Shown here: positions 1 through 64,000 of the stretch, one piece after another
How positions within the stretch are numbered: position 1 is the stretch's first letter
Layout of the letters: every line of letters starts with the position of its first letter
DNA from: Candidatus Woesebacteria bacterium
GTDB taxonomy: Bacteria; Patescibacteriota; Microgenomatia; UBA1400; UBA1396
Assembly (NCBI GenBank): GCA_021208605.1
Contig: JAJOJK010000002.1
Location: forward strand, 37,606 to 101,605
Direction: 5' to 3'
DNA length: 64,000 nucleotides
Notes under the pieces: model-generated
What the model saw: the letters and a program-made list of their open reading frames with translations, nothing else
The model's database searches: none
What the model was told of the DNA's origin: nothing
Program-made: the position numbers and the translations under genes

Positions 1-2277
<2,277 letters not shown>

Positions 2278-2283
2278 AGATCG

Positions 2284-3810
2284 TTACTCCTCTTTCGCTA
2301 TATGCCATTCAGGATGGAGTTCGTTATAGGCTTCAACCACTTTTTTGAGCGCTGTTTCGGTTTCATCGAGTAACTTCTTTTCCTTCACGATAGAAGTGTA
2401 GATGTCATCAGCCGTGTCGTGCACGTGCTGAATGAAACCACTTTCCCATTCTCGAATATGATCAACTTGAATGCCATCGAGGTAACCACGAGTGGCAGCC
2501 CAGATAACAACAATCTGCTCTTGTACGGCTAATGGAGTGTCCCATCCTTGGTTAAGGATTTTGGCGACGCGCTCACCACGTGCAAGTTGCTTTTTGGTTG
2601 CGGGATCAAGGTCAGAACTGAACTGAGAGAAGGCTTCCAGGTCACGATACTGCGCTAGCTCAAGTTTCATTGGACCAGCGACCTGTTTCATGGCCTTAAT
2701 TTGGGCCGATGAACCAACACGCGATACTGAGAGTCCTACGTTAATGGCTGGACGAACGCCAGCGTTGAAGAGGTCTGACTCGAGGTAAATCTGTCCATCA
2801 GTAATAGAAATGACATTTGTCGGAATGTATGCTGAGACGTCATTGGCTTGTGTTTCGATGATAGGCAACGCGGTGATAGAACCACCACCATGCTCTGGAT
2901 TCAAGCGACAAGCGCGTTCGAGTAAGCGGCTATGCAGGTAGAAAACATCACCTGGATACGCTTCACGACCAGATGGACGACGCAAGAGCAAAGAAACTTC
3001 GCGATACGCTTGAGCATGTTTGGAAAGATCGTCATAAATAACTAAAACGTCCTTCCCTTGCTTGAGGAAGTGCTCAGCGATAGCGGTACCAGCCATAGGA
3101 GCGAGGTACTGCTTGGCTGCTGTATCAGAGGCGCTTGCTACGACCATGACTGTGTACTTCATAGCGCCCCGCTCTTCTAAAAGAGAATGCGTCTGAGATA
3201 AGAAGCTGCGTTTTTGCCCAATGGCCACATAGACACAGATAACATCTTGATCGTGTTGATTCAGGATAGTACCGAGAGCAACTGCAGACTTTCCAGTTCC
3301 GCGGTCACCAATAATAAGCTCACGCTGACCTCTTCCAATTGGAATCATGGCATCGATGGCTTTGATACCAGTCTGAAGTGGTTCGGAAACGGATTGACGG
3401 GCCATAACACCTGGCGCAATCTTCTCCATTTCTTCATAGCCCTCAATAGAAAATTCACCTTTTCCATCGAGTGGAGTGCCTAGTGGATCAACTACACGAC
3501 CAATAAGTTCATTGGATACCGGCACAGACAAAAGACGACCAGTGCCATACACTGGTTGGCCAACTGTTATATGAGCAGCATCGCCAAGAGCAACAACACC
3601 GACAGTTTCTTCGTTCAAGTTCAGCGCAAGTCCGAGCTCTCCTCGACCGAGATCCACCAGCTCATTGGCCATGATGGAGTCTAAACCTGACACAGTGACA
3701 ACACCATCACCAAATGACTCGACTTCACCAACTAAGCGGGGCTCAGTGGTTGAAGGAAAGTTTTTCAGTTTCTTTTCAATATCGGTCAAAAAGCTACTCT
3801 TTTTTGCCAT
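2284..3810 (-). CDS. atpA: ATP synthase F1 alpha subunit
   Basis: 508 aa with Walker [16 protein letters not shown] and the conserved alpha core. It lies between the gamma and delta genes. Confidence 0.92.
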
Positions 3811-3825
3811 GAATATCCTTACTCG

Positions 3826-4044
3826 TTATGCGAGGTTGCGCAGTGTTTCCAGTTGGTTCAGAACCGTTGCATCATACTGTTTCGAGCCGATGGTGAGGCG
3901 AATGCCGCCAATAACAGCTGGATTCACTACTTCTTTTAGCTCGATTTCTTGTGTACCTGCTTTTGCCTGAGCTACTTGCATCACTTCTTTACGTTGTGTG
4001 GCAGTAAGTTCTACTGCTGTGGTTACTGTAACGTGCTGTGCCAT
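3826..4044 (-). CDS. atpH: ATP synthase delta (OSCP) subunit, C-terminal domain only (72 aa)
   Basis: The motif ...AVIGGIRLTIGSKQYDATVLNQLETLRNL matches the conserved delta C-terminus. The N-terminal alpha-binding domain (about 100 aa) is absent. The ORF lies in the same frame as atpF, 6 codons after its stop. Confidence 0.7.
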   Translation of the reverse strand: MAQHVTVTTAVELTATQRKEVMQVAQAKAGTQEIELKEVVNPAVIGGIRLTIGSKQYDATVLNQLETLRNLA

Positions 4045-4062
4045 ACCTGTTTTCCAATTTCG

Positions 4063-4548
4063 TTATTTCTGGGAAGCAATACTCTTCAGACCAGACTCAA
4101 TGAGTTTTGCGTGTTTCTTGGAGTCAACAGACTCGCCCAAGATATGCTCAGCAACTGTGAATACAGCGGCTTCAAACTCTTTTTGCTGCTCTTTGAGAGC
4201 CTGTGCTTTTTCTTTTTTCAGAGCTTCAAGCATCTTCTCGCGCTCATCGGCGACTTCAGCTTTTACTTCTTTCAAAAGTTCAGACTTTTTTTCTTTTGCT
4301 TCTGCGCGGGCGGCGGCGATAATGTCTTTCGCTTCCTGTTGAGCTTCTCGCTTTACTTGCTCAGCGTGTTCAGAAATTCGGCCTTTTTCTCGAAGTGCAG
4401 CTTCAGCTGCTTTTTGACCTTCGGTCACTTTTCGAGATCGTTCATCCAAAATTTTCTTAACTGGCTTGAAGAGCAAGAACGTCAACAGTCCAGCCACGAT
4501 GCCGAAGTTCAGCATCTGCAGTAAGATGGCGGTGACTTGTATTTCCAT
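4063..4548 (-). CDS. atpF: ATP synthase Fo b subunit
   Basis: 161 aa with an N-terminal TM helix followed by a long charged A/E/K-rich helix, in operon position. Confidence 0.85.
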   Translation of the reverse strand: MEIQVTAILLQMLNFGIVAGLLTFLLFKPVKKILDERSRKVTEGQKAAEAALREKGRISEHAEQVKREAQQEAKDIIAAARAEAKEKKSELLKEVKAEVADEREKMLEALKKEKAQALKEQQKEFEAAVFTVAEHILGESVDSKKHAKLIESGLKSIASQK

Positions 4549-4577
4549 GCGTTCTCTCCTTTATTCTCTCGTATCTC

Positions 4578-4793
4578 TTAAGCGACAAACTTGATAATTA
4601 AAGCGACTACCAAAGCGTAAATAGCAATAGCTTCGGCAAAAGCGGCGACAAGCACCATAGCAGCTTGAATCTTGGAAGCAGCTTCTGGGTTGCGACCGAT
4701 AGACTCCAAACCTGCTTTACCAATAATGCCGATAGAAATTGCTGGGGCAATAGCACCGAGGGCGATGGTCAAGGCGACTGGTAAGTTATCCAT
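4578..4793 (-). CDS. atpE: ATP synthase Fo c subunit
   Basis: 71-aa two-TM hairpin with the polar loop GRNPE and the conserved carboxylate region AEAIAIY. Confidence 0.88.
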   Translation of the reverse strand: MDNLPVALTIALGAIAPAISIGIIGKAGLESIGRNPEAASKIQAAMVLVAAFAEAIAIYALVVALIIKFVA

Positions 4794-4845
4794 TTTTTCT
4801 CCTTTTTCGTTTTCTTTTCTTGTTTTGTATTATCTACTGCTGTAT

Positions 4846-5787
4846 TTAGTGATGCTCACTGGTTGCCATATTAAAGAATACGAGTGAGAGCATTGCAAAG
4901 ACATAGGCCTGGAGCCCGCCAACAAATATCTCAAATCCAATAAATGGTACTGGAATGAGAATCGGGACTAAGAATTTCATTACAGAGATGAGTACCTCGC
5001 CGGCAAAAATATTACCAAACAAACGGAAGGCAAATGAGATTACCTTGGAGAATTCAGCCAATATTTCAAGGATACCGATGAAAAATGAGATTGGATCGCT
5101 AAAGTTGAGGTATTTTTTAAAGTAGCCGAGTCCAACAAACTGAACGCCGATCACCTGTGTCATGAAGACAGAGATAATTGCCAGCGCAAGTGTCATGTTG
5201 ATGTCAGCATTCGCACCACGGAAAAGAGCGGTTGCTCCGTGCTTCTCTTCACCAGCGTGATCATCATCTGTTTCGTGATTTTCAGTTTCCAATACTGCGT
5301 GCTCTGGGTCGCCAATTTCCAGTTCGGTACCATGCTCTTCAACAGTTATTTCCTCAATAGCTTCGGAAGCATGGGCGACATCTGGATTGAGCCACTTAGG
5401 TAAGTCTGTGAATTGAACTGTTGGTTCACCGGTAAACTGAATAGTGTGAACACCAGGAACGAGTTCAAACCAGTTATTGAGTGCGATAAAAATAAGGAAA
5501 CTGCCAATGAAGGGAACAAAGACCGCAGTTTTCTTGGCAGATTGCGTAACATTATCAACTAGGCCATAAATGGAGCCCACGATAAGCTCTATAAAAGACT
5601 GGAAGCGAGATGGTCGATCAGTATCTTCGATTTTTGAGTTTGCGTAAAACAAAAAGACCGTTAGGAGGGCGGTCACAAAAAAGCTTGTAAACAAGGTGTT
5701 AGCGACTTCGACGCCGCCGATATTAAAAAGTTGTTCTGCACTAATTGCAATATGAAGTCCGCTACCGGCTGCCATAGTTGTATCCAA
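4846..5787 (-). CDS. atpB: ATP synthase Fo a subunit, carrying an acidic/His-rich loop insertion of about 70 aa
   Basis: The a-subunit signature FRLFGNIFAGEVL (essential Arg) and multi-TM architecture are present. At 313 aa it is larger than the usual 230-270 aa because of an insert between LVPG and ANADINMTLALAI. Confidence 0.85.
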   Translation of the reverse strand: MDTTMAAGSGLHIAISAEQLFNIGGVEVANTLFTSFFVTALLTVFLFYANSKIEDTDRPSRFQSFIELIVGSIYGLVDNVTQSAKKTAVFVPFIGSFLIFIALNNWFELVPGVHTIQFTGEPTVQFTDLPKWLNPDVAHASEAIEEITVEEHGTELEIGDPEHAVLETENHETDDDHAGEEKHGATALFRGANADINMTLALAIISVFMTQVIGVQFVGLGYFKKYLNFSDPISFFIGILEILAEFSKVISFAFRLFGNIFAGEVLISVMKFLVPILIPVPFIGFEIFVGGLQAYVFAMLSLVFFNMATSEHH

Positions 5788-5861
5788 TTCTTGTGTGAGA
5801 AACCAAAAATCCAGACAAAGCTGGAATGGCTTCTTGTATTTATTTGTAATCCAACACCGGC

Positions 5862-5890
5862 ATTATCTTCACAAAATCATATTTTGGCAA
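5862..5890 (-). promoter_or_regulatory. sigma70-like promoter of the atp operon (TTGCCA-N17-GATAAT on the minus strand)
   Basis: The minus-strand -35 TTGCCA (5890..5885) and -10 GATAAT (5867..5862) are separated by a 17-nt spacer. The site lies about 75 nt upstream of the atpB ATG. Confidence 0.45.
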
Positions 5891-5951
5891 GAGGCAGTTT
5901 CTCTGGAAAAAGTTTCCCAAGACAAAAAAAATATTATTTGGTACAATAGCC

Positions 5952-5968
5952 GTTCACGAGTTGTGAAC
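5952..5968. promoter_or_regulatory. Palindrome GTTCAC-N5-GTGAAC in the atp/tRNA-Glu divergent intergenic region; candidate operator
   Basis: A perfect 6-bp inverted repeat with a 5-nt spacer lies between the atp promoter and the tRNA-Glu promoter. Confidence 0.3.
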
Positions 5969-5975
5969 CAGAGGT

Positions 5976-6002
5976 TTGCATCTTGTTCTAGACAAGTACA
6001 AT
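5976..6002 (+). promoter_or_regulatory. Candidate promoter for tRNA-Glu (TTGCAT-N15-TACAAT)
   Basis: Hexamers at 5976..5981 and 5997..6002, with the -10 about 11 nt upstream of the mature tRNA 5' end. The 15-nt spacer is sub-optimal. Confidence 0.3.
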
Positions 6003-6013
6003 ACGTACTTCTA

Positions 6014-6085
6014 GGCCCCATCGTCTAGTGGTCTAGGACGCCAGGTTTTCATCCTGTAACCGGGGTTCGAGTCCCCGTGGGGTCA
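6014..6085 (+). tRNA. tRNA-Glu (anticodon UUC)
   Basis: Cloverleaf with acceptor GGCCCCA/TGGGGTC, anticodon loop TTTTCAT (U33, anticodon TTC), T-arm CGGGG-TTCGAGT-CCCCG and discriminator A. No CCA is encoded. Confidence 0.8.
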
Positions 6086-6092
6086 CAAAAAA

Positions 6093-6128
6093 AGAGAGAG
6101 TCATTGGCTCTCTCTTTTTTATTTTTTA
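6093..6128 (+). terminator. Rho-independent terminator after tRNA-Glu
   Basis: GAGAGAG-tcattgg-CTCTCTC hairpin followed by TTTTTTATTTTTT. Confidence 0.75.
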
Positions 6129-6153
6129 GGCAACTCACGTATGTATAGATACG

Positions 6154-6420
6154 TTATCGTTGAGTATTTTTTAGTTCGCTGATCCAGGTCAATACGTCTT
6201 CTAAAGTCATGTTGGCAGGCAATCTGTTTTTGCTAAGTTCAAGAGAGATATCATTTGCAGTAAGGCCTTTATGCAGGATATCTTCTGGCGCATCATTAAA
6301 GAGCCAGTCAATTATTTCCATTTGTTCTGGAGTAAGATCTTCATACTCAAATCTTCTTTTTTTTTTCTCTCAATTTTTTTTGTAGTTGGTGGTTTGTAGT
6401 GTCTCTGGTGATTGATTCAT
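6154..6420 (-). pseudogene. Small ORF (about 85 aa if contiguous) interrupted at an A8/A10 homopolymer tract; unknown function
   Basis: Minus-strand MNQSPETLQTTNYKKN stops inside an A8 run. The downstream frame continues ...KKRRFEYEDLTPEQMEIIDWLFNDAPEDILHKGLTANDISLELSKNRLPANMTLEDVLTWISELKNTQR*. Each piece is under 60 aa, so neither is in the ORF track. Confidence 0.3.
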
Positions 6421-6720
6421 AGATCTAGGAATCTTACCAGATAGAGATCATCTTTCTAGTGCAATTTATTACAAACCGTTTTGAGAATATTCATTAACAC
6501 ACTATTGCTTCGCTCATTACTGACTGATTTCAAGAAACATTCTATGTTAGGATATGCGTAGTTATAGTTGAAAAAAGAAAGATATCATGCCCTTTGATAG
6601 TGAAATTTCGGAAGTAATGACTGGCGTATGGGCTCGAACTATTGATTATGATCGCAATATGCAATATGTTGAGTCCGAAGGTATCGAGGAATAACAAAAT
6701 AAATAGTCACAGCAATTGTT

Positions 6721-8514
6721 TTGCTGTATCCTGCAAGCATGGCCAATATTGAAAAAGCAGCACAGCCTCGTTCCCTAGAACGGCGTAAGTTTATTGAAGC
6801 GCACGGTGACGCTGTAGCAGCTACTGAAATTCCGGTTACCGCCCAAGAACTGTACATGCAGTTTCCTGATAGAGTCCCTTCTGGAGCTGAGGTACTCAAT
6901 GCCTATGATTTTTCACTTACTTTCTTTGGACTTAATCCTGAAGAAGCGAAGTCACTGAGTCTCGCTGAAATTGATAAGAAATATTCTGTTATATTTTTAG
7001 CCAGTGGACTTATCTCAAACCCAGATCAGTGGAATAATAGTACTCATTCATTAGTTAAGAAATTGTTGAATCATCAAAATGATGCTAAAGATGATGGTAA
7101 AAAAACTGTATGTTTAGCAGTAAGTTGTCCTGGATTTGGAGGAACAGCCCTTCGAGACACAGAGAATGCTACCAAGGAAGATGTCAGCACACAGCGCTAC
7201 TCAGAGATTCTGCAAGTATTAGACGATGCATTTCAACCTGAATGTGTGATTGGACATTCAGCGGGTGGTGAAGCGGTTTTACGGTTTGCACAAGATAATC
7301 CTGACGTTCCTGTGGTGGCACTGCAGCCATCCATTTCTGAATTGTCACAAAATATTTTTCGTTTGATTGGATACATTGAGCGTTTGAAGGAACTTACTCA
7401 TTTTTTCCCACTACTCATACCGATTGCGAATCGAGTCAATATTGCTATTGTTAACTTCCTTACTGGAAAGGATTTGAGTCCTCAAGTTCTTCAAGCAAAT
7501 GAACAGACAAGAGTTCACCTTCATGAGGCTATTACGAATACCGTTGGCTATCATCTCAAGTTGCAAGAGTTGGCAGATCGCGGAGATGTGAAGCATAATC
7601 TTCCATTGAATTGTCGCATAGTGAGCGGTGACAAAGATACACTTACGACTCGAGATCACATCAAAACTTCTATTCGTAAGATTATTGAAACCTCATTTCG
7701 TTCTTTTGCTGATAACTGGCAATTGGCTTCATTGGATGAAGAAACAGAACAAGAGCTTATAGATTTCCTCTCTCAAGAAGAAGAATGGGGACATGATACT
7801 GTCTTTCTAGAGTCAGAAGCTCAAGTTATTCTTTTAGAAGTAGTGGATACAGTAATTTCACGAAAAAGAATAGAAAAGGAACAAGAAAAAAATACTACGT
7901 TACTGCGAGTTCGTGATGCTATTCAATACTTGCAGTCGATTGGTGTTCCTATTGAGGTCAATATTACTAAAAGTTCTGAAGCTCAAAAAACTGAATCCAG
8001 CTTTTCAGAGCGAGACTGGGAAGATCTCCTGAAGCGACTCAATGAAGTTATTAAAGTAAAAGTTTGGGAAATTGTTGCTACCTATATTTCTGCAATAGAT
8101 CCTGAAAAAACAAATTATCAAGAAGCGCGTGATTTTATACTGGAAAAATTTGTTTCCATACCATTCGTGAAAGATACGCTAGAGGCAAATAAACATGAAA
8201 TATATGAAACTGATGATAGAACCTATGATAGGTTCTATTTTGTTGTGAACTTGTTTTATCAAGAAACGTACGGCATTGATTTAAAACCTCGGCTTGATAC
8301 TGAGATGGACAGTCGATCGAAAGCATATAATCTTTTGAGAGAGATGCTTGGGGCGTTACACCATCAAAAAAAAGAGAAATTGATAGAGAATCGTTCGAAT
8401 GGTGGTGAGGATTTTTGGGATGACTTTATTACGCAACTGCAAAGCACCACTTCAGCACAACTTGACTTATCTTTAGAAGAATTTCTTATGATTGATAATT
8501 CACTCAATTCCTGA
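6721..8514 (+). CDS. Alpha/beta-hydrolase-fold protein (GHSAGG nucleophile elbow) with a ~330-aa helical, charged C-terminal extension; unknown function
   Basis: 597-aa ORF; the more likely start is the ATG at 6739 (MANIEK...). The Ser motif CVIGHSAGGEAV is followed by a later VSGDKDT...H. The region is markedly more AT-rich than its neighbours. Confidence 0.6.
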   Translation: MLYPASMANIEKAAQPRSLERRKFIEAHGDAVAATEIPVTAQELYMQFPDRVPSGAEVLNAYDFSLTFFGLNPEEAKSLSLAEIDKKYSVIFLASGLISNPDQWNNSTHSLVKKLLNHQNDAKDDGKKTVCLAVSCPGFGGTALRDTENATKEDVSTQRYSEILQVLDDAFQPECVIGHSAGGEAVLRFAQDNPDVPVVALQPSISELSQNIFRLIGYIERLKELTHFFPLLIPIANRVNIAIVNFLTGKDLSPQVLQANEQTRVHLHEAITNTVGYHLKLQELADRGDVKHNLPLNCRIVSGDKDTLTTRDHIKTSIRKIIETSFRSFADNWQLASLDEETEQELIDFLSQEEEWGHDTVFLESEAQVILLEVVDTVISRKRIEKEQEKNTTLLRVRDAIQYLQSIGVPIEVNITKSSEAQKTESSFSERDWEDLLKRLNEVIKVKVWEIVATYISAIDPEKTNYQEARDFILEKFVSIPFVKDTLEANKHEIYETDDRTYDRFYFVVNLFYQETYGIDLKPRLDTEMDSRSKAYNLLREMLGALHHQKKEKLIENRSNGGEDFWDDFITQLQSTTSAQLDLSLEEFLMIDNSLNS

Positions 8515-8535
8515 GACAGCCATCAATACACAGTA

Positions 8536-9597
8536 CTATTTTAAATACGTATCAAAGAATTGGATTGTTCTTTGCATAGCTGTGTTGAAACTCTGCCCTT
8601 CAATATCATGCCCACCGGTAGAATAGAGATACAGTTCATGCTCGACGCCTTCATCTTCAAAAATTTTCGCTAAGTCGCGTGAATAACCGGGATTTACAAC
8701 AGAATCATTTTCGGCGTGGTGCAGTTGGAAAGCGGTTTCAACACCACCTAAATAATTCGTGGGATCCATTTGTTCCCAAAAGGCTGTATTTTCTGAGTAC
8801 TGGCCAAACTGCTCACGCAGTGACTGAGCACGTTCGAGTATTTCTTGCTCTGTTTTTCGTGAACGAACAAAACTGCTGTCCGAAATGCGGTACTTTTCTA
8901 GGTCGCGATAGGTAAAGCCGGCACCGGCCCAAATCACGGCCGCGGGAAATTGCTGGTTCACTGCGGCGGATCGTAGGGTGATATTGCCTGACATGCTGTG
9001 TCCCCACAAGCCAATTGCTTGCGCATTCACTCGATCATCCTGCTCTAGTGCCTTGGCCGCGTACAGTGTATCGAAAACGTATCCGGGCGAGTGATAGGCC
9101 CCTGAGGGTTCCCCTTCCGACTCACCGTGTCCCCGGTAATCAATTTTGAATACGACATAGTCAGCGCGCGCCAGGCTATCCACGTAGCTCACGTATCGCT
9201 CTGTAGTGACATATTGATCTGGTGGAATATAACCATGCAAAAAAATAATTGCTGGATATCCGTTTTCCGGCCGAGCTGACTTTGGCACTGTGAGGAGGCC
9301 ATAAATTGTGTTTCCTTCAGATTGGTAACTCGCTCGATAGCTCGTGTAGGCGGTATTTTCGCTATATACCTGTTCAATGGCTAACTCGGTCTCCCCGAGC
9401 TCGGTTTGCCTCATGCCTGCAATTGTGGCAGGATGGGGCGATATTTGTGTCTCTAGCGTGTTCATCACATTTTGGAAAACGGGACTGTTAGTTCGTTCTT
9501 CTGGAGCATCCGATGTGTTAAGAAAATTAAATGCGTCTCTTTGCCACCACCCAACGGCGGCAATAACGAGCACTCCTCCCAAAAAGAGCATGCCCAT
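8536..9597 (-). CDS. Membrane-anchored alpha/beta hydrolase, prolyl-oligopeptidase/dienelactone-hydrolase-like
   Basis: N-terminal TM helix, IFLHGY oxyanion region, GLWGHSMSGNI nucleophile elbow, and ENDSVV (acid) followed by GGHD (His). Confidence 0.65.
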   Translation of the reverse strand: MGMLFLGGVLVIAAVGWWQRDAFNFLNTSDAPEERTNSPVFQNVMNTLETQISPHPATIAGMRQTELGETELAIEQVYSENTAYTSYRASYQSEGNTIYGLLTVPKSARPENGYPAIIFLHGYIPPDQYVTTERYVSYVDSLARADYVVFKIDYRGHGESEGEPSGAYHSPGYVFDTLYAAKALEQDDRVNAQAIGLWGHSMSGNITLRSAAVNQQFPAAVIWAGAGFTYRDLEKYRISDSSFVRSRKTEQEILERAQSLREQFGQYSENTAFWEQMDPTNYLGGVETAFQLHHAENDSVVNPGYSRDLAKIFEDEGVEHELYLYSTGGHDIEGQSFNTAMQRTIQFFDTYLK

Positions 9598-9685
9598 TTT
9601 CCAAAAGTGATGAAGACCACGAGAACTGATTCACTCTTTCAGTATAGCGAACAGACTCCCCGCTTGTGTGTGGGTTTGGTAAGTG

Positions 9686-10534
9686 TTAACGGATAAGTCC
9701 GTTTGGATACATAAGCTGGATATATCGTCTGGTCATAGGATCACCGAAACGACCGAGAACTGAAAGCACTTCCATGATCAATTGTTGATACTCTTTTAAG
9801 TGAGCGACTGGAAAAGCAATGTCTTTCTCAGTAATCAGTTCTTGGGGAGGCTTTGTCCAGTGCCAAACAATTTGGTTTTCGTTCCAATCAAAATCAAGTC
9901 GAGGATTCGCTGAGCGTACATACTCTGCTGTTTTGCTTCGAAATTCACTAGATTTCGCTTTCTTTTCCCAACTCAGAGCTCTTTCTCGACTTTCTAGTGC
10001 ACGATACTTTGCGAGCAAAGTCTGGAAGAGCATAAATCCAGAATACAACTCTTGTTCTGTAAGTGGCTGTTGAGAGCGAAGTTTTTCAATAAACTTCTGC
10101 ACTCGAGCTTCAGCTCTTGCTAGTACTTTTTGTGCATTTGCCTCATTCATACCTCTCGTTTTTAAGCTTGGGTCAAAGAAATCAGCAACTGGAAGCAAAG
10201 CTATTTCTGCAAATATGCTGGCGGGGTCAGGTAATGTTACTCCGTATCCTTCAGCTCCAGTAGGAAAAGGATCAACAGCAAGGTTCACTCTATGTCGTGT
10301 CGAGTTCCAAGCAGTAAATCCTTCAACTGAACGTGACGGTACTTTTTCAATTTCATCTCTAAGATCTCTTGGAAGTGTTAATGAGATTGGCCCGCAAATC
10401 CGTGTCCAGTATTGAGTACCTTCAACCGGAAATATAAAATCTCCACCATGCTGGATTCTCTGTGTTTCAGCCGTATTACGTGCAGTCTCTTGTGCAGACA
10501 TACCATCCTTTCGACTCCCAAATTCTATACCCAA
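9686..10534 (-). CDS. Hypothetical protein (282 aa), no recognisable motif
   Basis: Long ORF in line with neighbouring coding density. No TM helix or signal peptide. Confidence 0.5.
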   Translation of the reverse strand: MGIEFGSRKDGMSAQETARNTAETQRIQHGGDFIFPVEGTQYWTRICGPISLTLPRDLRDEIEKVPSRSVEGFTAWNSTRHRVNLAVDPFPTGAEGYGVTLPDPASIFAEIALLPVADFFDPSLKTRGMNEANAQKVLARAEARVQKFIEKLRSQQPLTEQELYSGFMLFQTLLAKYRALESRERALSWEKKAKSSEFRSKTAEYVRSANPRLDFDWNENQIVWHWTKPPQELITEKDIAFPVAHLKEYQQLIMEVLSVLGRFGDPMTRRYIQLMYPNGLIR

Positions 10535-10571
10535 CCGAGCACAAAAGAAACTCTGCTCACTCGAGGAAAAG

Positions 10572-10588
10572 AGGTATATAATATACCT
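10572..10588. promoter_or_regulatory. Perfect palindrome AGGTATAT-a-ATATACCT containing a TATAAT box; candidate operator/promoter element
   Basis: An 8-bp inverted repeat with a 1-nt spacer lies between the HIT-like gene and the 282-aa hypothetical gene, both on the minus strand. Confidence 0.3.
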
Positions 10589-10647
10589 ATATGGTGCGGA
10601 AAGAAGATGCTCGTTTTCGTCCCAAAACGCGTAAGAAATCTTCTGCT

Positions 10648-11103
10648 CTACTGTAATTCAGCTGAAATTTTTGCCTGTAATTCATCTAAATCTGCATCGC
10701 TCATCTTTGGGCCTTCAACCGTTGTGAGATAGCCAACGTAGTTGGGATAGAATTCTTGATGCTTGCTCCAAATATCGGTAGCACTGCCTAATTCACCGTG
10801 CAGCGGATAGAGTTTTGCGTGCACATGCGCCACTCCGGTACCTTCAAAAACCAGTGCTACGCGCGATACGTCCAAGGCCTTCTCGAGTGCCTTGGCTACT
10901 TTTTGCGTTGCTTTCATCAGTCCAAGATAGACTTCCTCTTCGAGTTCAAAAACATAGTCGCCATGATTTACTTTCGGTATTACCACGGTGACGCCAGGCG
11001 TATTGGGAAACGGCGTTAAGAATGCGACATAGGTTTCATCTTCCCAGACTTTCCAGGTGGGAATTTCTTCGCGGATTACGAGATCGAAAAGGGTTTCTGC
11101 CAT
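10648..11103 (-). CDS. HIT-superfamily-like protein with variant histidine motif HVHAK
   Basis: 151 aa. The beta-rich N-terminal segment YVAFLTPFPNTPGVTVVIPK and GTGVAHVHAKLYP resemble the HIT fold, but the third His of HxHxH is Lys. Confidence 0.5.
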   Translation of the reverse strand: MAETLFDLVIREEIPTWKVWEDETYVAFLTPFPNTPGVTVVIPKVNHGDYVFELEEEVYLGLMKATQKVAKALEKALDVSRVALVFEGTGVAHVHAKLYPLHGELGSATDIWSKHQEFYPNYVGYLTTVEGPKMSDADLDELQAKISAELQ

Positions 11104-11136
11104 AGTGTTTCTATTGTACCGTTTTTTGCTGAAGAT

Positions 11137-11161
11137 ACAAAAAAGCGACCCGGAGGTCGCT
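11137..11161 (-). terminator. Rho-independent terminator downstream of the RRM gene
   Basis: On the minus strand, AGCGACC-tccg-GGTCGCT is followed by TTTTTT. Confidence 0.6.
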
Positions 11162-11183
11162 CTCTTGTTGTATTTCGTTATGC

Positions 11184-18660: not shown

Positions 18661-21366
18661 TTACAGGTACGAACCTTTGGAACGCTTTTTGCCTTTTTCC
18701 TTGGATTTGGCTTTTGTTTTCTTTGGAGTGGAAGTCTTTCGTTTGGTAGGTGTAGCCGTTGCCACAGACTCAGTCGGAGATTCCTCACCGCTGGTCATGT
18801 TGGTTGGCCCTACTTCTTGAATATCCTTTGGCACAGTCGGGGTGACCGGCTTCACTTGAATACGCAGGATGCGGCGCAGCGCTTCGAGCTCAATACGAGA
18901 AATCATCGACTGGAATAAGTTGAAAGCTTCTTTTTTGTATTCAGCCAGAGCCTGTTCTTTTCCGCCCCGAAGCCAAATACTGTCGCGCAAATTGGTCATG
19001 TCATCGAGATGATTCATCCATTGTTCGTCAAGTGTGCTCAAGAAAACATAGAGTTCCACGTCACGCATGGCATTTTCGCCCAGTGTTTTTTCACGCAAGG
19101 CGTAGGTGTCCTGCCACAGTTTGGTCAAGAACGCTATGATTTCGGATGCGGTGGATTTTTCTTTCAGTTGTGACTTGATGCGCTCTAAAGAATTCGTGTC
19201 GAAAGGAATCACACTGGCTAGTTCAGTTGTGAGATTTTGGAGCTCGACGTCATCCCAGCCGTCGTCCTCGCGAGCATGAACGAAGGCGTTGAAATGAGAA
19301 ACAAAAGTGTCTTCCAGGCGGTCTTTGAGTTGAGTGGAAGTCTTCTCTTCTTCGTCAGCTTGCTGCATGCCTTCCAGAATGGAGTTACGGCGGTTATAAA
19401 TGACTTCCCGCTGACGATTCATAACGTCGTCGTACTGCACTAAGTTTTTACGCTGATCAAAGAAGAATCCTTCCACCCGGACCTGAGCCTGAGTGATAGC
19501 TCGAGTAATCAGTGGATTCTCGATCGGCATGTTCTCTTCGATCTTCATGGCGCCCATGATATTTTGAATCTGTTCGCCGCCAAAAATACGCATGATCTCG
19601 TCTTCTAAAGAAACATAAAAGCGAGAAGAACCCGGATCACCCTGACGACCGGCACGACCACGCAGCTGGTTATCGATGCGGCGCGCCTCATGTCGAGCGG
19701 TACCGACAATATGTAAACCACCGCGCTCAATAACTGTATCGTGCTCTTTTTGCCAGTCTCGGCGAGCTTGGTCAAAGTCTTCCTGTGACTCATAGTCACG
19801 CCGCTCTGGTTTGGCGCCACCCAAAACAATGTCGACACCACGTCCGGCAATGTTCGTGGCGACGGTTATAGCACCAGGTTTACCAGCGCTGGCAATAATG
19901 AACGCTTCGCGCTCGTGATTTTTCGCATTGAGCACCTCATGGGCGATCTTTTTGCGTGACAAGAGCGTAGATACGACTTGGTTCTGGTCGATCGAACGGG
20001 TACCAATTAAGATCGGGCGACCGGTGGCATGGACCTCTTCAATTTCTCGTAAAATGGCACTGAATTTTGCTCGTTGCGTTTGAAAAATGACATCAGAATG
20101 ATCACGACGCACGACTGGCTTATTGGTCGGAATAGCCAACACATCCATGTCGTAAATCTGCTGAAACTCTTCCGCTTCGGTAACAGCAGTACCCGACATA
20201 CCGGCCAGTTTGGCGTACAAACGGAAGTAGTTTTGCAAGGAAATGGTGGCCAAGGTGCGCGACTCTTGCTGTACAGTCACACCTTCTTTTGCTTCTATGG
20301 CTTGGTGAAGTCCGTCAGAGTAGCGACGACCTTCCATCAGGCGACCGGTGTGTTCATCAACAATAATCACCTGATTATCACGAACTACGTAGTCCACATC
20401 GCGCTCAAACACAGTTTGCGCTTTGAGAGCTTGCTCCACGTGATGAATAACAGAAAAATCTTCTTCGTACAGATTCTTTACTCCGAGTAAGCGCTCGAGT
20501 CGTTTCACGCCCAGATCGGTCAAGGCGGCGGTTTTCATCTTTTCGTCGACTTGGTAGTCGGCTTTTGAGGTCAGTTTTTTGACCAGTTGCGCAAACTCGC
20601 GATACTTCTCGGTTGGTTCGGCATCAGGCGCGGAAATGATTAAGGGAGTACGGGCTTCGTCAATCAAAATAGAGTCGGCCTCGTCAACAATAGCGAAGTG
20701 GTGTGCCACTTGTACTTGGTCAGCCTTGCGTTGGGCCATGTTATCCCGGAGATAGTCAAAACCGAACTCGTTATTGGTTCCATAGGTAATGTCGGCTTCA
20801 TATGCCTGGCGGCGAGTAACATGGCGAAAATGTTCTAAACGCTCGTCACCACGCTCTTTGCCAGTAAACTCCGCGTCATACATGTAGGATACGTCGTGTC
20901 CAATCACCGCTACCGACATATCAAGAAACTCATACAACGGGCCCATCCACCCGGCACCCACTTGAGCCAGATAGTCGTTGACGGTTACTAAGTGCGCGCC
21001 TTTGCCTTCGAGGGCGTTCAAATAGAGCGCGGTGGTGGCGGAAAGCGTTTTTCCTTCACCCGTTTTTTGTTCGGCTACTTTGCCTTCGTGAAAAGCAATA
21101 CCGGCCATCAACTGCACATCATAGTGGCGCATTCCCAAAACCCGGTGGGCCGCCTCGCGCACGGTAGCAAAGGCTTCTGGCAGAAGTAACTCGAGTGTTT
21201 CACCGGTTTCGCGGCGTTTCTTGAATTCCGCGGTTTTCGCTTTCAGTTCACTGTCAGAGAGTTTTTTGAAAGTGTCTTCTAACTCGTTGATACGGGCGAT
21301 CACTTTTTCGTAGCGACCGAGCGTACGGGACTGAACATCAAAAATAGACTGTAAAAAATCAAACAT
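18661..21366 (-). CDS. secA: Preprotein translocase ATPase SecA
   Basis: 901 aa with DEAD-motor motifs (GEGKT...) and a Lys-rich C-terminus lacking the Zn-finger Cys. Confidence 0.92.
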   Translation of the reverse strand: MFDFLQSIFDVQSRTLGRYEKVIARINELEDTFKKLSDSELKAKTAEFKKRRETGETLELLLPEAFATVREAAHRVLGMRHYDVQLMAGIAFHEGKVAEQKTGEGKTLSATTALYLNALEGKGAHLVTVNDYLAQVGAGWMGPLYEFLDMSVAVIGHDVSYMYDAEFTGKERGDERLEHFRHVTRRQAYEADITYGTNNEFGFDYLRDNMAQRKADQVQVAHHFAIVDEADSILIDEARTPLIISAPDAEPTEKYREFAQLVKKLTSKADYQVDEKMKTAALTDLGVKRLERLLGVKNLYEEDFSVIHHVEQALKAQTVFERDVDYVVRDNQVIIVDEHTGRLMEGRRYSDGLHQAIEAKEGVTVQQESRTLATISLQNYFRLYAKLAGMSGTAVTEAEEFQQIYDMDVLAIPTNKPVVRRDHSDVIFQTQRAKFSAILREIEEVHATGRPILIGTRSIDQNQVVSTLLSRKKIAHEVLNAKNHEREAFIIASAGKPGAITVATNIAGRGVDIVLGGAKPERRDYESQEDFDQARRDWQKEHDTVIERGGLHIVGTARHEARRIDNQLRGRAGRQGDPGSSRFYVSLEDEIMRIFGGEQIQNIMGAMKIEENMPIENPLITRAITQAQVRVEGFFFDQRKNLVQYDDVMNRQREVIYNRRNSILEGMQQADEEEKTSTQLKDRLEDTFVSHFNAFVHAREDDGWDDVELQNLTTELASVIPFDTNSLERIKSQLKEKSTASEIIAFLTKLWQDTYALREKTLGENAMRDVELYVFLSTLDEQWMNHLDDMTNLRDSIWLRGGKEQALAEYKKEAFNLFQSMISRIELEALRRILRIQVKPVTPTVPKDIQEVGPTNMTSGEESPTESVATATPTKRKTSTPKKTKAKSKEKGKKRSKGSYL

Positions 21367-21373
21367 AGGCGGA

Positions 21374-22828
21374 TTATACTCGTTCTTTCATTTCTTCAAG
21401 ACGGCGAAGCAGTTGCTCGCGATCATTTTTTTGCGGATCTTCGAATACTTCTTCAAAGAGATCTCGCAACACCTGGCCAATACGTGGCCCAGGTGGAATA
21501 TCCAGTATACGCATCACATCTTCTCCATCAACTGCCATATCTTTAATTTGCATGGGTTGATTGAGTTCAGCGTCGATTCGTTCCTTCATTTCTTCCAGGC
21601 GCCAACTCGTGCGCTTACTGCCGCTACCCAGGCGATCGCCTTCACGCAGGGCCATAATGTCATCAATATTTTCATGGCCTATGCGACGAATAAACCGTCG
21701 AATGGCGCTATCAGTCATATCTGGCTGGTAGTGGAACATGTGCCAGCGCACCAAAATAAAAATGCGTTGGACGTCGTTTTTTGAGAGTCGAAGCCGGCGA
21801 GCAATATCCCGCGCTGTACGAGCTCCAATAACTTCGTGGTTATAAAAACTGAACTCGCCGTCCGAGTGAGGCAACGGCTTCTGTGTTTCTGGCTTGGCAA
21901 TGTCATGCAGTAAAGCGGCCAAACGCACCACCGGATCATTGGAAGGACACAACTGACAAGCTCGCAATGAATGCAGCCAAACATCATGTTCATGGTGACC
22001 ACGCTGATCAATTCCGCGCGTCTCCAACAGTTCAGGAATAATGTGTTTGAGTAAACCAGTTGTGTAAAGGATGGTCATGGCGTCTTCGACGTTGTCGGTC
22101 ACAAGAATTTGTAAAAACTCGTCACGAATCCGCTCGAACGATATATTCTGAATACGATCGGCGTGTTTTTGCAAAGCTATAAGTGTCATTTGATCAATAG
22201 AAAATTGCAGTTGAGCGGCAAAACGAACGCCACGAAGCATTCGCAAGGCATCTTCCTCAAAACGAATAGTAGGATCACCAACCGCTACGATCCGGTGTTC
22301 TTGAATTGCTTTTACCCCTTCAAATGGATCAATCACCTGTACAGTGACGGTAATTTCATCCGGCGCTGTGGCAAAATTCTCGAGAAGAGAACTCGATTCT
22401 TTCCAGTCAGTGACGCGAAAGGCGATAGCGTTCATAGTGAAGTCGCGTCGCTTGAGATCTTCTTGCACTGTTTTACCCCATTCGACTGCTTCTGGACGCC
22501 GACTGTCGCGGTAGACGCCTTCTGTGCGGTACGTGGTAATTTCAAAGACCCAGTTGTCGGATTTCGCAAACTCCACGTGTGATGACTGCAGCTGCTCCCA
22601 TATATGTTCACGGGCGACACCGACCGTACCAAATGAGTTTTCATAAAAACTTTCGGGAAACAGAGCCTGTATCTCTTCGGGCTGAGCATTGGTTGTAAAA
22701 TCCCAGTCATGGGTGGGTCGCTGAAGAAAAACGTCCCGCACGGCGCCGCCCACAATATGAGCTTCGAATCCGGCGTTTTCCAGAGTAATGACCGTGGCCA
22801 AAACTTCTTTGGGGACCTGAATTTTCAT
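21374..22828 (-). CDS. cca: CCA-adding tRNA nucleotidyltransferase with HD domain
   Basis: Pol-beta head GGAVRD with DxD, plus the HD motif HDIAKP. Confidence 0.8.
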   Translation of the reverse strand: MKIQVPKEVLATVITLENAGFEAHIVGGAVRDVFLQRPTHDWDFTTNAQPEEIQALFPESFYENSFGTVGVAREHIWEQLQSSHVEFAKSDNWVFEITTYRTEGVYRDSRRPEAVEWGKTVQEDLKRRDFTMNAIAFRVTDWKESSSLLENFATAPDEITVTVQVIDPFEGVKAIQEHRIVAVGDPTIRFEEDALRMLRGVRFAAQLQFSIDQMTLIALQKHADRIQNISFERIRDEFLQILVTDNVEDAMTILYTTGLLKHIIPELLETRGIDQRGHHEHDVWLHSLRACQLCPSNDPVVRLAALLHDIAKPETQKPLPHSDGEFSFYNHEVIGARTARDIARRLRLSKNDVQRIFILVRWHMFHYQPDMTDSAIRRFIRRIGHENIDDIMALREGDRLGSGSKRTSWRLEEMKERIDAELNQPMQIKDMAVDGEDVMRILDIPPGPRIGQVLRDLFEEVFEDPQKNDREQLLRRLEEMKERV

Positions 22829-22871
22829 ACTCTGTCATCCTACCACGATTTGGACAAAAACTTGAGTCAAA

Positions 22872-24530
22872 ATGAAAGAAAGAGTACGCTGGGCAAACAC
22901 TATGCAGATTCAAAAAAATATTTCATCACCGTTCACCACACAGGAAGAACTCCGCGCTGGTTTACTCTCAAGAATTCCGGAGAATCGCCGCGCTCAGTTC
23001 TTTTCTCCGGCTCCTCCAGGCACACTGACAGCTGAACTTCACGGCCTTGATGAAGGCGCTCTAGCCGCCGCCAAAAACCGCCTGCAAACAGCGATTGAAA
23101 AACAAGAAAAGGTCCTCATTTTTGGTGACTACGATTGTGACGGCGTAACCGCTACCGCGGTTCTCTGGGAAACATTGGCCGAAAGTGGACTGACTGCCCG
23201 ACCATTTCTCCCGCATCGTGAGCGTCATGGGTACGGACTTTCGGTGACCGCGTTAGAAGAGATTTTTTCCGAGTATCAGCCAGATCTGGTGGTCACTGTG
23301 GACAATGGCATTGTGGCTCACGAGGCATTCGCTTGGCTCAAAGAGAAAGGGGTCGATACTATTCTGACTGACCATCACACATCCGATGGTACTGTGCCAC
23401 CAGCTGACATTGTCGTGCACTCCACTCAGCTGGCTGGAGTCACCGTTGCCTGGATGCTTGCACATGCCCTCAATCCCGAATCTGCGGCCACTAAACTTGA
23501 TTACGCTGTGCTCGGAACACTGGCTGATCAGGTACCGCTGTACGGTGCCAATCGCAGTTTTGCGCTCCATGGCTTAGCGGCCTTACGAAATACTCAACGC
23601 AGAAGTCTTTTAGCGTTAGCCGAAGCAGCTGGCACCAGACTTTCCGAAGCGACTGCAGAAACAGTTCACTTTTTGCTCGCTCCACGCATTAACGCCATGG
23701 GTCGTCTGGGAGATGCGATGGATGCCTTACGCGCTCTGGTGTCCAAACAACCAGAACGGACCCATCAACTGGTGAAAGCGCTGCAAGAAACGAATCGCTC
23801 GCGTCAGGAACTGACTTCTGATTTGTATGAGGAGGTCATTTCTTCACTATCAGGAAAACACGAGCAGGAACATCTTGTGGTAGTCAGCGGAGAATTTCAT
23901 GAAGGCATTATCGGTTTACTAGCGAGCAAGATCGTTGATACTACTCATAAACCCGCCATTGTGATCTCCACTTTAGGGGAAACGGCCAAGGCCTCTGTGC
24001 GTTCGGTCCCAGGAGTAAATATTGTGGAATTCTTGCGCGACCAAGCTGAAAGCGTTCCGTACGTGGCTCTTGGCGGACATGCCATGGCTGCCGGGTTTTC
24101 TATTCCGCTTGATACGCTCGAAACTACACAACGGCATTTAGAAACCGCCGCCCGTGCTACTATTTCGCCTGATTTGTTGGTACCGAGTATTGAAGTGATT
24201 GGTGCACTGGATTGGTCACTCTTGCGAGGCGAAACTTTGCTGACATTACAAGAATTTGCTCCGTTTGGAGCTGGCAATGAAACACCGAGTTTCTTACTGG
24301 AAGACATTGAGATCCGCGACTATCGACCAGTTGGCCGGGACGGATCACATTGGCTTTTAACTCTTGCTGATCCCAGGAGCGGTCTCCCGACCAAAGCGAT
24401 CTACTTCCGCGCTGCCGAGAAAATAACCGAGCCACTCCATACGTATCGCCACGCTGTGGTCGAGCTTTCACCAAGCAACTACCGCGGCAAGGATGTTGAC
24501 ATTGTGGTTCGAGCGGTTTTAGCGGGTTGA
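22872..24530 (+). CDS. recJ: Single-stranded-DNA-specific exonuclease RecJ (DHH/DHHA1)
   Basis: Motifs IFGDYDCDGVTA, TVDNG, LTDHH and a GGH-containing DHHA1 region. The real start is probably the MQIQKN codon near 22902. Confidence 0.85.
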   Translation: MKERVRWANTMQIQKNISSPFTTQEELRAGLLSRIPENRRAQFFSPAPPGTLTAELHGLDEGALAAAKNRLQTAIEKQEKVLIFGDYDCDGVTATAVLWETLAESGLTARPFLPHRERHGYGLSVTALEEIFSEYQPDLVVTVDNGIVAHEAFAWLKEKGVDTILTDHHTSDGTVPPADIVVHSTQLAGVTVAWMLAHALNPESAATKLDYAVLGTLADQVPLYGANRSFALHGLAALRNTQRRSLLALAEAAGTRLSEATAETVHFLLAPRINAMGRLGDAMDALRALVSKQPERTHQLVKALQETNRSRQELTSDLYEEVISSLSGKHEQEHLVVVSGEFHEGIIGLLASKIVDTTHKPAIVISTLGETAKASVRSVPGVNIVEFLRDQAESVPYVALGGHAMAAGFSIPLDTLETTQRHLETAARATISPDLLVPSIEVIGALDWSLLRGETLLTLQEFAPFGAGNETPSFLLEDIEIRDYRPVGRDGSHWLLTLADPRSGLPTKAIYFRAAEKITEPLHTYRHAVVELSPSNYRGKDVDIVVRAVLAG

Positions 24531-24905
24531 GGCATTATCATTTCGATATTTGCCTGAAAAGTCCTCAGAACCATTGAGTGTCGTAACAAAAACTGGATTT
24601 AATTGTACGTCTGGTTGATATCCATGACAGTAGATAAACATTGCACTGTTTAAACCTAATAAGAGTTGTTTGTCTGATTCATTTGTAAAATCAAAATTAA
24701 CATCTTGAAAAGTAATAGTACTTATTTCTTGCGAAAGAACTCCAATTAATCTACAACTCATATGTCCTCTACTTGCAACTGTATCTACATAAGCTAATAC
24801 GAGACCCACGACAGGAAAATCTTCTCGTGTAATTCGTTTCATTTTGGCAATGTAATATAAATGGTCTTTTGATATCTCTCTCTTTTGTTCTTGTTCATAT
24901 GACAT
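24519..24905 (-). CDS. Hypothetical protein (128 aa) in an AT-rich segment, preceded by a terminator/antiterminator leader
   Basis: ORF with a strong SD (AGGAG) 7 nt before the ATG. No recognisable motif. Its 3' end overlaps recJ. Confidence 0.5.
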   Translation of the reverse strand: MSYEQEQKREISKDHLYYIAKMKRITREDFPVVGLVLAYVDTVASRGHMSCRLIGVLSQEISTITFQDVNFDFTNESDKQLLLGLNSAMFIYCHGYQPDVQLNPVFVTTLNGSEDFSGKYRNDNASTR

Positions 24906-24926
24906 TTCTTCTCCTTACTCCATAAA

Positions 24927-24955
24927 AAAACCCGGCGCTTGTGTCCGGGGTTTTG
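24927..24955 (-). terminator. Intrinsic terminator hairpin plus T7 tract immediately upstream of the 24519..24905 gene (attenuator-type expression platform)
   Basis: On the minus strand, CCCGG-acacaagcg-CCGGG is followed by TTTTTTT, ending about 20 nt before the RBS. The upstream tract AGCCGGGGT can pair alternatively with the 5' arm to form an antiterminator. Confidence 0.55.
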
Positions 24956-25180
24956 CTTTGGTTTATTCCTTTTTGTTAGGCTTTCGTCAGCATACCCCGG
25001 CTATTCCACGCAAATTGGCGGAGAGTAATAGTAAGAACCGGTGTATGGTACGTGTGGCGTAACATGAGAGCACTAGTATACGCGTTGTGGCTCATATTGC
25101 AAGATTGAGCCTGATTTCCTAAGAGTCATACAAAAAGTCCTGTTGCGCGGTCTGTAAGAAAACTGTCACAATGATCGACG
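24956..25180 (-). ncRNA. Candidate cis-regulatory leader (riboswitch or attenuator), class unknown
   Basis: A roughly 225-nt non-coding stretch lies between the dacA-like gene (plus strand) and the terminator hairpin. It contains no ORF of 60 aa or more and has mutually exclusive terminator and antiterminator pairings. Confidence 0.35.
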
Positions 25181-25181
25181 T

Positions 25182-26177
25182 ATGGAATCTCTCCAGCGAC
25201 TGCGTCAATATTTGTGGCTTTTTCTCTTGTGGTTTGTGGTCGTTGGTATTGGCGTTATCGGTTCTTTTTGGGAATATTGCCAGGAGAAAAACCTGCCCGT
25301 AACCGTAGCTCCAGCCGCTGAAACACTGTTGACACCAGAAATTACTCTGCCAGCACTTGATTCAGTAGCTACTCCGCCGGCGTACACCGCGCAATCAGTG
25401 TGGCTGTATGACCGGAATTCTGGAAGCGTGCTCTATGAAGATAACGCCCATACCGCTACTTCGGTGGCTTCACTTGCTAAGCTTATGACAGCTCTGGTGA
25501 GTTACGAAGAGTTTTCTCTCGATGATAGTGTTCCCATTGGAACTTCTGCCGCTGCCTTAGGAAACCGTGCTAAATTCTTCTCTTCAGATGTTTTCTCGGT
25601 ATACGATCTCCTCCATGCCATGCTCATTTTCTCGGCAAACGACGCCGCAGAAGCCCTCAGTCGAGCCTACCCAGGCGACATGGATGCCTTTGTCCAGGCC
25701 ATGAATGCACGAGCAGCTTCTCTCGGACTGACCAATACCCAGTTTTCCAACCCATCCGGGCTAGACCACTCCAATCAATACTCAACCGCTGCAGATATTG
25801 GTCGAATTGCCAACACGGTATTGGAAATTCCGCTTTTGTCCCAGATTGTATCGCAGCCAGTACAACAGATTCGCGAACAACGCACTGGCCGAATCGACAC
25901 TGTTTACACCACAAATGCCTTGCTCTATCGACATCCACGCTATCGCGGCATGAAAACAGGCACAACAGAAATGGCCGGCGAAAGCTTAGTGGTGCGTATA
26001 GTTCCTCCAGAAGACGATATCTTGCTTCTTGGCGCCTCCCCCTCTGCGCAAAGAGAGTCGGCATCCTACGACTTACTCCTCGTGATACTTGGGAGTGAAA
26101 ATCGCTTTGATGAAGCCGAACTTCTGACTGAGTGGGCTCTTGCCACGCTTCAACTACAGAATCAAGAGAATTTCTAG
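25182..26177 (+). CDS. D-alanyl-D-alanine carboxypeptidase (S11, PBP5-like)
   Basis: Motifs SLAKLMT (SxxK), SAND (SxN) and MKTGTT (KTG), with an N-terminal TM/signal. Confidence 0.8.
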   Translation: MESLQRLRQYLWLFLLWFVVVGIGVIGSFWEYCQEKNLPVTVAPAAETLLTPEITLPALDSVATPPAYTAQSVWLYDRNSGSVLYEDNAHTATSVASLAKLMTALVSYEEFSLDDSVPIGTSAAALGNRAKFFSSDVFSVYDLLHAMLIFSANDAAEALSRAYPGDMDAFVQAMNARAASLGLTNTQFSNPSGLDHSNQYSTAADIGRIANTVLEIPLLSQIVSQPVQQIREQRTGRIDTVYTTNALLYRHPRYRGMKTGTTEMAGESLVVRIVPPEDDILLLGASPSAQRESASYDLLLVILGSENRFDEAELLTEWALATLQLQNQENF

Positions 26178-26189
26178 TATCATAGTGAT

Positions 26190-27263
26190 ATGCCAGCCTC
26201 AAACAGTGATTACTCTCTCACCAATTTTGCCAAGTATGGCCGACTTGCCGTCATTTACGGTCTTATTGGTTTAGTTGTTTTGATTGTTGGCCGCTCACTT
26301 TTATCGACATCCGTATCTGTCTTCAAGGCATTAAATCCGCCACCAACCCCCGGACCAACTATGGGATTTGGATACTTACCCAAACCGGCTTTTCCAAATC
26401 AGATTGCGGAAGATCGGCCAACCAGCTATCGCCTCGATACCGTTGGACAAACCTTACCCAATTTTGGCACGCAAGTTCCGGTGTACTTTATGCCATCGGC
26501 CCAGCCCAATTTATTGGCATTAGATAGTGCCAAGGAAACAGCTGCCTCGTTAGGATTCGTATTTGCCCCAGAAAAGATATCGGCCGAAGAGTATCGCTGG
26601 CGACGAAGCACCCCGATCCCCGCTACCCTAGAAATGAATATCGTGACGAAGCATCTGGATTTAGATGTCGACTGGGCTTCTTCTGTTTCGTTACTCGATA
26701 AAAAAATGATTCCCACACCGGAACAGCTCACCTTAGAAACTCGCAGCCTCTTGCGATCAGCCAATCTTTTGCCTGCTGACATCGCTACCGCTTCCCCCGA
26801 TATTACCTACATTCGGGCTCTGGGCGGGGAGCTCCAACCAGTTAGCAGTGTTTCGGAAGCCGACTTTGTGCGCGTCGATATTTTCCGCCTTGCACCAAAC
26901 GATTTCCCGACGGTAACTTCTGAACAGGATCGTGGCGTTATCCGAGTACTCTTCTCTGGCAGTCGTGAACAGGGAGAACGGGTGTTGCGGCTCGAGTCTG
27001 ATTACAGCTCTGTTGATTGGTCGAACTTTGAAACCTATCCGCTCCAGTCTGCCCAGTTGGCTTGGCAAGCGCTGCAAGCAGGCGAAGGCTTTATCGTGAC
27101 TCCACCTCGAGGAGATGAAGCAGTGATTAGAGAAGTCACGCTGGCTTACTACGAACCTACCCAACTGCAAAATTACTACCAGCCAGTCTATGTCTTTAGC
27201 GGTGATGACAACTTCCGGGCATACGTTCCGGCACTCGATAGTCGTATCTACAATACGAACTAA
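26190..27263 (+). CDS. Membrane-anchored hypothetical protein (357 aa), apparently co-operonic with the carboxypeptidase
   Basis: N-terminal TM helix, Pro-rich linker and a large extracytoplasmic domain. No motif recognised. Confidence 0.5.
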   Translation: MPASNSDYSLTNFAKYGRLAVIYGLIGLVVLIVGRSLLSTSVSVFKALNPPPTPGPTMGFGYLPKPAFPNQIAEDRPTSYRLDTVGQTLPNFGTQVPVYFMPSAQPNLLALDSAKETAASLGFVFAPEKISAEEYRWRRSTPIPATLEMNIVTKHLDLDVDWASSVSLLDKKMIPTPEQLTLETRSLLRSANLLPADIATASPDITYIRALGGELQPVSSVSEADFVRVDIFRLAPNDFPTVTSEQDRGVIRVLFSGSREQGERVLRLESDYSSVDWSNFETYPLQSAQLAWQALQAGEGFIVTPPRGDEAVIREVTLAYYEPTQLQNYYQPVYVFSGDDNFRAYVPALDSRIYNTN

Positions 27264-27272
27264 GAGTCCTGG

Positions 27273-27301
27273 TTCGATTCGCTTCCCATTTGTGGCATAA
27301 T
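27273..27301 (+). promoter_or_regulatory. sigma70-like promoter TTCGAT-N17-CATAAT; the gltX mRNA is predicted to be essentially leaderless
   Basis: The -10 ends 7 nt before the gltX ATG (27309), and no SD is present. Confidence 0.35.
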
Positions 27302-27308
27302 ACACAGC

Positions 27309-28754
27309 ATGTCTGACACACCTATTCGCACTCGTATTGCCCCATCTCCCACCGGAATTGCTCATGTAGGCACGCTCTACATCGCACTTTTCAACTACGC
27401 CTTTGCCAAGCAACATGGTGGACAATTTATTGTTCGTATTGAAGACACCGATCGCAATCGTTTTGTGGAGGGCGCCGAAGAAGTCATTTTTGAAGCACTG
27501 GAATGGGCCGGAATTGTTCCCGACGAAAGTGTGGTACATGGTGGAGAGTATGGTCCCTATCGCCAATCTGAGCGCCTTGAGACGTATCAACAATACGTGG
27601 AACAACTCATTGAACAAGGTGATGCCTACTATTGTTTCTGTACTTCAGAGCGCCTGGCCGACATGCGCGCCGCTCAACAAGCCGCAAAACAGCCACCAAA
27701 ATATGATCGTCACTGCTTGCATACGTATTCTTTGGAAGAAGCGCGCCAAAAAGTTGCTGCTGGAGAGCAGTACGTAGTGAGATTGCGTGTGCCAGAAGGT
27801 AAATCCCAGTGGACGGATATGATTCGCGGTGATGTGGAGATTGACCACGCGCAGATCGACGACCAAGTCCTCCTGAAGTCTGACGGCTTCCCCACGTATC
27901 ACATGGCCGTGGTGGTCGATGATCACTTGATGGGAATTACTCATGTCATGCGCGGTGAAGAATGGATTAGCTCGACACCAAAGCATCTTATTCTGTACGA
28001 AAAACTGGGCTTTCCTGTTCCTCAGTATGCCCATATGCCTCTGCTGCGTAACACCGATAAATCGAAGCTTTCCAAACGAAAAAATGATGTCTCCATTGTC
28101 AGCTATCGCGATAAAGGCTATTTGCCACAAGCTTTACTGAACTTCTTGATGTTGCTCGGATGGTCTCATCCTGACAACAAAGAATTCCCCATCTCTTTGG
28201 AAGAATTTGTGCGCGTTTTTGATATGGATCGAATGCAAAAAACCGGACCCGTTTTTGACGTTGAGAAACTCAATTGGATGAACGGAAAATACCTCCGTGA
28301 AGTACTTTCCCAAACTGAAGTAGCCGAAAGAGTACAACAGTACTTGCCAGAAAATTATCCGGTAGAAAATATTCCGTTGTATCTGCCATTGGTGCTGGAT
28401 CGCATGGGCACTCTGCTCGATTTTGCTGATCTAACTGACTTTTTCTATCAAGACACCGCGATCGACACCGACCAATTGCTCAAAAAAGGCGCAACTCCAG
28501 AGCTCGTAGTGCAACAACTCCAAGAAACAGCAACGGCTCTAGAGGCCTTACCGGAATGGAAACACGAGACTATTGAAACAGCTGTCCGCGCTTTGCAAGA
28601 ACTGCATACCTGGAAAAAAGGTCAGTACTTTATGATGCTCCGCTTGGCTGCCACCGGCCGCAAAGCAACGCCGCCTCTTTTTGAAACGATTCATGCTATT
28701 GGCAAGGAACGTGTATTGGGACGTTTCGCTGATTGTATAGAAACTTTGCGCTAG
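27309..28754 (+). CDS. gltX: Glutamyl-tRNA synthetase
   Basis: Motifs PSPTGIAHVGT (HIGH-type) and KLSKRKN (KMSKS-type). Confidence 0.9.
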   Translation: MSDTPIRTRIAPSPTGIAHVGTLYIALFNYAFAKQHGGQFIVRIEDTDRNRFVEGAEEVIFEALEWAGIVPDESVVHGGEYGPYRQSERLETYQQYVEQLIEQGDAYYCFCTSERLADMRAAQQAAKQPPKYDRHCLHTYSLEEARQKVAAGEQYVVRLRVPEGKSQWTDMIRGDVEIDHAQIDDQVLLKSDGFPTYHMAVVVDDHLMGITHVMRGEEWISSTPKHLILYEKLGFPVPQYAHMPLLRNTDKSKLSKRKNDVSIVSYRDKGYLPQALLNFLMLLGWSHPDNKEFPISLEEFVRVFDMDRMQKTGPVFDVEKLNWMNGKYLREVLSQTEVAERVQQYLPENYPVENIPLYLPLVLDRMGTLLDFADLTDFFYQDTAIDTDQLLKKGATPELVVQQLQETATALEALPEWKHETIETAVRALQELHTWKKGQYFMMLRLAATGRKATPPLFETIHAIGKERVLGRFADCIETLR

Positions 28755-29335
28755 AACTCGTAAAACAGCGGTACAGTATACTCAATTTCTCGACCGACGA
28801 TGTCATCATCAGAAACGTTGTCTAGATACTTGATCATGGCGCGAATCGAGTTGCCGTGAGCAGAAACGAGTACGTTTTCGCCATTTTTCACTCGCGGCAA
28901 AATCTCTGTTTCGAGATAATTTCCAGCTCGGAATACAACGTCCTCTAAGCTTTCTCCACCAGGTGGACGAATTGAGTAGCTACGACGCCAGGTATGCACT
29001 TGTTCGGCACTATATTTACCCGCCATTTCCCGATGATACCGCGTCTGCAAATCACCATAGTGGCGCTCGTTCAAAAACGGATGCTTAATGATCTCCAGAT
29101 CAGCTTGACCAATAATTGGCAAAACAATATCCAGTGTTTCCCAAGCTCGTTTCAGCCACGAAGTGTAGGCCACAGAAAATTGAATTCCGGTTTCCTTCAG
29201 CTTCTGACCCACAATTTGAGCATCAACGGTTCCCTCTTTGGAAATGGATACATCTGTAAAGCCAGTAAATCGCTTCGGTTCCTGATTGAACTCTGTTTTT
29301 CCGTGTCGAATAAGTACAAGATGTGCCATGCTCAA
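28751..29335 (-). CDS. gpmA: 2,3-bisphosphoglycerate-dependent phosphoglycerate mutase
   Basis: LIRHGKTEFN (catalytic His) and SAHGNSIRA. Confidence 0.8.
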   Translation of the reverse strand: MSMAHLVLIRHGKTEFNQEPKRFTGFTDVSISKEGTVDAQIVGQKLKETGIQFSVAYTSWLKRAWETLDIVLPIIGQADLEIIKHPFLNERHYGDLQTRYHREMAGKYSAEQVHTWRRSYSIRPPGGESLEDVVFRAGNYLETEILPRVKNGENVLVSAHGNSIRAMIKYLDNVSDDDIVGREIEYTVPLFYEF

Positions 29336-29338
29336 AGT

Positions 29339-29620
29339 CTAGAGGTCGCTGAAGTCTTCGTCAAGGATAACCGTGTTATTCAAGTCGGCTTCTAGAGCAT
29401 CCAGGTCACTTTCTTCAGACATCTCTTGGTCAATCTGACCTTCGGAGGCTTCTGGATATTGCGTATACTCAGCTTCTTGAGCCATATCGCGTTGCATGAA
29501 TGTCTCGTACATTCCTGGCGTATTACTCGCCTTACGCGCATAGATAAATCCGGTCCCAATCACCAATCCAAAAGCGATGACGAGCGCAACGAGGTACTTG
29601 TACCACTGATTCTTGTTCAT
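29339..29620 (-). CDS. Small membrane-anchored acidic protein (93 aa)
   Basis: N-terminal TM helix followed by an Asp/Glu-rich tail. ATGA-coupled to the upstream gene. Confidence 0.45.
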   Translation of the reverse strand: MNKNQWYKYLVALVIAFGLVIGTGFIYARKASNTPGMYETFMQRDMAQEAEYTQYPEASEGQIDQEMSEESDLDALEADLNNTVILDEDFSDL

Positions 29621-30306
29621 GTGTTCCTCGCTTCTAGTTGTTGCATTTTCAGTGACTGCACAATGTCTTGAAGCATGGATCTGACTTCAGCATACTGTCG
29701 ACGAGCGGTCTGAGCCATATCCCGGCCTTCCATGGCCATGCTGCGTTGCTCGGCGTAGAGATCAGGTTCAATACTCACGAACTTCATGATGGCTTCTGTG
29801 GCAGAGTCTTCAGCGTCCATAAGAAGAACTTCGGCTTCACTAAGTTGTGAACGCTCTTCGCTCACGTCAAAGCCAGCAGCTTCCATTTCATCTATCTTCA
29901 CTTCGAGACGAGAGATAATATCGGCAAGACGATCGCCATAGATACCAAAACGATACTCGAGGCGCTCGGCATGCTCTTGGGTTACTGTGTCACGTACTTG
30001 CTGGCGATTCTCCTGCGCTTCCTGTCGGCGCTCAGTAACATCTTGGCGTACTTCAGCGCGACGTTCTTGGATCTCTTGGCGTACATCCTCGACCTGTTGT
30101 TGCCGTACTTGGCGCTGTTCGGCTCCCTGATCTTGGCCTCTGCCTTGAGCCACTAATCGTGACTCCGCCGCAACTGGCGTGTGTGTTTGTGAAAATGAAC
30201 CACCCATGGTGGTCAAGACTTGCGCTTGAGCGGTTCCGATATAGGACATTACAATCAGTAATGCCAAGGAACTGGCCCAAACGGCTCGACGTGAAAGTCT
30301 GCGCAT
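29617..30306 (-). CDS. Secreted coiled-coil protein with repeated R/Q/E-rich heptads
   Basis: Signal peptide ending AQA, then long helical RQxV..RQEAQE repeats. An SD AAGGAG lies upstream. Confidence 0.55.
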   Translation of the reverse strand: MRRLSRRAVWASSLALLIVMSYIGTAQAQVLTTMGGSFSQTHTPVAAESRLVAQGRGQDQGAEQRQVRQQQVEDVRQEIQERRAEVRQDVTERRQEAQENRQQVRDTVTQEHAERLEYRFGIYGDRLADIISRLEVKIDEMEAAGFDVSEERSQLSEAEVLLMDAEDSATEAIMKFVSIEPDLYAEQRSMAMEGRDMAQTARRQYAEVRSMLQDIVQSLKMQQLEARNT

Positions 30307-30339
30307 AACGCACTCCTTACCCTTTTTTTGAGCACCTTC

Positions 30340-30368
30340 ATCATACGGTTTTTCTCACCGCAGTGCAA
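30340..30368 (-). promoter_or_regulatory. sigma70-like promoter TTGCAC-N17-TATGAT for the secreted coiled-coil gene
   Basis: Minus-strand hexamers with a 17-nt spacer, about 30 nt upstream of the SD/ATG. Confidence 0.4.
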
Positions 30369-30392
30369 GTGAAATAGAAAATAAAAAAATGC

Positions 30393-31673
30393 TTATTTAA
30401 CGGAGTTTTTAATCTCACTCTCGATGTGGAGCAAACGGTTATACTTGCTCACTCGCTCACCTCTGGTCGGACCAACTTTAATGAATCGACTTCCCACGGC
30501 AACGGCTACATCTACCATCGCCGTATCGTTCGTTTCGCCGCCGCCGCGATGCGAAGTAGTCGTCATCATGCCGTGCTGCTTGGCCAACATGCAGGTGGCG
30601 ATCGTTTCGGATACAGATCCAATTTGGTTGAGTTTAATGAGAATGGCAGAAATAGCCTGTTCGTCTATGGCGCGTTGAAGGCGTTCGGTATTCGTAACGG
30701 TAAGATCATCACCGATTAACGGGACATTGAATTTCTTCGTGAGCGGTAAAAATTCGCTCCAAGCCGTCCAGTCATCCTCGTGGAACATGTCTTCCAGCGT
30801 AGCAATTGGGTATTTTTCGAGCCACGTTTGGTAATACGCCATGAGTTCATTTGCGGTCAACTTTCTGTTCTCAACAGCTAAGTGATAGAGGCCATCGGCA
30901 TAGAACTCGCTCGCAGCTGCGTCGATAGAAATACCAATTTCTTTGCCTGGTTGGTAGCCGGCCTGTTCGATGGCGGCGACTAAATATCCAAACGGAGCTT
31001 CATTTGTTGCAATGCCATTGGGAGCAAATGCTCCTTCGTTACCGACATTCGTAGAAAGGCCTTCTTTTTGCAAAATCTTCTTCAACTGATGGTATGACTC
31101 CAGCACTTTTCGTACTGATTCTGATGGAGCAACAGATTGCGTGCTCGACAAACAGTACTCCTGCAAGTCGGTCGTGTTATCGGCGTGTTTTCCGCCTTCA
31201 ATAGCCACCACCATGGGTTGTGGCAACTGATCGGGTGATTCGAGGTCTAAGCCAGTCTGAAATTGGTCTGCTAAGTATCGATACAGTGGCTGTCCAACTT
31301 CTTTCGCCGCGGCCCGTGCCACAGCTACCGAAACGGCCAATACCGCATTTCCACCCAGCGTAGCCTTATTGGAAGTACCATCCAGATCCAGCATCTGCTG
31401 ATCGATCGATTTTTGGTCGAGAGGATTCTGGCCAACAAGTTCAGGAGCAATTGTGTTTTCAATAGTCTGGACTACCGATTGCATGCCCTTCCCTAAATAA
31501 CGATCACCCCCATCGGTCAACACAGTGGCTTCGTGAGAACCAGCCGAGGCACCATACGGCACCGAAGCACGTGCAACTAGTCCAGAAGACAACTCAACTT
31601 CCGCTTCCACAGTGGGATATCCACCAGAAGCAAGAATCTCGAGAGCTGAAATACGTTTAATGGTAGTAGACAC
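30393..31673 (-). CDS. eno: Enolase
   Basis: 426 aa with a conserved enolase N-terminus (SGGYPTVEAEVELSSG...) and catalytic region. Confidence 0.92.
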   Translation of the reverse strand: MSTTIKRISALEILASGGYPTVEAEVELSSGLVARASVPYGASAGSHEATVLTDGGDRYLGKGMQSVVQTIENTIAPELVGQNPLDQKSIDQQMLDLDGTSNKATLGGNAVLAVSVAVARAAAKEVGQPLYRYLADQFQTGLDLESPDQLPQPMVVAIEGGKHADNTTDLQEYCLSSTQSVAPSESVRKVLESYHQLKKILQKEGLSTNVGNEGAFAPNGIATNEAPFGYLVAAIEQAGYQPGKEIGISIDAAASEFYADGLYHLAVENRKLTANELMAYYQTWLEKYPIATLEDMFHEDDWTAWSEFLPLTKKFNVPLIGDDLTVTNTERLQRAIDEQAISAILIKLNQIGSVSETIATCMLAKQHGMMTTTSHRGGGETNDTAMVDVAVAVGSRFIKVGPTRGERVSKYNRLLHIESEIKNSVK

Positions 31674-31703
31674 AACGACCTCCTTTGTTGCAGTACTGAG
31701 TAC

Positions 31704-32177
31704 TTACTCTGCTTTACTGACTTCGAGCAACTCAACTTCAAAAACAAGTGGAGCACTTGGCGGAATTGCACCCGGAACACCACGCTCGCCATAGGCCATG
31801 TCAGATGGAATGGTCAGTTTACGAGTGCCGCCTTCTTGCATTCCGGCTACACCTTCGTCCCAACCTTGAATCACTTGGCCGCCACCGAGTTCAAATGTAA
31901 ATGGTGTATTGCGATTGTGGGAAGAATCAAAGACAGTGCCGTCCATGAGCGTGCCGGTGTAGTGCACCGTCACCATGTCGCCCGCTTCAGCGGTTTGGCC
32001 TTCACCGACGGTGATGTCTTCGGTGATGAGTTCTTTTACTTCAGGTTGCGTGTTATCGTTCATGGATGTGTCTCCAGTGTTTTGTGTTGGTGCAGTGTCC
32101 GATGTCGTGACGGTACAACCAGCAAACAGCAGGCCGCTGACCACCACGCTACCGAGCAGAAAGGAAAAGCGTTTCAT
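31704..32177 (-). CDS. FKBP-type peptidyl-prolyl isomerase lipoprotein
   Basis: Lipobox LLFAGC followed by an FKBP domain ([18 protein letters not shown]...GWDEGVAGM). Confidence 0.85.
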
Positions 32178-32214
32178 TGGTGCACTGTAGCATAGCTTCC
32201 TGCCGGAGGGAAGC

Positions 32215-33423
32215 TTATTTTGGGAAGTAGGTTTTGTTTTTTAGCGTGTCAGGCAGAAGACTCTCATTTTTGTCTGGATAGGCTTCATACCCTTCACCAT
32301 AACCGAGCTCTTTCATGAGTTTCGTGGGAGCATTGCGAAGATTCTTGGGAATAGGCAAATTGCCGGTTTTTTCAACGTCACGCAAGGCGGCAAAATAGGC
32401 ATCGTAAGCGGTTCGATCTTTCTTGGCTTTGGCTAAATACGCTGCACCGTGGGCTAAGTTGATTTGGGCCTCTGGATATCCAGTTTTATGAACTGCATCA
32501 AACACGGCGTTCGCGACCACCAATGCAGTTGGTTGGGCAAGTCCGACATCTTCGGAAGCAAAAATAACCATCCGCCGCGCAATAAATTTCGGATCTTCCC
32601 CGCCATGGACCAAACGAGCCAAGTAATACAGTGCGGCATCGACATTGCTGGCGCGCATGCTTTTGATAAAGGCGCTAATGGTGTCATAATGCTGTTCGCC
32701 GCTTTTATCGTAACGCGTTAAGTGGTGGCCAATACTTTCGAGTTGTTGTTTCGTTACTTCACCATAGGTTTGCCAGGCGTGGTCAAGTAAAGTCAGCAGT
32801 TGCCGGGCATCACCATTGGCTTGACGAATAGCTTCATGGATGACGTTGGTATCCGTTTCTTTGGCACCGAGACTCTGCAGGGCTTTGCGCGCTAAGTTTT
32901 CTAAGTCTTCTAGGGAAAGTTCTTCCAAAACGTATACCCGCATACGGGAAAGGAGTGGCGAAATTACTTCAAAAGATGGATTTTCTGTTGTTGCACCGAT
33001 CAAAATAATAGTGCCGTCTTCAACATATGGCAACAAAAAATCTTGCTGTGCTTTCGTGAAACGATGAATTTCATCGAGGAACAAAACCGGCGTACGATGT
33101 GATTGCGTGAGCATTTTCTGCGGGGCTTTGGAGTCTTCAATAACTTTCCGGACATCCGCTTTAGAAGCCGAAACCGCAGACAACTCAATAAATGGCCGAT
33201 TACTCGCTTTGGCCAGAATTCGAGCCAGGGTTGTTTTCCCGACACCAGGCGGTCCCCAGAAAATCATTGAGTAGACGTCTTCCTGCTCGACTAACCGCCG
33301 AAGCGGCTTGCCCGTGCCAATAAGATGCGCCTGACCAACCACCTCGTCCAGAGTAGTCGGTCGCAATAAGTGAGCAAGCGGAGATGAATTTGGCATATTC
33401 CCATTGTACAACGCGTGGTACAA
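32215..33423 (-). CDS. rarA: Replication-associated recombination protein A (AAA+ ATPase MgsA/RarA)
   Basis: Walker [12 protein letters not shown], Walker [10 protein letters not shown] and a RarA-type C-terminal domain. Confidence 0.85.
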
Positions 33424-33464
33424 TACGCTGTACTTCTCGTTAAAAGCACATGAAGTATCTGGTT

Positions 33465-33540
33465 GGGCCCGTAGCTCAGGGGTTAGAGCGACAGCCTTTT
33501 AAGCTGTGCGTCGAAGGTTCAAATCCTTCCGGGCTCACCA
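33465..33540 (+). tRNA. tRNA-Lys (anticodon UUU), CCA encoded
   Basis: Acceptor GGGCCCG/CGGGCTC, anticodon loop CTTTTAA and T-arm GAAGG-TTCAAAT-CCTTC, followed by ACCA. Confidence 0.9.
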
Positions 33541-33544
33541 ACAT

Positions 33545-34954
33545 ATGGCTTTACTTGAGAAAATCAGTAGATTACCAGGATTCAGAAGCCTCCTCCCTAA
33601 AAGAGTGGGAGATTTTTCAAGATTTAGACACATTGAGCCAGACGAAGATATTACTCGCCCTCCCAAAACTCCACCGCGGGAAGAACACATTTCTCCAGTT
33701 GTTCTAAATGAACGAAATAATAGAACATTTAAAAAAGGAATTGCCCTCTGTAAACCAGAAATACAACAAGCAATTCAGACTGCAAACGTAAACATAGAAT
33801 GGAAGACAGATTTTATTCGTCTGTTTTCGCGACTCGAAAGACTTCCACATTTACAGGTAATGCAGCTACGGCCAATTTCACTAAACCTTACAGACAATGA
33901 ATTACTAACCGCAAGTCCGTTTGCTCAACAACCACAATCGGTGATTTTTGACCCCGAGATTCGTTTCCATGGGACAAGCGCTCAAGTTTTTCCTGGTATG
34001 TCCTTAACTCTGGGAAAGGTGGCCGCCAAAATCCCCAAAGTACAAGAAAAAACAGATAAACCATACTTGAATGGATCTAGCCAACTCAATTTTGCTGCAG
34101 AAGCTTTTGCCCTGGCCGGAGAACAAACTCTAGGAACACCCGGCTTGTCCAAGTTTTATTTCCTTGGCACCCAACCATCTGGTGAAACAGTTTTTCTCAT
34201 GGAATACCATGACCCAAATAGTGAGTTTTCACTCGCCGATTTAATTCCACCTCCCGATGGCTTCAGTGCAGAAGAGATTCAAGTAATATTGGCCGCTCGC
34301 CAACCAGCAGTGTTGTCGAAACTTGTACAAAATATTTGTCTTACTTTGTCGAGTTTTCATTCGCCGCAGCGTCGACGTATAACTGCCTCTATAGATCCAT
34401 TTGACTCTTCTTTAACTATCCAAGATCGACCTTCACCAAATGCGTCCAAAGAAGAACTTCAACAACTCATCCATAGAGATTTAAAACCAGACAATATTCT
34501 AGGTAATCTATCTGGTAAAAGTACCATTTTAGACTTAGGATTCGCCAGTACAGTGCTCGAAACAACCTCTGACCAACAAGTAGGCACGCCAAAATACTCT
34601 TCTCGTGGCGAAGGTGCAGCATATGACATAAACAGTCTAGCCCTCCTTGTTCACGAAATCATTACCCGTGTCAATTATTGGCAAACTGCAATAGTTCCAG
34701 ACTATCTTCAGGCAATGGGCCTCACTGGAGCAGATCTCATTCAAGCATTGGCCTCCCTTCCGGAGATTCAGGGTAACTTGGCCATAGATAAAATTACTGC
34801 CTATTGCCAAACACACCGTATTCCATCACAACCACTTATTTCTTTTTTTGAGAGAGCCTTGCCAGGTCATGGGCCAGGATATACAGACGCTCAAGAATTT
34901 GCCGGTGACTTTGCGCAAGCTATGGGACAAAAACCTTCGAATCGTGTTCGCTAA
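33545..34954 (+). CDS. Eukaryotic-like Ser/Thr protein-kinase-domain protein with a ~140-aa N-terminal extension
   Basis: Catalytic loop HRDLKPDNIL, DLG (DFG-like), GTPKY, beta3 Lys in VAAKIPK and a degenerate Gly loop. It starts 5 nt after tRNA-Lys and is AT-rich. The ORF-track start at 33506 lies inside the tRNA and is rejected. Confidence 0.65.
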   Translation: MALLEKISRLPGFRSLLPKRVGDFSRFRHIEPDEDITRPPKTPPREEHISPVVLNERNNRTFKKGIALCKPEIQQAIQTANVNIEWKTDFIRLFSRLERLPHLQVMQLRPISLNLTDNELLTASPFAQQPQSVIFDPEIRFHGTSAQVFPGMSLTLGKVAAKIPKVQEKTDKPYLNGSSQLNFAAEAFALAGEQTLGTPGLSKFYFLGTQPSGETVFLMEYHDPNSEFSLADLIPPPDGFSAEEIQVILAARQPAVLSKLVQNICLTLSSFHSPQRRRITASIDPFDSSLTIQDRPSPNASKEELQQLIHRDLKPDNILGNLSGKSTILDLGFASTVLETTSDQQVGTPKYSSRGEGAAYDINSLALLVHEIITRVNYWQTAIVPDYLQAMGLTGADLIQALASLPEIQGNLAIDKITAYCQTHRIPSQPLISFFERALPGHGPGYTDAQEFAGDFAQAMGQKPSNRVR

Positions 34955-36131
34955 CAATGAAAATACTCGCCAGCACAATCCACGGATAAAAAATCACTGG
35001 TGCTCCCATCCCTGCTACGGCTAATACGCACCAATAGGGCCACTGCCTTCGGGATGAGTTTTTCCATAGAAAAAAAAGTGTGCCCAACAAAATACCAGCA
35101 CCCACTCCCCCACTCGTCAAAACGATTTGCAGGTATTGATTATCGACCATGCGGGCGTTGTTTGCTTTGTTCAGTTCTGGGTGCTCTCCGTATTGTTTTT
35201 GGAATGCTGCGTTCCGCTTCTCAGCAAAGGCTTCTAGATTCCATCCGCGTCCCAAAAGCATTTCTGTTACCTGCCAGTCATGGGTTTGGTAGGCAGTATG
35301 CTCCACCCGTTGTGTAATACTCTGGGTGCGTAGGAGGTTTTGTCCGGCTCCTCCACCGTCTTTTGGCAAGAGTACTAACGCAACCACAAGTATAGGGATA
35401 GCTAAAAGAACGCGTCGTTGTTTCTGAGCCAAGGCCAACGCTCCGATTCCGGCCACATACCCAACATACGCTAATCGAGAAAAACTGAGTGACATGGCAA
35501 TCAGGGCTACCGCGAAAAGTATGGCGTATACAAGTTGCTGTTTCCTCTTTACCCGTACACCAAGTTGGAAAAACCAAACACTCGCCAAAGACATCAAAAC
35601 ACCATAAAACGTCGGCTCAAAGAGCGTTGCGAATGCTCGACTGAGGTGATCATCCCATCCCAGAGTCGCAAGGATTCTTGTGTCGGGGAGGAAAAGATAC
35701 TGCCCGATTCCTAAGGCAGCCCAAGCAGTAAACCAGACAGATAGCAAGCGGGTGATCGAATGAACACGCCATCGAGATGTTTTCCAAACAGATACACTCG
35801 CCGCAAATGTCAGAAACAACGCAATCCGCAAAAGATATGCCAAGGACTGCCAATCGCTACTCACATTCAGGGGCCACATATAAAAGAGTGAAAGAGCCAG
35901 CGTCCACAGCCACCATAAACTCACGCCCCACCATATTTTTGAAGAGAAAAGTGTTTCCCAAAATGTCTTTCTCTTGGCCATGAAAAGTATGAAAACAGCC
36001 ATTCCAATTTCAAAAAGACTAATTTGTCCCAATGTTGTTGTAATCCGACCAAACTGTCCAAGCAAACTCAGCACGCCAATGGCGCCGAGTAAAAAATCTG
36101 GCCAGAGAATCTTATGCGTACCAAGCTTCAT
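34920..36131 (-). CDS. O-antigen-ligase/Wzy_C-family polytopic membrane protein
   Basis: 403 aa with about 10 TM helices and a large loop containing RMVDNQYLQIVLTSGGVGAGILL (Wzy_C-like). Confidence 0.55.
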   Translation of the reverse strand: MKLGTHKILWPDFLLGAIGVLSLLGQFGRITTTLGQISLFEIGMAVFILFMAKRKTFWETLFSSKIWWGVSLWWLWTLALSLFYMWPLNVSSDWQSLAYLLRIALFLTFAASVSVWKTSRWRVHSITRLLSVWFTAWAALGIGQYLFLPDTRILATLGWDDHLSRAFATLFEPTFYGVLMSLASVWFFQLGVRVKRKQQLVYAILFAVALIAMSLSFSRLAYVGYVAGIGALALAQKQRRVLLAIPILVVALVLLPKDGGGAGQNLLRTQSITQRVEHTAYQTHDWQVTEMLLGRGWNLEAFAEKRNAAFQKQYGEHPELNKANNARMVDNQYLQIVLTSGGVGAGILLGTLFFLWKNSSRRQWPYWCVLAVAGMGAPVIFYPWIVLASIFIVSEHDSKVFVP

Positions 36132-36903
36132 AGAGATAGACCCGCGTTATCAGTGAGTAGTAGGACATCAGGAGTGCATGCACCAGACCAGGAAAACCAT
36201 CCAGCGCTCCACGCCGCCAAAAATAATTTTGGAAAAACTTGGCCACCGGATATGTTAAAAGCTGTGTAATCAGGGTCAGTTTTGTCGTGCGATGCCGCGC
36301 TTTTGCCTCGAGCGAAGCGTACCACTGCAGTTTCTGCAAAAACTCTGTCACGGTCGGGTGCGGCGTGTGCAAGAGCGCGTGTTTGGTTGTGAGAACGCGT
36401 TCGGTGGGAATTTCCCAGACTTCGTGGACCGCGCGTTGCCACTTCCCCTGAGCAATATACGTGCGTGCGAGCCGCAGCACCGTTGTGTGACCGGTTTCTC
36501 CGTATCGTAACTGGTGCCCCAAAAAGATATCTCGCCGCGGAAAAAGCACCGCATCAAGTTCTTTTTCCTGCAAAGCGGTTGTAATCTCTTGCCACACCTC
36601 TGGCCCGGCATACTCATCGGCATCCAAAAAGAAAGTCCATTCAGTTTCGACTTGATCGAGAGCGTCATTGCGATGGCTGGCAAAATTTCCTTGCAGAGGG
36701 TTTTTCTCTACGCGCACCTTTTGGGAGAACTGCTGCAAATCAACTAAGGTAGTTTCATCTCCAGTGCCATCATCCCAGACCAAAATGTGCGCAACTCGCG
36801 GAGCGTATTCTTGCACTCTATCTGGTACCGGCTCCTCTCCAGCCTTACTGAGCAGCACGAGAGTGAGTGGTAATTGTGTTATTTTTCCCATAAACGTATC
36901 CAA
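36112..36903 (-). CDS. Family-2 glycosyltransferase
   Basis: DxD motif in FFLDADEY. Confidence 0.6.
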   Translation of the reverse strand: MDTFMGKITQLPLTLVLLSKAGEEPVPDRVQEYAPRVAHILVWDDGTGDETTLVDLQQFSQKVRVEKNPLQGNFASHRNDALDQVETEWTFFLDADEYAGPEVWQEITTALQEKELDAVLFPRRDIFLGHQLRYGETGHTTVLRLARTYIAQGKWQRAVHEVWEIPTERVLTTKHALLHTPHPTVTEFLQKLQWYASLEAKARHRTTKLTLITQLLTYPVAKFFQNYFWRRGALDGFPGLVHALLMSYYSLITRVYLYEAWYA

Positions 36904-37676
36904 AAATTTGCTATTGCACCGGAAAATCCATAGTGCTTTTGTAACCAGTAGCGGCGTGAGGCGCGAAAATGATGCGCTACACTTGGCAGCTGCTTCGTGG
37001 AGTGTTGCCCAAAATGGACTACTGATGCGGTTGCTAAAAAATAGACTTCTTTATCGAGCTGAGAACGTACTCGCTGTGCCAGGTCAAACTCTTCAAAGTA
37101 CAAAAACATGTTTTCGTCACAGCCACCAATGGCTAAGAATTCTTCGCGTCGCATCATAAAACACGAGCCACTCACGCTTGGCACTGGCCGCGAAGATCGA
37201 TGATCAAATCCCCACAAGCGATAGTGTTCTCTATATGATCCAAACGCCGACAGATTCCCAAGCCAAGAATACACAATGGCCGCTTCCAAAGCCGTGGGCA
37301 CGGTACTTGAAGTAATCTGAACAGCGCCTGTTTCATCAAGTATTTGCGGGCCAATTAAACCGATTTGCGGATGAGCTCCTAAGAATTCATAGAGTGCATC
37401 AATGGCGTCTGTGGTCACGTAGACATCTGGATTCACAAAGAGTACTCCTTCACCGTGGGCTTGTTCCGCGCCGCGATTACACCCCTCTCCGAATCCGGCC
37501 TGGCCATCGGAATTATCAATCACTATGCACTCGATATGATCTGCCGATTTCAAGCTCTGTTGAATTTTTTGCACGAGCTTGTCGGCGCGATAATTGACAA
37601 TCACCACCGAAATAAGGATTCGCTTACCGCGCATGTGAGATCCTTCTAAGCGCTTGCCGCAGTACGAACCAGGCAT
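36879..37676 (-). CDS. Family-2 glycosyltransferase
   Basis: VVIVNYR...VIDNSDG. The real start may be the M at MRGKRILISV. Confidence 0.6.
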   Translation of the reverse strand: MPGSYCGKRLEGSHMRGKRILISVVIVNYRADKLVQKIQQSLKSADHIECIVIDNSDGQAGFGEGCNRGAEQAHGEGVLFVNPDVYVTTDAIDALYEFLGAHPQIGLIGPQILDETGAVQITSSTVPTALEAAIVYSWLGNLSAFGSYREHYRLWGFDHRSSRPVPSVSGSCFMMRREEFLAIGGCDENMFLYFEEFDLAQRVRSQLDKEVYFLATASVVHFGQHSTKQLPSVAHHFRASRRYWLQKHYGFSGAIANFWIRLWEK

Positions 37677-38883
37677 ATGGATGAACCACTACAAAGGCAA
37701 AGAACACCGCCCAGCTAGCACCTGGCAATCCGTAGCGCGGCGCTAAGAAAACAATTCCAAGAATCAAAACAAACATCATAATGATGTTCATCACAAAATG
37801 GTGCTGCAAATTGTTCGCCAAAATTGAAAGTGGATTCCAGCTAGTAATAAACGCTTTTGCGACACCTGCGAGGAACAAAATTCGTACGATTGGTGTGACA
37901 ACGAGCCATTCTTCGCCAAGTACAAAATAGACTAACGGTTGCGTGAAGAACAGAAATGGCACCGCTGCGAAAAGAAAAACAACCGTAAGCGCCACGACAG
38001 AAAACTGCCAAGTCTTGGTGATACTCTTTTTCCGTTCAACTTTTTGTGCGTACATTGGGTACAGCGTCTGACCCACTATCGAACCGAAATCCATTGTGGC
38101 AGCACTTGCCAGTTTGTATGCGGTTTGATAAAAACCGAGAGCAGTAAATCCAAGGTACTTTCCAATAAGAAAGTCGTCAATATTTTCAGTCAAGTAATGC
38201 ACAATACTGGTGCCGATAATGTACTTCGACTCTTGAAACAACGAAACGACTCGACTCCATTGCGCCTTGAGAAGATTTGGTCGTTCCGGAAAGAGCGAAA
38301 AGGAAAGAATCACTTCCGCAACAACAGCAGCTGCGATTCCCAACAACAATCCGATACCATTTTGGAGCCAAATCGCCAAAACACCTCCCAGTACTAAGTC
38401 GATCACCTGAACACCTATGCGCAGTGCAGACTCGCGCTCAAACTGCAGTCGTTGCTGAAACTGCACAATGGCGGGATTGATAAAACCCCGCAGAAAAGGA
38501 ATAATCGCGGCAATAGATAAGTAATAGGTCAAACTCGGCTGGTCATAAAATTGTGCCAACAATGGAGCACACAAAAGAATACCGAGACTAATCAGAGTGC
38601 CGCGAAACAGTGAGACTACCCAAGCGGTGTCATAGTACCAGGCAAATTTTTTGGGCTGCTTGAGCAATACAACATTAATGCCAGTTTCCGTAAAGACTTC
38701 GGTTACGGAAATAACGAGTACCGACAATCCAAACAAACCAAGCTGTTCGGGACCCAGAATGCGAGCAATGATCGCTAAACGCACCAGTGTCAGAAACTTC
38801 GTGAAATACTTCATGAATGAAATTGCCGAGATCCCACGGACCGCAACAGATGAATGAGCGCGATGGAACAGTGTTTTAAGCAT
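37624..38883 (-). CDS. Wzx-like MOP-superfamily polysaccharide flippase
   Basis: 419 aa with 12-14 TM helices, resembling the polysaccharide biosynthesis protein family. Confidence 0.6.
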   Translation of the reverse strand: MLKTLFHRAHSSVAVRGISAISFMKYFTKFLTLVRLAIIARILGPEQLGLFGLSVLVISVTEVFTETGINVVLLKQPKKFAWYYDTAWVVSLFRGTLISLGILLCAPLLAQFYDQPSLTYYLSIAAIIPFLRGFINPAIVQFQQRLQFERESALRIGVQVIDLVLGGVLAIWLQNGIGLLLGIAAAVVAEVILSFSLFPERPNLLKAQWSRVVSLFQESKYIIGTSIVHYLTENIDDFLIGKYLGFTALGFYQTAYKLASAATMDFGSIVGQTLYPMYAQKVERKKSITKTWQFSVVALTVVFLFAAVPFLFFTQPLVYFVLGEEWLVVTPIVRILFLAGVAKAFITSWNPLSILANNLQHHFVMNIIMMFVLILGIVFLAPRYGLPGASWAVFFAFVVVHPYAWFVLRQALRRISHAR

Positions 38884-39901
38884 GCGTAGACCGGTCTTGT
38901 CTTTGATTATACAGGCGTTGCATGAGTCCTGTCAGTGTCCCAGACAAAACGGCCGTATCCGTCATGAATTGGTACCAGGGGTACAGAAGCCAGGATTGGG
39001 CAAAACGGAATCGGAAACGTCTGCCCTTAATACCAATATAGGCACTGAGAACAAGAAAAAGCGCAAAAACACTCCAAAATACTGAATTGGTGCGCCACAG
39101 CAGAAAAGCGGTCACTGCCAAAAAGAAAAGGTAGCGCATCCACATACTCGCATGTCCCCATCGCCATGTAGCAGCCAGCATGTCGCCACGAGTTAGGTGG
39201 AAAATCATACGCCAGTAGGCAAGCGCGGTTGTTCGCGGTGTCCAGACAACTTCTGCATCTGGCACAAAAACTGATTGGAATCCTTTCAATTCGGCGCGAC
39301 GCGACCACTCAAAATCTTCGGCATAGTTCAGATCATCTCGGAATGGGCCAATTTCTTGCCAGGCAGAAACACGCACCGCCATATTTCGCGTAGCGGGTAA
39401 GGGATGAGTCCCAATTTTTTCTCTCGACACTAACACAAATGCAGACTGAACTTCTTCTGCTGGTGAAGTCTCAGCGCCGCGAGTATAGCCAGAAACCAAT
39501 TGAACACCAGACAGTGAAAATGCGTGAATAATACTTTCGAGCCAAGAGGCAGACAGTTGGCAACCGGCGTCAGTAAAGCATACTACCGTTCCACTCGCTG
39601 CATCGACGGCACGGTTTCTTCCAGTAGATCGAGTAGCACTCCCTGGGATTGAAATAGCCTGTACTTTGATTCCTTTTGGACGCCAATTGTGCGCGACGCC
39701 AAGCGAATCATCACTCGATTCGGCCACAGTAATGACTACTTCATCAGGCAAAACAGTTTGTTTTTCTAAATCGTGCAGCAGTTCTTGCAGCGCAGCGGCG
39801 TCGTTTTTTACCGTTACAATCACTGAGAATCGCTGCTGCTGCATATGCGTAGTATCGCAAACCGTACACTTTTTGTCAGTATCAGGCGATATGGTTGACA
39901 C
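38876..39901 (-). CDS. Family-2 glycosyltransferase with C-terminal membrane anchor
   Basis: FSVIVTVKND followed by C-terminal TM helices. The start is likely the internal MQQQRFSV. Confidence 0.6.
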   Translation of the reverse strand: MSTISPDTDKKCTVCDTTHMQQQRFSVIVTVKNDAAALQELLHDLEKQTVLPDEVVITVAESSDDSLGVAHNWRPKGIKVQAISIPGSATRSTGRNRAVDAASGTVVCFTDAGCQLSASWLESIIHAFSLSGVQLVSGYTRGAETSPAEEVQSAFVLVSREKIGTHPLPATRNMAVRVSAWQEIGPFRDDLNYAEDFEWSRRAELKGFQSVFVPDAEVVWTPRTTALAYWRMIFHLTRGDMLAATWRWGHASMWMRYLFFLAVTAFLLWRTNSVFWSVFALFLVLSAYIGIKGRRFRFRFAQSWLLYPWYQFMTDTAVLSGTLTGLMQRLYNQRQDRSTHA

Positions 39902-41731
39902 ATGTCGCGATGGCTAATGCGTTTGGGAGTTGTGACCACTGTGTGGTGGAGCATGTGTTTTCTTTGCTCGCCAGCGCTTGCCACGTCTGTCTTCCAGTCT
40001 GATTTTTCTGATTCGATTGCCTGGCAAGAGGTGTTTAACAGCCAGGTTGATGCACCCGACCAGACGTGTCGTGGAGCAGATGGCGAGCACCATTGGTCTG
40101 TCGGAAATGGAGAGGCCAGACTGCAGATTACGCAAAGTGTGCCCTGTAAAGCAGTGATTGTCGCTCAAGAGGATATTCCATGGCCAGAAGTGGCTGATAT
40201 CTCCTTTGATATGGACCTAACGATCGCTGAAATGGACCGAAATCTGCTCATTCGTTGGCAGGACGCCAATAACTATCTTGGTTTTCACCTCTTTGGAAAC
40301 ACAGTGACACTAGAAAAGGTAATTGATGGAAACACGTATGCCGTTTCGCCCCAAGCAGTGTATTTTCATTTCGAAAATTTCAAGACGTACTCCGTTCGTA
40401 TGCACTATGACCAAACCGCTGGAGTAATTCGCCTTTGGTTTGATGACGAGCTGATCTATACCGGTCAGGAGCATTCATCAGACCCACAACTCACCAGAGG
40501 GAAACCCGCCCTCGGCGGCAGTGTTGGCGCGGTCCGTACATCCACAGTAGTTTTTCGTAATTACTCTTTGCAAGATATCGGTGAGGAACTTACGCTCTCT
40601 GTCCCAGCATTCCGCCAAAATAATCCGCTGTGGACCGAAATTGAGTATGACACAGCCAGTAGGTGGACTTCGGAATCACCGACGATCGGCCGCTGGGGTT
40701 GTGCCCTCACTAGCGCCGTGATGGTATTGCGGTATCACGGAATCACCGCTTTGCCAGATGGGCGGAGTATTGACCCTTTGACACTCAACACTTGGCTCCA
40801 CAACCAGCCGGACGGCTATATTTCTCCTGGACTAGTAAACTGGCGCGCTCTTACCCGGCTGACTTGGTGGCACAAAGAAGCATTCGGCACACCGGCACTA
40901 GAAATGCACTCTGAACTGCTGACCGAAAACGCAATAGCGTGGTCAAAAAACTCACTGCAGTCTGCGGTCCCACCGATTTTTGATCATGGCGGTCATTTCA
41001 CTGTCGGGTATGCGTATGGCCCAGGTGAATCTCAGATCCATCTGCATGATCCGTTGGGTGAAAAACAAACACTGCAGGACTATCATAATACTGTGCACTC
41101 GGCTCGTGTCTTTGTGCCAAGTCACACCGATCTGCGCGCAATCTCGTTACTGGTACAACCAGGAACACGCGCCACTTTTGCCAGCAACGATGAACCACTG
41201 CAGATTGAGCCAATACCGCTTTTTGCACTAGAAAGTGCCTCTTCTCTCCCTCTCTACTGGCTGTATGATCTCCCCCAACCGCCTGATTCACTCACTTTCA
41301 CCATCTCCACCCAACTTCCTGCCGATACTCCACAGCTGCTCACCTACGCTCGCGATGGTTCGCTCACAAGTCAAAAAACTTGGCTGCAGACGTCGCACAC
41401 TGACTTCCAAGGTTCCATTTACGCTACCGAAGATACCGTACAGGCAGATTTCTCTCTGCCTCCGCTCAACCAAAGCCAACCTGTTTTCTCGCCGCTCGCT
41501 CTGCATACTTGGCTGTCGTGGGGTGATATTCGTTCTCCTCTCATTACGCAGTTTGTGGCAGAACAGTATGCTCAGTTGCACAATGCTCCGACGCAAACTG
41601 AAGCCGAAGAGATCAGTAATTTCTTTATGGCCAAGCTTACCTCATGGCATCAGTTGAGTTGGATTACAGCGAGCTCCTATCAGGCCCTCACGCTGGCGTG
41701 GCACCAGAGCCTGCTCGATCGCTTCCCCTGA
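39902..41731 (+). CDS. Secreted two-domain protein: N-terminal concanavalin/LamG-like beta-sandwich plus C39-like (papain-fold) peptidase domain
   Basis: Signal peptide. GRWGCALTSAVMVLRYHGI matches the catalytic-Cys motif of C39-like domains, and HGGHFTVGYAY supplies a His. The start may be the MRLGVV codon at 39917. Confidence 0.5.
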   Translation: MSRWLMRLGVVTTVWWSMCFLCSPALATSVFQSDFSDSIAWQEVFNSQVDAPDQTCRGADGEHHWSVGNGEARLQITQSVPCKAVIVAQEDIPWPEVADISFDMDLTIAEMDRNLLIRWQDANNYLGFHLFGNTVTLEKVIDGNTYAVSPQAVYFHFENFKTYSVRMHYDQTAGVIRLWFDDELIYTGQEHSSDPQLTRGKPALGGSVGAVRTSTVVFRNYSLQDIGEELTLSVPAFRQNNPLWTEIEYDTASRWTSESPTIGRWGCALTSAVMVLRYHGITALPDGRSIDPLTLNTWLHNQPDGYISPGLVNWRALTRLTWWHKEAFGTPALEMHSELLTENAIAWSKNSLQSAVPPIFDHGGHFTVGYAYGPGESQIHLHDPLGEKQTLQDYHNTVHSARVFVPSHTDLRAISLLVQPGTRATFASNDEPLQIEPIPLFALESASSLPLYWLYDLPQPPDSLTFTISTQLPADTPQLLTYARDGSLTSQKTWLQTSHTDFQGSIYATEDTVQADFSLPPLNQSQPVFSPLALHTWLSWGDIRSPLITQFVAEQYAQLHNAPTQTEAEEISNFFMAKLTSWHQLSWITASSYQALTLAWHQSLLDRFP

Positions 41732-41751
41732 GGGAATGATATACTACAGCG

Positions 41752-42878
41752 ATGTTTTCCGGCTTTTGGAATGACTTACCAGCGCAGAGTATTGGCCTCA
41801 GTCCTATGGACGGAGTAACGGACCATCCGTACCGTTTTATCCAAAAGAAATACTCCAATCCAGATGTGATGATGACAGAGTTTACTTCAGCAGAAGGCGT
41901 CAGTCGTAATGCACTGAAACTCTTCCGCGATTTCCGCTTTGATGAAACCCAACGCCCGATTGTGGCGCAAATCTTTGGCAATGAGCCGCGCGCTTTTTAC
42001 ATTACGGCTGTGATTCTTTGTTACTTGGGTTTGACGGCATTGATATCAATATGGGCTGCCCGGCAAAAAGCGTACGCCAACATGGTTCTGGTGCCGCACT
42101 CATTCTCACTCCAGATCTGGCGCAAGAACTGGTCCGTCAAACGCGCCAAGGCATCCATGATTTTGTGAACGGTCTCGAGCTCGAGAGTATTCCCGAACTC
42201 AAACAAAAAACGCGCACCATGATCATGGAGCGGCACCGGGGGTTACCTCCTGAATACCAAGCCCGTCGCGAGATCCCGGTATCGGTAAAAACTCGTGTCG
42301 GTTTTGATGCGCCGGTAATTAAAGACTGGATCGAGACTCTGCTTGAAGTCGAACCAGCGGTAATCTCGGTGCATGGCAGAACGCTCAAGCAACTCTACAG
42401 CGGTTCAGCTAACTGGGACCTGATCGGGCAAGCTGCGGAAGTAGCCAAAAATACACCTACCAAAGTCTTTGGGAATGGCGATGTGCGCACCCCAGAACAA
42501 GCACAAGAGAAATTTGCGCACTACGGAGTTGACGGAATTTTAGTCGGCCGCGCCACGTTCGGAGATCCGTGGCTCATTGGCGAAATGCGTCGCTACCGCG
42601 ACAGTGACTGGAGCGCTGATTTTGAGTATCGCGAACCATCGGTCGAAAATCGCATCAATATTGCCATTGAGCACTCTCGTATCTATGCAGAGACTTACCC
42701 AAATGAACACTTCTTGCCGATGCGCAAACACTTAGCTTGGTATATTAAGGGATTCCCATTTGCCAGTGAGTATCGTGTGCGGTTGATGATGGCGGATTCG
42801 GCTGAAGAGGTAGAGAGTGTTTTGGAAGAGTTTCGTGGCAAACTCAACACTGGCACACCTAACGAAGCTCATCAATAA
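41752..42878 (+). CDS. tRNA-dihydrouridine synthase, split by a 1-nt frameshift near 42010-42020 (ORFs 41752..42168 and 42018..42878)
   Basis: The N-terminal part LSPMDGVTD...VAQIFGNEP and the C-terminal part GFDGIDINMGCPAKSV...HGRT (FMN/TIM barrel) lie in frames offset by one base. Confidence 0.7.
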
Positions 42879-43128
42879 TAAAGGTAGCATCATAGCTTCG
42901 CTCTAGGAGAGCTCTCGACACTTGCCGTTGGTCCATACTAAATGAAATATCGTTGGCATCTGTATAAATACCATCCCCACAATAGGTAATTATCTCACCA
43001 GGCTGCAACTCAAAAAAGCCTTCCTTCGATTGCACTCTTACCCGTCCATTTACCAAAAAATGGCTTCCGGCCATTCTGACAATTTCTTGGTGTGGAATAT
43101 ACTCGTATTCTTCTCGTCCAGTTAACAT
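42859..43128 (-). CDS. Small cupin-like protein (89 aa)
   Basis: Beta-rich; LQPGEIITYCGDGIY resembles a cupin strand. Weak call. Confidence 0.35.
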   Translation of the reverse strand: MLTGREEYEYIPHQEIVRMAGSHFLVNGRVRVQSKEGFFELQPGEIITYCGDGIYTDANDISFSMDQRQVSRALLERSYDATFIIDELR

Positions 43129-43216
43129 ATAAAACTTACTATAGGAAATAATACACGACTCATATTATTTTCAACATCTCCATTTTCTTGGGAAAGGATG
43201 CTACAATACTTACTTC

Positions 43217-43290
43217 GGCTGATTAGCTCAGTTGGTTAGAGCGTTCGATTCACATTCGAGAGGTCACAGGTTCGAATCCTGTATCAGCCA
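43217..43290 (+). tRNA. tRNA-Val (anticodon CAC)
   Basis: Acceptor GGCTGAT/ATCAGCC, anticodon loop TTCACAT and T-arm ACAGG-TTCGAAT-CCTGT. No CCA is encoded. Confidence 0.85.
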
Positions 43291-43343
43291 CTTTTTGCAG
43301 ATTTAGTAGATTTTTTTTAACTTATTCGATATAATTCTCGACC

Positions 43344-44096
43344 ATGGCTAAGAATATCAGAGAAACTTCAGAACAAAGATTACGTCGGTATCGAGATGCT
43401 GTTCGTAATTATAACTTTATTTTAAGCGATCTTACCTTTTCACAACGTTTTTCACAGGCGGAACTTGATAACAAGAAAGCCGTGCTCACCTGGACTACTG
43501 AAAACCCAGGTTTATTTCAAGACCTCCTTCTCCCTCGCTTCATACCCGACATTGCTGATACTCTCCAGCATGCTTCAAGCAGGGAGAAGTCTCATATAGA
43601 AACATTCGCCGCCTATATGCTGTACACCTATCTTGTTTTACCGCTTGTCATGGACGGTTTTGGAACCAATGATTCTGCTCGAGATACCTGGGAGAAAACT
43701 GTCCAAAACAACCACATGCTCCTTGGAAAACCGCTCATTGAAGAAAATGCCCTTCGGGTGAACCCAATGACAGATGTATTCGGTTCCGTGGAAATACTCC
43801 TCGACACGCCTGAAAATACTGAGCGAAACGATCAAACTATTTTGCAAAAAGGAAAACTCGCCCCGCATCCTCAACAGGTACTTGGCATGAATACCACGTT
43901 GCAAACGACAATTGCTCAAAACGATTTTTATAAGCAACTTCCACTGGAAGAAAAATTGGCATTTGTTCATAGCGTGCGATACCTCGCTGCGCAAGCACTG
44001 CTCGCCTATACACCACCACGTCTCCACCCAAATTTCCACCCCATGCATCTCATTGAGAGAACATACATGCGCCTGCGAGCCACCAAGATCCGCTAA
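43344..44096 (+). CDS. Hypothetical protein (250 aa), AT-rich, adjacent to tRNA-Val
   Basis: No motif recognised. Confidence 0.45.
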   Translation: MAKNIRETSEQRLRRYRDAVRNYNFILSDLTFSQRFSQAELDNKKAVLTWTTENPGLFQDLLLPRFIPDIADTLQHASSREKSHIETFAAYMLYTYLVLPLVMDGFGTNDSARDTWEKTVQNNHMLLGKPLIEENALRVNPMTDVFGSVEILLDTPENTERNDQTILQKGKLAPHPQQVLGMNTTLQTTIAQNDFYKQLPLEEKLAFVHSVRYLAAQALLAYTPPRLHPNFHPMHLIERTYMRLRATKIR

Positions 44097-44117
44097 GATC
44101 TGTGCTACCATAATTCC

Positions 44118-45068
44118 ATGCACATACTCGTCACTGGCGCCGCTGGCTTTATTGGATCGCATGTGGCGACAGCCTTACTGGAGCGCGGAGACACCGTAGT
44201 TGGCATCGATACTCTCAATGATTACTACAATCCAGCCTGGAAGCAAGCCAATCTGGATCGATTATCAGCATCTGACAACTTCTCTTTCCAAAAAATTGAC
44301 TTTTCTGAACGCGCTGAACTCGAGCCACTCTTTGCTCAAAACTCGTTTGACTGCGTTGTCCACCTTGGCGCTCGTGCCGGCGTGCGCCCATCAATTGTTG
44401 ATCCACTGCTTTACGAAAAAACCAACGTCCAAGGCACGCTGAATATTTTAGAAGCCATGCGCGAACACGGCGTCCAACAGATTGTAGCGGCCTCTTCCAG
44501 CTCGGTGTATGGCAACCAAACCAAGGTTCCCTTTTCAGAATCTGACCCCGCTAACGCCCCGATCAGCCCCTATGCCGCCAGCAAAAAAGCCTTGGAAATG
44601 TACTGCCACACCTACGCGCATTTGTATGGCATCCAAGCCACCTGCTTACGCTTCTTCACCGTCTACGGACCAAACGGCCGCCCCGACATGGCGCCGTATC
44701 TCTTCACGGAAGCTATCTTTACCGGCAAGCCGATCAAAAAATTCGGCACTGGCGAAACCAAGCGTGACTATACTTTCATTGACGACATCGTCGCCGGGGT
44801 TCTCGGCGCCATCGACACGCCCAAGCCATTTGCCATCTATAACTTAGGCAATCACACGCCGGTGAGCCTCAACGAGTTTATTGCCACGCTTGAAGACATT
44901 ATTGGCAAAAAGGCCATCATCGACCAATACCCCATGCAGCCGGGCGATGTAGAGATTACGTATGCCGATGTCACACGCGCGCAAGAAGATTTTGGGTATG
45001 AGCCCAAGACGCCGTTTGCCGAAGGGTTGCGGAGGTTTGTGGAGTGGTATCGGGAAAATCGGTTGTAA
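44118..45068 (+). CDS. NAD-dependent nucleotide-sugar epimerase (UDP-glucuronate 4-epimerase-like SDR)
   Basis: Rossmann motif TGAAGFIGS and catalytic YAASK. Confidence 0.75.
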   Translation: MHILVTGAAGFIGSHVATALLERGDTVVGIDTLNDYYNPAWKQANLDRLSASDNFSFQKIDFSERAELEPLFAQNSFDCVVHLGARAGVRPSIVDPLLYEKTNVQGTLNILEAMREHGVQQIVAASSSSVYGNQTKVPFSESDPANAPISPYAASKKALEMYCHTYAHLYGIQATCLRFFTVYGPNGRPDMAPYLFTEAIFTGKPIKKFGTGETKRDYTFIDDIVAGVLGAIDTPKPFAIYNLGNHTPVSLNEFIATLEDIIGKKAIIDQYPMQPGDVEITYADVTRAQEDFGYEPKTPFAEGLRRFVEWYRENRL

Positions 45069-45471
45069 CTATCGATTTCTCTGTGAAAACCAATGAGCAA
45101 TATCCTTTGTAACAGTCGGACCAGCTATCGTCACGGTAAAAAAGAAAAGCAATATGTACGGAGCGTAGTATCCGATATATTCGAGAACTTGAATTAACCA
45201 GTTACCGATAACCATAATTATCTCCATATGTACTGAGATAGTACCACAAAAAGGCACACGCCAGAATATTTATTCCATTTGCAATAACCGGTACCACCTG
45301 TATTCCAAGAACTGAACTCCACGTGATACCAAACGTAATTTGGAGAAGCGCGATTGATAAATCTCGGTAATCACGCTCACCAAGCCAATGCCAGAACCCT
45401 GCCATTCTCCTAAGAAGATTCGCACTCATAGGTTGTACTCTACCACCCAATCTGCACAAAAAAACGCACAA
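45069..45471 (-). CDS. Small polytopic membrane protein, apparently frameshifted (ORFs 45202..45471 and 45069..45257 overlap by 56 nt)
   Basis: Both pieces are hydrophobic. The position, divergent from a GtrB-like GT, suggests a GtrA-like or DUF-type accessory subunit, but the sequence match is weak. Confidence 0.3.
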
Positions 45472-45489
45472 CCTGCTATAGTAAAGAGC

Positions 45490-46401
45490 ATGTCAACGCC
45501 GTACATTTCCTTTATCGTGCCAGTCATGAATGAGGAAGAAAACGTGGCTCAACTGCACGCCGAAATTGTGGCTGCAGCCAAAAAGATCAATAAACCCTTT
45601 GAAATCATCTTTATTGACGACGGCTCCTCCGACAACACCTCCGCCGAACTGCAAAAACTCGATCCCATCACCATCCTGCGCATGCGCCGTAACTTTGGTC
45701 AGACCGCTTCCATGGACGCCGGCATCAAAGCCGCCCAAGGCGAGTTTTTGGTCACCCTCGACGGCGATCTGCAAAACGACCCCGCCGATGTACCGCAAAT
45801 GCTGCAAAAACTCCTCGACGAAGATCTCGACGTGGTCTGCGGATGGCGCAAACACCGCCAAGATTCCTGGAGCAAACGCTTTATTTCGCAGGGCGCCCGC
45901 TGGCTGCGTTCCTTCTTGGTGAGTGACGGCGTGCACGATTCCGGCTGCACGCTGCGCGTCTATCGCCAAGAATGCTTTGAAGGCGTCAACCTGCGCGGCG
46001 AAATGCACCGCTTTATTCCCGCTATTTTGAAGTGGCGCGGATTCCAAATTGGCGAAATGGTCACCAACCACCGCGCGCGTATTCATGGCACCACGAAGTA
46101 CAACTTCAAGCGCACGCTCAAAGGCTTTCTCGACATGCTGAGCCTGTGGTTCTTCCAGAAATACTCGGCGAGGCCGCTGCATTTTTTGGGAGGGATTGGA
46201 ATTTTGCTGGCCTTTGGCGGCGTGGCATTGCTTGCTTGGCTCTTCTTTGCCCGCCTTGTCTGGGGCTATAGCCTGAGCGACCGCATCTGGCCCCTGATGG
46301 CTATTTTCTTGATTTTGTTTGGGTTTCAGATGTTTGTGAGTGGGTTGATTATGGATTTGGTGATACAGCAAAAATCTGATAAAAACTACTTTTTAAAGTA
46401 A
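45490..46401 (+). CDS. GtrB/DPM1-like polyprenyl-phosphate glycosyltransferase (GT2 with two C-terminal TM helices)
   Basis: Motifs ISFIVPVMNEE, IFIDDGSSD and LDGDLQ, with C-terminal TM helices. The ORF-track start at 45388 is probably too early; the start at M 45490 is preferred. Confidence 0.75.
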   Translation: MSTPYISFIVPVMNEEENVAQLHAEIVAAAKKINKPFEIIFIDDGSSDNTSAELQKLDPITILRMRRNFGQTASMDAGIKAAQGEFLVTLDGDLQNDPADVPQMLQKLLDEDLDVVCGWRKHRQDSWSKRFISQGARWLRSFLVSDGVHDSGCTLRVYRQECFEGVNLRGEMHRFIPAILKWRGFQIGEMVTNHRARIHGTTKYNFKRTLKGFLDMLSLWFFQKYSARPLHFLGGIGILLAFGGVALLAWLFFARLVWGYSLSDRIWPLMAIFLILFGFQMFVSGLIMDLVIQQKSDKNYFLK

Positions 46402-46408
46402 TACTGGT

Positions 46409-47008
46409 ATGCATCACGCGATCTCTCAGGTAAATCAGGCAGTGAGAGCAGTCACTTTATCTGTTAAGCGTTTTATTTGGAACCTCATGTTTGCTTTGAT
46501 AGTTTTCGTGATGCTTTTAAGTAGCAGCTCTTTACTTTCTTTTCAGGCGCGTCTTCCCCTAAAGTCTTATTATTGGGTACTTCAGTTTGTGAGCCTCATT
46601 ATCGCTTCATGTGTTGCATATTCGGTAGGACAATTTGTTACTAAAAAGAAAAAAAGCACTCTCATTTATTGTGGCCTACTCCTTATTTTTGCTCCGATAA
46701 CCCTTTTGTTATTTATTCAGGGAACAAACACACTTTCCGCAATGAGAGTTCACTCACTCAGTAGCACTTCCTCCATACAAGGCGATTACATTTCTATTAA
46801 TGGACATAATTTTGGCGACGCATGGGAAGCTGGTACAGTTACCGTGGGAGGAACAAACTTTATTATTGTTCGATGGGAAAATGAAAAAGTCGTCATAAAG
46901 CAACCGGTGACAGAACCAGTTGATAACGCTGTTTTGCGCATCTGCAATGCACAAGATATCTGCGACGAATACAAATACTTTACTATTCTGGATCCGAGCA
47001 CTTTATGA
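46409..47008 (+). CDS. Membrane protein with a C-terminal IPT/TIG-like extracellular domain
   Basis: 2-3 TM helices followed by ISINGHNFG...VTVGGTNFIIVRWENEKVVIKQP. Confidence 0.45.
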   Translation: MHHAISQVNQAVRAVTLSVKRFIWNLMFALIVFVMLLSSSSLLSFQARLPLKSYYWVLQFVSLIIASCVAYSVGQFVTKKKKSTLIYCGLLLIFAPITLLLFIQGTNTLSAMRVHSLSSTSSIQGDYISINGHNFGDAWEAGTVTVGGTNFIIVRWENEKVVIKQPVTEPVDNAVLRICNAQDICDEYKYFTILDPSTL

Positions 47009-49551
47009 AAACTCTTTTCTCCTGGATACTCCAAGCACTGTTTCTATTTTCAATACTCATAGCTACTATCTTTGGTATTCAGTTTTTTGTCCCGCATCCA
47101 TACTTCAATCTTCCCCATTTTTTTGCTCTGGCTCCCGCACTTGCTGCATTAGGCTTTATTGCCGTCAATTGGAACAAAATTGACTACCGAGTACTCATTG
47201 AGAAAACTACTGAAAGAGGTATTGCTTTTCTTTTTTCACCACATCTTTTAGCCAGTATCGTTGTACTTACCTTTATATCTGGTTCCATTTCTGTGGCGGA
47301 GCATCATTTTACAATTCACCCACCAAAAAATGTCACCGTTTCTGAAGTGCTCTTAGATGAGAAAAAATCGAAAACAACGCTATATGACGGCGAGTACAGA
47401 TCTTCCCTCGATAACTTTGGCACCCTCCTGGTGACGCTTTCGGATCCAATGCCAAGTAACTTTCTTTTTCGTCTGAAAGAAAAAGACGCTACAGAATGGC
47501 TCTTTGAAACTGAATTTGGCCCAACACAAGAAAAAACACTTCTCCTCGGTTTTCCCAAAGTTGCGTCAAAAGGAAAAAACTATACCTACCAAATAATCCC
47601 AGAATCTGGAGAGGTTTCGATCGAGGCGATTCACCATCGCCATATTTTCTCATTGGCTGATTTCAAAAATAATCCGATTGTATTCGTCGATTTTCTTTCC
47701 AAAAAGGTATTCTTTGAGTCAGAATATATTCTGAATTCGTTTGGGCAGTACAGTGCAGTCACCTTAATATCTTTTGGTCCATTTCTAAGCGCGGCGGCAC
47801 TTCTAGTTATACGTTTACAAAAACGTGTACACCTTACATTTTTTTCTAAAGAGAAGAAAAGCCCTCAAACTACAGATATTAGATTCTTATTACTAGTACT
47901 CTACATAACCATGTTCGCAGCGATATTGAGACTCCTCAATATTTCGCTGCTACCATTTAGTGGCGACGAAGGCCTCTACCCACTGATCACTGACGCCATT
48001 CTTAAAAATGGATTTCCACTTTTGGAATCAGGCCAACTGTACATGCGAGGTTACCTATTCAGCTACCTTACTTCACTGAGTGGATTACTTTTCGGTACTA
48101 ATCACCTTTCTATGCGCTTTGTCTCGTTACTTACTGGTGTTGCGTTCGTGTACTTTTTGACTCAGTACTATAAGAACACAAATAAGGTATTCGCACTAGG
48201 TGTCGGAATATATGTTGCCACCTATCCATATCTTATAGCCTGGTCCACACAGGCGCGACACTACATGATTGGATATTTACTGCTCTTTCTTACACTGGCA
48301 ATCTTGTACCAAAGTACTGTCCAAAAAATATCACGAAAACAACTTGCTGCGTATGCTGGAATTGTGTTTCTAGCGGGATCAAACCTCCTTTTCAGCTATG
48401 CAGTGATCCCTGCTTTCTTGGTGTTTTTGGTACTGAAAGATCGATGGAAGTGGGTAACAAATCTTCCTCTGATTACACTTATTGGCAGCTTTACAGCCGG
48501 TTATCTTTTTAATTACAAAATTCTCAATTTCTATCGCCTACATTTTCTCAAAGGGACCTATGCTGTTCAGTCTTCGAATACGGTAGGAGTCTTTGATGCT
48601 TTCTTACCAACTTTCCATTACTACAGCTCAACTATACTTTTCAGTCACCTCGGAATACTCATGCTTATTGCTGCGCTTGCTGTCTATCTCCTTCAGAAGC
48701 GTCGTACACTAGAAATTACAATACCAAACAAAATTACGCTGATGGGTATTTTTGCCCTCATTAACTTTCTCTTTGGATTCTTGCTGTTTAACCGTTTTGC
48801 CGTAAAGTACTTACTTGGAGTCTATATTGCCTTTGGTATTTTTACTATCTGGATACTGTTCTCTCTTGTCCAAAAACTCTCACTTCCTAAAAAACAGCTT
48901 CCAGTCGTTTTTATTTGCATGCTCTTAATAGGCATTCTTTCATCTCGCACCGTGAAAGACTATGCCAGCCACTACTATTTTGAAAGAAACCGTGTTGGTG
49001 ATATTGAACTCTATTCTAGTAGTACTTTCTCTCAAGCAAAGCTCTATGGAGAGCTTCTTCATAATCCCTATGTGTTTCATGGAGTTACGGCCGTTATTCG
49101 TAGCCCCAGATCTCTCGAAGCACTCGAGTACATCAGGAGCCAAAAACAACCGAATGATATCTACGTAGTAACCGATATTTACAATCTTTGGCACTATGGT
49201 CAATATGACTACATTATGAATGGAACTCTGAGCTCCGAAATGGGGTATATTCCATCTGGAAGTGATCAAGTTCTTTCCATCTACTCCAACACACCTTACA
49301 TACGAAATGCTGACGAACTCACCCAAGTAATAACTCAGATGAAATCAGGTCAGACTATTTGGCTATTCGCTGGCAGACGCTTTAGCGAACACAATGATAC
49401 ACTTTCGATCTACGTTAAAGATATCTTTAAGCAGCGCTTTGTCAGTCAAGTCGACGAAGTTGGCGTACACTCCGGCAGAAGAAATGAACCTATCGTGGTA
49501 TATAGCTACACAAAAAATAAATTACTCTTTTTTCTGGAAAGTATTTCTTAA
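47005..49551 (+). CDS. Large GT-C-fold glycosyltransferase (ArnT/PMT-like, GT39/GT83) with a ~250-aa N-terminal extracytoplasmic domain
   Basis: 848 aa with 12 or more TM helices and a first-loop DE motif in LLPFSGDEGLYPL. Confidence 0.55.
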   Translation: MKTLFSWILQALFLFSILIATIFGIQFFVPHPYFNLPHFFALAPALAALGFIAVNWNKIDYRVLIEKTTERGIAFLFSPHLLASIVVLTFISGSISVAEHHFTIHPPKNVTVSEVLLDEKKSKTTLYDGEYRSSLDNFGTLLVTLSDPMPSNFLFRLKEKDATEWLFETEFGPTQEKTLLLGFPKVASKGKNYTYQIIPESGEVSIEAIHHRHIFSLADFKNNPIVFVDFLSKKVFFESEYILNSFGQYSAVTLISFGPFLSAAALLVIRLQKRVHLTFFSKEKKSPQTTDIRFLLLVLYITMFAAILRLLNISLLPFSGDEGLYPLITDAILKNGFPLLESGQLYMRGYLFSYLTSLSGLLFGTNHLSMRFVSLLTGVAFVYFLTQYYKNTNKVFALGVGIYVATYPYLIAWSTQARHYMIGYLLLFLTLAILYQSTVQKISRKQLAAYAGIVFLAGSNLLFSYAVIPAFLVFLVLKDRWKWVTNLPLITLIGSFTAGYLFNYKILNFYRLHFLKGTYAVQSSNTVGVFDAFLPTFHYYSSTILFSHLGILMLIAALAVYLLQKRRTLEITIPNKITLMGIFALINFLFGFLLFNRFAVKYLLGVYIAFGIFTIWILFSLVQKLSLPKKQLPVVFICMLLIGILSSRTVKDYASHYYFERNRVGDIELYSSSTFSQAKLYGELLHNPYVFHGVTAVIRSPRSLEALEYIRSQKQPNDIYVVTDIYNLWHYGQYDYIMNGTLSSEMGYIPSGSDQVLSIYSNTPYIRNADELTQVITQMKSGQTIWLFAGRRFSEHNDTLSIYVKDIFKQRFVSQVDEVGVHSGRRNEPIVVYSYTKNKLLFFLESIS

Positions 49552-50463
49552 GCCAAACTCATGGATAACAAATGGCAAACCTTGTAACGTGAGGAGAACG
49601 TACACAGCTCGACTCATAAGTGCAAAAAGTGTGGTGAGAGTAGGATCCACTCCAAATATTCCGAGAGTATATATCAACACCAATTCTCGTGTTCCCCATC
49701 CATTTACACTCACGGGTATGAGCATAATGAGCTCAACGAGCACGAAAGCGAATCCAATCTGGAAAACTGATACTGGCAGTGCCACCATCAAAGCCACCCC
49801 ATATGCCATAACTATCTGAATTACCTGAGCAAGAAGCGTGAAACCGATCGAAGGTATGAGCACATTATGATTCAGAAGCGTACTCTTTACAGTACTGAGT
49901 AATGAAAAAAGTTTTTGCTTGAAGAAACGGAGTGATATCAAGAAAATAATACCTGTAATCGGAATCAAATAGATATACTTTTTCAGAGAGCTAAAATCAA
50001 AAGAAACAAAATCAATTTGGGTAAATAAGTACAAAGAAAACAGGAAAAAGAGTAAAACACGAGTACTTAAACCAACAACTCTTTCAATAATTACCGTCGA
50101 GAGTGAAATAGTTTTCGGTACATCATATTTTTTATTCAGGTGGACCACTCGGTACCCATCTCCAACAATACTACCCGGCGAAATTTGGTTTATGCAGTTG
50201 TGTTTTAGGTACAGTAAAAATAGTTCCTTCAGAGGCACTTCAACTGATAGATGTCGCAAAGCTACTCGCCATCGTAAAGACATCACCAATAAAAGCAGAT
50301 AGTAGAAAATAACTGGAATGACGATATATTCCCAGCGAGTAGACAGCAAGTTTTCAAAAAAGAACCTAAAGTCAACGAAGTAGTAAATAAGAAAACTTGT
50401 CAGAGCTATAGAAACACCATATCGAAGCCATCGTGCACGAAGAAGTGATTGTATTTGTTTCAT
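49522..50463 (-). CDS. UPF0104/LPG-synthase-TM-like flippase-associated membrane protein
   Basis: 313 aa with about 8 TM helices and ...VSVNGWGTRELVLIY. Confidence 0.5.
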   Translation of the reverse strand: MKQIQSLLRARWLRYGVSIALTSFLIYYFVDFRFFFENLLSTRWEYIVIPVIFYYLLLLVMSLRWRVALRHLSVEVPLKELFLLYLKHNCINQISPGSIVGDGYRVVHLNKKYDVPKTISLSTVIIERVVGLSTRVLLFFLFSLYLFTQIDFVSFDFSSLKKYIYLIPITGIIFLISLRFFKQKLFSLLSTVKSTLLNHNVLIPSIGFTLLAQVIQIVMAYGVALMVALPVSVFQIGFAFVLVELIMLIPVSVNGWGTRELVLIYTLGIFGVDPTLTTLFALMSRAVYVLLTLQGLPFVIHEFGLRNTFQKKE

Positions 50464-50465
50464 AG

Positions 50466-51440
50466 CTATTTAAATATTCGTAAATATGCCTTTTTATATA
50501 TATCAAAACGCCAGAGCCACGGCACTTGAAGATACGTATTCACGAACAAAAGAGCGGCTAAAACATTTACTGGCATTGCCATCAAGCTTTTCAAAAGATA
50601 GATTCTGCTTGCCCTAAATTCGCGTGCTTGCGCTTTAAAAATACCTGTTTGTAAATATATACTAGAAATAATAGTTCTGTACCTCCACGCTGGAATGAGA
50701 AATTTTCTGCCATAGATTCGATAATTCTTTTGAATGACCGCTATTCTCTCTAAATACGCCTTTGTTTTGTCTCTGTTGTGGAGGTTTTTATCATGCATTC
50801 TCCACGAAGCTAAGACTTCATTGATATAAGCAAACTGTGTATGTGCGGCACACCGCATAAAAAAGTCGTAATCATTACTGATACTGTAATTCGCATCAAA
50901 ATCACCAACGAGATCATACAGGGACCGGCGAAATGTCACCGAAATAGCCGAGACAAACATACCCTTTAAAAGCAACTCTTTAAAAATCCAACCTTTTTGA
51001 GGACCTATTGGGTTCTCAGCAAAACGTGATTCTGAAATAATATTTCCATCTTTATCAATCCGAGCCGCATCCGTATACACCACGCCCACTTCTGGGTTGG
51101 AATCGAGCACCTGTACCATTTTTTCAAGGGCCGTCTCATGCCAGAGATCATCTGAACCAATGTGAGAAATATACGTTCCTTTTGCGTGCTGCATGGCGTA
51201 GGAGATAGCAAACGCTATCCCTTTATTCTGTGACAAGGGTAGAAATCGAACTTTTGCGTACTTCTTTTTTTTCAGTAGCTGCTCAATATACTGCGGCGTT
51301 TCGTCGGTGGAACCGTCATCAACCAAAATGATCTCAAAATCTTGGTACGTTTGCGCTACTAATGAATCGAGAGTCTCTTGGAGGAACTCTGTTCTATTAT
51401 AAGTCGCTAAGGTAATGGAAACAGTTGGAGCGCTCATCAC
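50466..51440 (-). CDS. Family-2 glycosyltransferase
   Basis: VSITLATYNR, ILVDDGSTDET, SDDLW. Confidence 0.75.
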   Translation of the reverse strand: MMSAPTVSITLATYNRTEFLQETLDSLVAQTYQDFEIILVDDGSTDETPQYIEQLLKKKKYAKVRFLPLSQNKGIAFAISYAMQHAKGTYISHIGSDDLWHETALEKMVQVLDSNPEVGVVYTDAARIDKDGNIISESRFAENPIGPQKGWIFKELLLKGMFVSAISVTFRRSLYDLVGDFDANYSISNDYDFFMRCAAHTQFAYINEVLASWRMHDKNLHNRDKTKAYLERIAVIQKNYRIYGRKFLIPAWRYRTIISSIYLQTGIFKAQAREFRASRIYLLKSLMAMPVNVLAALLFVNTYLQVPWLWRFDIYKKAYLRIFK

Positions 51441-52561
51441 TTCTCGTTTTCAAAGGACTGTATTAACTCAATAACATACGCAATCTGCTCATCTGTCATC
51501 CCTGGGTAAATAGGCAAACTGAGGATTCTAGCTGTATACTTTTGTGCAACCGGAAACTCTTCTGGGGAGTGATTCATGTACGAAAAACACTGCTGCATGT
51601 GTAATGGTATTGGATAGTGAATAAGCGTATCAACCCCGTTCTCCTGCAAATAGGCCTGTAACTCATCGCGCTCCGGGTGCTGAATTACATAGAGGTGATA
51701 CACACTTTCAATTTCATCTGGAATACTGAGACGATATTCTCCTAAAGCTACGTCATATTTTTGGGCAATGTACTTTCTTTGTTGATTCCAGCTGTCTAAG
51801 TGCGGGAGTTTTGTACGCAAAAATGCAGCCTGAAGCTCATCAAGTCGAGAATTTTTTCCTAGCATTTCATGGTGATACTTTTTCTTTTGTCCGTAGTTAT
51901 GCAGAAGCTTGGCTTGTTCATAAAGTTCAGGATCATTGGTAACAATGGCTCCTGCATCACCATAGGCTCCGAGGTTTTTACCCGGATAGAAACTAAATGC
52001 AGCCATGTTTCCAAACGTTCCTGCCTTTTTCCCTGAATATGTTGCACCATGTGCCTGGCAAGCATCCTCCAGGATCTGAATACCGTGTTTTTCGGCCAGC
52101 TGCATAAGCTGGTCCATTGGAACCATAGAGCCATACAAATGAACCGGTAAGATAACTTTTGTATTGTTGTTTATGGCAGCGGCAACAGCATTCACGTCCA
52201 TTTGCAAAGTTGCCTCATCCACATCAACAAAAACGGGTGTTCCCCCTGCTTCGATTACTGCCAATGCAGTAGCCACAAAAGTATGTGTTGGCAAAATGAC
52301 TTCGTCATTTTCACCAACTCCCATGGCTTTCAGAGCTAAGATGAGTGCATCTGTGCCACTTCCCACACCAACACAGTACTTACTGCCAATATAAGCAGCA
52401 AATTCTTTCTCGAACTCGTCGACTTCATTTCCTAAAATAAAGTGTTGAGCAGCAAAAACACGATCAAAATCATCCTGCAGCTCTGCTTTCACTTCTTGAT
52501 ATTGGGGCGAAAGATCGACGAAAGGTACCTTCATAGTTCCTTTTCTAAAATTTGTAAACAA
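51437..52561 (-). CDS. DegT/DnrJ/EryC1-family PLP-dependent sugar aminotransferase
   Basis: GVGSGTDAL, and FSFYPGKNLGAYGDAG with the PLP Lys. Confidence 0.8.
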   Translation of the reverse strand: MFTNFRKGTMKVPFVDLSPQYQEVKAELQDDFDRVFAAQHFILGNEVDEFEKEFAAYIGSKYCVGVGSGTDALILALKAMGVGENDEVILPTHTFVATALAVIEAGGTPVFVDVDEATLQMDVNAVAAAINNNTKVILPVHLYGSMVPMDQLMQLAEKHGIQILEDACQAHGATYSGKKAGTFGNMAAFSFYPGKNLGAYGDAGAIVTNDPELYEQAKLLHNYGQKKKYHHEMLGKNSRLDELQAAFLRTKLPHLDSWNQQRKYIAQKYDVALGEYRLSIPDEIESVYHLYVIQHPERDELQAYLQENGVDTLIHYPIPLHMQQCFSYMNHSPEEFPVAQKYTARILSLPIYPGMTDEQIAYVIELIQSFENEK

Positions 52562-53811
52562 GTCTCAAGAGTTTCAATACAGAAGTCAATTTCATCTCGG
52601 GATATCCGATAGCTTGGGATTATGCGGAACGTTTTACCTTTTTGAATCGCTTGTACCATCACACCCCGCTGCTCAAGCAGATCAATAAGTCTCATTCCAG
52701 GGTTGTTCGTTTCGGTAAAGTATTCTTCAGGCAGATCAAAAGAAATCATCAATCCTTCGCCACGTGGTCGCAGCAGCAAAGCACTCTTCTTCGAAAGCTC
52801 TTGCAGTCTGCTTACAAAGTATTCACCCGTTTCTAGAATTTTCGAAAGCATATCTTCTTTTTTAATCGTATTAATTAAATGAAGGACCATCCGTGCAGAA
52901 AAAGGATCATTCTGGTGCGAACTAAAGTGAATGAACTTCCCTTCTACCGCCTCCGCAATTTCTTGAGAAAACATCACAGCTGAAACGGGAAAACCAAGTC
53001 CAGCTGCCTTTGCTAGTACTAAAATATCAGGAACTATGCCGGTTCGCTCGTAGCCAAACCAGGTCCCGAGTCGGCCCAGTCCAGTTTGACATTCATCATA
53101 GATCAACAAGGCACCATGTTTCTTGGCAATTTCAGCCAAACCAGCAAAATACTCTTTTGGCAAATAAATCATGCCACCGACCGATACAACTGGCTCAATA
53201 ATAAACGCCGCTATGGTACCTTCAAATTCCGAAAGATATTCTTCGGCGGCTTGGAGGTGCTCAGCTATATACTCGCTGCCATCAACATCTGCAGGACGAT
53301 TATGCCAATCAGGAGTAGGAATAAAGTGGGAACCAGGAACGAGCGGGTGAGCGTATGCACCACCACTCGAAATACTCTGTGTTGCCAAGGTCAACCCGTG
53401 ATACCCATTGGTAATCGAAACAATTCCATCTTTCTTGGTGTAAAAACGGGCATACCGCAACGCGCACTCAACAGCCTCTGCGCCGGTAGAAAGCAAGATT
53501 GTTTTTTGCAATGTATCATTGGTTATCTCGCTAAGCGCGCGACACGCTTCGAGAACCTCTTCAGTCAAACACAGCGTGTTAGTGTGCAAAATCTTTTTGC
53601 TTTGCTGGTATACAACTTCGGCTAACTCTTCATCACCATGCCCCAAGACCTCACAAAACTGTCCGCCCATTAAATCAAGATAGCGGTTGCCATCTATATC
53701 TTTGTAGTAGCTACCTTCTGCTGAAGCCAGTATGGGCGCACGAAATGGAGTAACTTCAAGTACATACTTCTGATACTCATCAAAAAACTGTTTACTTTTC
53801 TTCATGTTCAT
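52531..53811 (-). CDS. Class-III (omega-type) PLP aminotransferase
   Basis: STGAEAVE, IYDECQTGLGRLG, and LAKAAG with the PLP Lys. Confidence 0.75.
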   Translation of the reverse strand: MNMKKSKQFFDEYQKYVLEVTPFRAPILASAEGSYYKDIDGNRYLDLMGGQFCEVLGHGDEELAEVVYQQSKKILHTNTLCLTEEVLEACRALSEITNDTLQKTILLSTGAEAVECALRYARFYTKKDGIVSITNGYHGLTLATQSISSGGAYAHPLVPGSHFIPTPDWHNRPADVDGSEYIAEHLQAAEEYLSEFEGTIAAFIIEPVVSVGGMIYLPKEYFAGLAEIAKKHGALLIYDECQTGLGRLGTWFGYERTGIVPDILVLAKAAGLGFPVSAVMFSQEIAEAVEGKFIHFSSHQNDPFSARMVLHLINTIKKEDMLSKILETGEYFVSRLQELSKKSALLLRPRGEGLMISFDLPEEYFTETNNPGMRLIDLLEQRGVMVQAIQKGKTFRIIPSYRISRDEIDFCIETLETCLQILEKEL

Positions 53812-54724
53812 AGAGTTCCTTTAGCACTTCTTTCATGCCGGCGACAAAAGAGTATTCTGGTCTAAACCCAAGTTCACTTTTTGCTTTCTCAATACTAGGC
53901 ACATTATGCACTGGTTGTCTGTTTTCCTCGACCACATTTTCGATCTCCATCTGAGAACCAGTGAGTGCTTCAATGCTGGAGACTATATCCCGAATAGTCA
54001 CCACATCTTCCCCGGCAATGTTGTAAAAAGTATTTGTGTTGACATCGAGAGCGCGCATAACTGCAGAGGCGGCATCTTCAACATAGAGAAAACGTCTCTT
54101 GTCTACGCCTTCATTGAGCAAACGAAAGACTTTCTTTTCTTTCCAGGACTGCACCGCAAAAGGAATGACTCGCACGAGTGGCTCATTCGGTCCATAAACC
54201 TGAGAAAAACGCAAACCAGTGTAAGGAATACTATTCATTCGTGACCAATACTCAAGATATGTTTCGGCAGCATATTTGGCCACACCATAAGAAGATTCTG
54301 GTTGGATTCTATGATCTTCACTGTACTCTTCATGCTCTGGAACACCGTAAATATCTATGGTGCTGGTAAACACCACTTTCTTAGTGTTTTTTCCCACGGT
54401 CTCTAAGAAATAAAGGAAAGAATCAAAGTTTTTTTCTTTGGCAGCAATTAGACTGTCGACGCCCTCACTGCGAGGTAAGATGCTAGCAGCTGCGAATATG
54501 GCACTCTCAGTCTCTCCGATACGATCTGCTAACGCCTCGTACTCCTTCAAGGACAACTCGAAAAGATCACACTGAACAAAATGCAGACATGGATGGTGTG
54601 ATGTCCGCTCTTTCCGCGAAATGGAAATAACCTCAGCACCCAGAGAAAGCAGGCGTTCTACTATACGCGTTCCAATAAATCCGGTCCCTCCAGTAATGAC
54701 TATCTTTTTACCCTCTAAATTCAT
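53792..54724 (-). CDS. NAD-dependent epimerase/dehydratase (extended SDR)
   Basis: ITGGTGFIGTR and YGVAK. Confidence 0.75.
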   Translation of the reverse strand: MNLEGKKIVITGGTGFIGTRIVERLLSLGAEVISISRKERTSHHPCLHFVQCDLFELSLKEYEALADRIGETESAIFAAASILPRSEGVDSLIAAKEKNFDSFLYFLETVGKNTKKVVFTSTIDIYGVPEHEEYSEDHRIQPESSYGVAKYAAETYLEYWSRMNSIPYTGLRFSQVYGPNEPLVRVIPFAVQSWKEKKVFRLLNEGVDKRRFLYVEDAASAVMRALDVNTNTFYNIAGEDVVTIRDIVSSIEALTGSQMEIENVVEENRQPVHNVPSIEKAKSELGFRPEYSFVAGMKEVLKELYEHEEK

Positions 54725-55788
54725 GTTTGATCCCTCGCAGAGCCGAACTCCTGTCCATCTCTATAATACACTTCCTGCCAAAAACGAGTCATAGTGACTC
54801 CTGGGTGAAACTCAGCTGACATGTCTCTGTCCTCTCCCAAAAACAACTCTAGTGCTTGTTGATGAATATTTACTCCAGCGACCGTGCTCAAAATTGACCC
54901 GGCAGAAAAACGCGGATTGATTTCAATAAAATGAAACTCACCATCTTCAGATTGAATAAACTCAATATTCGCCGGACCACAAATACCTAGTGCTTCACTC
55001 ACCTCTCGGGCGAGAGCAACAAGCTTCGCATTATGCGTAGTGGTTGATTTCACTCCAACTCCACTCTTAGACTCGTGCTCAATTCGAGGCAGAGCATATA
55101 AATTCTTTCCTTCTAGAGTGTTCAGCACATCGACTACATAGAGTGTCCCTGGATAGTATGGCTGCACCACACAATCGCTTGATTTCAACTGCATAAATTG
55201 CAAGTCTTCAGCCGTAGGAATGAGAGAGATTCCTCGGCTACTAAGGCCTTTCCTGGGTTTGGCAAAAAGAGGAAATGAGACGGCGTGTACCTCTACTTCT
55301 TCAAGCAGCCAGGTTGGAGTCGTTTCAACTCCTTCCTTCTGCAAAGCCTGATACGTTTTCAATTTGTCATTGCAGTTTTGAACTGTTTCATGAGATGACG
55401 CAACTATCTTCACTCCCTTGTCAGCAAAAGCCACTTTGTTCTGAGAAAGAAGCAAAACTTCTTCATCAACAATGGGAACAACTACCTCAATTTCATATCT
55501 CTCGCATATTTCGAGCATTTTGGAAATGTACTCATCAGAGTGAAAAAGTGGCACAGTCTCAAAATCATCGCAAAACACGCTTCCAGCGACTGTATCAGAG
55601 GAGTTACTGTCAGTTCCTACGATATACACAGGGAGTGTGCCTCTCCGTAAACCCTTTATAACCGACAACGCTGTCGTACTTCCGACAGCTGAAATAAGTA
55701 CTCGTACCGCAGAACTATTCCTCATCCCACTCCTGATTAAATAATGGATGCGCAAACGTATCATTCTCCGACCACATGCCATTAGCAT
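54721..55788 (-). CDS. ATP-grasp-domain ligase
   Basis: PreATP-grasp VLISAVGS, and EINPRFS as the Mg/ATP loop. The start is likely the internal M at about 55725, since the ORF-track start overlaps the upstream gene by 74 nt. Confidence 0.65.
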   Translation of the reverse strand: MLMACGRRMIRLRIHYLIRSGMRNSSAVRVLISAVGSTTALSVIKGLRRGTLPVYIVGTDSNSSDTVAGSVFCDDFETVPLFHSDEYISKMLEICERYEIEVVVPIVDEEVLLLSQNKVAFADKGVKIVASSHETVQNCNDKLKTYQALQKEGVETTPTWLLEEVEVHAVSFPLFAKPRKGLSSRGISLIPTAEDLQFMQLKSSDCVVQPYYPGTLYVVDVLNTLEGKNLYALPRIEHESKSGVGVKSTTTHNAKLVALAREVSEALGICGPANIEFIQSEDGEFHFIEINPRFSAGSILSTVAGVNIHQQALELFLGEDRDMSAEFHPGVTMTRFWQEVYYRDGQEFGSARDQT

Positions 55789-56137
55789 AATTGATCATAG
55801 CAGCATACTCAGAAAGACTCTTAAACCCATGCACAACATACGGTCCGGTCTCTAAACGCACATACTTACTGTGGTCAGCATCAATAATAATCTCTTCTTT
55901 TTCTCCGGTACGCACATCTTTGAGACGAACTAGTATTTTCCCGGATACAACACCAAACCACTCTCGCCAGTGTTTGTGATAATGTTCACCACGAATCTGG
56001 TTCTCTCCATGAAAAGTTACAAAATAAATCTGCCCAAACGTTCGATCCTGCTCTTTGAGTTCATCACTTTTCAGAAAAACCACGAGGTCACCGCGGGAGT
56101 CGTTTATTTTTTCAAATTCTTGGATTGTGTAGTCCAT
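55715..56137 (-). CDS. FdtA/WxcM-like cupin (TDP-4-keto-6-deoxyhexose 3,4-isomerase family)
   Basis: INDSRGDL...RGEHYHKHWREWF, 140 aa. Confidence 0.6.
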   Translation of the reverse strand: MDYTIQEFEKINDSRGDLVVFLKSDELKEQDRTFGQIYFVTFHGENQIRGEHYHKHWREWFGVVSGKILVRLKDVRTGEKEEIIIDADHSKYVRLETGPYVVHGFKSLSEYAAMINYANGMWSENDTFAHPLFNQEWDEE

Positions 56138-56152
56138 AGACTTCCTTAATTT

Positions 56153-57070
56153 TTACAAAGATATCTGTTCAATATTGTTGGTAGGAAAATATGAGTTTTC
56201 TTTTTCAGAAACTAACCGTATTTCCTGATCATCACTATATATCTTGTGCAAGGTGATATCAATTCCACCCGACTGCACGTCAACCTCCGCAACGTAATTA
56301 TAAAAGTACTTGTCGGTAAAACGCCCATGGACTTCTTCGAAGATGAAGTTCCCAAGGCTATAGAGTAAAAACTGATTGCTTTCGGCTGAATAATAGGTTT
56401 TACCGTTTTGATGAGAGTGATGACCAAAGACTGCGTGTGGTATAGAGTCAGGTATATATTTTCGCAGTGACGTAAGCTGTTTAAAATCCTTTTTGCTAAA
56501 ATCATCTCGTCCGCACTTCCCAACATGCGGAAAACCAATCACAGCCAGAACATCTGAAAAATCTTTTCGCTGCAGAGCTTGTTGCACATCTGCAATTGAA
56601 TATGGAAATTTTCCGTATCGATGATTATAGAGATTTGCAGTCACTCCATATTTACTGGGATTTACGAGGTTGCAGTTATAAATCAGAATTCTTCCCTTAT
56701 TCGGAACAATTACTTCTTCGATGACCCCAGCCAGTGATTCTACTGATTGATACGACAGATCTTCATTCTGTAAGAATCGAACGGTTTCCAATACACCCTT
56801 CTTTCCGAAATCGAAAATGTGATTATTAGAAAGGAAAAAAAATGCGTTGAGTTTCGGGAAGTTCTTGCCATTCTTGCTAAGAGAAAAAACGGGATAGTTT
56901 CCAAGGAGTTTTGCAATCCATGATGTACCACTGTTCTCTGGTTTCTTTGAAAGAACCACCGACTCTAAATTAAAATACACGCGTGAACCACCAAGCATTT
57001 TGACAATCTCTGGCTGTATAGTTCGCTTCGTATTCGGGAAAATAGTATCGCCGGCAAAAAATATTTTCAT
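56153..57070 (-). CDS. CapA/PGA_cap-like metallophosphatase
   Basis: N-terminal FNLES and C-terminal GHHSHQ...LYSLGNFIFE hallmark. Confidence 0.6.
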   Translation of the reverse strand: MKIFFAGDTIFPNTKRTIQPEIVKMLGGSRVYFNLESVVLSKKPENSGTSWIAKLLGNYPVFSLSKNGKNFPKLNAFFFLSNNHIFDFGKKGVLETVRFLQNEDLSYQSVESLAGVIEEVIVPNKGRILIYNCNLVNPSKYGVTANLYNHRYGKFPYSIADVQQALQRKDFSDVLAVIGFPHVGKCGRDDFSKKDFKQLTSLRKYIPDSIPHAVFGHHSHQNGKTYYSAESNQFLLYSLGNFIFEEVHGRFTDKYFYNYVAEVDVQSGGIDITLHKIYSDDQEIRLVSEKENSYFPTNNIEQISL

Positions 57071-57071
57071 A

Positions 57072-57847
57072 CTACTTTTTCACCACAAGGAGATAGTTTA
57101 GTGGGAAAAGCGACTCATTTTTCGTCATCCTATCCAGCTGCAAAAGCACCCAGTATAGCGGGTATAAAAGTGGTACAAGAAGTTTCCCAATTACAGGGAT
57201 TCCGTATAAGGGTGAAATCACCGTAGCAAATACATATCCCAAAAAGGCAAAAAAGCCACCTATAGGAGTAATTTCCAAAACCGTGAAACCTGCATCCTCG
57301 GCTAGCATTTGCAGACCGTACCTGGTATAGCGGTAAAAGTCATAGGGAGCATTGTGAATATACCCTAACATTGGGACAGTAATAATAGCCGTCCCGGATG
57401 GCTTTAAGACTCGATATATTTCTCCCATTGCGTGCCATGGATGCGGCACATGTTCCAACACTTGCGAACAAAAAACAACATCAAACTTCTTTGACTTAAA
57501 AGACATTTTTCGATATCGGTCACTACATCCAAATCTTTGTGTACTTTTTGGAAATCAGAACTTGTATACGTATCTCCATGCTCTTGTAATAACGACCGAT
57601 AGGCCAATTTCCCTGCTCCGGCATCAAGAAAATCACCACCATCAGTATACTTTTCTAGAGCATACTCAGTTGAGTTCAGTAAAGATATACCAGCAGGCGA
57701 ACGCATCCAATAGGCACGGGTACCAGCATACTGTTTTGCTACTTTTTTATTTAATTCTTTAAGTATTTTTTTGAGGCTCATAACTTCCTTCTTCCTTCGT
57801 GACCAGACTCTCAGTATATAAATACTTCCCCGAAGCACTCGGGGCAA
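57072..57847 (-). CDS. Class-I SAM-dependent methyltransferase split by a 1-nt deletion in an A5 run (ORFs 57404..57847 and 57072..57506)
   Basis: Motif I FLDAGAGKLAY lies in the upstream ORF and FDVVFCSQVLEHVPHP in the downstream ORF. Adding one A at about 57502 (GAAAAA) restores ...DIEKMSFKSKKFDVVF. Confidence 0.7.

Positions 57848-64000: not shown

What the first reader, a model, noticed from the sequence alone, without database searches (positions are those of the whole stretch)
3826..4548. ATP synthase delta subunit reduced to its C-terminal domain, in frame with b after a stop codon
atpH encodes only 72 aa, matching the conserved C-terminal b-binding part of delta (...VIGGIRLTIGSKQYDATVLNQLETL). 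The ~100-aa N-terminal domain that docks onto the alpha N-terminus is missing. The ORF lies in the same reading frame as atpF, 6 codons after its TAA, so stop read-through would produce a b-delta fusion of about 240 aa. The cause could be a remnant of a b/delta fusion, a real minimal stator, or a deletion.
Basis: seen in the sequence. Interest (0 to 1): 0.55.

Follow-up and report, generated by a model that had tools for sequence, protein, structure and literature searches.

The report
Free-standing minimal ATP synthase delta subunit
This Woesebacteria (candidate phyla radiation) genome, like many of its relatives, encodes an ATP synthase whose delta subunit is only the 72-residue C-terminal domain, lacking the cap domain that experiments indicate limits the enzyme to one stator stalk; it is a conserved gene under selection, not a sequencing error or a read-through fusion.

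Summary
atpH (3826-4044, minus strand) encodes 72 aa that match only the C-terminal domain (CTD) of delta/OSCP. It lies 18 nt after the TAA of atpF and in the same frame.

It is not a local accident.
- Among the 150 best cluster representatives, 65 are free-standing CTD-only deltas of 60-81 aa.
- Six CTD-only lineages inspected all have the order a-c-b-delta-alpha, and gamma-beta-epsilon follows wherever the contig continues.
- Against an 85%-identical relative, delta shows 17 synonymous and 2 non-synonymous changes (dN/dS 0.03).

Read-through is not supported. Across nine lineages the b-to-delta frame offset is 0, 1 or 2, and in the sequences read delta starts at its own ATG.

No delta N-domain was found in the 64-kb window or in 16 related loci. 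The rest of the genome could not be scanned.

Sister lineages carry tandem CTD-CTD deltas. Other bacteria carry an N-domain followed by two or three CTDs.

Closest precedents:
- N-ATPase b, whose C-terminal region aligns with delta's C-terminus.
- The natural Acidaminococcus fusion of N-domain-less delta to alpha.
- Engineered Bacillus PS3 with N-domain-less delta fused to alpha, which forms up to three stalks and has H+/ATP 5.8.
- Chloroflexus, which has two deltas and two stalks.

A free-standing CTD-only delta appears undescribed in the literature I could search. It is a new variant of a known kind. Whether the enzyme has several stalks is plausible but untested.

The parts
3826..4044 (-). 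atpH: free-standing delta subunit of 72 aa made only of the OSCP/delta C-terminal alpha/beta domain
   Evidence: Pfam OSCP positions 103-170 of 172, E 5.8e-16. The AF2 model has a beta-alpha-beta-beta-beta-alpha topology, and its top Foldseek PDB hits are all delta/OSCP C-domains with TMq 0.65-0.76. dN/dS is 0.03 against L009.
4045..4062 (-). 18-nt b-delta spacer (CGAAATTGGAAAACAGGT) holding a purine-rich Shine-Dalgarno-like stretch; in frame with both genes
   Evidence: The spacer is identical in L009. In eight other lineages its length runs from -1 to 10 nt and the frame varies.
4063..4548 (-). atpF: b subunit, 161 aa, ordinary length, TAA stop at 4063-4065
   Evidence: Pfam ATP-synt_B 3.2e-17. 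The C-terminal motif LI..(G/E)L..I is conserved in single-CTD and tandem-CTD lineages.
4578..4793 (-). atpE: c subunit, 71 aa
   Evidence: Pfam ATP-synt_C 1.1e-15.
4846..5787 (-). atpB: a subunit, 313 aa
   Evidence: Pfam ATP-synt_A 1.5e-38, matched in two stretches.
5212..5436 (-). About 75-aa acidic, His-rich insertion in the a subunit (residues 118-192; 20 D/E, 6 H, 3 K/R). It sits between the NNW..VPG motif and RGANADINMTLAL.
   Evidence: Alignment with relatives. The insertion is present in all eight N-domain-less loci whose a gene is complete. It is absent from the a subunits of L017 (230 aa) and of Saccharibacteria L018 (240 aa).
3811..3825 (-). 15-nt delta-alpha spacer with an AAGGA Shine-Dalgarno sequence; also in frame (RVRIF)
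   Evidence: Delta-to-alpha is in frame in 5 of 9 lineages, from coordinates.
2284..3810 (-). atpA: alpha subunit, 508 aa. The N-terminal amphipathic helix (about residues 5-20, coordinates about 3750-3798), which is the element that binds delta, is retained.
   Evidence: Pfam. The sequence aligns from residue 11 to residue 12 of Bacillus PS3 alpha. N-termini of relatives are shown.
1390..2277 (-). atpG: gamma subunit, 295 aa
   Evidence: Pfam ATP-synt 6.4e-87.
2..1393 (-). atpD: beta subunit. 464 codons are readable, the C-terminus is cut by the window edge, and the start overlaps the gamma stop by 4 nt.

Best explanation
atpH here is a genuine, separately translated delta subunit of an F-type ATP synthase that consists only of the C-terminal alpha/beta domain. 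This is a heritable architecture of a Microgenomates/Woesebacteria lineage, not a lesion of this one genome.

Shown:
- The domain content, and the standard operon a-c-b-delta-alpha-gamma-beta.
- Conservation of the 70-80-aa form across many lineages.
- Strong purifying selection.
- An ATG at the start of delta in every sequence read, usually preceded by a purine-rich stretch.
- No conserved reading frame with b.
- Retention of the alpha N-terminal helix and of the b C-terminal motif.

Inferred: the 8-kDa protein does what the delta C-domain does in solved enzymes. It clamps the C-terminal ends of the b2 dimer to the N-terminal helix of an alpha subunit at the rim of the F1 crown.

The N-domain normally sits on the pseudo-threefold axis and holds the other two alpha N-termini. 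With it gone, nothing in the F1 head breaks the symmetry. One copy could therefore bind per alpha, and more than one b2/a stalk could be recruited, as in the engineered Bacillus PS3 enzyme. The stoichiometry (1, 2 or 3) is not determined here.
For: Domain content:
- Pfam matches the C-domain only, and the ORF is bounded by the b stop.
- The fold model matches delta/OSCP C-domains.
- The profile aligns its positions 8-72 to PS3 delta residues 113-175. This is essentially the 105-178 fragment used in the engineered enzyme.

Conservation:
- The nearest homologues are 71-73 aa at 54-58% identity.
- 65 of the 150 best 50%-identity cluster representatives are CTD-only, 60-81 aa long, and 63 of them start with Met.
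- A wider profile search recovered many more proteins of 69-83 aa among its 120 listed hits, some on contigs of 0.66-1.09 Mb.

Context: every inspected locus has a-c-b(159-161 aa)-delta-alpha, and gamma-beta-epsilon follows wherever the contig continues.

Selection: against L009 (85.5% nt identity), delta has Sd 17, Nd 2 and dN/dS 0.03. The values are 0.011 for b, 0.012 for alpha and 0.04 for a.

No read-through: the frame offsets are 0 (four lineages), 1 (three) and 2 (two).

No N-domain: an HMM built from 65 canonical N-domains finds nothing better than E 2.5 in six-frame ORFs of the window and 16 loci. It also finds nothing in 163 CTD-only or tandem proteins.

Partners retained: the alpha N-terminus and the b C-terminus.

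Precedent that the C-domain alone binds b2 canonically and supports coupling: PMC12229609. N-ATPase lacks atpH, and its long b C-terminus aligns with delta's C-terminus: PMC2881411.
Against: - Only 64 kb of a genome whose contig is at least 409 kb could be scanned, so a second delta or a split-off N-domain elsewhere is not excluded.
- The N-domain HMM was built mostly from non-CPR sequences and could miss a very divergent N-domain.
- The AF2 model is of moderate confidence (pLDDT 69.8, built on 4 sequences).
- No experiment shows that a free C-domain binds alpha stably. The engineers of the PS3 enzyme fused it to alpha because they doubted this.
- No expression or proteomic data are available.
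Confidence: 0.8

Rival explanations
1. The functional product is a b-deltaCTD fusion of about 240 aa made by read-through of the atpF TAA. It would resemble the long b subunit of N-ATPases.
For: - b and delta share a frame and are 6 codons apart.
- b residues 1-152 and delta72 residues 3-69 match collinear parts (1-152 and 177-242) of TIGR03321, the alternate F1F0 b model.
- The spacer is identical in L009.
Against: - The frame is not conserved: offsets are 0 in four lineages, 1 in three and 2 in two. In L014 the genes overlap by 1 nt.
- In every sequence read, delta starts at its own ATG, usually preceded by a purine-rich stretch.
- TAA is the stop codon.
- The scores against TIGR03321 (63 and 23 bits) are far below its cut-off of 224.7, and delta72 scores higher against canonical delta models.
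- Conservation of the spacer is expected for a ribosome-binding site. At the local divergence, 18 unchanged bases are not unusual.
Confidence: 0.04
2. The N-domain function is supplied in trans, by a second full-length delta or by a separately encoded N-domain or analogue elsewhere in the genome. In that case the stator is not really minimal.
For: Most of the genome could not be examined. Split genes do occur in reduced genomes.
Against: - There is no N-domain signal in the window or in 16 related loci, up to 20 kb each.
- The delta slot of the only visible atp operon is occupied by the short form in all lineages.
- Sister lineages fill the slot with CTD-CTD tandems instead, which argues that the N-domain is truly dispensable there.
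Confidence: 0.08
3. This is an assembly or sequencing artefact, a recent deletion, or a decaying pseudogene in an organism that no longer needs a coupled ATP synthase.
For: CPR genomes are reduced, and most are assembled from metagenomes.
Against: - The same architecture appears in at least nine independent assemblies from different samples.
- dN/dS is 0.03, in the range of the other subunits.
- All other subunit genes are intact.
Confidence: 0.02

Closest known systems
Canonical bacterial delta / mitochondrial OSCP (PF00213; e.g. Bacillus PS3 6N2Y chain I, E. coli 6OQR chain W)
   Same: The C-terminal alpha/beta domain is homologous, including the conserved V/I-GG-I and YD motifs. The gene sits between atpF and atpA. 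The presumed role is to bind the b C-termini and one alpha N-terminus.
   Different: The whole N-terminal helical bundle of about 100 aa is absent. That bundle holds two alpha N-termini and sits on the F1 axis. The protein fails every NCBIfam delta equivalog cut-off.
Engineered Bacillus PS3 deltaDeltaN-alpha F1Fo (PDB 9JC1; PMC12229609) and the natural deltaDeltaN-alpha fusion of Acidaminococcus fermentans noted in that paper
   Same: Delta is reduced to the same C-terminal fragment: PS3 residues 105-178 correspond to the whole 72-aa protein here. In that enzyme b2 binds the fragment in the canonical way, up to three stalks and a subunits assemble, and H+/ATP is 5.8.
   Different: There the fragment is covalently fused to alpha. 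Here it is a separate polypeptide, with a stop codon, a 15-nt spacer and a Shine-Dalgarno sequence before atpA. The shared delta-alpha frame in this window is not conserved in relatives.
N-ATPase AtpF (TIGR03321 / PRK14474; Dibrova et al. 2010, PMC2881411)
   Same: The stator has no delta N-domain. The b part and the delta-C part are collinear with b + delta72 here.
   Different: There it is one fused polypeptide in an atpDCQRBEFAG operon. Here there are two genes in the standard a-c-b-delta-alpha-gamma-beta order, AtpQ and AtpR are not seen, and the scores are far below the family cut-offs.
Chloroflexus aurantiacus F1Fo (PDB 9ITJ/9ITK; PMC12002316)
   Same: This natural F-type enzyme has an altered delta N-domain, and the alteration goes with more than one stalk (delta2 b4 a2). 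Its C-domains are structural matches.
   Different: Chloroflexus delta keeps an 85-aa four-helix N-domain that dimerises on top of F1. Here there is no N-domain at all.
Mycobacterial b-delta fusion (PRK13428; PDB 7JG5 chain d)
   Same: The C-domain fold matches, and it is another example of b/delta rearrangement.
   Different: That protein of 445 aa contains a b-like part plus a complete delta that includes the N-domain.

Membership tests
F-type ATP synthase delta/OSCP (PF00213) | C-terminal alpha/beta domain | tested here: met
   Pfam gives 59.5 bits against a cut-off of 22.3, on profile positions 103-170 of 172. Foldseek hits are delta/OSCP C-domains at probability 1.00.
F-type ATP synthase delta/OSCP (PF00213) | N-terminal helical-bundle domain that binds alpha N-termini | tested here: not met
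   Nothing matches profile positions 1-102. The ORF is bounded by the atpF stop. The N-domain HMM finds nothing in the window.
F-type ATP synthase delta/OSCP (PF00213) | Gene between atpF and atpA in a standard F-type operon | tested here: met
   The same holds in relatives.
NCBIfam delta equivalogs (TIGR01145, NF004403 and others) | Whole-protein score at or above the curated cut-off | tested here: not met
   The scores are 44.3 against 57.5, and 47 against 148.
N-ATPase AtpF (TIGR03321) | b and the delta C-region in a single polypeptide | tested here: not met
   There is a TAA stop and a separate ATG. The frame is not conserved in relatives.
N-ATPase AtpF (TIGR03321) | atpDCQRBEFAG gene order with AtpQ and AtpR | tested here: not met
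   The order here is a-c-b-delta-alpha-gamma-beta. A tRNA-Glu gene lies upstream of atpB, not atpQ or atpR.
N-ATPase AtpF (TIGR03321) | Score at or above the curated cut-off of 224.7 | tested here: not met
   b scores 63.4 bits and delta72 scores 23.2 bits.
deltaDeltaN-alpha fusion type (Acidaminococcus; engineered PS3) | Delta N-domain absent | tested here: met
deltaDeltaN-alpha fusion type (Acidaminococcus; engineered PS3) | Delta C-domain covalently fused to the alpha N-terminus | tested here: not met
   A stop codon, a 15-nt spacer and an AAGGA Shine-Dalgarno sequence precede atpA.
Multi-stalk F1Fo (Chloroflexus; engineered PS3) | More than one b2 stalk and more than one a subunit per complex | not testable with these tools
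   This needs stoichiometry measurements or cryo-EM. Only single-chain structure prediction was available.

The most novel reading that the evidence does not exclude
In these Woesebacteria the free 72-aa delta C-domain binds each of the three equivalent alpha N-termini and recruits two or three b2 stalks, each with its own a subunit. That would be a natural multi-stalk F-type ATP synthase with a doubled or tripled H+/ATP ratio. Such an enzyme could make ATP at very low proton-motive force, or could maintain a modest pmf cheaply when run in reverse. Either would suit energy-starved episymbiotic CPR cells.

On this reading, the tandem CTD-CTD deltas and the N-domain + 3xCTD deltas seen elsewhere would be other genetic routes to the same end.
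Probability: 0.3. Interest if true: 0.85.

Novelty: new variant of a known kind. Interest (0 to 1): 0.62.

Why it matters
The delta N-domain is regarded as the main anchor of the stator on F1. Since 2025 it has also been regarded as the element that restricts F-type enzymes to a single peripheral stalk and a single proton-conducting a subunit.

Natural enzymes that lack it were previously noted only as fusions: to b in N-ATPases, and to alpha in Acidaminococcus. A whole candidate-phyla-radiation lineage that carries a free-standing C-domain, with sister lineages that duplicate it, shows that the stator head is more plastic than textbooks allow.

It also supplies natural test cases for whether multi-stalk, high-H+/ATP F-ATP synthases exist in nature. 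That question bears directly on how CPR bacteria, which lack electron transport chains, manage their energy budget.

A practical consequence is that such short deltas fail the curated equivalog thresholds. Pathway reconstructions may therefore score atpH as absent in these genomes.

Tried and rejected
- The genome-contig scan with the short-delta profile gave only one locus. L009 is a contig labelled Pseudomonadales that is 85.5% identical to this operon. It was useful for dN/dS but not for taxonomic breadth.
- The listing of cluster members returned no names for ten NCBI-sourced relatives. Taxonomy therefore rests on the NCBI name of the identical protein, Candidatus Woesebacteria bacterium.
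- Literature searches for Patescibacteria or CPR with delta subunit, peripheral stalk or atpH found nothing relevant. No solved N-ATPase structure turned up either.
- The N-domain HMM scans were negative.
- The Rfam scan found only three tRNAs and no RNA element at the b-delta junction.
- The promoter and terminator scan showed nothing above shuffled expectation inside the operon.
- Profile scoring of single-CTD proteins against the N-copy and C-copy of the tandem forms gave a weak signal. The C-copy scored best for 70 of 121 proteins, but for this window's own clade the scores were nearly equal to canonical and short-N CTDs. The evolutionary route (direct N-domain loss, or loss of one tandem copy) is therefore unresolved.
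- The AF2 model of a tandem delta gave two confident domains but no defined mutual orientation (pTM 0.42), so it says nothing about stalk number.
- Complex prediction (delta72 + alpha N-terminus + b C-terminus) could not be run.

Full report
**What is in the window**

The minus strand of positions 2-5787 carries a standard F-type ATP synthase operon:

| Gene | Subunit | Coordinates | Length |
|---|---|---|---|
| atpB | a | 4846-5787 | 313 aa |
| atpE | c | 4578-4793 | 71 aa |
| atpF | b | 4063-4548 | 161 aa |
| atpH | delta | 3826-4044 | 72 aa |
| atpA | alpha | 2284-3810 | 508 aa |
| atpG | gamma | 1390-2277 | 295 aa |
| atpD | beta | 2-1393 | cut by the window edge |

atpF ends in TAA. Eighteen bases follow, and then atpH begins in the same frame, so a read-through product would be 240 aa.

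The 72-aa protein matches Pfam OSCP only over profile positions 103-170 of 172 (E 5.8e-16). It passes Pfam's threshold but fails every NCBIfam delta equivalog threshold because two thirds of the model is missing. The stop-to-stop ORF is 78 codons, so no mis-called start can hide an N-domain.

**Is it real?**

The identical protein is annotated by NCBI in a Candidatus Woesebacteria bacterium (Patescibacteria, Microgenomates group) on a 409-kb contig. The nearest homologues, at 54-58% identity, are 71-73 aa.

A profile search of 1.84 billion cluster representatives gave 2138 hits. The 150 best break down as follows:

| Architecture | Count |
|---|---|
| Free-standing C-domain-only (60-81 aa; 63 begin with Met) | 65 |
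| Tandem CTD-CTD (141-154 aa) | 23 |
| Short N-terminal segment + CTD | 25 |
| Canonical | 32 |
| N-domain followed by two or three CTDs | 5 |

A second search recovered many more proteins of 69-83 aa, some on contigs of 0.66-1.09 Mb.

In every locus inspected for six CTD-only lineages the order is a-c-b(159-161 aa)-short delta-alpha, and gamma-beta-epsilon follows wherever the contig continues.

L009 is a relative with 85.5% nucleotide identity over 6.1 kb. Comparing it with the window gives, for delta, 17 synonymous and 2 non-synonymous differences (dN/dS 0.03). The other subunits give 0.011 for b, 0.012 for alpha, 0.04 for a and 0.038 for gamma. This is a conserved, selected gene. It is not an assembly error, a fresh deletion or a pseudogene.

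**Read-through**

Across nine lineages the b-to-delta frame offset varies:
- Offset 0: the window, L001, L007 and L015.
- Offset 1: L004, L010 and L012.
- Offset 2: L014 and L016.

The spacers range from a 1-nt overlap to 18 nt. In all nine sequences read, delta starts at its own ATG, preceded in most by a purine-rich stretch. The shared frame in this window is what chance gives one time in three.

The spacer is identical in L009. It holds the ribosome-binding site, and 18 unchanged bases are unremarkable at the local divergence.

In this window delta is also in frame with alpha: 15 nt, reading RVRIF, with an AAGGA Shine-Dalgarno sequence. That holds in only 5 of 9 lineages.

I conclude that b, delta72 and alpha are made as separate chains. 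Rare read-through in this one organism cannot be excluded, but it is not a conserved mechanism.

**Is the N-domain elsewhere?**

It finds nothing better than E 2.5 in six-frame ORFs of the 64-kb window and of 16 related loci. It also finds nothing in 163 CTD-only or tandem proteins.

The remainder of the genome could not be reached with the tools, so this point stays open. Sister lineages fill the delta slot with CTD-CTD tandems rather than restoring an N-domain, which argues that the N-domain is truly dispensed with in this group.

**What the protein is structurally**

The AF2 model (pLDDT 69.8, built on four sequences) has a beta-alpha-beta-beta-beta-alpha topology. Its Foldseek hits in the PDB are all C-domains of delta/OSCP, with TMq 0.65-0.76 and probability 1.00:
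- M. smegmatis b-delta
- Bacillus PS3
- chloroplast
- bovine and human
- Chloroflexus
- the engineered PS3 enzyme

By sequence, profile positions 8-72 align to PS3 delta residues 113-175. The natural protein therefore corresponds almost exactly to the fragment 105-178 that was used in the engineered enzyme.

The binding partners are retained. Alpha keeps an N-terminal amphipathic helix of normal length, aligning from residue 11 to PS3 residue 12. That helix is conserved within the clade as FL(T/S)D(I/L)Q.KL. The b subunit keeps a conserved C-terminal LI..(G/E)L..I motif.

**How it most likely works**

*Established knowledge.* In Bacillus PS3, one alpha N-terminus contacts the C-terminal region of delta and the other two contact the N-domain. 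The N-domain sits on the pseudo-threefold axis.

When the N-domain (residues 2-104) was deleted and the C-domain was fused to alpha, the results were as follows (PMC12229609):
- b2 bound in the canonical way.
- Up to three peripheral stalks assembled, each with an a subunit.
- H+/ATP rose from 3.0 to 5.8.
- ATP was made at about half the usual pmf.

Chloroflexus, whose N-domain is shortened and dimerises, has two deltas, four b and two a subunits (PMC12002316). N-ATPases lack atpH, and the C-terminal region of their long b aligns with delta's C-terminus (PMC2881411).

*Inference.* The 72-aa protein clamps the b2 C-termini to an alpha N-helix at the rim of F1. No subunit breaks the head's symmetry, so more than one copy, and hence more than one stalk, is possible.

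*Not shown.* It is not known that the free domain binds alpha stably. The PS3 engineers fused it to alpha because they doubted this. The copy number per complex is also unknown.

The tandem forms give no decisive hint. AF2 predicts two confident CTDs (pLDDT 85-91) joined by a low-confidence segment of about 11 residues, with no fixed orientation (pTM 0.42).

**Comparison with known families**

The protein is a homologue of delta/OSCP, but it lacks one of that family's two defining domains.

It is not an N-ATPase component. The gene order is standard, no AtpQ or AtpR is present, and the TIGR03321 scores are 63 and 23 bits against a cut-off of 224.7. Delta72 scores higher on canonical delta models.

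It shares loss of the N-domain with the Acidaminococcus-type and engineered enzymes, but not the covalent link to alpha.

I found no paper that describes a free-standing C-domain-only delta, or one that discusses the peripheral stalk of Patescibacteria. The searchable library is incomplete. I rate the finding as a new variant of a known kind.

**Other observations**

- The a subunit of all N-domain-less loci carries a variable acidic, His-rich insertion of 60-115 aa. In the window it spans residues 118-192. The a subunits of a canonical-type operon (L017) and of a Saccharibacteria genome with a 127-aa delta (L018) lack it.
- From my own knowledge of E. coli a-subunit topology, this loop faces the outside of the cell, near the proton entry side. 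That placement was not tested here.
- P0006 is a delta with an N-domain plus three CTDs (360 aa). It sits in the delta slot of an otherwise ordinary operon.

**Verdict**

The 'minimal stator' reading is supported. Read-through, fusion remnant, deletion and artefact are rejected or unlikely. The multi-stalk consequence is an attractive, testable hypothesis at about 0.3 probability.

Noticed in passing
L014:6001-6432, L015:1152-1589, L016:3866-4312: Sister lineages carry delta subunits of 143-148 aa made of two tandem C-terminal domains and no N-domain. They sit in the same slot, between b and alpha. 23 of the 150 best cluster representatives are of this type. AF2 gives two confident domains joined by a flexible linker (pTM 0.42).
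   Followed up: partly
L017:4175-5257 (P0006); also P0021, P0033, P0051, P0089: Some delta subunits have a normal N-domain followed by three (360-364 aa) or two (253-340 aa) C-terminal domains. P0006 sits in the delta slot of an operon reading atpQ-like, an unassigned 63-aa ORF, a, c, b, delta, alpha, gamma, beta. This could be another route to several b2-binding sites on one delta.
   Followed up: partly
window 5212-5436 (-), a-subunit residues 118-192: The a subunit has an insertion of about 75 aa that is acidic and His-rich (20 D/E, 6 H, 3 K/R). It lies between the NNW..VPG motif and RGANADINMTLAL. An insertion of variable sequence and 60-115 aa is present in all eight N-domain-less loci whose a gene is complete. 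It is absent from the a subunits of L017 (230 aa) and L018 (240 aa). It co-occurs with N-domain-less delta, and its function is unknown.
   Followed up: partly
L018:5001-5384 (CP064992.1, Candidatus Saccharibacteria, 1.23 Mb): 57 proteins form a class of deltas 120-137 aa long (most are 125-135 aa). They have a helical N-terminal segment of only about 60 aa, which weakly resembles the second half of the canonical N-domain. In L018 a 23S_rRNA_IVP-family gene lies between gamma and beta, and no gene is called over the 1.7 kb where alpha should be.
   Followed up: partly
window 3811-3825 and 3826-4548: b, delta and alpha all lie in one reading frame, separated by TAA + 6 codons and by TAA + 5 codons. 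Delta-to-alpha is in frame in 5 of 9 lineages. This is probably chance, but a delta-alpha read-through product would mimic the Acidaminococcus and engineered deltaDeltaN-alpha fusions.
   Followed up: partly
L009 (CAYUUK010000017.1), also P0181: A contig deposited as 'uncultured Pseudomonadales bacterium' shares 85.5% nucleotide identity over 6.1 kb with this Woesebacteria atp operon, and its delta differs at one of 72 residues. It is probably a mis-binned CPR contig in that MAG.
   Followed up: no
window 1390-1393: The atpD (beta) start codon overlaps the atpG (gamma) stop by 4 nt. This arrangement is typical of translational coupling.
   Followed up: no
window 6014-6120: A tRNA-Glu(UUC) gene lies on the plus strand, divergent from the atp operon. 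A 15-bp hairpin with a T-run (6088-6120), which looks like a terminator, follows it directly.
   Followed up: no

Follow-up and report, generated by a model that had tools for sequence, protein, structure and literature searches.

In the classical amino-acid operon attenuators of Proteobacteria and Actinobacteria (trpL, hisL, leuL, pheL, thrL and ilvL), a short leader ORF is combined with mutually exclusive 2:3 and 3:4 helices, a hairpin lies inside the ORF, and the structural gene comes directly after the U-tract. The ORF carries a run of codons for one amino acid and stops before segment 2, and the genes under control encode biosynthetic enzymes. Leaderless leader peptides are found in Corynebacterium. 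In mycobacteria, leaderless short polycysteine ORFs have been documented as attenuators (bioRxiv 10.1101/834739). Leader-peptide attenuators of the erm, cat, tlrB/yxjB, vmlR and bmrCD types respond to translation inhibitors (e.g. PMC6851288), and in these an early ribosome stall frees the antiterminator. Terminating riboswitches, too, have an intrinsic terminator whose 5' arm can be taken up by a competing segment. In the literature that we searched, of which coverage was incomplete, no attenuator or other cis-regulatory RNA was described from CPR/Patescibacteria.

Here we describe a leader from a Woesebacteria genome which, like the classical attenuators, has a short ORF with an internal hairpin and exclusive helices directly before a gene. 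We consider it probable that this leader is a ribosome-mediated (leader-peptide) transcription attenuator. In our reading it represents a new attenuator family, whose ORF is leaderless or nearly so and lacks a run of regulatory codons.

Sequences compared

The DNA analyzed, called the window, was a stretch of 64,000 nt from contig JAJOJK010000002.1 of Candidatus Woesebacteria bacterium (GCA_021208605.1), and the leader locus lies at 24906-25180 of it on the minus strand. Relatives were collected via homologues of the flanking D-Ala-D-Ala carboxypeptidase gene (dacA). Three assemblies, L001-L003, were identical to the window over this region and, with zero variation, were uninformative. Eleven additional distinct syntenic loci were obtained (L004, L015, L017-L023, L025 and L027), and DacA identity across the syntenic loci was 48-67%. 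The window and these 11 are referred to as the 12 syntenic loci; the 14 loci also include two distant ones, L005 and L008; and some analyses took the 11 loci that were aligned at that step. Because the sequences are related, all figures based on shuffles overstate independence. Metagenomes scanned with a DacA alignment gave no matches, and neither did those scanned with the leader DNA pattern.

The syntenic loci shared the gene order recJ, a minus-strand cassette, and divergent dacA. The cassette contained a gene of 117-134 aa, a gene of 40-63 aa, or both; the window had only the larger gene, and L019, L021, L022 and L027 had only the smaller one. In L026 the cassette was absent, and recJ and dacA were 4 nt apart.

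Promoter and downstream gene

The features of the window locus are as follows.

25097 to 25102, minus strand: -35 hexamer TTGCAA of the predicted leader promoter (promoter scan)
25075 to 25080, minus strand: -10 hexamer TATACT (promoter scan)
24976 to 25065, minus strand: predicted leader ORF, 29 codons plus TAA (MLRHTYHTPVLTITLRQFAWNSRGMLTKA) (open-frame conservation, shuffles)
25001 to 25031, minus strand: P1 hairpin within the ORF, around a conserved CAA, core 25024-25005 (local folds)
24989 to 25000, minus strand: segment 2, 5' strand of the predicted antiterminator (CCGGGGUAUGCU) (folds, covariation)
24959 to 24975, minus strand: A/C-rich spacer from the ORF stop codon to segment 3 (sequence)
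24944 to 24958, minus strand: segment 3, 3' strand of the predicted antiterminator (AAGCAAAACCCCGGA), overlapping the 5' arm of the terminator
24924 to 24949, minus strand: intrinsic terminator (hairpin and T7, covariation)
24911 to 24916, minus strand: Shine-Dalgarno sequence AAGGAG of the putatively regulated gene (sequence)
24519 to 24905, minus strand: putatively regulated 128-aa gene (33% GC, no annotation match)

The original prediction had about 225 nt of non-coding RNA in front of the terminator. The promoter scan found a sigma-70-like promoter, TTGCAA-16-TATACT, at 25102..25075 on the minus strand, so the transcribed leader would be about 150 nt rather than 225 nt, and it contains the conserved 29-codon ORF at 25065..24976. 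Transcription probably starts about 7 nt downstream of the -10 box, around 25068-25066. The pattern TTGnnn, a spacer of 16-17 nt and TAnAAT/TAnACT was present in 12/12 syntenic loci and in L005 and L008, and the sequence of the spacer was variable. In all the syntenic loci the T-run ended 146-161 nt after the -10 box.

At the other end of the leader, the T-run had been placed about 20 nt before the Shine-Dalgarno sequence; in fact 8 nt separate it from that sequence (AGGAG, 24915-24911) and 18 nt from the start codon of the 128-aa ORF, an ATG at 24905 on the minus strand. In the window, the interval between the T-run and the Shine-Dalgarno sequence is too short to hold a promoter of its own. 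Across the loci, the Shine-Dalgarno sequence and start codon of the downstream gene were found 13-40 nt after the T-run with no promoter-like site, which suggests that the downstream genes depend on read-through. As had been stated, the 128-aa gene overlaps recJ convergently; the overlap with recJ (22872..24530) is 12 nt.

The 128-aa gene had been called an AT-rich orphan. Its protein has a diverged homologue at the same position in L004 (26% identity, E 9e-8), so it belongs to a fast-evolving, syntenic family and is not a strict orphan, although the searches found nothing outside that family. AT-richness of the downstream gene was specific to the window and L004. Profile searches of Pfam, PADLOC and PDB gave no function for the 128-aa protein or for the family of about 60 aa. 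The only PDB profile match, lambda CII (E 0.12), was at chance level and was rejected. When 1.8 billion representatives were searched with phmmer and 5.8 billion proteins with a profile, only family members came back, except for one match to a repetitive protein of 3926 aa. The AlphaFold2 model of the 128-aa protein had a pLDDT of 38 and no confident fold.

Terminator and antiterminator

The minus-strand sequence bears out the intrinsic terminator that had been predicted. It consists of CCCGG (24949-24945), a 9-nt loop (ACACAAGCG, 24944-24936), CCGGG (24935-24931) and T7 (24930-24924), and RNAfold gave the hairpin -8.8 to -9.6 kcal/mol. A generic terminator scan missed this hairpin, since the loop limit of the scan was 8. 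Terminator stems were 5-10 bp long with energies of -8.2 to -19.1 kcal/mol, and in 14/14 loci they ended 0-1 nt before a run of T5-8. Transcription would be expected to terminate at this hairpin.

The segment said to pair with the 5' arm of the terminator, AGCCGGGGT, is at 25002-24994 on the minus strand, and MFE folds of the window contained the pairing, with CCGGGGU.UGCU paired to AGCA..ACCCCGG. The duplex had an energy of -19.5 kcal/mol vs -7.7 +/- 2.5 for shuffles. Single-sequence fold z-scores of the window were weak (-0.75 and -1.5), and folding of 24906-25180 on either strand was uninformative (z -0.75 and -0.12). Any argument against chance must therefore come from the comparative data.

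Segment 2 falls in codons 22-26 of the window leader ORF and was inside the ORF in all loci. Across the loci, duplexes between segments 2 and 3 had energies of -16.7 to -22.8 kcal/mol with a mean z of -3.0 vs shuffles, and 9/11 loci were at or below a fraction of 0.02 of the shuffles. When the transcript was cut before the 3' arm of the terminator, the MFE structure formed the 2:3 helix in 8/11 loci. The antiterminator helix was 7-12 bp long, and beyond its GGGG/CCCC core it was lineage-specific: GGGGUUGUGC/GCACAACCCC, GGGGCGC/GCGCCCC, CGGGGUG.GCUU/AAGC.CACCCCG and GGGGGUUUGU/ACAAACCCCC.

Covariation was counted on gapless alignments anchored on the core, because MAFFT and RNAalifold on whole leaders misaligned the arms and yielded only 3 trivial pairs. 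For the same reason, an nhmmer profile and a grammar scan took the place of a covariance model. The antiterminator scored 0.258 vs 0.157 for shuffles, and controls with a slid partner scored at most 0.101; the terminator scored 0.363 vs 0.078. In both cases 0/500 shuffles of these related sequences reached the observed score. The pair adjoining the antiterminator core was UA in 7 loci, CG in 3 and UG in 2, and was unpaired in none. Both helices use the same CCCC(GG) core. The data thus agree with the original prediction of a transcription-attenuation leader, in that a terminator and a competing antiterminator are conserved and covary across 12-14 loci.

The grammar scan required three elements: a -10 box, an ORF of 18-36 codons beginning with ATG, and a terminator 8-45 nt after the stop codon. 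Applied to the 64-kb window and all fetched loci on both strands (about 0.5 Mb), it returned family members only, which means zero background. This bears on the reading of the hairpin as an ordinary intergenic terminator, for example a bidirectional one serving recJ on the plus strand, with the upstream complementarity arising by chance. On the plus strand the hairpin is indeed followed by TTTTGCTTTGG, a terminator-like site was called there at 24945-24961, and the single-sequence z-scores are unremarkable. However, the recJ end is about 400 nt away with an opposite-strand gene between, and a run of T5-8 directly follows the stem on the minus strand in 14/14 loci, whereas plus-strand tails were not consistently T-rich. 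The upstream complementarity is also conserved and covarying, and the architecture had zero background. We regard this explanation as highly improbable.

Leader ORF and its spacing

Only about 12 columns of the leader were invariant, and the 5' half was not alignable between subgroups. The shared order was promoter, start codon, ORF, P1, G-run segment 2, stop codon, A/C-rich spacer, segment 3/terminator, T5-8 and Shine-Dalgarno sequence.

The window leader ATG lies 9 nt after the -10 box without a Shine-Dalgarno sequence. Across loci the start codon was 6-17 nt after the -10 box, again with no Shine-Dalgarno sequence; it was GTG in L017 and ATG in the other syntenic loci. Given the predicted start site, the leader mRNA would be leaderless or nearly so. 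In this lineage the start codon of dacA is preceded at 6-12 nt by a conserved TGnCACAAT and lacks a Shine-Dalgarno sequence, which makes leaderless initiation plausible. However, TACAAT-N6-11-ATG was not enriched in the window (4 matches vs 2.95 expected), so this argument is limited to dacA and does not extend to genes in general.

The ORF was 23-29 codons long in the 12 syntenic loci and 21-29 codons long when the distant loci were included. An ORF with ATG or GTG at most 20 nt from the -10 box and a stop codon between segments 2 and 3 was present in 12/12 syntenic loci, compared with a fraction of 0.05-0.13 for each locus in dinucleotide shuffles. The product of these chances over the 8 most divergent loci was 5e-9, to be read with the same overstatement of independence. 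The frame anchored on the conserved CAA was free of stops in 11/11 loci, and the other frames had stops in 8/11 and 6/11. The leader ORFs of the window, L004 and L015 aligned as 29 gapless codons; frame 0 had 6, 4 and 4 synonymous changes, and the other frames had 0-2.

The distance from the stop codon to the terminator core (C-run) was 27-34 nt in the 12 loci (sd 1.9). In contrast, the distance from the G-run to the stop codon (7-20 nt, sd 5.0) and that from the G-run to the C-run, which is the antiterminator loop (38-49 nt, sd 4.0), both drifted. The terminator therefore tracks the stop codon and not segment 2, and such a register is sensible only if a ribosome reads that codon. The placement of the ORF fits, in its geometry, a model in which the position of the ribosome would decide which helix forms. 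These data argue for translation of the leader ORF.

Codon-position entropy over the 11 aligned loci showed no three-periodicity (30.7/29.1/31.6). In the leader ORFs of the 12 syntenic loci, Gln was always encoded by CAA and Lys always by AAG, so part of the apparent peptide conservation is probably an RNA-level constraint from P1. The spacing from CAA to the G-run shifted by non-multiples of 3 among loci, and thus the tail of the ORF is read in different frames in different loci. The N- and C-terminal parts of the peptides were variable, and their composition resembled that of random sequence (Cys 5.1% vs a background of 0.5%; D/E depleted). The lack of periodicity, the fixed codons, the frame-shifting tail and the random-like composition together suggest that the act of translation matters, and not the peptide product.

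No tandem identical codons were found in any of the 14 leader peptides, and the codon run of the amino-acid operon subclass was thus lacking. Two candidates for a sensed codon were rejected. Cys residues were scattered, at 0-3 per peptide, with none in the peptide of the window, and their enrichment fits a random-codon composition. A single regulatory CAA (Gln) codon was dropped, as L005 and L008 have Lys there.

P1 was the only element upstream of segment 2. It is a hairpin of 4-9 bp, its local folds had a mean z of -1.73 and were negative in 11/12 loci, and its stem differed by locus (for example CUUCA/UGAAG, CCCUU/AAGGG and GUUCUC/GGGAAC). We consider P1 a candidate pause hairpin or segment-1 analogue; the long-range pairing of segments 1 and 2 had a mean z of only -1.07.

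The locus had been labeled riboswitch-like, and P1 with segment 2 could in principle be the sensor of a riboswitch or of a trans-factor attenuator, responding to a metabolite, a protein or a tRNA, with the ORF incidental. The terminator/antiterminator switch is real under this reading too, P1 is conserved with an invariant CAA (CAA never being CAG, nor AAG being AAA), and attenuator sensors are diverse and often unannotated (PMC2965389). At gathering score, neither the window nor any of 13 related loci matched an Rfam model, and even at E<=10 the window had only chance matches of 14-17 bits; the single leader-type one was Leu_leader, with 14.4 bits vs a threshold of 50. No aptamer-like or otherwise extended conserved core was found, the 5' half being unalignable between subgroups, and the CAA was replaced by AAA/AAG in L005 and L008. 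Such a sensor would also leave unexplained why an ATG or GTG lies 6-17 nt from the -10 box with an open frame through segment 2 in 12/12 loci, and why it is the stop codon, and not segment 2, to which the spacing of the terminator is fixed. The riboswitch label is therefore not supported for this locus, and we judge the wider reading, trans-acting factors included, quite unlikely.

Distant members

The nhmmer profile made from 11 leaders detected L027, which was absent from the model (E 1e-7). Its weaker matches were in L005, from a Parcubacteria-group bacterium, and in L008 (CP011212), both of them unrelated low-GC genomes. In both, the promoter is followed after 8 nt by an ORF with an ATG start, MLQANSTHSKFIWVILRKNERDCLVA in L005 and MSLITNYSHFFLVILRKNVAG in L008. 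The 2:3 helix and the terminator were present in both loci; the helix of L005 had an energy of -18.4 kcal/mol (z -4.8), and the distance from the stop codon to the core was 30 nt in L005 and 40 nt in L008. The two elements are 0.6-2.7 kb from aspS-dacA, and the genes downstream of them are unrelated to those of the Woesebacteria loci. All loci were fetched through dacA; of about 6 distant CPR-like dacA loci, 2 carried the element, which suggests a real linkage with the dacA neighbourhood.

The unit of promoter, ORF and terminator was far better conserved than the genes after it, which were of 40-63 aa, of 117-134 aa, both, or the unrelated ones of L005 and L008. This pattern could also fit a stand-alone small gene of about 150 nt, with a micro-protein of 21-29 aa, a small RNA or both as its product, and a leaky terminator giving constitutive read-through. 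Trans-acting small RNAs and peptides derived from leaders are known (rnTrpL/peTrpL; PMC6614838, PMC7298713), and the block V-I-L-R-K-N, in which L005 and L008 differed only at third positions, would agree with a selected peptide. However, a stand-alone gene gives no reason for a covarying helix of 7-12 bp that competes with its own terminator, or for the constraint on the spacing from stop codon to terminator. The random-like composition with variable N- and C-terminal parts, and the change of frame in the ORF tail between loci, also speak against a micro-protein. We therefore hold a stand-alone gene to be unlikely.

Proposed mechanism

A ribosome-mediated attenuator would work as follows. The promoter at 25102..25075 would start a leader of about 150 nt, with the ATG of the 29-codon ORF within its first few nt. 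Segment 2, in the 3' part of the ORF, could pair with segment 3 (AGCA..ACCCCGG), which comprises the 5' flank and the 5' arm of the terminator, and the resulting 2:3 antiterminator would exclude the terminator hairpin. If the lead ribosome had reached segment 2, or sat on the stop codon, which precedes the terminator core by about 30 nt, while RNA polymerase made segments 3 and 4, the antiterminator would be blocked, the 3:4 terminator would form, and transcription would end at the T7 run. If the ribosome were held up or stalled within about the first 15 codons, or had not initiated, segment 2 would be free to capture segment 3, and polymerase would read through into the 128-aa gene. P1 is probably a pause hairpin or a segment-1 element that couples ribosome and polymerase. 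In three loci (the window, L023 and L025) the GGGG core would lie outside the stretch physically covered by a ribosome at the stop codon, and the block of the antiterminator in these loci would thus rely on an assumed steric exclusion.

The absence of a run of identical codons makes it more likely that the leader senses the general status of translation or a specific stall, and less likely that it senses how much of a single amino acid is available.

A more far-reaching reading, which we put forward only tentatively and as a whole, is that the window holds the founding member of a CPR-specific class of leaderless micro-ORF attenuators. Its conserved mid-ORF core (H..F..I.L-R-Q/K and P1) might arrest the ribosome specifically in response to a signal, or report global translation capacity, and might switch on fast-evolving small proteins, possibly with a role in trans for the peptide or for the terminated RNA of 150 nt, and the class might have been kept from Woesebacteria to Parcubacteria-like genomes, always in the dacA neighbourhood.

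CPR bacteria have tiny genomes with few recognisable regulators, so a conserved switch coupled to translation would join a very short list of regulatory devices defined in them. If the attenuator model is true, it would be indirect evidence for transcription-translation coupling and for leaderless initiation in CPR. Conservation is stronger in the element than in the genes it would control, and the element stays beside dacA across large distances; it could thus serve as a handle on the function of the downstream orphan small proteins.

Comparison with known systems

Terminating riboswitches resemble this locus in their expression platform, where a competing segment can capture the 5' arm of the intrinsic terminator. 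Unlike them, the Woesebacteria leader has no aptamer, no Rfam match and no conserved structure upstream of P1, and a conserved ORF stands in the place of the sensor.

The attenuators that respond to translation inhibitors are closer in logic. They also do without an amino-acid run, and their output follows translation status, as we propose here. In contrast to theirs, the genes putatively regulated here are no recognisable resistance determinants, and the leader has no known arrest motif.

In the mycobacterial and Corynebacterium leaders a polycistronic transcript begins with a short ORF that lacks a Shine-Dalgarno sequence and whose translation controls downstream genes, and with its predicted start site the leader here would be alike. 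However, the mycobacterial type has consecutive Cys codons, whereas the Cys codons here are scattered, or lacking as in the window. The present family further differs in its CPR/Patescibacteria host and in its explicit, conserved pair of intrinsic terminator and antiterminator.

The classical attenuators share the overall layout described above. The conserved mid-ORF codons of the Woesebacteria leader lie 16-23 nt before segment 2, as do the control codons of trpL. The differences are several. The leader here has no codon run for one amino acid and no Shine-Dalgarno sequence, it starts 6-17 nt from the -10 box, and its 1:2 pairing is weakly supported. Its ORF runs through segment 2 and stops 7-20 nt beyond it, whereas the classical ORF stops before that segment. 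The genes after it encode small proteins without a detectable family instead of biosynthetic enzymes, it matches no leader in Rfam, and Rfam has no model for the element. As the design itself is already known, what this locus would add is not a new principle but a new family of attenuators in a new phylum.

Genes downstream of the leader

The gene that the leader is proposed to regulate, which encodes 128 aa in the window, is AT-rich in the window and in its syntenic relative L004; its GC content in these two is 33-37%, against about 50% for the genome. The regulated gene of four other relatives (L017, L020, L023, and L025) is not AT-rich.

Window, 24519-24905, minus: AT-rich regulated gene
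L004, 3172-3549, minus: AT-rich regulated gene

A phmmer search of 1.8 billion representatives with the window 128-aa protein gave one odd match, to the 3926-aa protein P0056 (E 1.5e-16, 38% identity), which aligned in 16 repeated stretches to an N-terminal segment of 24 residues (residues 9-32) of the window protein. This similarity could reflect a common repeat motif or a low-complexity likeness.

Relatives carry a gene of 40-63 aa immediately 3' of the leader terminator. This gene was absent from the window, in which its place is taken by the 128-aa gene, 18 nt past the T-run. A Pfam search with the 40-63-aa gene product gave no match, and its sole conserved feature was a C-terminal LPxRYLKKxIFTP-like motif.

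40-63-aa gene:
L004, 3566-3733, minus
L015, 3062-3244, minus
L017, 3063-3254, minus
L018, 179-367, minus
L019, 3098-3289, minus
L027, 2089-2271, minus

The L004 record (CAYUUK010000005.1) is titled 'uncultured Pseudomonadales bacterium'. Comparison with the Woesebacteria window showed full synteny (CCA-adding enzyme, recJ, cassette, dacA, and gltX) and 64% identity between the DacA proteins. A wrong label or a binning error is probable for this record.

Start region of dacA

In the window, the conserved extended -10 box of dacA, TGTCACAAT (25164-25172, plus), was followed 9 nt downstream by the ATG, with no Shine-Dalgarno sequence.

Window, 25164-25184, plus: dacA extended -10 box and start region

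The arrangement TGnCA(C/G)AAT, then 6-12 nt, then the start codon was found for dacA in nine of the 12 loci. In L015 and L018 the motif overlaps the ATG chosen by the gene caller, and therefore the true start is probably an ATG further downstream. No motif of this type was found in the 60 nt inspected for L019 dacA. The dacA mRNA is probably leaderless.

A locus without the cassette, and distant leader units

The entire cassette was missing from the relative L026, whose DacA was 49% identical, and only 4 nt separate the recJ stop from the dacA start. The cassette is therefore dispensable, or has been gained or lost. Two genes downstream of dacA, this locus encodes a Y1 transposase of the IS200/IS605 type.

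L026, 2496-2501: recJ stop/dacA start junction

Copies of the leader unit, with its promoter, micro-ORF, antiterminator, and terminator, were also present in two distant loci, L005 (a Parcubacteria-group bacterium) and L008 (CP011212).

L005, 1129-1306, minus: distant leader unit
L008, 1646-1811, plus: distant leader unit

Both belong to low-GC, CPR-like genomes, and the genes downstream of them are unrelated. Between the two micro-ORFs, the V-I-L-R-K-N codons vary at third positions only. Both units lie close to aspS-dacA. These observations suggest that the leader unit represents a far wider family tied to the dacA neighbourhood.

What the first reader, a model, noticed from the sequence alone, without database searches (positions are those of the whole stretch)
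33465..34954. Eukaryotic-like protein kinase gene fused to the 3' side of tRNA-Lys in an AT-rich islet
The ORF begins 5 nt after the tRNA-Lys CCA. It carries the canonical catalytic loop HRDLKPDNIL, a DLG activation-loop start, GTPKY and a VAAK beta3 lysine, but has a degenerate glycine loop and a ~140-aa N-terminal extension with no TM helix or signal peptide. Its composition is more AT-rich than the flanking genes, and tRNA 3' ends are classic integration sites. It is a candidate horizontally acquired signalling or effector kinase. No integrase remains nearby.
Basis: partly seen in the sequence, partly recalled or inferred. Interest (0 to 1): 0.6.

Follow-up and report, generated by a model that had tools for sequence, protein, structure and literature searches.

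The report
Orphan fast-evolving kinase abutting tRNA-Lys
A real but very divergent Ser/Thr protein kinase gene starts four bases after a lysine tRNA in a Candidatus Woesebacteria genome; it is not a recent foreign insertion, because it sits in the same place in the only close relative, where it has diverged far more than its neighbours.

Summary

The island interpretation is not supported. There is no repeat of the tRNA 3' end and no integrase nearby. The only close relative found (RarA 87% identical) has the same tRNA-Lys/kinase junction in perfect synteny, and its copy also has low GC3.

The two kinases are only 31% identical, against 81-88% for flanking housekeeping genes. Yet the catalytic residues D312, K314, N317, D330 and E186 are all conserved, as is K169, one of the two candidates for the beta3 lysine. 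An exhaustive search of 1.84 billion cluster representatives found no other family member.

Best reading: a vertically inherited, lineage-restricted, rapidly diverging soluble kinase with a private N-terminal domain. It is probably co-transcribed with the tRNA from a conserved extended -10 promoter and translated as a near-leaderless mRNA after tRNA processing. That step is inferred. Its cellular role (signalling, defence or host interaction) is unresolved.

Moderate interest; new member of a known kind.

The parts
33416..33424 (+). Extended -10 promoter-like box TGgTACAAT, about 40 nt upstream of tRNA-Lys. It is the presumed promoter of a tRNA-Lys/kinase co-transcript.
   Evidence: It is conserved as TGaTATAAT at the same position in L001, in otherwise diverged intergenic DNA. 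It lies back to back with a TACAAT box on the minus strand (33403-33408), 6 nt before the RarA ATG at 33396. Function is inferred, not shown.
33465..33540 (+). tRNA-Lys (anticodon UUU) with encoded CCA.
   Evidence: ARAGORN; Rfam tRNA 69.8 bits. Identical through the second C of the CCA to the tRNA in L001, whose end reads CCG instead of CCA.
33541..33544 (+). 4-nt spacer ACAT between the tRNA CCA and the start codon. It leaves no room for a Shine-Dalgarno site or a promoter.
   Evidence: Direct reading of the sequence. In L001 the equivalent stretch is ATT after CCG.
33545..34954 (+). The kinase ORF, 469 aa, annotated in GenBank as a hypothetical protein (MCD8506830.1 and others, Candidatus Woesebacteria).
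   Evidence: A full-length ortholog of 454 aa lies in L001 at 8515-9879 (-). Indels in the first codons between the orthologs are 6 and 3 nt long, which indicates coding constraint from the first ATG.
33545..33679 (+). N-terminal tail, residues 1-45, predicted disordered, containing a PPKxPP motif.
   Evidence: pLDDT about 40, yet 48% identical between the orthologs, against 35% overall in the MAFFT alignment (31% by BLASTP).
33680..33949 (+). Private N-terminal helical domain, residues about 46-135.
   Evidence: AF2 pLDDT 67-93 by 10-residue block, with four helices, a strand and more helices. Nothing in Pfam, the PDB sequences or 1.84 billion representatives resembles it, apart from the ortholog.
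33968..34939 (+). Protein kinase domain, residues about 142-465.
34028..34051 (+). Beta3 region KVAAKIPK-VQEK. The candidate catalytic lysine is K162 (34028-34030) or K169 (34049-34051).
   Evidence: K162 falls in the near-invariant Lys column of the 49-sequence alignment and in AF2 strand 157-164. K169 is the Lys aligned by hhalign and is invariant in the ortholog pair.
34100..34102 (+). Alpha-C glutamate E186.
   Evidence: Invariant in the ortholog pair and near-invariant in the 49-kinase alignment.
34361..34459 (+). Insertion of about 31 aa (residues about 273-305) between helix alpha-E and the catalytic loop.
   Evidence: It is a gap in the hhalign template. It is shorter in L001, and pLDDT is about 61 over residues 281-300.
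34472..34495 (+). Catalytic loop HRDLKPDN (H310-N317).
   Evidence: D312, K314 and N317 are invariant. The ortholog has HCDIKPEN, that is, non-RD.
34532..34540 (+). DLG (DFG-equivalent), D330-G332.
   Evidence: D330 and G332 are invariant across 49 kinases. It reads DFG in the ortholog.
34920..34954 (.). 35-nt overlap of the 3' ends of the kinase ORF and the convergent Wzy_C (O-antigen-ligase-like) gene at 34920-36131 (-).
   Evidence: In L001 the two genes are 47 nt apart.

Best explanation
The gene encodes a soluble, probably catalytically active Hanks-type Ser/Thr protein kinase. It belongs to a tiny, lineage-restricted family seen so far in two Woesebacteria-like species. The kinase core is PknB-like. 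It carries a private structured N-terminal domain of about 90 aa, a conserved disordered N-tail, a degenerate glycine loop, an insertion before the catalytic loop, and no APE-Glu / subdomain-XI-Arg pair.

It is a resident gene, inherited vertically at least since the two species split. It evolves far faster than its neighbours and keeps a low GC3 in both lineages.

Expression (inferred): the gene has no promoter or ribosome-binding site of its own. It is transcribed together with tRNA-Lys from a conserved extended -10 promoter. Removal of the tRNA (RNase P at its 5' end, an endonucleolytic cut at or just after its 3' end) leaves an mRNA whose AUG lies within 0-7 nt of the 5' end. That mRNA would be translated in the leaderless mode, which appears common in this genome.

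The cellular target of the kinase is unknown.

The confidence of 0.65 is for the whole statement. Taken separately, I put 'kinase-fold resident gene' at about 0.9 and the tRNA-processing/leaderless expression step at about 0.5.
For: **Shown: it is a kinase.**
- Pfam Pkinase scores above the gathering threshold.
- hhalign gives 99.7% over both the N-lobe and C-lobe.
- H310, N317, D330, G332 and D361 are invariant across 49 kinases. D312, K314, E186 and K162 are >=90% conserved there.
- D312, K314, N317, D330, E186 and K169 are invariant in an ortholog pair that is only 31% identical.

**Shown: it is a resident gene.**
- The tRNA-Lys/kinase junction is the same in L001, and gene order matches from tRNA-Val to the glutamyl-tRNA-synthetase-like gene.
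- The identical 469-aa protein occurs on 5 contigs of the collection (at least two NCBI assemblies and two Logan run assemblies); the three places read show the same synteny.

**Shown: fast evolution and orphan status.**
- The kinase pair is 31% identical. Housekeeping neighbours are 81-88% identical and the glycan genes 42-68%.
- phmmer over 1.84e9 representatives gave only the gene's own fragment and the L001 ortholog. All other hits covered only residues about 305-375 or a little more.
- Word-indexed searches with the N-terminal halves found nothing else.

**Shown: composition.** GC3 is 0.311 here and 0.338 in L001.

**Supporting the expression model.**
- The spacer is 4 nt and the extended -10 box is conserved.
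- There is no promoter-like site between the tRNA and the ATG. The single promoter-like site in 2.1 kb lies inside the ORF, and the count is below shuffle expectation.
- 18 of 50 window genes have a TAnnnT box ending 4-10 nt before the ATG, against 4.1 +- 1.9 expected. Only 14 of 50 have an SD-like motif.
- Among 21 tRNAs in about 2 Mb of fetched loci, only these two orthologous tRNA-Lys genes have an ORF of >=150 aa starting within 15 nt.
Against: - No expression data exist, so co-transcription, the processing site and leaderless translation are all inferred.
- The glycine loop lacks the second and third glycines. The APE glutamate and the subdomain XI arginine are absent, so reduced or atypical activity is possible.
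- The AF2 model was built on an alignment of generic kinases, so its resemblance to PknB is partly built in.
- Only one relative genome was available. 'Vertical inheritance' therefore rests on two species.
- One sister assembly carries the gene broken by two homopolymer indels. This may mean the gene is dispensable, or it may be sequencing error.
Confidence: 0.65

Rival explanations
1. A horizontally acquired islet, integrated at the 3' end of tRNA-Lys. It would be the remnant of a mobile element whose integrase has been lost.
For: GC3 is low at 0.311, z about -2 against the window genes. The gene sits next to a tRNA 3' end. It has no homologs in other lineages, so its origin cannot be traced. 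An acquisition that predates the split from the L001 lineage is not excluded.
Against: - No repeat of the tRNA 3' end is present: the 25-mer with up to 3 mismatches was searched over the whole window, and repeats of >=12 nt over 33300-36500.
- There is no integrase or other mobile-element gene within +-3 kb.
- The 'islet' is a single gene with no spare DNA. It starts 4 nt from the tRNA and overlaps the next gene by 35 nt.
- The same junction and synteny occur in the relative.
- Low GC3 persists in both orthologs despite 69% amino-acid divergence. That fits a gene-specific steady state better than an un-ameliorated import.
- The ATG position relative to the tRNA is conserved, which is unexpected for an att scar.
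Confidence: 0.1
2. A conflict gene. It would be either a stand-alone anti-phage (abortive-infection type) Ser/Thr kinase like PD-T4-6 or Stk2, or a kinase delivered to or acting on the host cell of this presumably episymbiotic bacterium. An arms race would explain the extreme divergence. This reading concerns function and is compatible with the vertical-inheritance reading.
For: - It is the fastest-diverging gene of 14 syntenic genes.
- It is an orphan family, a single-gene unit without a sensor or TM domain, and has low GC3.
- It may be inactivated in one population.
- PADLOC PD-T4-6 models are its best defence-library hits, at E 4e-8 and 2e-11.
- Its conserved disordered N-tail carries a proline-rich motif.
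Against: - The PADLOC, PHROG and LegK1 matches cover only the generic catalytic core. They score like any kinase: NCBIfam LegK1 23.9 bits against a cutoff of 550, and MAD6 and PglW far below their cutoffs.
- The neighbours are housekeeping and glycan-synthesis genes, not defence or secretion genes.
- There is no signal peptide.
Confidence: 0.25
3. A decaying gene or pseudokinase. The ORF would be a relaxed-constraint relic or a non-catalytic scaffold, and its position after the tRNA would have no significance for expression.
For: - The glycine loop is degenerate and the APE/Arg pair is missing.
- Identity to the ortholog is very low, and GC3 is low.
- In one assembly the gene is split into three fragments by A6->A7 and A4->A3 indels.
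Against: - The ORFs are intact in both species: 469 and 454 aa at 31% identity. Without selection, stop codons would have accumulated.
- All residues needed for phosphotransfer are conserved.
- Indels between the orthologs are in-frame from the first codons.
- The activation segment co-varies with the RD/non-RD state. The HRD form has Thr/Ser-rich TVLETTSDQQ. The HCD form has acidic HPVEEGD.
Confidence: 0.1

Closest known systems
Bacterial Hanks-type (eukaryote-like) Ser/Thr kinases, e.g. the M. tuberculosis PknB catalytic domain (PDB 1mru, 1o6y, 5u94)
   Different: - No TM segment and no PASTA or other sensor domain. NCBIfam PknB_PASTA_kin scores 25 bits against a cutoff of 450.
- The glycine loop is G-T-S-A-Q-V instead of GxGxxG.
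- It has a 31-aa insertion before the catalytic loop.
- The APE Glu and the subdomain XI Arg are absent.
- It has a private N-terminal domain of about 135 aa.
- It is only 18-23% identical.
Stand-alone defence kinases (PADLOC PD-T4-6; staphylococcal Stk2, the latter from my own knowledge)
   Same: A single-gene, soluble Ser/Thr kinase without a sensor domain, fast-evolving and patchily distributed. These models are its best PADLOC hits.
   Different: The matches are restricted to the generic catalytic core. The locus has no defence-island context, and no functional evidence exists.
tRNA-mRNA co-transcripts and tRNA 'punctuation': the E. coli thrU-tyrU-glyT-thrT-tufB operon, and animal mitochondrial transcripts in which excision of tRNAs releases leaderless mRNAs (from my own knowledge)
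   Same: A tRNA lies immediately upstream of a coding sequence on the same strand, with no intervening promoter. Excising the tRNA would define the mRNA 5' end at or next to the AUG.
   Different: In tufB a normal leader with an SD follows the tRNAs, whereas here only 4 nt follow. Mitochondrial punctuation is genome-wide, whereas here it is seen at one of the three tRNAs in the window. Processing is not demonstrated here.
tRNA-gene-targeted genomic islands and integrative elements
   Same: Position at the 3' side of a tRNA gene, and deviant base composition.
   Different: No integrase, no att-type direct repeat, a single gene with no spare DNA, and conservation in the relative at the same junction.

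Membership tests
Protein kinase superfamily, Hanks-type / Pfam PF00069 Pkinase | Profile score at or above the curated threshold | tested here: met
   37.1 bits against a gathering score of 31.7, E 2.9e-9, but only over profile positions 117-199. The precomputed Pfam hit PF00069 is also on record for both orthologs.
Protein kinase superfamily, Hanks-type / Pfam PF00069 Pkinase | Complete bilobal fold (N-lobe beta sheet plus alpha-C, and a C-lobe) | tested here: met
Protein kinase superfamily, Hanks-type / Pfam PF00069 Pkinase | Catalytic residues: beta3 Lys, alpha-C Glu, HRD Asp, catalytic-loop Asn, DFG Asp | tested here: met
   K162 or K169, E186, D312, N317 and D330 are conserved in the 49-sequence alignment and in the 31%-identical ortholog. 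Which lysine is the catalytic one remains ambiguous.
Protein kinase superfamily, Hanks-type / Pfam PF00069 Pkinase | Canonical glycine-rich loop GxGxxG | tested here: not met
   H-G-T-S-A-Q-V-F here and Q-G-G-A-A-Q-F-L in the ortholog, aligned to x-G-G-M-G-Q-V-F. Only the Gly aligned to the second glycine of GxGxxG is kept in both. This motif is typical of the family but not strictly required for membership.
Protein kinase superfamily, Hanks-type / Pfam PF00069 Pkinase | APE motif Glu paired with the subdomain XI Arg | tested here: not met
   YSSRGEG and YSSLNTG stand in place of Y(M/L)(A/S)PE. Y or F stands at the position of the subdomain XI Arg (ALPGHGPGYTDAQEF / ALPKGSDSGFANAAEF).
Protein kinase superfamily, Hanks-type / Pfam PF00069 Pkinase | Phosphotransferase activity | not testable with these tools
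   Needs purified protein.
tRNA-targeted genomic island | Site-specific integrase (tyrosine or serine recombinase) in the element | tested here: not met
   The genes within +-3 kb are enolase, FKBP, RarA/MgsA, Wzy_C, two GT2 genes and a Polysacc_synt flippase. The ORF list for 30-39 kb shows nothing else.
tRNA-targeted genomic island | Direct repeat of the tRNA 3' end at the far border | tested here: not met
   The 25-mer of the tRNA 3' end occurs only once in 64 kb, even with 3 mismatches. No repeat of >=12 nt involving the tRNA occurs in 33300-36500.
tRNA-targeted genomic island | Variable presence at the same tRNA in close relatives | tested here: not met
   It is present at the identical junction in L001, the only close relative found. 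More distant Patescibacteria (RarA 57-65% identical) do not share the gene order at all, so they are uninformative.
tRNA-targeted genomic island | Deviant base composition | tested here: met
   GC3 0.311 against 0.460 +- 0.074. The same deviation appears in the ortholog.
PknB/Stk1 PASTA kinases (NF033483) | Equivalog score; TM segment plus extracellular PASTA repeats | tested here: not met
   25.3 bits against a cutoff of 450. No hydrophobic segment is present.
Dot/Icm effector kinase LegK1 (NF043056); BREX PglW; MADS MAD6 | Equivalog score | tested here: not met
   23.9 against 550, 8.7 against 990, and 10.7 against 460 bits.
PD-T4-6 defence kinases (PADLOC) | Full-length match to a PD-T4-6 model, and a defence phenotype | tested here: inconclusive
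   The best hits are E 3.9e-8 (window) and 2e-11 (ortholog). They cover only 75-130 residues of the catalytic core, and this library has no curated cutoffs. The phenotype is not testable here.
Leaderless or tRNA-punctuated mRNA | mRNA 5' end at or within a few nt of the AUG, generated by tRNA excision | not testable with these tools
   Only indirect support exists: the 4-nt spacer, the absence of an SD or promoter, the conserved upstream extended -10 box, and a genome-wide leaderless signature in 18 of 50 genes.

The most novel reading that the evidence does not exclude
In this Candidate Phyla Radiation (CPR) bacterium, a tRNA would serve as the 5' processing signal of a protein-coding mRNA. 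That would be a bacterial counterpart of mitochondrial tRNA punctuation: excision of tRNA-Lys creates the (near-)leaderless mRNA of an orphan kinase. Kinase synthesis would then be tied to tRNA-Lys transcription and processing. The kinase itself would be a rapidly evolving conflict factor (phage defence or host manipulation) private to this genus-level lineage.
Probability: 0.25. Interest if true: 0.65.

Novelty: new member of a known kind. Interest (0 to 1): 0.35.

Why it matters
The locus matters on three counts.
- **Kinase annotation.** The gene adds a highly divergent, currently 'hypothetical' Hanks-type kinase with a private N-terminal domain to the sparse signalling repertoire known for Patescibacteria.
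- **A caution for island calling.** A tRNA-adjacent, AT-rich, orphan gene is not necessarily an island. Here both the composition and the position are conserved in a relative, and the anomaly reflects a gene-specific evolutionary regime.
- **A testable model of expression.** The conserved 3-4-nt tRNA/start-codon junction sits in a genome with a strong leaderless-promoter signature. It is a clean place to test whether tRNA processing can define mRNA 5' ends for leaderless translation in bacteria.

None of this changes a major paradigm unless the processing model or a conflict function is demonstrated.

Tried and rejected
- **Word-indexed homolog search with the full protein**. It returned nothing, not even the protein itself. 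Most likely the 8000-candidate limit was filled by generic kinases that share catalytic-loop words. Repeating it with the N-terminal 300 aa and with the ortholog's N-terminal 280 aa found only the proteins themselves.
- **Genome-contig scan with the kinase**. No relative was found. The second scan used RarA instead and found L001.
- **Metagenome-contig scan with the two-sequence alignment**. It returned only generic kinases matching residues about 200-390 at 26-44% identity, and no family member.
- **AF2 with the two-sequence alignment**. It failed at pLDDT 34. Adding 47 generic kinases gave a usable model.
- **afdb50 fold search**. The library was unavailable.
- **Viral fold library and PHROGs**. 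They gave only generic kinase matches, mostly from giant and eukaryotic viruses, so a phage origin is not indicated.
- **Literature search for the assembly and run accessions**. Nothing was found.
- **RNA folding of the mRNA 5' end and the tRNA-mRNA junction**. No structure stood out from shuffles (z -0.16, -1.58 and -0.78).
- **An internal start codon fed by the promoter-like site at 33625-33652**. I rejected this because residues 1-105 are conserved in frame with the ortholog, and the indels there are 3 and 6 nt long.
- **A functional link to the adjacent glycan cluster.** I rejected this as unsupported. The genes are convergent, not operonic, and the kinase has no TM domain and is not of the BY-kinase type.
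Full report
**1. What is in the sequence**

ARAGORN finds tRNA-Lys(UUU) at 33465-33540 on the + strand, and Rfam confirms it at 69.8 bits. The sequence reads ...CGGGCTCACCA ACAT ATGGCT.... The ATG at 33545 therefore follows the encoded CCA after a 4-nt spacer. The ORF ends at 34954 and encodes 469 aa. The mechanical ORF list extends it to a GTG inside the tRNA, which I disregard.

No 19-residue window is hydrophobic enough for a TM helix (maximum Kyte-Doolittle mean 1.03).

**2. Is it a kinase?**

The sequence evidence is consistent:
- Pfam Pkinase is passed at 37.1 bits against a gathering score of 31.7, but the match covers only residues 306-381, from the catalytic loop to the activation segment.
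- PDB sequence hits (MEK1/2, PAK1, StkP) and NCBIfam hits cover the same short core. They lie far below every equivalog cutoff.
- To test the N-lobe, I aligned the protein with its ortholog (alignment A1) and compared that profile with 30 bacterial Hanks kinases. hhalign gave probability 99.7% and E 6e-26. Residues 142-381 aligned to template positions 20-213.

That alignment places these elements:
- the glycine loop (hGTSAQVF against vGGMGQVF);
- the beta3 strand;
- the alpha-C Glu (E186);
- the hinge (VFLMEYHD);
- an insertion of about 31 residues between alpha-E and the catalytic loop.

In that alignment H310, P315, N317, D330, G332 and D361 are invariant. K162, E186, R311, D312 and K314 are conserved in at least 90% of sequences.

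The beta3 lysine remains ambiguous. MAFFT and the AF2 strand 157-164 point to K162 (VAAK). hhalign and the ortholog pair point to K169 (VQEK in the window, VGLK in the ortholog).

The APE glutamate and its partner, the subdomain XI arginine, are both missing.

Residues 46-135 are predicted with high confidence as a mostly helical domain. Nothing else in the searched databases resembles it.

**3. Whose genome, and is the gene an import?**

The exact protein is in GenBank as a 'hypothetical protein' of Candidatus Woesebacteria MAGs (MCD8506830.1 and others). The window is identical to GCA_021209405.1 contig JAJOIK010000006.1 over the 7.4 kb compared.

Composition:

| Measure | Kinase gene | Comparison |
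|---|---|---|
| GC | 0.429 | window overall 0.466 |
| GC3 | 0.311 | 50 window ORFs: mean 0.460, sd 0.074 |
| GC3 of flanking genes | - | 0.459 and 0.470 |

The kinase gene has the third-lowest GC3 of the 50 ORFs. Its GC1 and GC2 are ordinary. The 'AT-rich' observation is therefore real, but it is confined to third codon positions.

Against the island reading:
- The 25-mer at the tRNA 3' end occurs only once in the window, even allowing 3 mismatches.
- No repeat of at least 12 nt involving the tRNA lies within 3 kb.
- The neighbours are enolase, FKBP, RarA/MgsA, Wzy_C, two GT2 genes and a flippase. None is an integrase.

A scan of 185,579 species genomes with the kinase found nothing. A scan with the neighbouring RarA found one close relative, L001 (CAYUUK010000005.1). 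That record is labelled 'Pseudomonadales', but the next-best RarA matches are mostly Patescibacteria, so the label looks wrong. Its RarA is 87% identical.

L001 has the same gene order from tRNA-Val to the glutamyl-tRNA-synthetase-like gene. It has the same tRNA-Lys, identical through the second C of the CCA. A 454-aa ORF follows the tRNA; its ATG lies 3 nt after the position where a CCA would end, which reads CCG there. That ORF is the kinase ortholog at 31% identity, E 2e-55. Its GC3 is also low, at 0.338 against 0.45-0.50 for most of its neighbours.

The gene was therefore already at this junction in the common ancestor of the two species, and the deviant composition is a stable property of the gene. 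More distant Patescibacteria (RarA 57-65% identical) do not have tRNA-Lys next to RarA. They are uninformative.

**4. An orphan that evolves very fast**

Amino-acid identity between the window and L001:

| Gene class | Identity |
|---|---|
| GluRS-like, phosphoglycerate-mutase-like, enolase, FKBP, RarA | 81-88% |
| Glycan-cluster genes | 42-68% |
| Kinase | 31% |

The kinase is the lowest of 14 syntenic genes.

An exhaustive phmmer search of 1.84 billion cluster representatives returned two family-level hits. One is a 171-aa frameshifted copy of this same gene. The other is the L001 ortholog. The other 136 hits matched only the catalytic core, roughly residues 305-375 and occasionally as far as 456. 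Searches with the N-terminal halves alone found nothing more. The metagenome contig scan returned only generic kinases.

Despite this divergence, both ORFs are intact and the catalytic residues are conserved.

The activation segment also co-varies with the RD state. The window protein is HRD, with a Thr/Ser-rich segment (TVLETTSDQQ). The ortholog is HCD, that is, non-RD, with an acidic segment lacking Thr (HPVEEGD). In my reading, this is what purifying selection on an active kinase would produce.

The disordered N-tail (residues 1-45, with a PPKxPP motif) is 48% identical between the orthologs, more than most of the protein.

**5. How it is probably expressed (inferred)**

Four nucleotides leave no room for a promoter or a Shine-Dalgarno site, and none is visible in the tRNA 3' half. 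The only promoter-like site in 33200-35300 lies inside the ORF, and the count is below shuffle expectation.

Upstream of the tRNA, the otherwise diverged spacer keeps an extended -10 box: TGgTACAAT at 33416-33424, and TGaTATAAT in L001.

The genome seems to rely heavily on leaderless mRNAs. Of 50 window ORFs, 18 have a TAnnnT box ending 4-10 nt before the ATG, most often 6 nt. Random positions give 4.1 +- 1.9, with a maximum of 13 in 2000 trials. Only 14 of 50 ORFs have an SD-like motif.

The simplest model has three steps:
1. One transcript starts about 34 nt upstream of the tRNA.
2. RNase P and a 3' endonuclease release tRNA-Lys.
3. The downstream fragment has its AUG within 0-7 nt of the 5' end and is translated in the leaderless mode.

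[quoted passage not shown] That would fall at this start codon.

Translation from the first ATG is supported by in-frame conservation of residues 1-45 and by indels of 6 and 3 nt right after the ATG. Among 21 tRNAs in about 2 Mb of fetched loci, only these two orthologous tRNA-Lys genes have an ORF of at least 150 aa starting within 15 nt. No special RNA structure was detected at the junction.

**6. What the kinase does**

This is unresolved. It has no sensor, TM or PASTA domain, and its neighbours give no operonic clue, because the adjacent Wzy_C gene is convergent.

Several features fit a conflict-type role (anti-phage or host-directed):
- extreme divergence;
- orphan status;
- low GC3;
- a single-gene unit.

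Its best PADLOC hits are PD-T4-6 kinases. Those matches, like the PHROG, LegK1, MAD6 and PglW matches, cover only the generic core. I hold this reading at about 0.25.

A pseudokinase or decaying gene is unlikely, given the conserved catalytic set.

**7. A broken allele**

The Logan assembly of SRR12390694 (L164) shows the gene split by two single-base indels in A-runs: A6->A7 at 34047-34052 and A4->A3 at 34483-34486. The three fragment proteins of a GenBank MAG with LRY60 locus tags end at the same two positions. L164 has no substitution across the 5.1 kb compared. This could be genuine inactivation in one population or homopolymer error. Raw reads would decide.

**8. Verdict**

The kinase call is right. 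The horizontal-acquisition interpretation is not supported for any recent event.

The gene is a new, very divergent member of the Hanks-type kinase superfamily with an unusual, conserved tRNA-abutting start. That junction is the most interesting lead, because it offers a place to test tRNA-processing-generated leaderless mRNA in a CPR bacterium.

Noticed in passing
whole window; examples 10648-11103(-), 18661-21366(-), 27309-28754(+), 32215-33396(-), 43344-44096(+): Of 50 ORFs, 18 have a -10-like TAnnnT box ending 4-10 nt (most often 6) before the ATG. Random positions give 4.1 +- 1.9. Only 14 of 50 have an SD-like motif. This suggests that leaderless mRNAs are a major mode of expression in this Woesebacteria genome.
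   Followed up: partly
window 33396-33424: Two -10 boxes lie back to back. TACAAT on the minus strand (33403-33408) sits 6 nt before the RarA ATG at 33396, so the true RarA start is probably 33396 and not the TTG at 33423. TGgTACAAT on the plus strand (33416-33424) serves tRNA-Lys.
   Followed up: partly
L164 (Logan SRR12390694) against window 34047-34052 and 34483-34486; GenBank MCD8484148-50: A sister assembly has the kinase gene split into three pieces by two single-base homopolymer indels (A6->A7 and A4->A3). It shows no substitutions across 5.1 kb. This is either real inactivation in one population or sequencing error.
   Followed up: partly
L001 11720-15830 against window 31673-31704: The relative carries about 4 kb extra between the FKBP and enolase genes. 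It includes an 836-aa ORF (L001:11720-14230, minus strand) with low GC3 (0.33) and no Pfam match. In the window these two genes are adjacent. This looks like a better candidate for a strain-specific insertion than the kinase.
   Followed up: no
window 6739-8514 (+) and 9686-10501 (-): These are the two lowest-GC3 genes of the window, at 0.285 and 0.294. The first encodes 591 aa with a weak Abhydrolase_6 match and lies about 650 nt downstream of tRNA-Glu (6014-6086). The second has no Pfam match.
   Followed up: partly
window 46409-51437 and 56153-57070: A low-GC block (GC 0.38-0.40) encodes envelope-type proteins: a TIG-domain protein, an 848-aa ORF with no Pfam match, an LPG_synthase_TM protein and a GT2. 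A PGA_cap protein lies further on. Composition differs from the 0.47-0.52 of most of the window.
   Followed up: partly
window 33545-33679 (kinase residues 1-45): The predicted-disordered N-terminal tail is 48% identical between the orthologs, more than most of the protein. It contains a proline-rich T(R/K)PPK(T/P)PP motif, possibly a docking or targeting peptide.
   Followed up: no
window 35068-35069, inside the Wzy_C gene 34920-36131 (-): Assemblies of the same population differ by AG/GA next to an A8 run (ATAGAAAAAAAAG against ATGAAAAAAAAAG). This changes the length of the homopolymer in the O-antigen-ligase-like gene. One assembly also has a 1-nt deletion at 35055, which shortens the called Wzy_C product.
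   Followed up: no
window 34920-41731 against L001: The surface-glycan cluster diverges much faster than its housekeeping neighbours: 42-68% against 81-88% amino-acid identity. It comprises Wzy_C, GT2, GT2, a flippase, a further GT-like gene and a 609-aa Peptidase_C39-like protein.
   Followed up: partly

Follow-up and report, generated by a model that had tools for sequence, protein, structure and literature searches.

The short CapA-like enzyme analyzed here is a soluble CapA relative encoded in a surface-sugar cluster of Woesebacteria (candidate phyla radiation), and the CapK-like ligase is the invariant partner of its subfamily, which comprises four lineages only. The best explanation, to which we assign a probability of about 0.45, is that the CapK-like and CapA-like proteins act as a pair that attaches and then modifies a substituent of the glycan, while the neighboring cupin, ATP-grasp, short-chain dehydrogenase/reductase (SDR)-type, and aminotransferase genes form a second module. 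The genes are listed below in coordinates of the window, the whole 64,000-nt stretch of DNA that was analyzed; open reading frames (ORFs) were scanned between 27.3 and 63.8 kb.

59117..60256, minus strand: GT4 glycosyltransferase, first gene of the operon (Pfam Glycos_transf_1, Glyco_trans_4_4)
57759..59123, minus strand: CapK/PaaK-like adenylate-forming (ANL) ligase, 454 aa (precomputed Pfam CapK_C match)
57072..57782, minus strand: SAM-dependent methyltransferase, 236 aa in related contigs (Pfam Methyltransf_11/23)
56153..57070, minus strand: CapA-like/PGA_cap protein, 305 aa, short and cytoplasmic (Pfam PGA_cap)
55715..56137, minus strand: FdtA/WxcM-like cupin, 140 aa (Pfam FdtA, Polysacc_synt_C)
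54721..55725, minus strand: ATP-grasp ligase, 334 aa, ORF to 55788 (PylC-like_N/ATP-grasp_3/ATPgrasp_Ter type)
53792..54724, minus strand: SDR-type NAD-dependent epimerase/dehydratase (Pfam Epimerase, 132 bits)
52531..53811, minus strand: class-III (omega) aminotransferase (Pfam Aminotran_3, 283 bits)
51437..52534, minus strand: DegT/DnrJ/EryC1 sugar aminotransferase with an FdtB/QdtB-like role, ORF to 52561 (Pfam DegT, 415 bits)
50466..51440, minus strand: GT2 glycosyltransferase (Pfam Glycos_transf_2, 117 bits)
49522..50463, minus strand: LPG_synthase_TM/flippase-like membrane protein (Pfam, 124 bits; TIGR00374 flippase-like domain)
47005..49551, plus strand: probable GT-C (PMT_2/ArnT-like), a polytopic membrane protein of 848 aa, convergent (weak precomputed PMT_2 match on the L001 gene call)
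45388..46401, plus strand: ArnC/PgfS-like polyprenyl-phosphate glycosyltransferase, GT2 (NCBIfam ArnC, 149 bits, below cutoff; PgfS, 113 bits)

The CapA-like, cupin, and ATP-grasp genes that the original prediction had placed together in a glycan locus are thus present there, all three on the minus strand. Its further claim that the locus does without a CapB-type ligase was borne out: neither a Mur-ligase (CapB-type) nor a CapC family member was found in the operon or among the remaining ORFs of the scanned 27.3- to 63.8-kb interval. An RmlA-like gene was likewise not found among these ORFs. No UDP-sugar dehydrogenase was found in the window or in the related loci L084, L087, and L089, and the locus thus offers no evident uronic-acid carboxylate acceptor. 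The Pfam scan of the 848-aa GT-C candidate gave no match; PMT_2 proteins also hold the GT-C position in L084 and L089. The ArnC/PgfS-like gene sits upstream of a TIG-domain protein gene and the GT-C gene. In the window, the methyltransferase ORF is split by a 1-nt indel near position 57506. The indel probably arose during assembly; across 14.7 kb, a single gap and no mismatch separate the window from L002, and the methyltransferase dN/dS is 0.05.

With 305 aa and a calcineurin-like fold, the cytoplasmic CapA-like protein represents a minimal form of the CapA/PGA_cap branch. It matched Pfam PGA_cap (PF09587) with 46 bits at a gathering cutoff of 27 (E value of 6e-12), over model positions 80 to 254 only; it was also taken in by the PGA_cap family profile built in this analysis and carries the NCBI name "CapA family protein [Candidatus Woesebacteria bacterium]." An N-terminal membrane anchor is lacking: the protein begins with MKIFFAGD, motif I begins at residue 8, and the first core beta-strand of the AlphaFold2 model spans residues 2 to 9. 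The model (pLDDT of 88, pTM of 0.89) is a calcineurin-like alpha/beta sandwich.

The short form of CapA is very rare. Searches among 1.84 billion representatives at an E value of <1e-30 defined the short CapA subfamily as four clusters at 50% identity, and in 4/4 of the corresponding lineages a CapK_C gene lies upstream of the PGA_cap gene, either directly or with one methyltransferase gene between them. The overlap of the two genes is 4 nt in L087 and in L089, a gap of 9 nt separates them in L084, and the methyltransferase gene intervenes in the window clade. Both are under purifying selection. Elsewhere, CapK-like genes abut more distant PGA_cap genes in six metagenome loci and lie within 1.5 kb of them in two more. 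The CapK-like ligase itself matched the NCBIfam DVU_1553 family AMP-dependent ligase (84 bits) and PaaK models, all below their cutoffs, and its PDB match was PaaK 4r1l (E value of 4e-13). It contains the P-loop TSGGSTGEP at residues 114 to 122 and, near the C terminus, the SGK motif with the C-terminal catalytic Lys. CapK and the short CapA form a conserved two-gene unit, found in surface-glycan loci with a flippase and a GT-C transferase. This pairing suggests that the two enzymes together attach and then modify an amino-acid-like decoration of the glycan.

A single ligase beside a CapA-like gene is also the rule in the wider family. Stand-alone CapA homologues in glycan loci usually adjoin exactly one ATP-dependent amide ligase: one such ligase was found within 3 kb in 24 of 48 metagenomic PGA_cap loci of at least 7 kb, and, at the same length and distance, in 19 of the 22 loci with glycan markers. 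The ligase kinds over all 80 loci were TupA-like ATP-grasp (12), RimK-like ATP-grasp (8), and CapK-like (8), and two kinds never occurred together in any of the 80. PGA_cap/TupA-like ATP-grasp gene pairs were also found once in Aliivibrio fischeri and twice at a Shewanella locus. The common neighbor families of the ligase-positive CapA loci included no HAD phosphatase, HisC-like PLP enzyme, or racemase, an absence that weakly favors an epimerase over a phosphatase. The co-occurrence of PGA_cap with ATP-grasp enzymes that the original prediction had proposed to count is therefore real at the family level (12 TupA-like and 8 RimK-like), but the link does not extend to the ATP-grasp of the window, which occurs in 2/4 lineages of the subfamily compared to 4/4 for CapK.

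This bears directly on the reading from which the analysis started, namely, that an oligo- or poly-amino-acid decoration is built jointly by the CapA-like protein and the adjacent ATP-grasp, the latter standing in for CapB. In the window clade and in L087, the genes for these two proteins lie close together with only the cupin gene between them, and CapA homologues elsewhere do pair with RimK-like and TupA-like ATP-grasps. However, several observations speak against it. First, the window clade and L087 have the ATP-grasp but L084 and L089 do not, whereas all four have the CapK-like ligase. Second, the homologues of this ATP-grasp have FdtA and/or DegT as neighbors, and no CapA nearby, in 3/3 contexts: both in Methanocaldococcus and Elizabethkingia, and DegT but not FdtA on one metagenome contig. 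Third, the window ATP-grasp belongs to another family than the CapA-associated ones, matching neither the TupA-like PF14305 nor the RimK-like PF08443 model at an E value of ≤0.01. Fourth, CapA loci elsewhere carry a single ligase kind. Finally, nothing found points to a polymerizing reaction or a poly-amino-acid product; a link of the CapA-like gene to an amide or amino acid decoration remains plausible. The ATP-grasp was accordingly rejected as the conserved partner of CapA, and its joint action with the CapA-like protein is improbable.

The ATP-grasp fits better in a separate module. Its Pfam matches include ATPgrasp_Ter (69 bits), ATP-grasp_3 (63 bits), and PylC-like_N (50 bits), its PDB match is 2pn1 (E value of 1.3e-20), and its true start is likely at 55725 (334 aa, as called in L002) rather than at the ORF limit at 55788. 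The cupin matches Pfam FdtA (41 bits, cutoff of 23) and Polysacc_synt_C (44 bits) and keeps the FdtA H-x-H, with RGEHYHK aligned to RGFHAHK of FdtA. Its PDB matches are FdtA, QdtA, and WxcM, and it is a putative NDP-4-keto-6-deoxyhexose 3,4-ketoisomerase; the CapF-type epimerase cupin scores about equal to FdtA. The cupin and DegT copies in L084 are 57% and 55% identical to the window proteins, respectively, and there a hexapeptide acetyltransferase occupies the ATP-grasp slot between them. The ATP-grasp, SDR, and class-III aminotransferase genes are a variable module traveling together, and this triad is also found in L087 and L176. Because the ATP-grasp is present in only two of the four lineages, is replaced once in its slot by an acetyltransferase, and has homologues without CapA, it appears to belong to an amino-sugar N-acylation module apart from CapA, as a putative N-acylase.

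Conservation of the metal-binding residues, proposed earlier as a check on the CapA-like protein, was found: the core metal and catalytic set is intact in the conserved alignment columns (D8, N34, E36, N83, H84, D87, H182, H217, H218, and H220). All of the PGA_cap motifs are present, namely, GD (D8), NLE (N34-L35-E36), NNHxxD (N82-N83-H84 and D87), H (H182), GHHxH (H217-H218-x-H220), and SLGNF (S238-F242), the last within the hallmark YSLGNFIFEE at residues 237 to 246. The Glu after H182 that is typical of PGA_cap, following the H-x-G motif in 93% of 120 family members, is not kept in the short subfamily; at this position, 190, where the loop alignment is uncertain, D is found in the window protein, N in P0002, E in P0003, R in P0121, and T in P0122. 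P0003 also carries H220Q. The nine other catalytic or metal positions are invariant across lineages that are only ∼30% identical, and the dN/dS of the gene is ∼0.11 compared to a 76%-identical orthologue, indicating purifying selection. The CapA-like protein might instead be a noncatalytic or scaffolding partner that stabilizes the ligase or hands off its product. Such a role has been proposed for PgsA of PgsBCA, and the tight gene coupling to the ligase (4-nt overlaps), the unconserved position 190, and the H220Q of P0003 are consistent with it. However, the invariance of the nine positions and the low dN/dS (∼0.1) speak against it; this conservation of the metal site argues for catalysis, and a purely structural role is very unlikely.

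Two kinds of catalysis were weighed. The best PDB match of the CapA-like protein, by structure and by sequence, is MslH (8gq9, Foldseek E value of 1.7e-10), the C-terminal Trp epimerase of a lasso peptide. MslH residues D11, E44, N87, H88, D91, H259, and H295 correspond to D8, E36, N83, H84, D87, H182, and H220, so that the two His/Asp dyads of MslH, H88/D91 and H295/D11, align to H84/D87 and H220/D8, and both proteins are cytoplasmic and soluble. They differ at the metal site. The single Ca(II) site of MslH is formed by E44, N87, H259, and H261; the CapA-like protein keeps E36, N83, and H182 but has G184 for H261. Conversely, MslH binds a single metal because it has G293 where the CapA-like protein and almost all of the family have H218, a second-metal ligand. 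MslH is also longer (440 aa), with a large insertion forming a peptide cleft that the 305-aa protein lacks, and lies in a RiPP cluster rather than a glycan locus. Given the retained H218 and the G184, the CapA-like site is no closer to MslH than to a two-metal phosphoesterase.

The CapA-like protein could thus be a two-metal phosphoesterase, for example, one that dephosphorylates a phosphorylated amine or acid after ligation, as Cj1435 does after Cj1438, or that removes phosphate or pyrophosphate from an intermediate linked to a lipid or a nucleotide. All equivalents of the YmdB-like dinuclear set (seven metal ligands and the catalytic His/Asp) align in the CapA-like protein, via MslH and the correspondences in PMC10406935, giving a full set of ligands (D8, E36/N34, N83, H182, H218, and H220) and the H84/D87 dyad. 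The next Foldseek matches after MslH were YmdB-type and purple acid phosphatases (E values of 1e-5 to 1e-6). The uronate amidoligase of Campylobacter jejuni uses phosphorylated amines that are dephosphorylated later, on our reading of references 38 and 39 of PMC11800379, and a HAD hydrolase, absent from the window locus, accompanies the ATP-grasp homologues of Methanocaldococcus and Elizabethkingia. On the other hand, the only characterized member of the CapA/PGA_cap clade, MslH, is an epimerase, and none is a phosphatase (PMC10406935). Poly-gamma-glutamate synthesis has no obvious phosphoester substrate, and CapA-plus-ligase loci have no PLP enzymes for making amino-alcohol phosphates. L176 has the ATP-grasp/SDR/aminotransferase triad and no phosphatase, meaning that the ATP-grasp module does not need one. 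We therefore consider a phosphoesterase unlikely, if a serious candidate.

Under the preferred reading, the CapK-like enzyme would activate a carboxylate as an acyl-adenylate and then form an amide, or possibly an ester, so that a glycan intermediate would gain an amino-acid-type substituent. This new group would be the substrate of the CapA-like enzyme, and by analogy to MslH its modification is most likely an epimerization: a metal-assisted C-alpha epimerization of an N-acyl amino acid with a free alpha-carboxylate. MslH, a CapA homologue, epimerizes the C-terminal residue through its His/Asp dyads (PMC10406935), and CapA has been proposed to be an epimerase in poly-gamma-glutamate synthesis (PMC8179263). 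Counting against the epimerase reading are the lack of a substrate insertion of the MslH size, the unconserved Glu190, the one H220Q, and the kept H218; moreover, for bona fide CapA, too, epimerization is no more than a proposal. In the second module, an NDP-3-amino-3,6-dideoxyhexose would be the product of the FdtA-like isomerase and DegT, and the ATP-grasp would N-acylate the amine of this sugar, a step that falls to the hexapeptide N-acetyltransferase in the related locus.

A broader and more tentative possibility, doubtful as a generalization, is that CapA-family proteins are general post-ligation epimerases of N-acyl amino acids with a free alpha-carboxylate, recruited repeatedly by unrelated ATP-dependent amide ligases. 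These may include the Mur-ligase-like CapB in poly-gamma-glutamate synthesis and the TupA-like, RimK-like, and CapK/PaaK-like ligases in glycan decoration, and MslH in lasso-peptide biosynthesis may be a further, characterized case. If true, the combination of a ligase with a post-ligation epimerase would have its smallest all-soluble version in the Woesebacteria CapK/CapA pair, which would install D-amino-acid amides on the cell-surface glycan of a candidate phyla radiation bacterium.

Parts of this arrangement are found in known systems. CapA/PgsA of CapBCA/PgsBCA belongs to the same Pfam family, PGA_cap, has the same conserved motifs, and, like the CapA-like protein, is encoded beside an ATP-dependent amide-forming ligase. 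However, PgsA carries an N-terminal membrane anchor, whereas the window protein is an unanchored minimal core of ∼305 aa; the partner is a CapK/PaaK-like adenylating enzyme without CapC rather than the Mur-ligase-like CapB with CapC; and the window locus builds a glycan rather than a polyamide. VpsH of the Vibrio cholerae VPS locus, likened here by family description, is a PaaK/CapK-like enzyme of a polysaccharide locus, as is the window ligase. The glycine amide that GulNAcA carries in the Vibrio polysaccharide depends on VpsH, which is a precedent for such an enzyme adding an amino acid to a lipid-linked glycan (PMC13463779); no CapA-like partner is reported for VpsH, and no uronic-acid pathway gene was seen in the window. 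Cj1438 and Cj1435 of the C. jejuni HS:2 capsule follow the same logic of a ligase plus a follow-up enzyme in the amide decoration of a glycan. The C-terminal TupA-like ATP-grasp domain of Cj1438, which amidates glucuronate (PMC11800379), is of the kind most common beside CapA family-wide, whereas the window ATP-grasp is not TupA-like, and the follow-up enzyme is the HAD phosphatase Cj1435 in C. jejuni and the CapA-like protein in the window. Finally, the second module resembles FdtA/FdtB/FdtC (QdtA/B/C) of the pathway to dTDP-3-acetamido-3,6-dideoxyhexoses, in that the cupin shares the H-x-H and is followed by DegT. The full order of cupin, acetyltransferase, and DegT is found in the related locus L084, and in the window the acetyltransferase is replaced by the ATP-grasp, SDR, and class-III aminotransferase.

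The CapA-like gene lies within a long minus-strand operon that covers about 49.5 to 60.3 kb of the window and contains the interval 54721-57070. The original prediction had placed it there beside an FdtA cupin and an ATP-grasp ligase, rather than a CapB-type ligase, and this description of gene identities and arrangement was correct. The gene already carries the NCBI label "CapA family protein," and exact-sequence look-ups assign the source to Candidatus Woesebacteria, which belongs to the candidate phyla radiation (CPR).

Genes of the operon, from its first gene, and the convergent set beyond it
59117-60256, minus: GT4 glycosyltransferase
57759-59123, minus: PaaK/CapK-like adenylate-forming enzyme, 454 aa
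57072-57782, minus: SAM methyltransferase, frameshifted in the window assembly
56153-57070, minus: PGA_cap/CapA-like protein, 305 aa
55715-56137, minus: FdtA/WxcM-like cupin, 140 aa
54721-55725, minus: ATP-grasp ligase (ORF reaches 55788)
53792-54724, minus: SDR epimerase/dehydratase
52531-53811, minus: class-III aminotransferase
51437-52534, minus: DegT aminotransferase
50466-51440, minus: GT2
49522-50463, minus: LPG_synthase_TM flippase-like protein
44118-49551, plus: SDR, ArnC/PgfS-like GT2, TIG-domain protein, and 848-aa probable GT-C

The plus-strand set resembles the three-component polyprenyl-phosphate-sugar decoration systems of the Arn/Gtr/YfhO type, and a further GT2 and a YfhO-like 796-aa protein are found at 60581-63789. 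A second glycan block (34920-39901, minus), about 10 kb from the operon, encodes a Wzy_C-like protein, three GT2s, and a Wzx-type flippase. Beside this block is a protein-kinase-like ORF (33506-34954, plus); a kinase gene also adjoins the CapK/CapA pair in the related locus L087. The methyltransferase gene that separates the CapK-like gene from the CapA-like one appears as two overlapping ORFs (57072-57847, minus) with a 1-nt indel near 57506, and it is intact, at 236 aa, in the near-identical sister contig L002. Over 14.7 kb, the window and its sister assemblies differ by indels only (1, 3, and 6 gaps), with zero substitutions. This pattern is typical of homopolymer errors in long-read assemblies, so that the split is probably an assembly error, and the reading as a real pseudogene was rejected. 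A 76% identical, fully collinear locus (CAYUUK010000005.1; L004/L086) is labeled "uncultured Pseudomonadales bacterium." This label probably stems from an error of binning or taxonomy, as NCBI names the window proteins Candidatus Woesebacteria.

The short CapA-like proteins form a rare subfamily, which sits on a separate long branch in a rough neighbor-joining tree. When 1.84 billion cluster representatives were searched exhaustively with the subfamily profile (HMMER), only four clusters fell below an E value of 1e-30, the next match scoring 65 bits. A word-indexed search of 5.8 billion proteins gave 5 matches only, and the members P0121 and P0122 were reached through the exhaustive search. 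The genomic context was recovered for all four lineages.

Gene orders in the four lineages (a slash marks convergent genes beyond; MTase, methyltransferase; AT3, class-III aminotransferase)
Window clade (L001-L004, L085, L086): GT4 - CapK - MTase - CapA - cupin - ATP-grasp - SDR - AT3 - DegT - GT2 - flippase-like / GT-C
L087/L088: CapK - CapA - cupin - ATP-grasp - SDR - AT3 - DegT - GT2 - flippase-like / GT-C
L084: Wzx - CapK - CapA - cupin - hexapeptide acetyltransferase - DegT - GT2 - Wzx / PMT_2
L089: GT2 - GT4 - CapK - CapA - GT4 - MTase - flippase-like - Wzx / PMT_2

A CapK-like ligase gene accompanies the CapA-like gene in 4/4 lineages, with the methyltransferase intervening in the window clade, compared to 3/4 for the cupin and 2/4 for the ATP-grasp ligase. 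Therefore, the conserved unit is the CapK-like plus CapA-like pair (probability of about 0.8). In L087 and L089, the start and stop codons of the two genes overlap by 4 nt.

The window ATP-grasp ligase appears to belong to another module. Homologues at 30 to 47% identity are fairly common, and no CapA gene was found near them in the three contexts examined.

Contexts of the window ATP-grasp homologues
Methanocaldococcus bathoardescens (L177:6568-10543): RmlC/RmlA/RmlB-like genes, then FdtA - ATP-grasp - MTase - HAD - DegT - GT2
Elizabethkingia miricola (L178:6588-10364): FdtA - ATP-grasp - HAD - MTase - DegT
Metagenome contig: DegT - GFO/IDH - ATP-grasp - SDR - AT3, with a PMT_2 gene nearby

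The FdtA H-x-H motif is kept in the window cupin, and in L084 an N-acetyltransferase, between the cupin and DegT, fills the position of ATP-grasp, SDR, and AT3. On the simplest reading, the cupin and DegT would together produce a nucleotide-linked 3-amino-3,6-dideoxyhexose, which the ATP-grasp enzyme would N-acylate in place of the acetyltransferase. This makes the ATP-grasp family seen with FdtA and/or DegT a candidate ATP-dependent N-acylase of amino sugars. The block of FdtA, ATP-grasp, HAD hydrolase, methyltransferase, and DegT common to the archaeon and the Bacteroidota species looks like a putative uncharacterized ATP-dependent N-acylation route for this sugar, using an acid that is possibly phosphorylated and later methylated. 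A model in which the CapA-like protein takes the place of the HAD phosphatase that neighbors some ATP-grasp homologues was rejected as the main model, since the triad of ATP-grasp, SDR, and AT3 occurs in locus L176 without a phosphatase, and L084 and L089 carry CapA without ATP-grasp.

In the wider PGA_cap family, some trends were apparent. First, stand-alone homologues are often paired with a ligase. In three loci picked from the homologue list (L090, L092, and L094), all of Wzx/Wzy type and two of them with a UDP-sugar dehydrogenase, a RimK-like ATP-grasp gene begins 3 to 13 nt after the PGA_cap gene; these distant homologues are about 370 aa long. A metagenome scan with a 19-sequence alignment then yielded 80 further loci, in which the genes within 3 kb of PGA_cap were clustered and the clusters identified with Pfam. 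A ligase was present in 28 of the 80: TupA-like ATP-grasp in 12, RimK-like ATP-grasp in 8, and CapK-like in 8. As raw counts over CapA-containing loci only, the frequency was 24/48 for loci of at least 7 kb and 19/22 for those of them with glycan markers. Second, two ligase kinds were never found in one locus (0/80, within 3 kb of PGA_cap), and the ligase type partly tracks the CapA clades in the rough neighbor-joining tree. Third, the pairs extend to culturable Gammaproteobacteria, where a TupA-like ATP-grasp gene immediately follows PGA_cap in Wzx/Wzy polysaccharide loci, once in Aliivibrio fischeri emors.2.1 (L033:9758-11812) and twice in one locus of a Shewanella sp. (L017:3338-5348 and L017:10001-12058). 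Finally, the association is clade or context specific and not an artifact of the method, because two groups had no ligase: the metagenome PGA_cap clade adjoining M23 peptidase genes and 75 Clostridia-type loci from a genome scan, which had no CapK, RimK-like, or window-type ATP-grasp neighbor. The short pattern SNNHI.D brought mostly one Clostridia clade into that scan, which represents the family too poorly for statistics and was used only as a negative control. The M23/Csd3-type peptidase neighbors, sometimes with a tyrosyl-tRNA synthetase near (L096, L135, L149, L162, L164, L168, L172, and L173), suggest a different, perhaps cell-wall-related, role for their clade. The predicted partnership of CapA with ATP-grasp thus holds in the wider family but not for the window ATP-grasp; the meaningful unit is CapA together with whatever amide ligase its locus provides, here the CapK-like one. 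We found no paper on the CapK/CapA gene pair or the one-ligase-per-CapA pattern, though Iyer et al. 2009 (amidoligases) may already mention CapA neighbors, and the literature on O-antigen decorations gave nothing specific that connects them with CapA and ATP-grasp.

Profile, motifs, and fold all place the CapA-like protein in the PGA_cap family. Pfam PGA_cap matches at 46 bits (E value of 6e-12; model positions 80 to 254 only), and no NCBIfam model matches. The metal-binding residues, whose loss would have refuted the original prediction, are retained, and in an alignment with 119 family members every strongly conserved position is present: G7-D8, N34-L35-E36, N82-N83-H84, D87, H182, G184, H218, H220, and G240-N241-F242. 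Position 190, a conserved Glu in the family, varies within the short subfamily. His220, equivalent to the catalytic His295 of the lasso-peptide Trp epimerase MslH, is otherwise near-invariant, and its replacement by Gln in the L084 protein (P0003; L084:3874-4785) points to a change of function or else to a sequencing mistake in that one MAG. The gene has a dN/dS of 0.11 against its 76% identical orthologue. The closest PDB structure to the AlphaFold2 model (pLDDT 88, pTM 0.89) is MslH, the only characterized member of the CapA clade (E value of 1.7e-10), followed by YmdB-type and purple acid phosphatases; in a PDB sequence search, MslH was marginal with the single sequence (E value of 0.17) and scored 138 bits with the family profile.

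MslH acts on a lasso-peptide precursor, epimerizing its C-terminal Trp by means of two His/Asp dyads that surround a single Ca(II) (PMC10406935), and the proposal that CapA, as an epimerase, puts D-Glu into poly-gamma-glutamate came from the same group (PMC8179263). On the ligase side, the PaaK/CapK-like VpsH is required for glycine addition to the GulNAcA carboxylate of a lipid-linked Vibrio polysaccharide intermediate (PMC13463779), and in the Campylobacter capsule, Cj1438 amidates glucuronate through its TupA-like ATP-grasp domain (PMC11800379). What would be common to a gamma-linked Glu, a peptide C terminus, and a uronate-amide-linked amino acid is an alpha-amino acid that is N-acylated and whose alpha-carboxylate is free. 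Because these three substrates have the same local chemistry, we propose that the CapK-like ligase would attach such a residue and the CapA-like enzyme would epimerize it. An amide or amino-acid decoration has roughly even odds, and epimerization specifically is more tentative. No UDP-sugar dehydrogenase or uronic-acid pathway gene, which would have supported a uronate acceptor, was found in the window or in L084, L087, or L089. The residues could also suit another activity: G184 occupies the position of the MslH Ca ligand H261, and H218 is retained where MslH has G293, so the site could be dinuclear like that of a true phosphoesterase. Racemases, HAD phosphatases, and HisC-like PLP enzymes are absent from the common neighbors of the ligase-positive CapA loci, which weakly favors an epimerase over a Campylobacter jejuni-style phosphatase.

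These proteins are candidate enzymes for decorating bacterial polysaccharides with amino acids; most such decorations, to our knowledge, have no enzyme assigned. The locus itself is a candidate surface-glycan tailoring pathway in CPR bacteria, whose envelopes are, as far as we know, almost unstudied.

Compared with known systems, the CapA-like protein is not strictly an MslH-type enzyme, as its metal site differs and both the substrate-binding insertion and the RiPP context are missing. Nor does it belong to a poly-gamma-glutamate system: the locus is a glycan locus with neither CapB nor CapC among the ORFs scanned between 27.3 and 63.8 kb, and the protein opens directly on the first core strand (MKIFFAGD) and therefore has no membrane anchor. 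The role of CapA/PgsA in poly-gamma-glutamate synthesis has long been obscure, over decades, in part since PgsBCA is an unstable, membrane-bound complex. Soluble CapA homologues paired gene to gene with soluble ligases provide tractable two-protein systems for this long-open function, and the culturable Aliivibrio and Shewanella loci are good experimental models for distinguishing whether they epimerize, dephosphorylate, or do something else.
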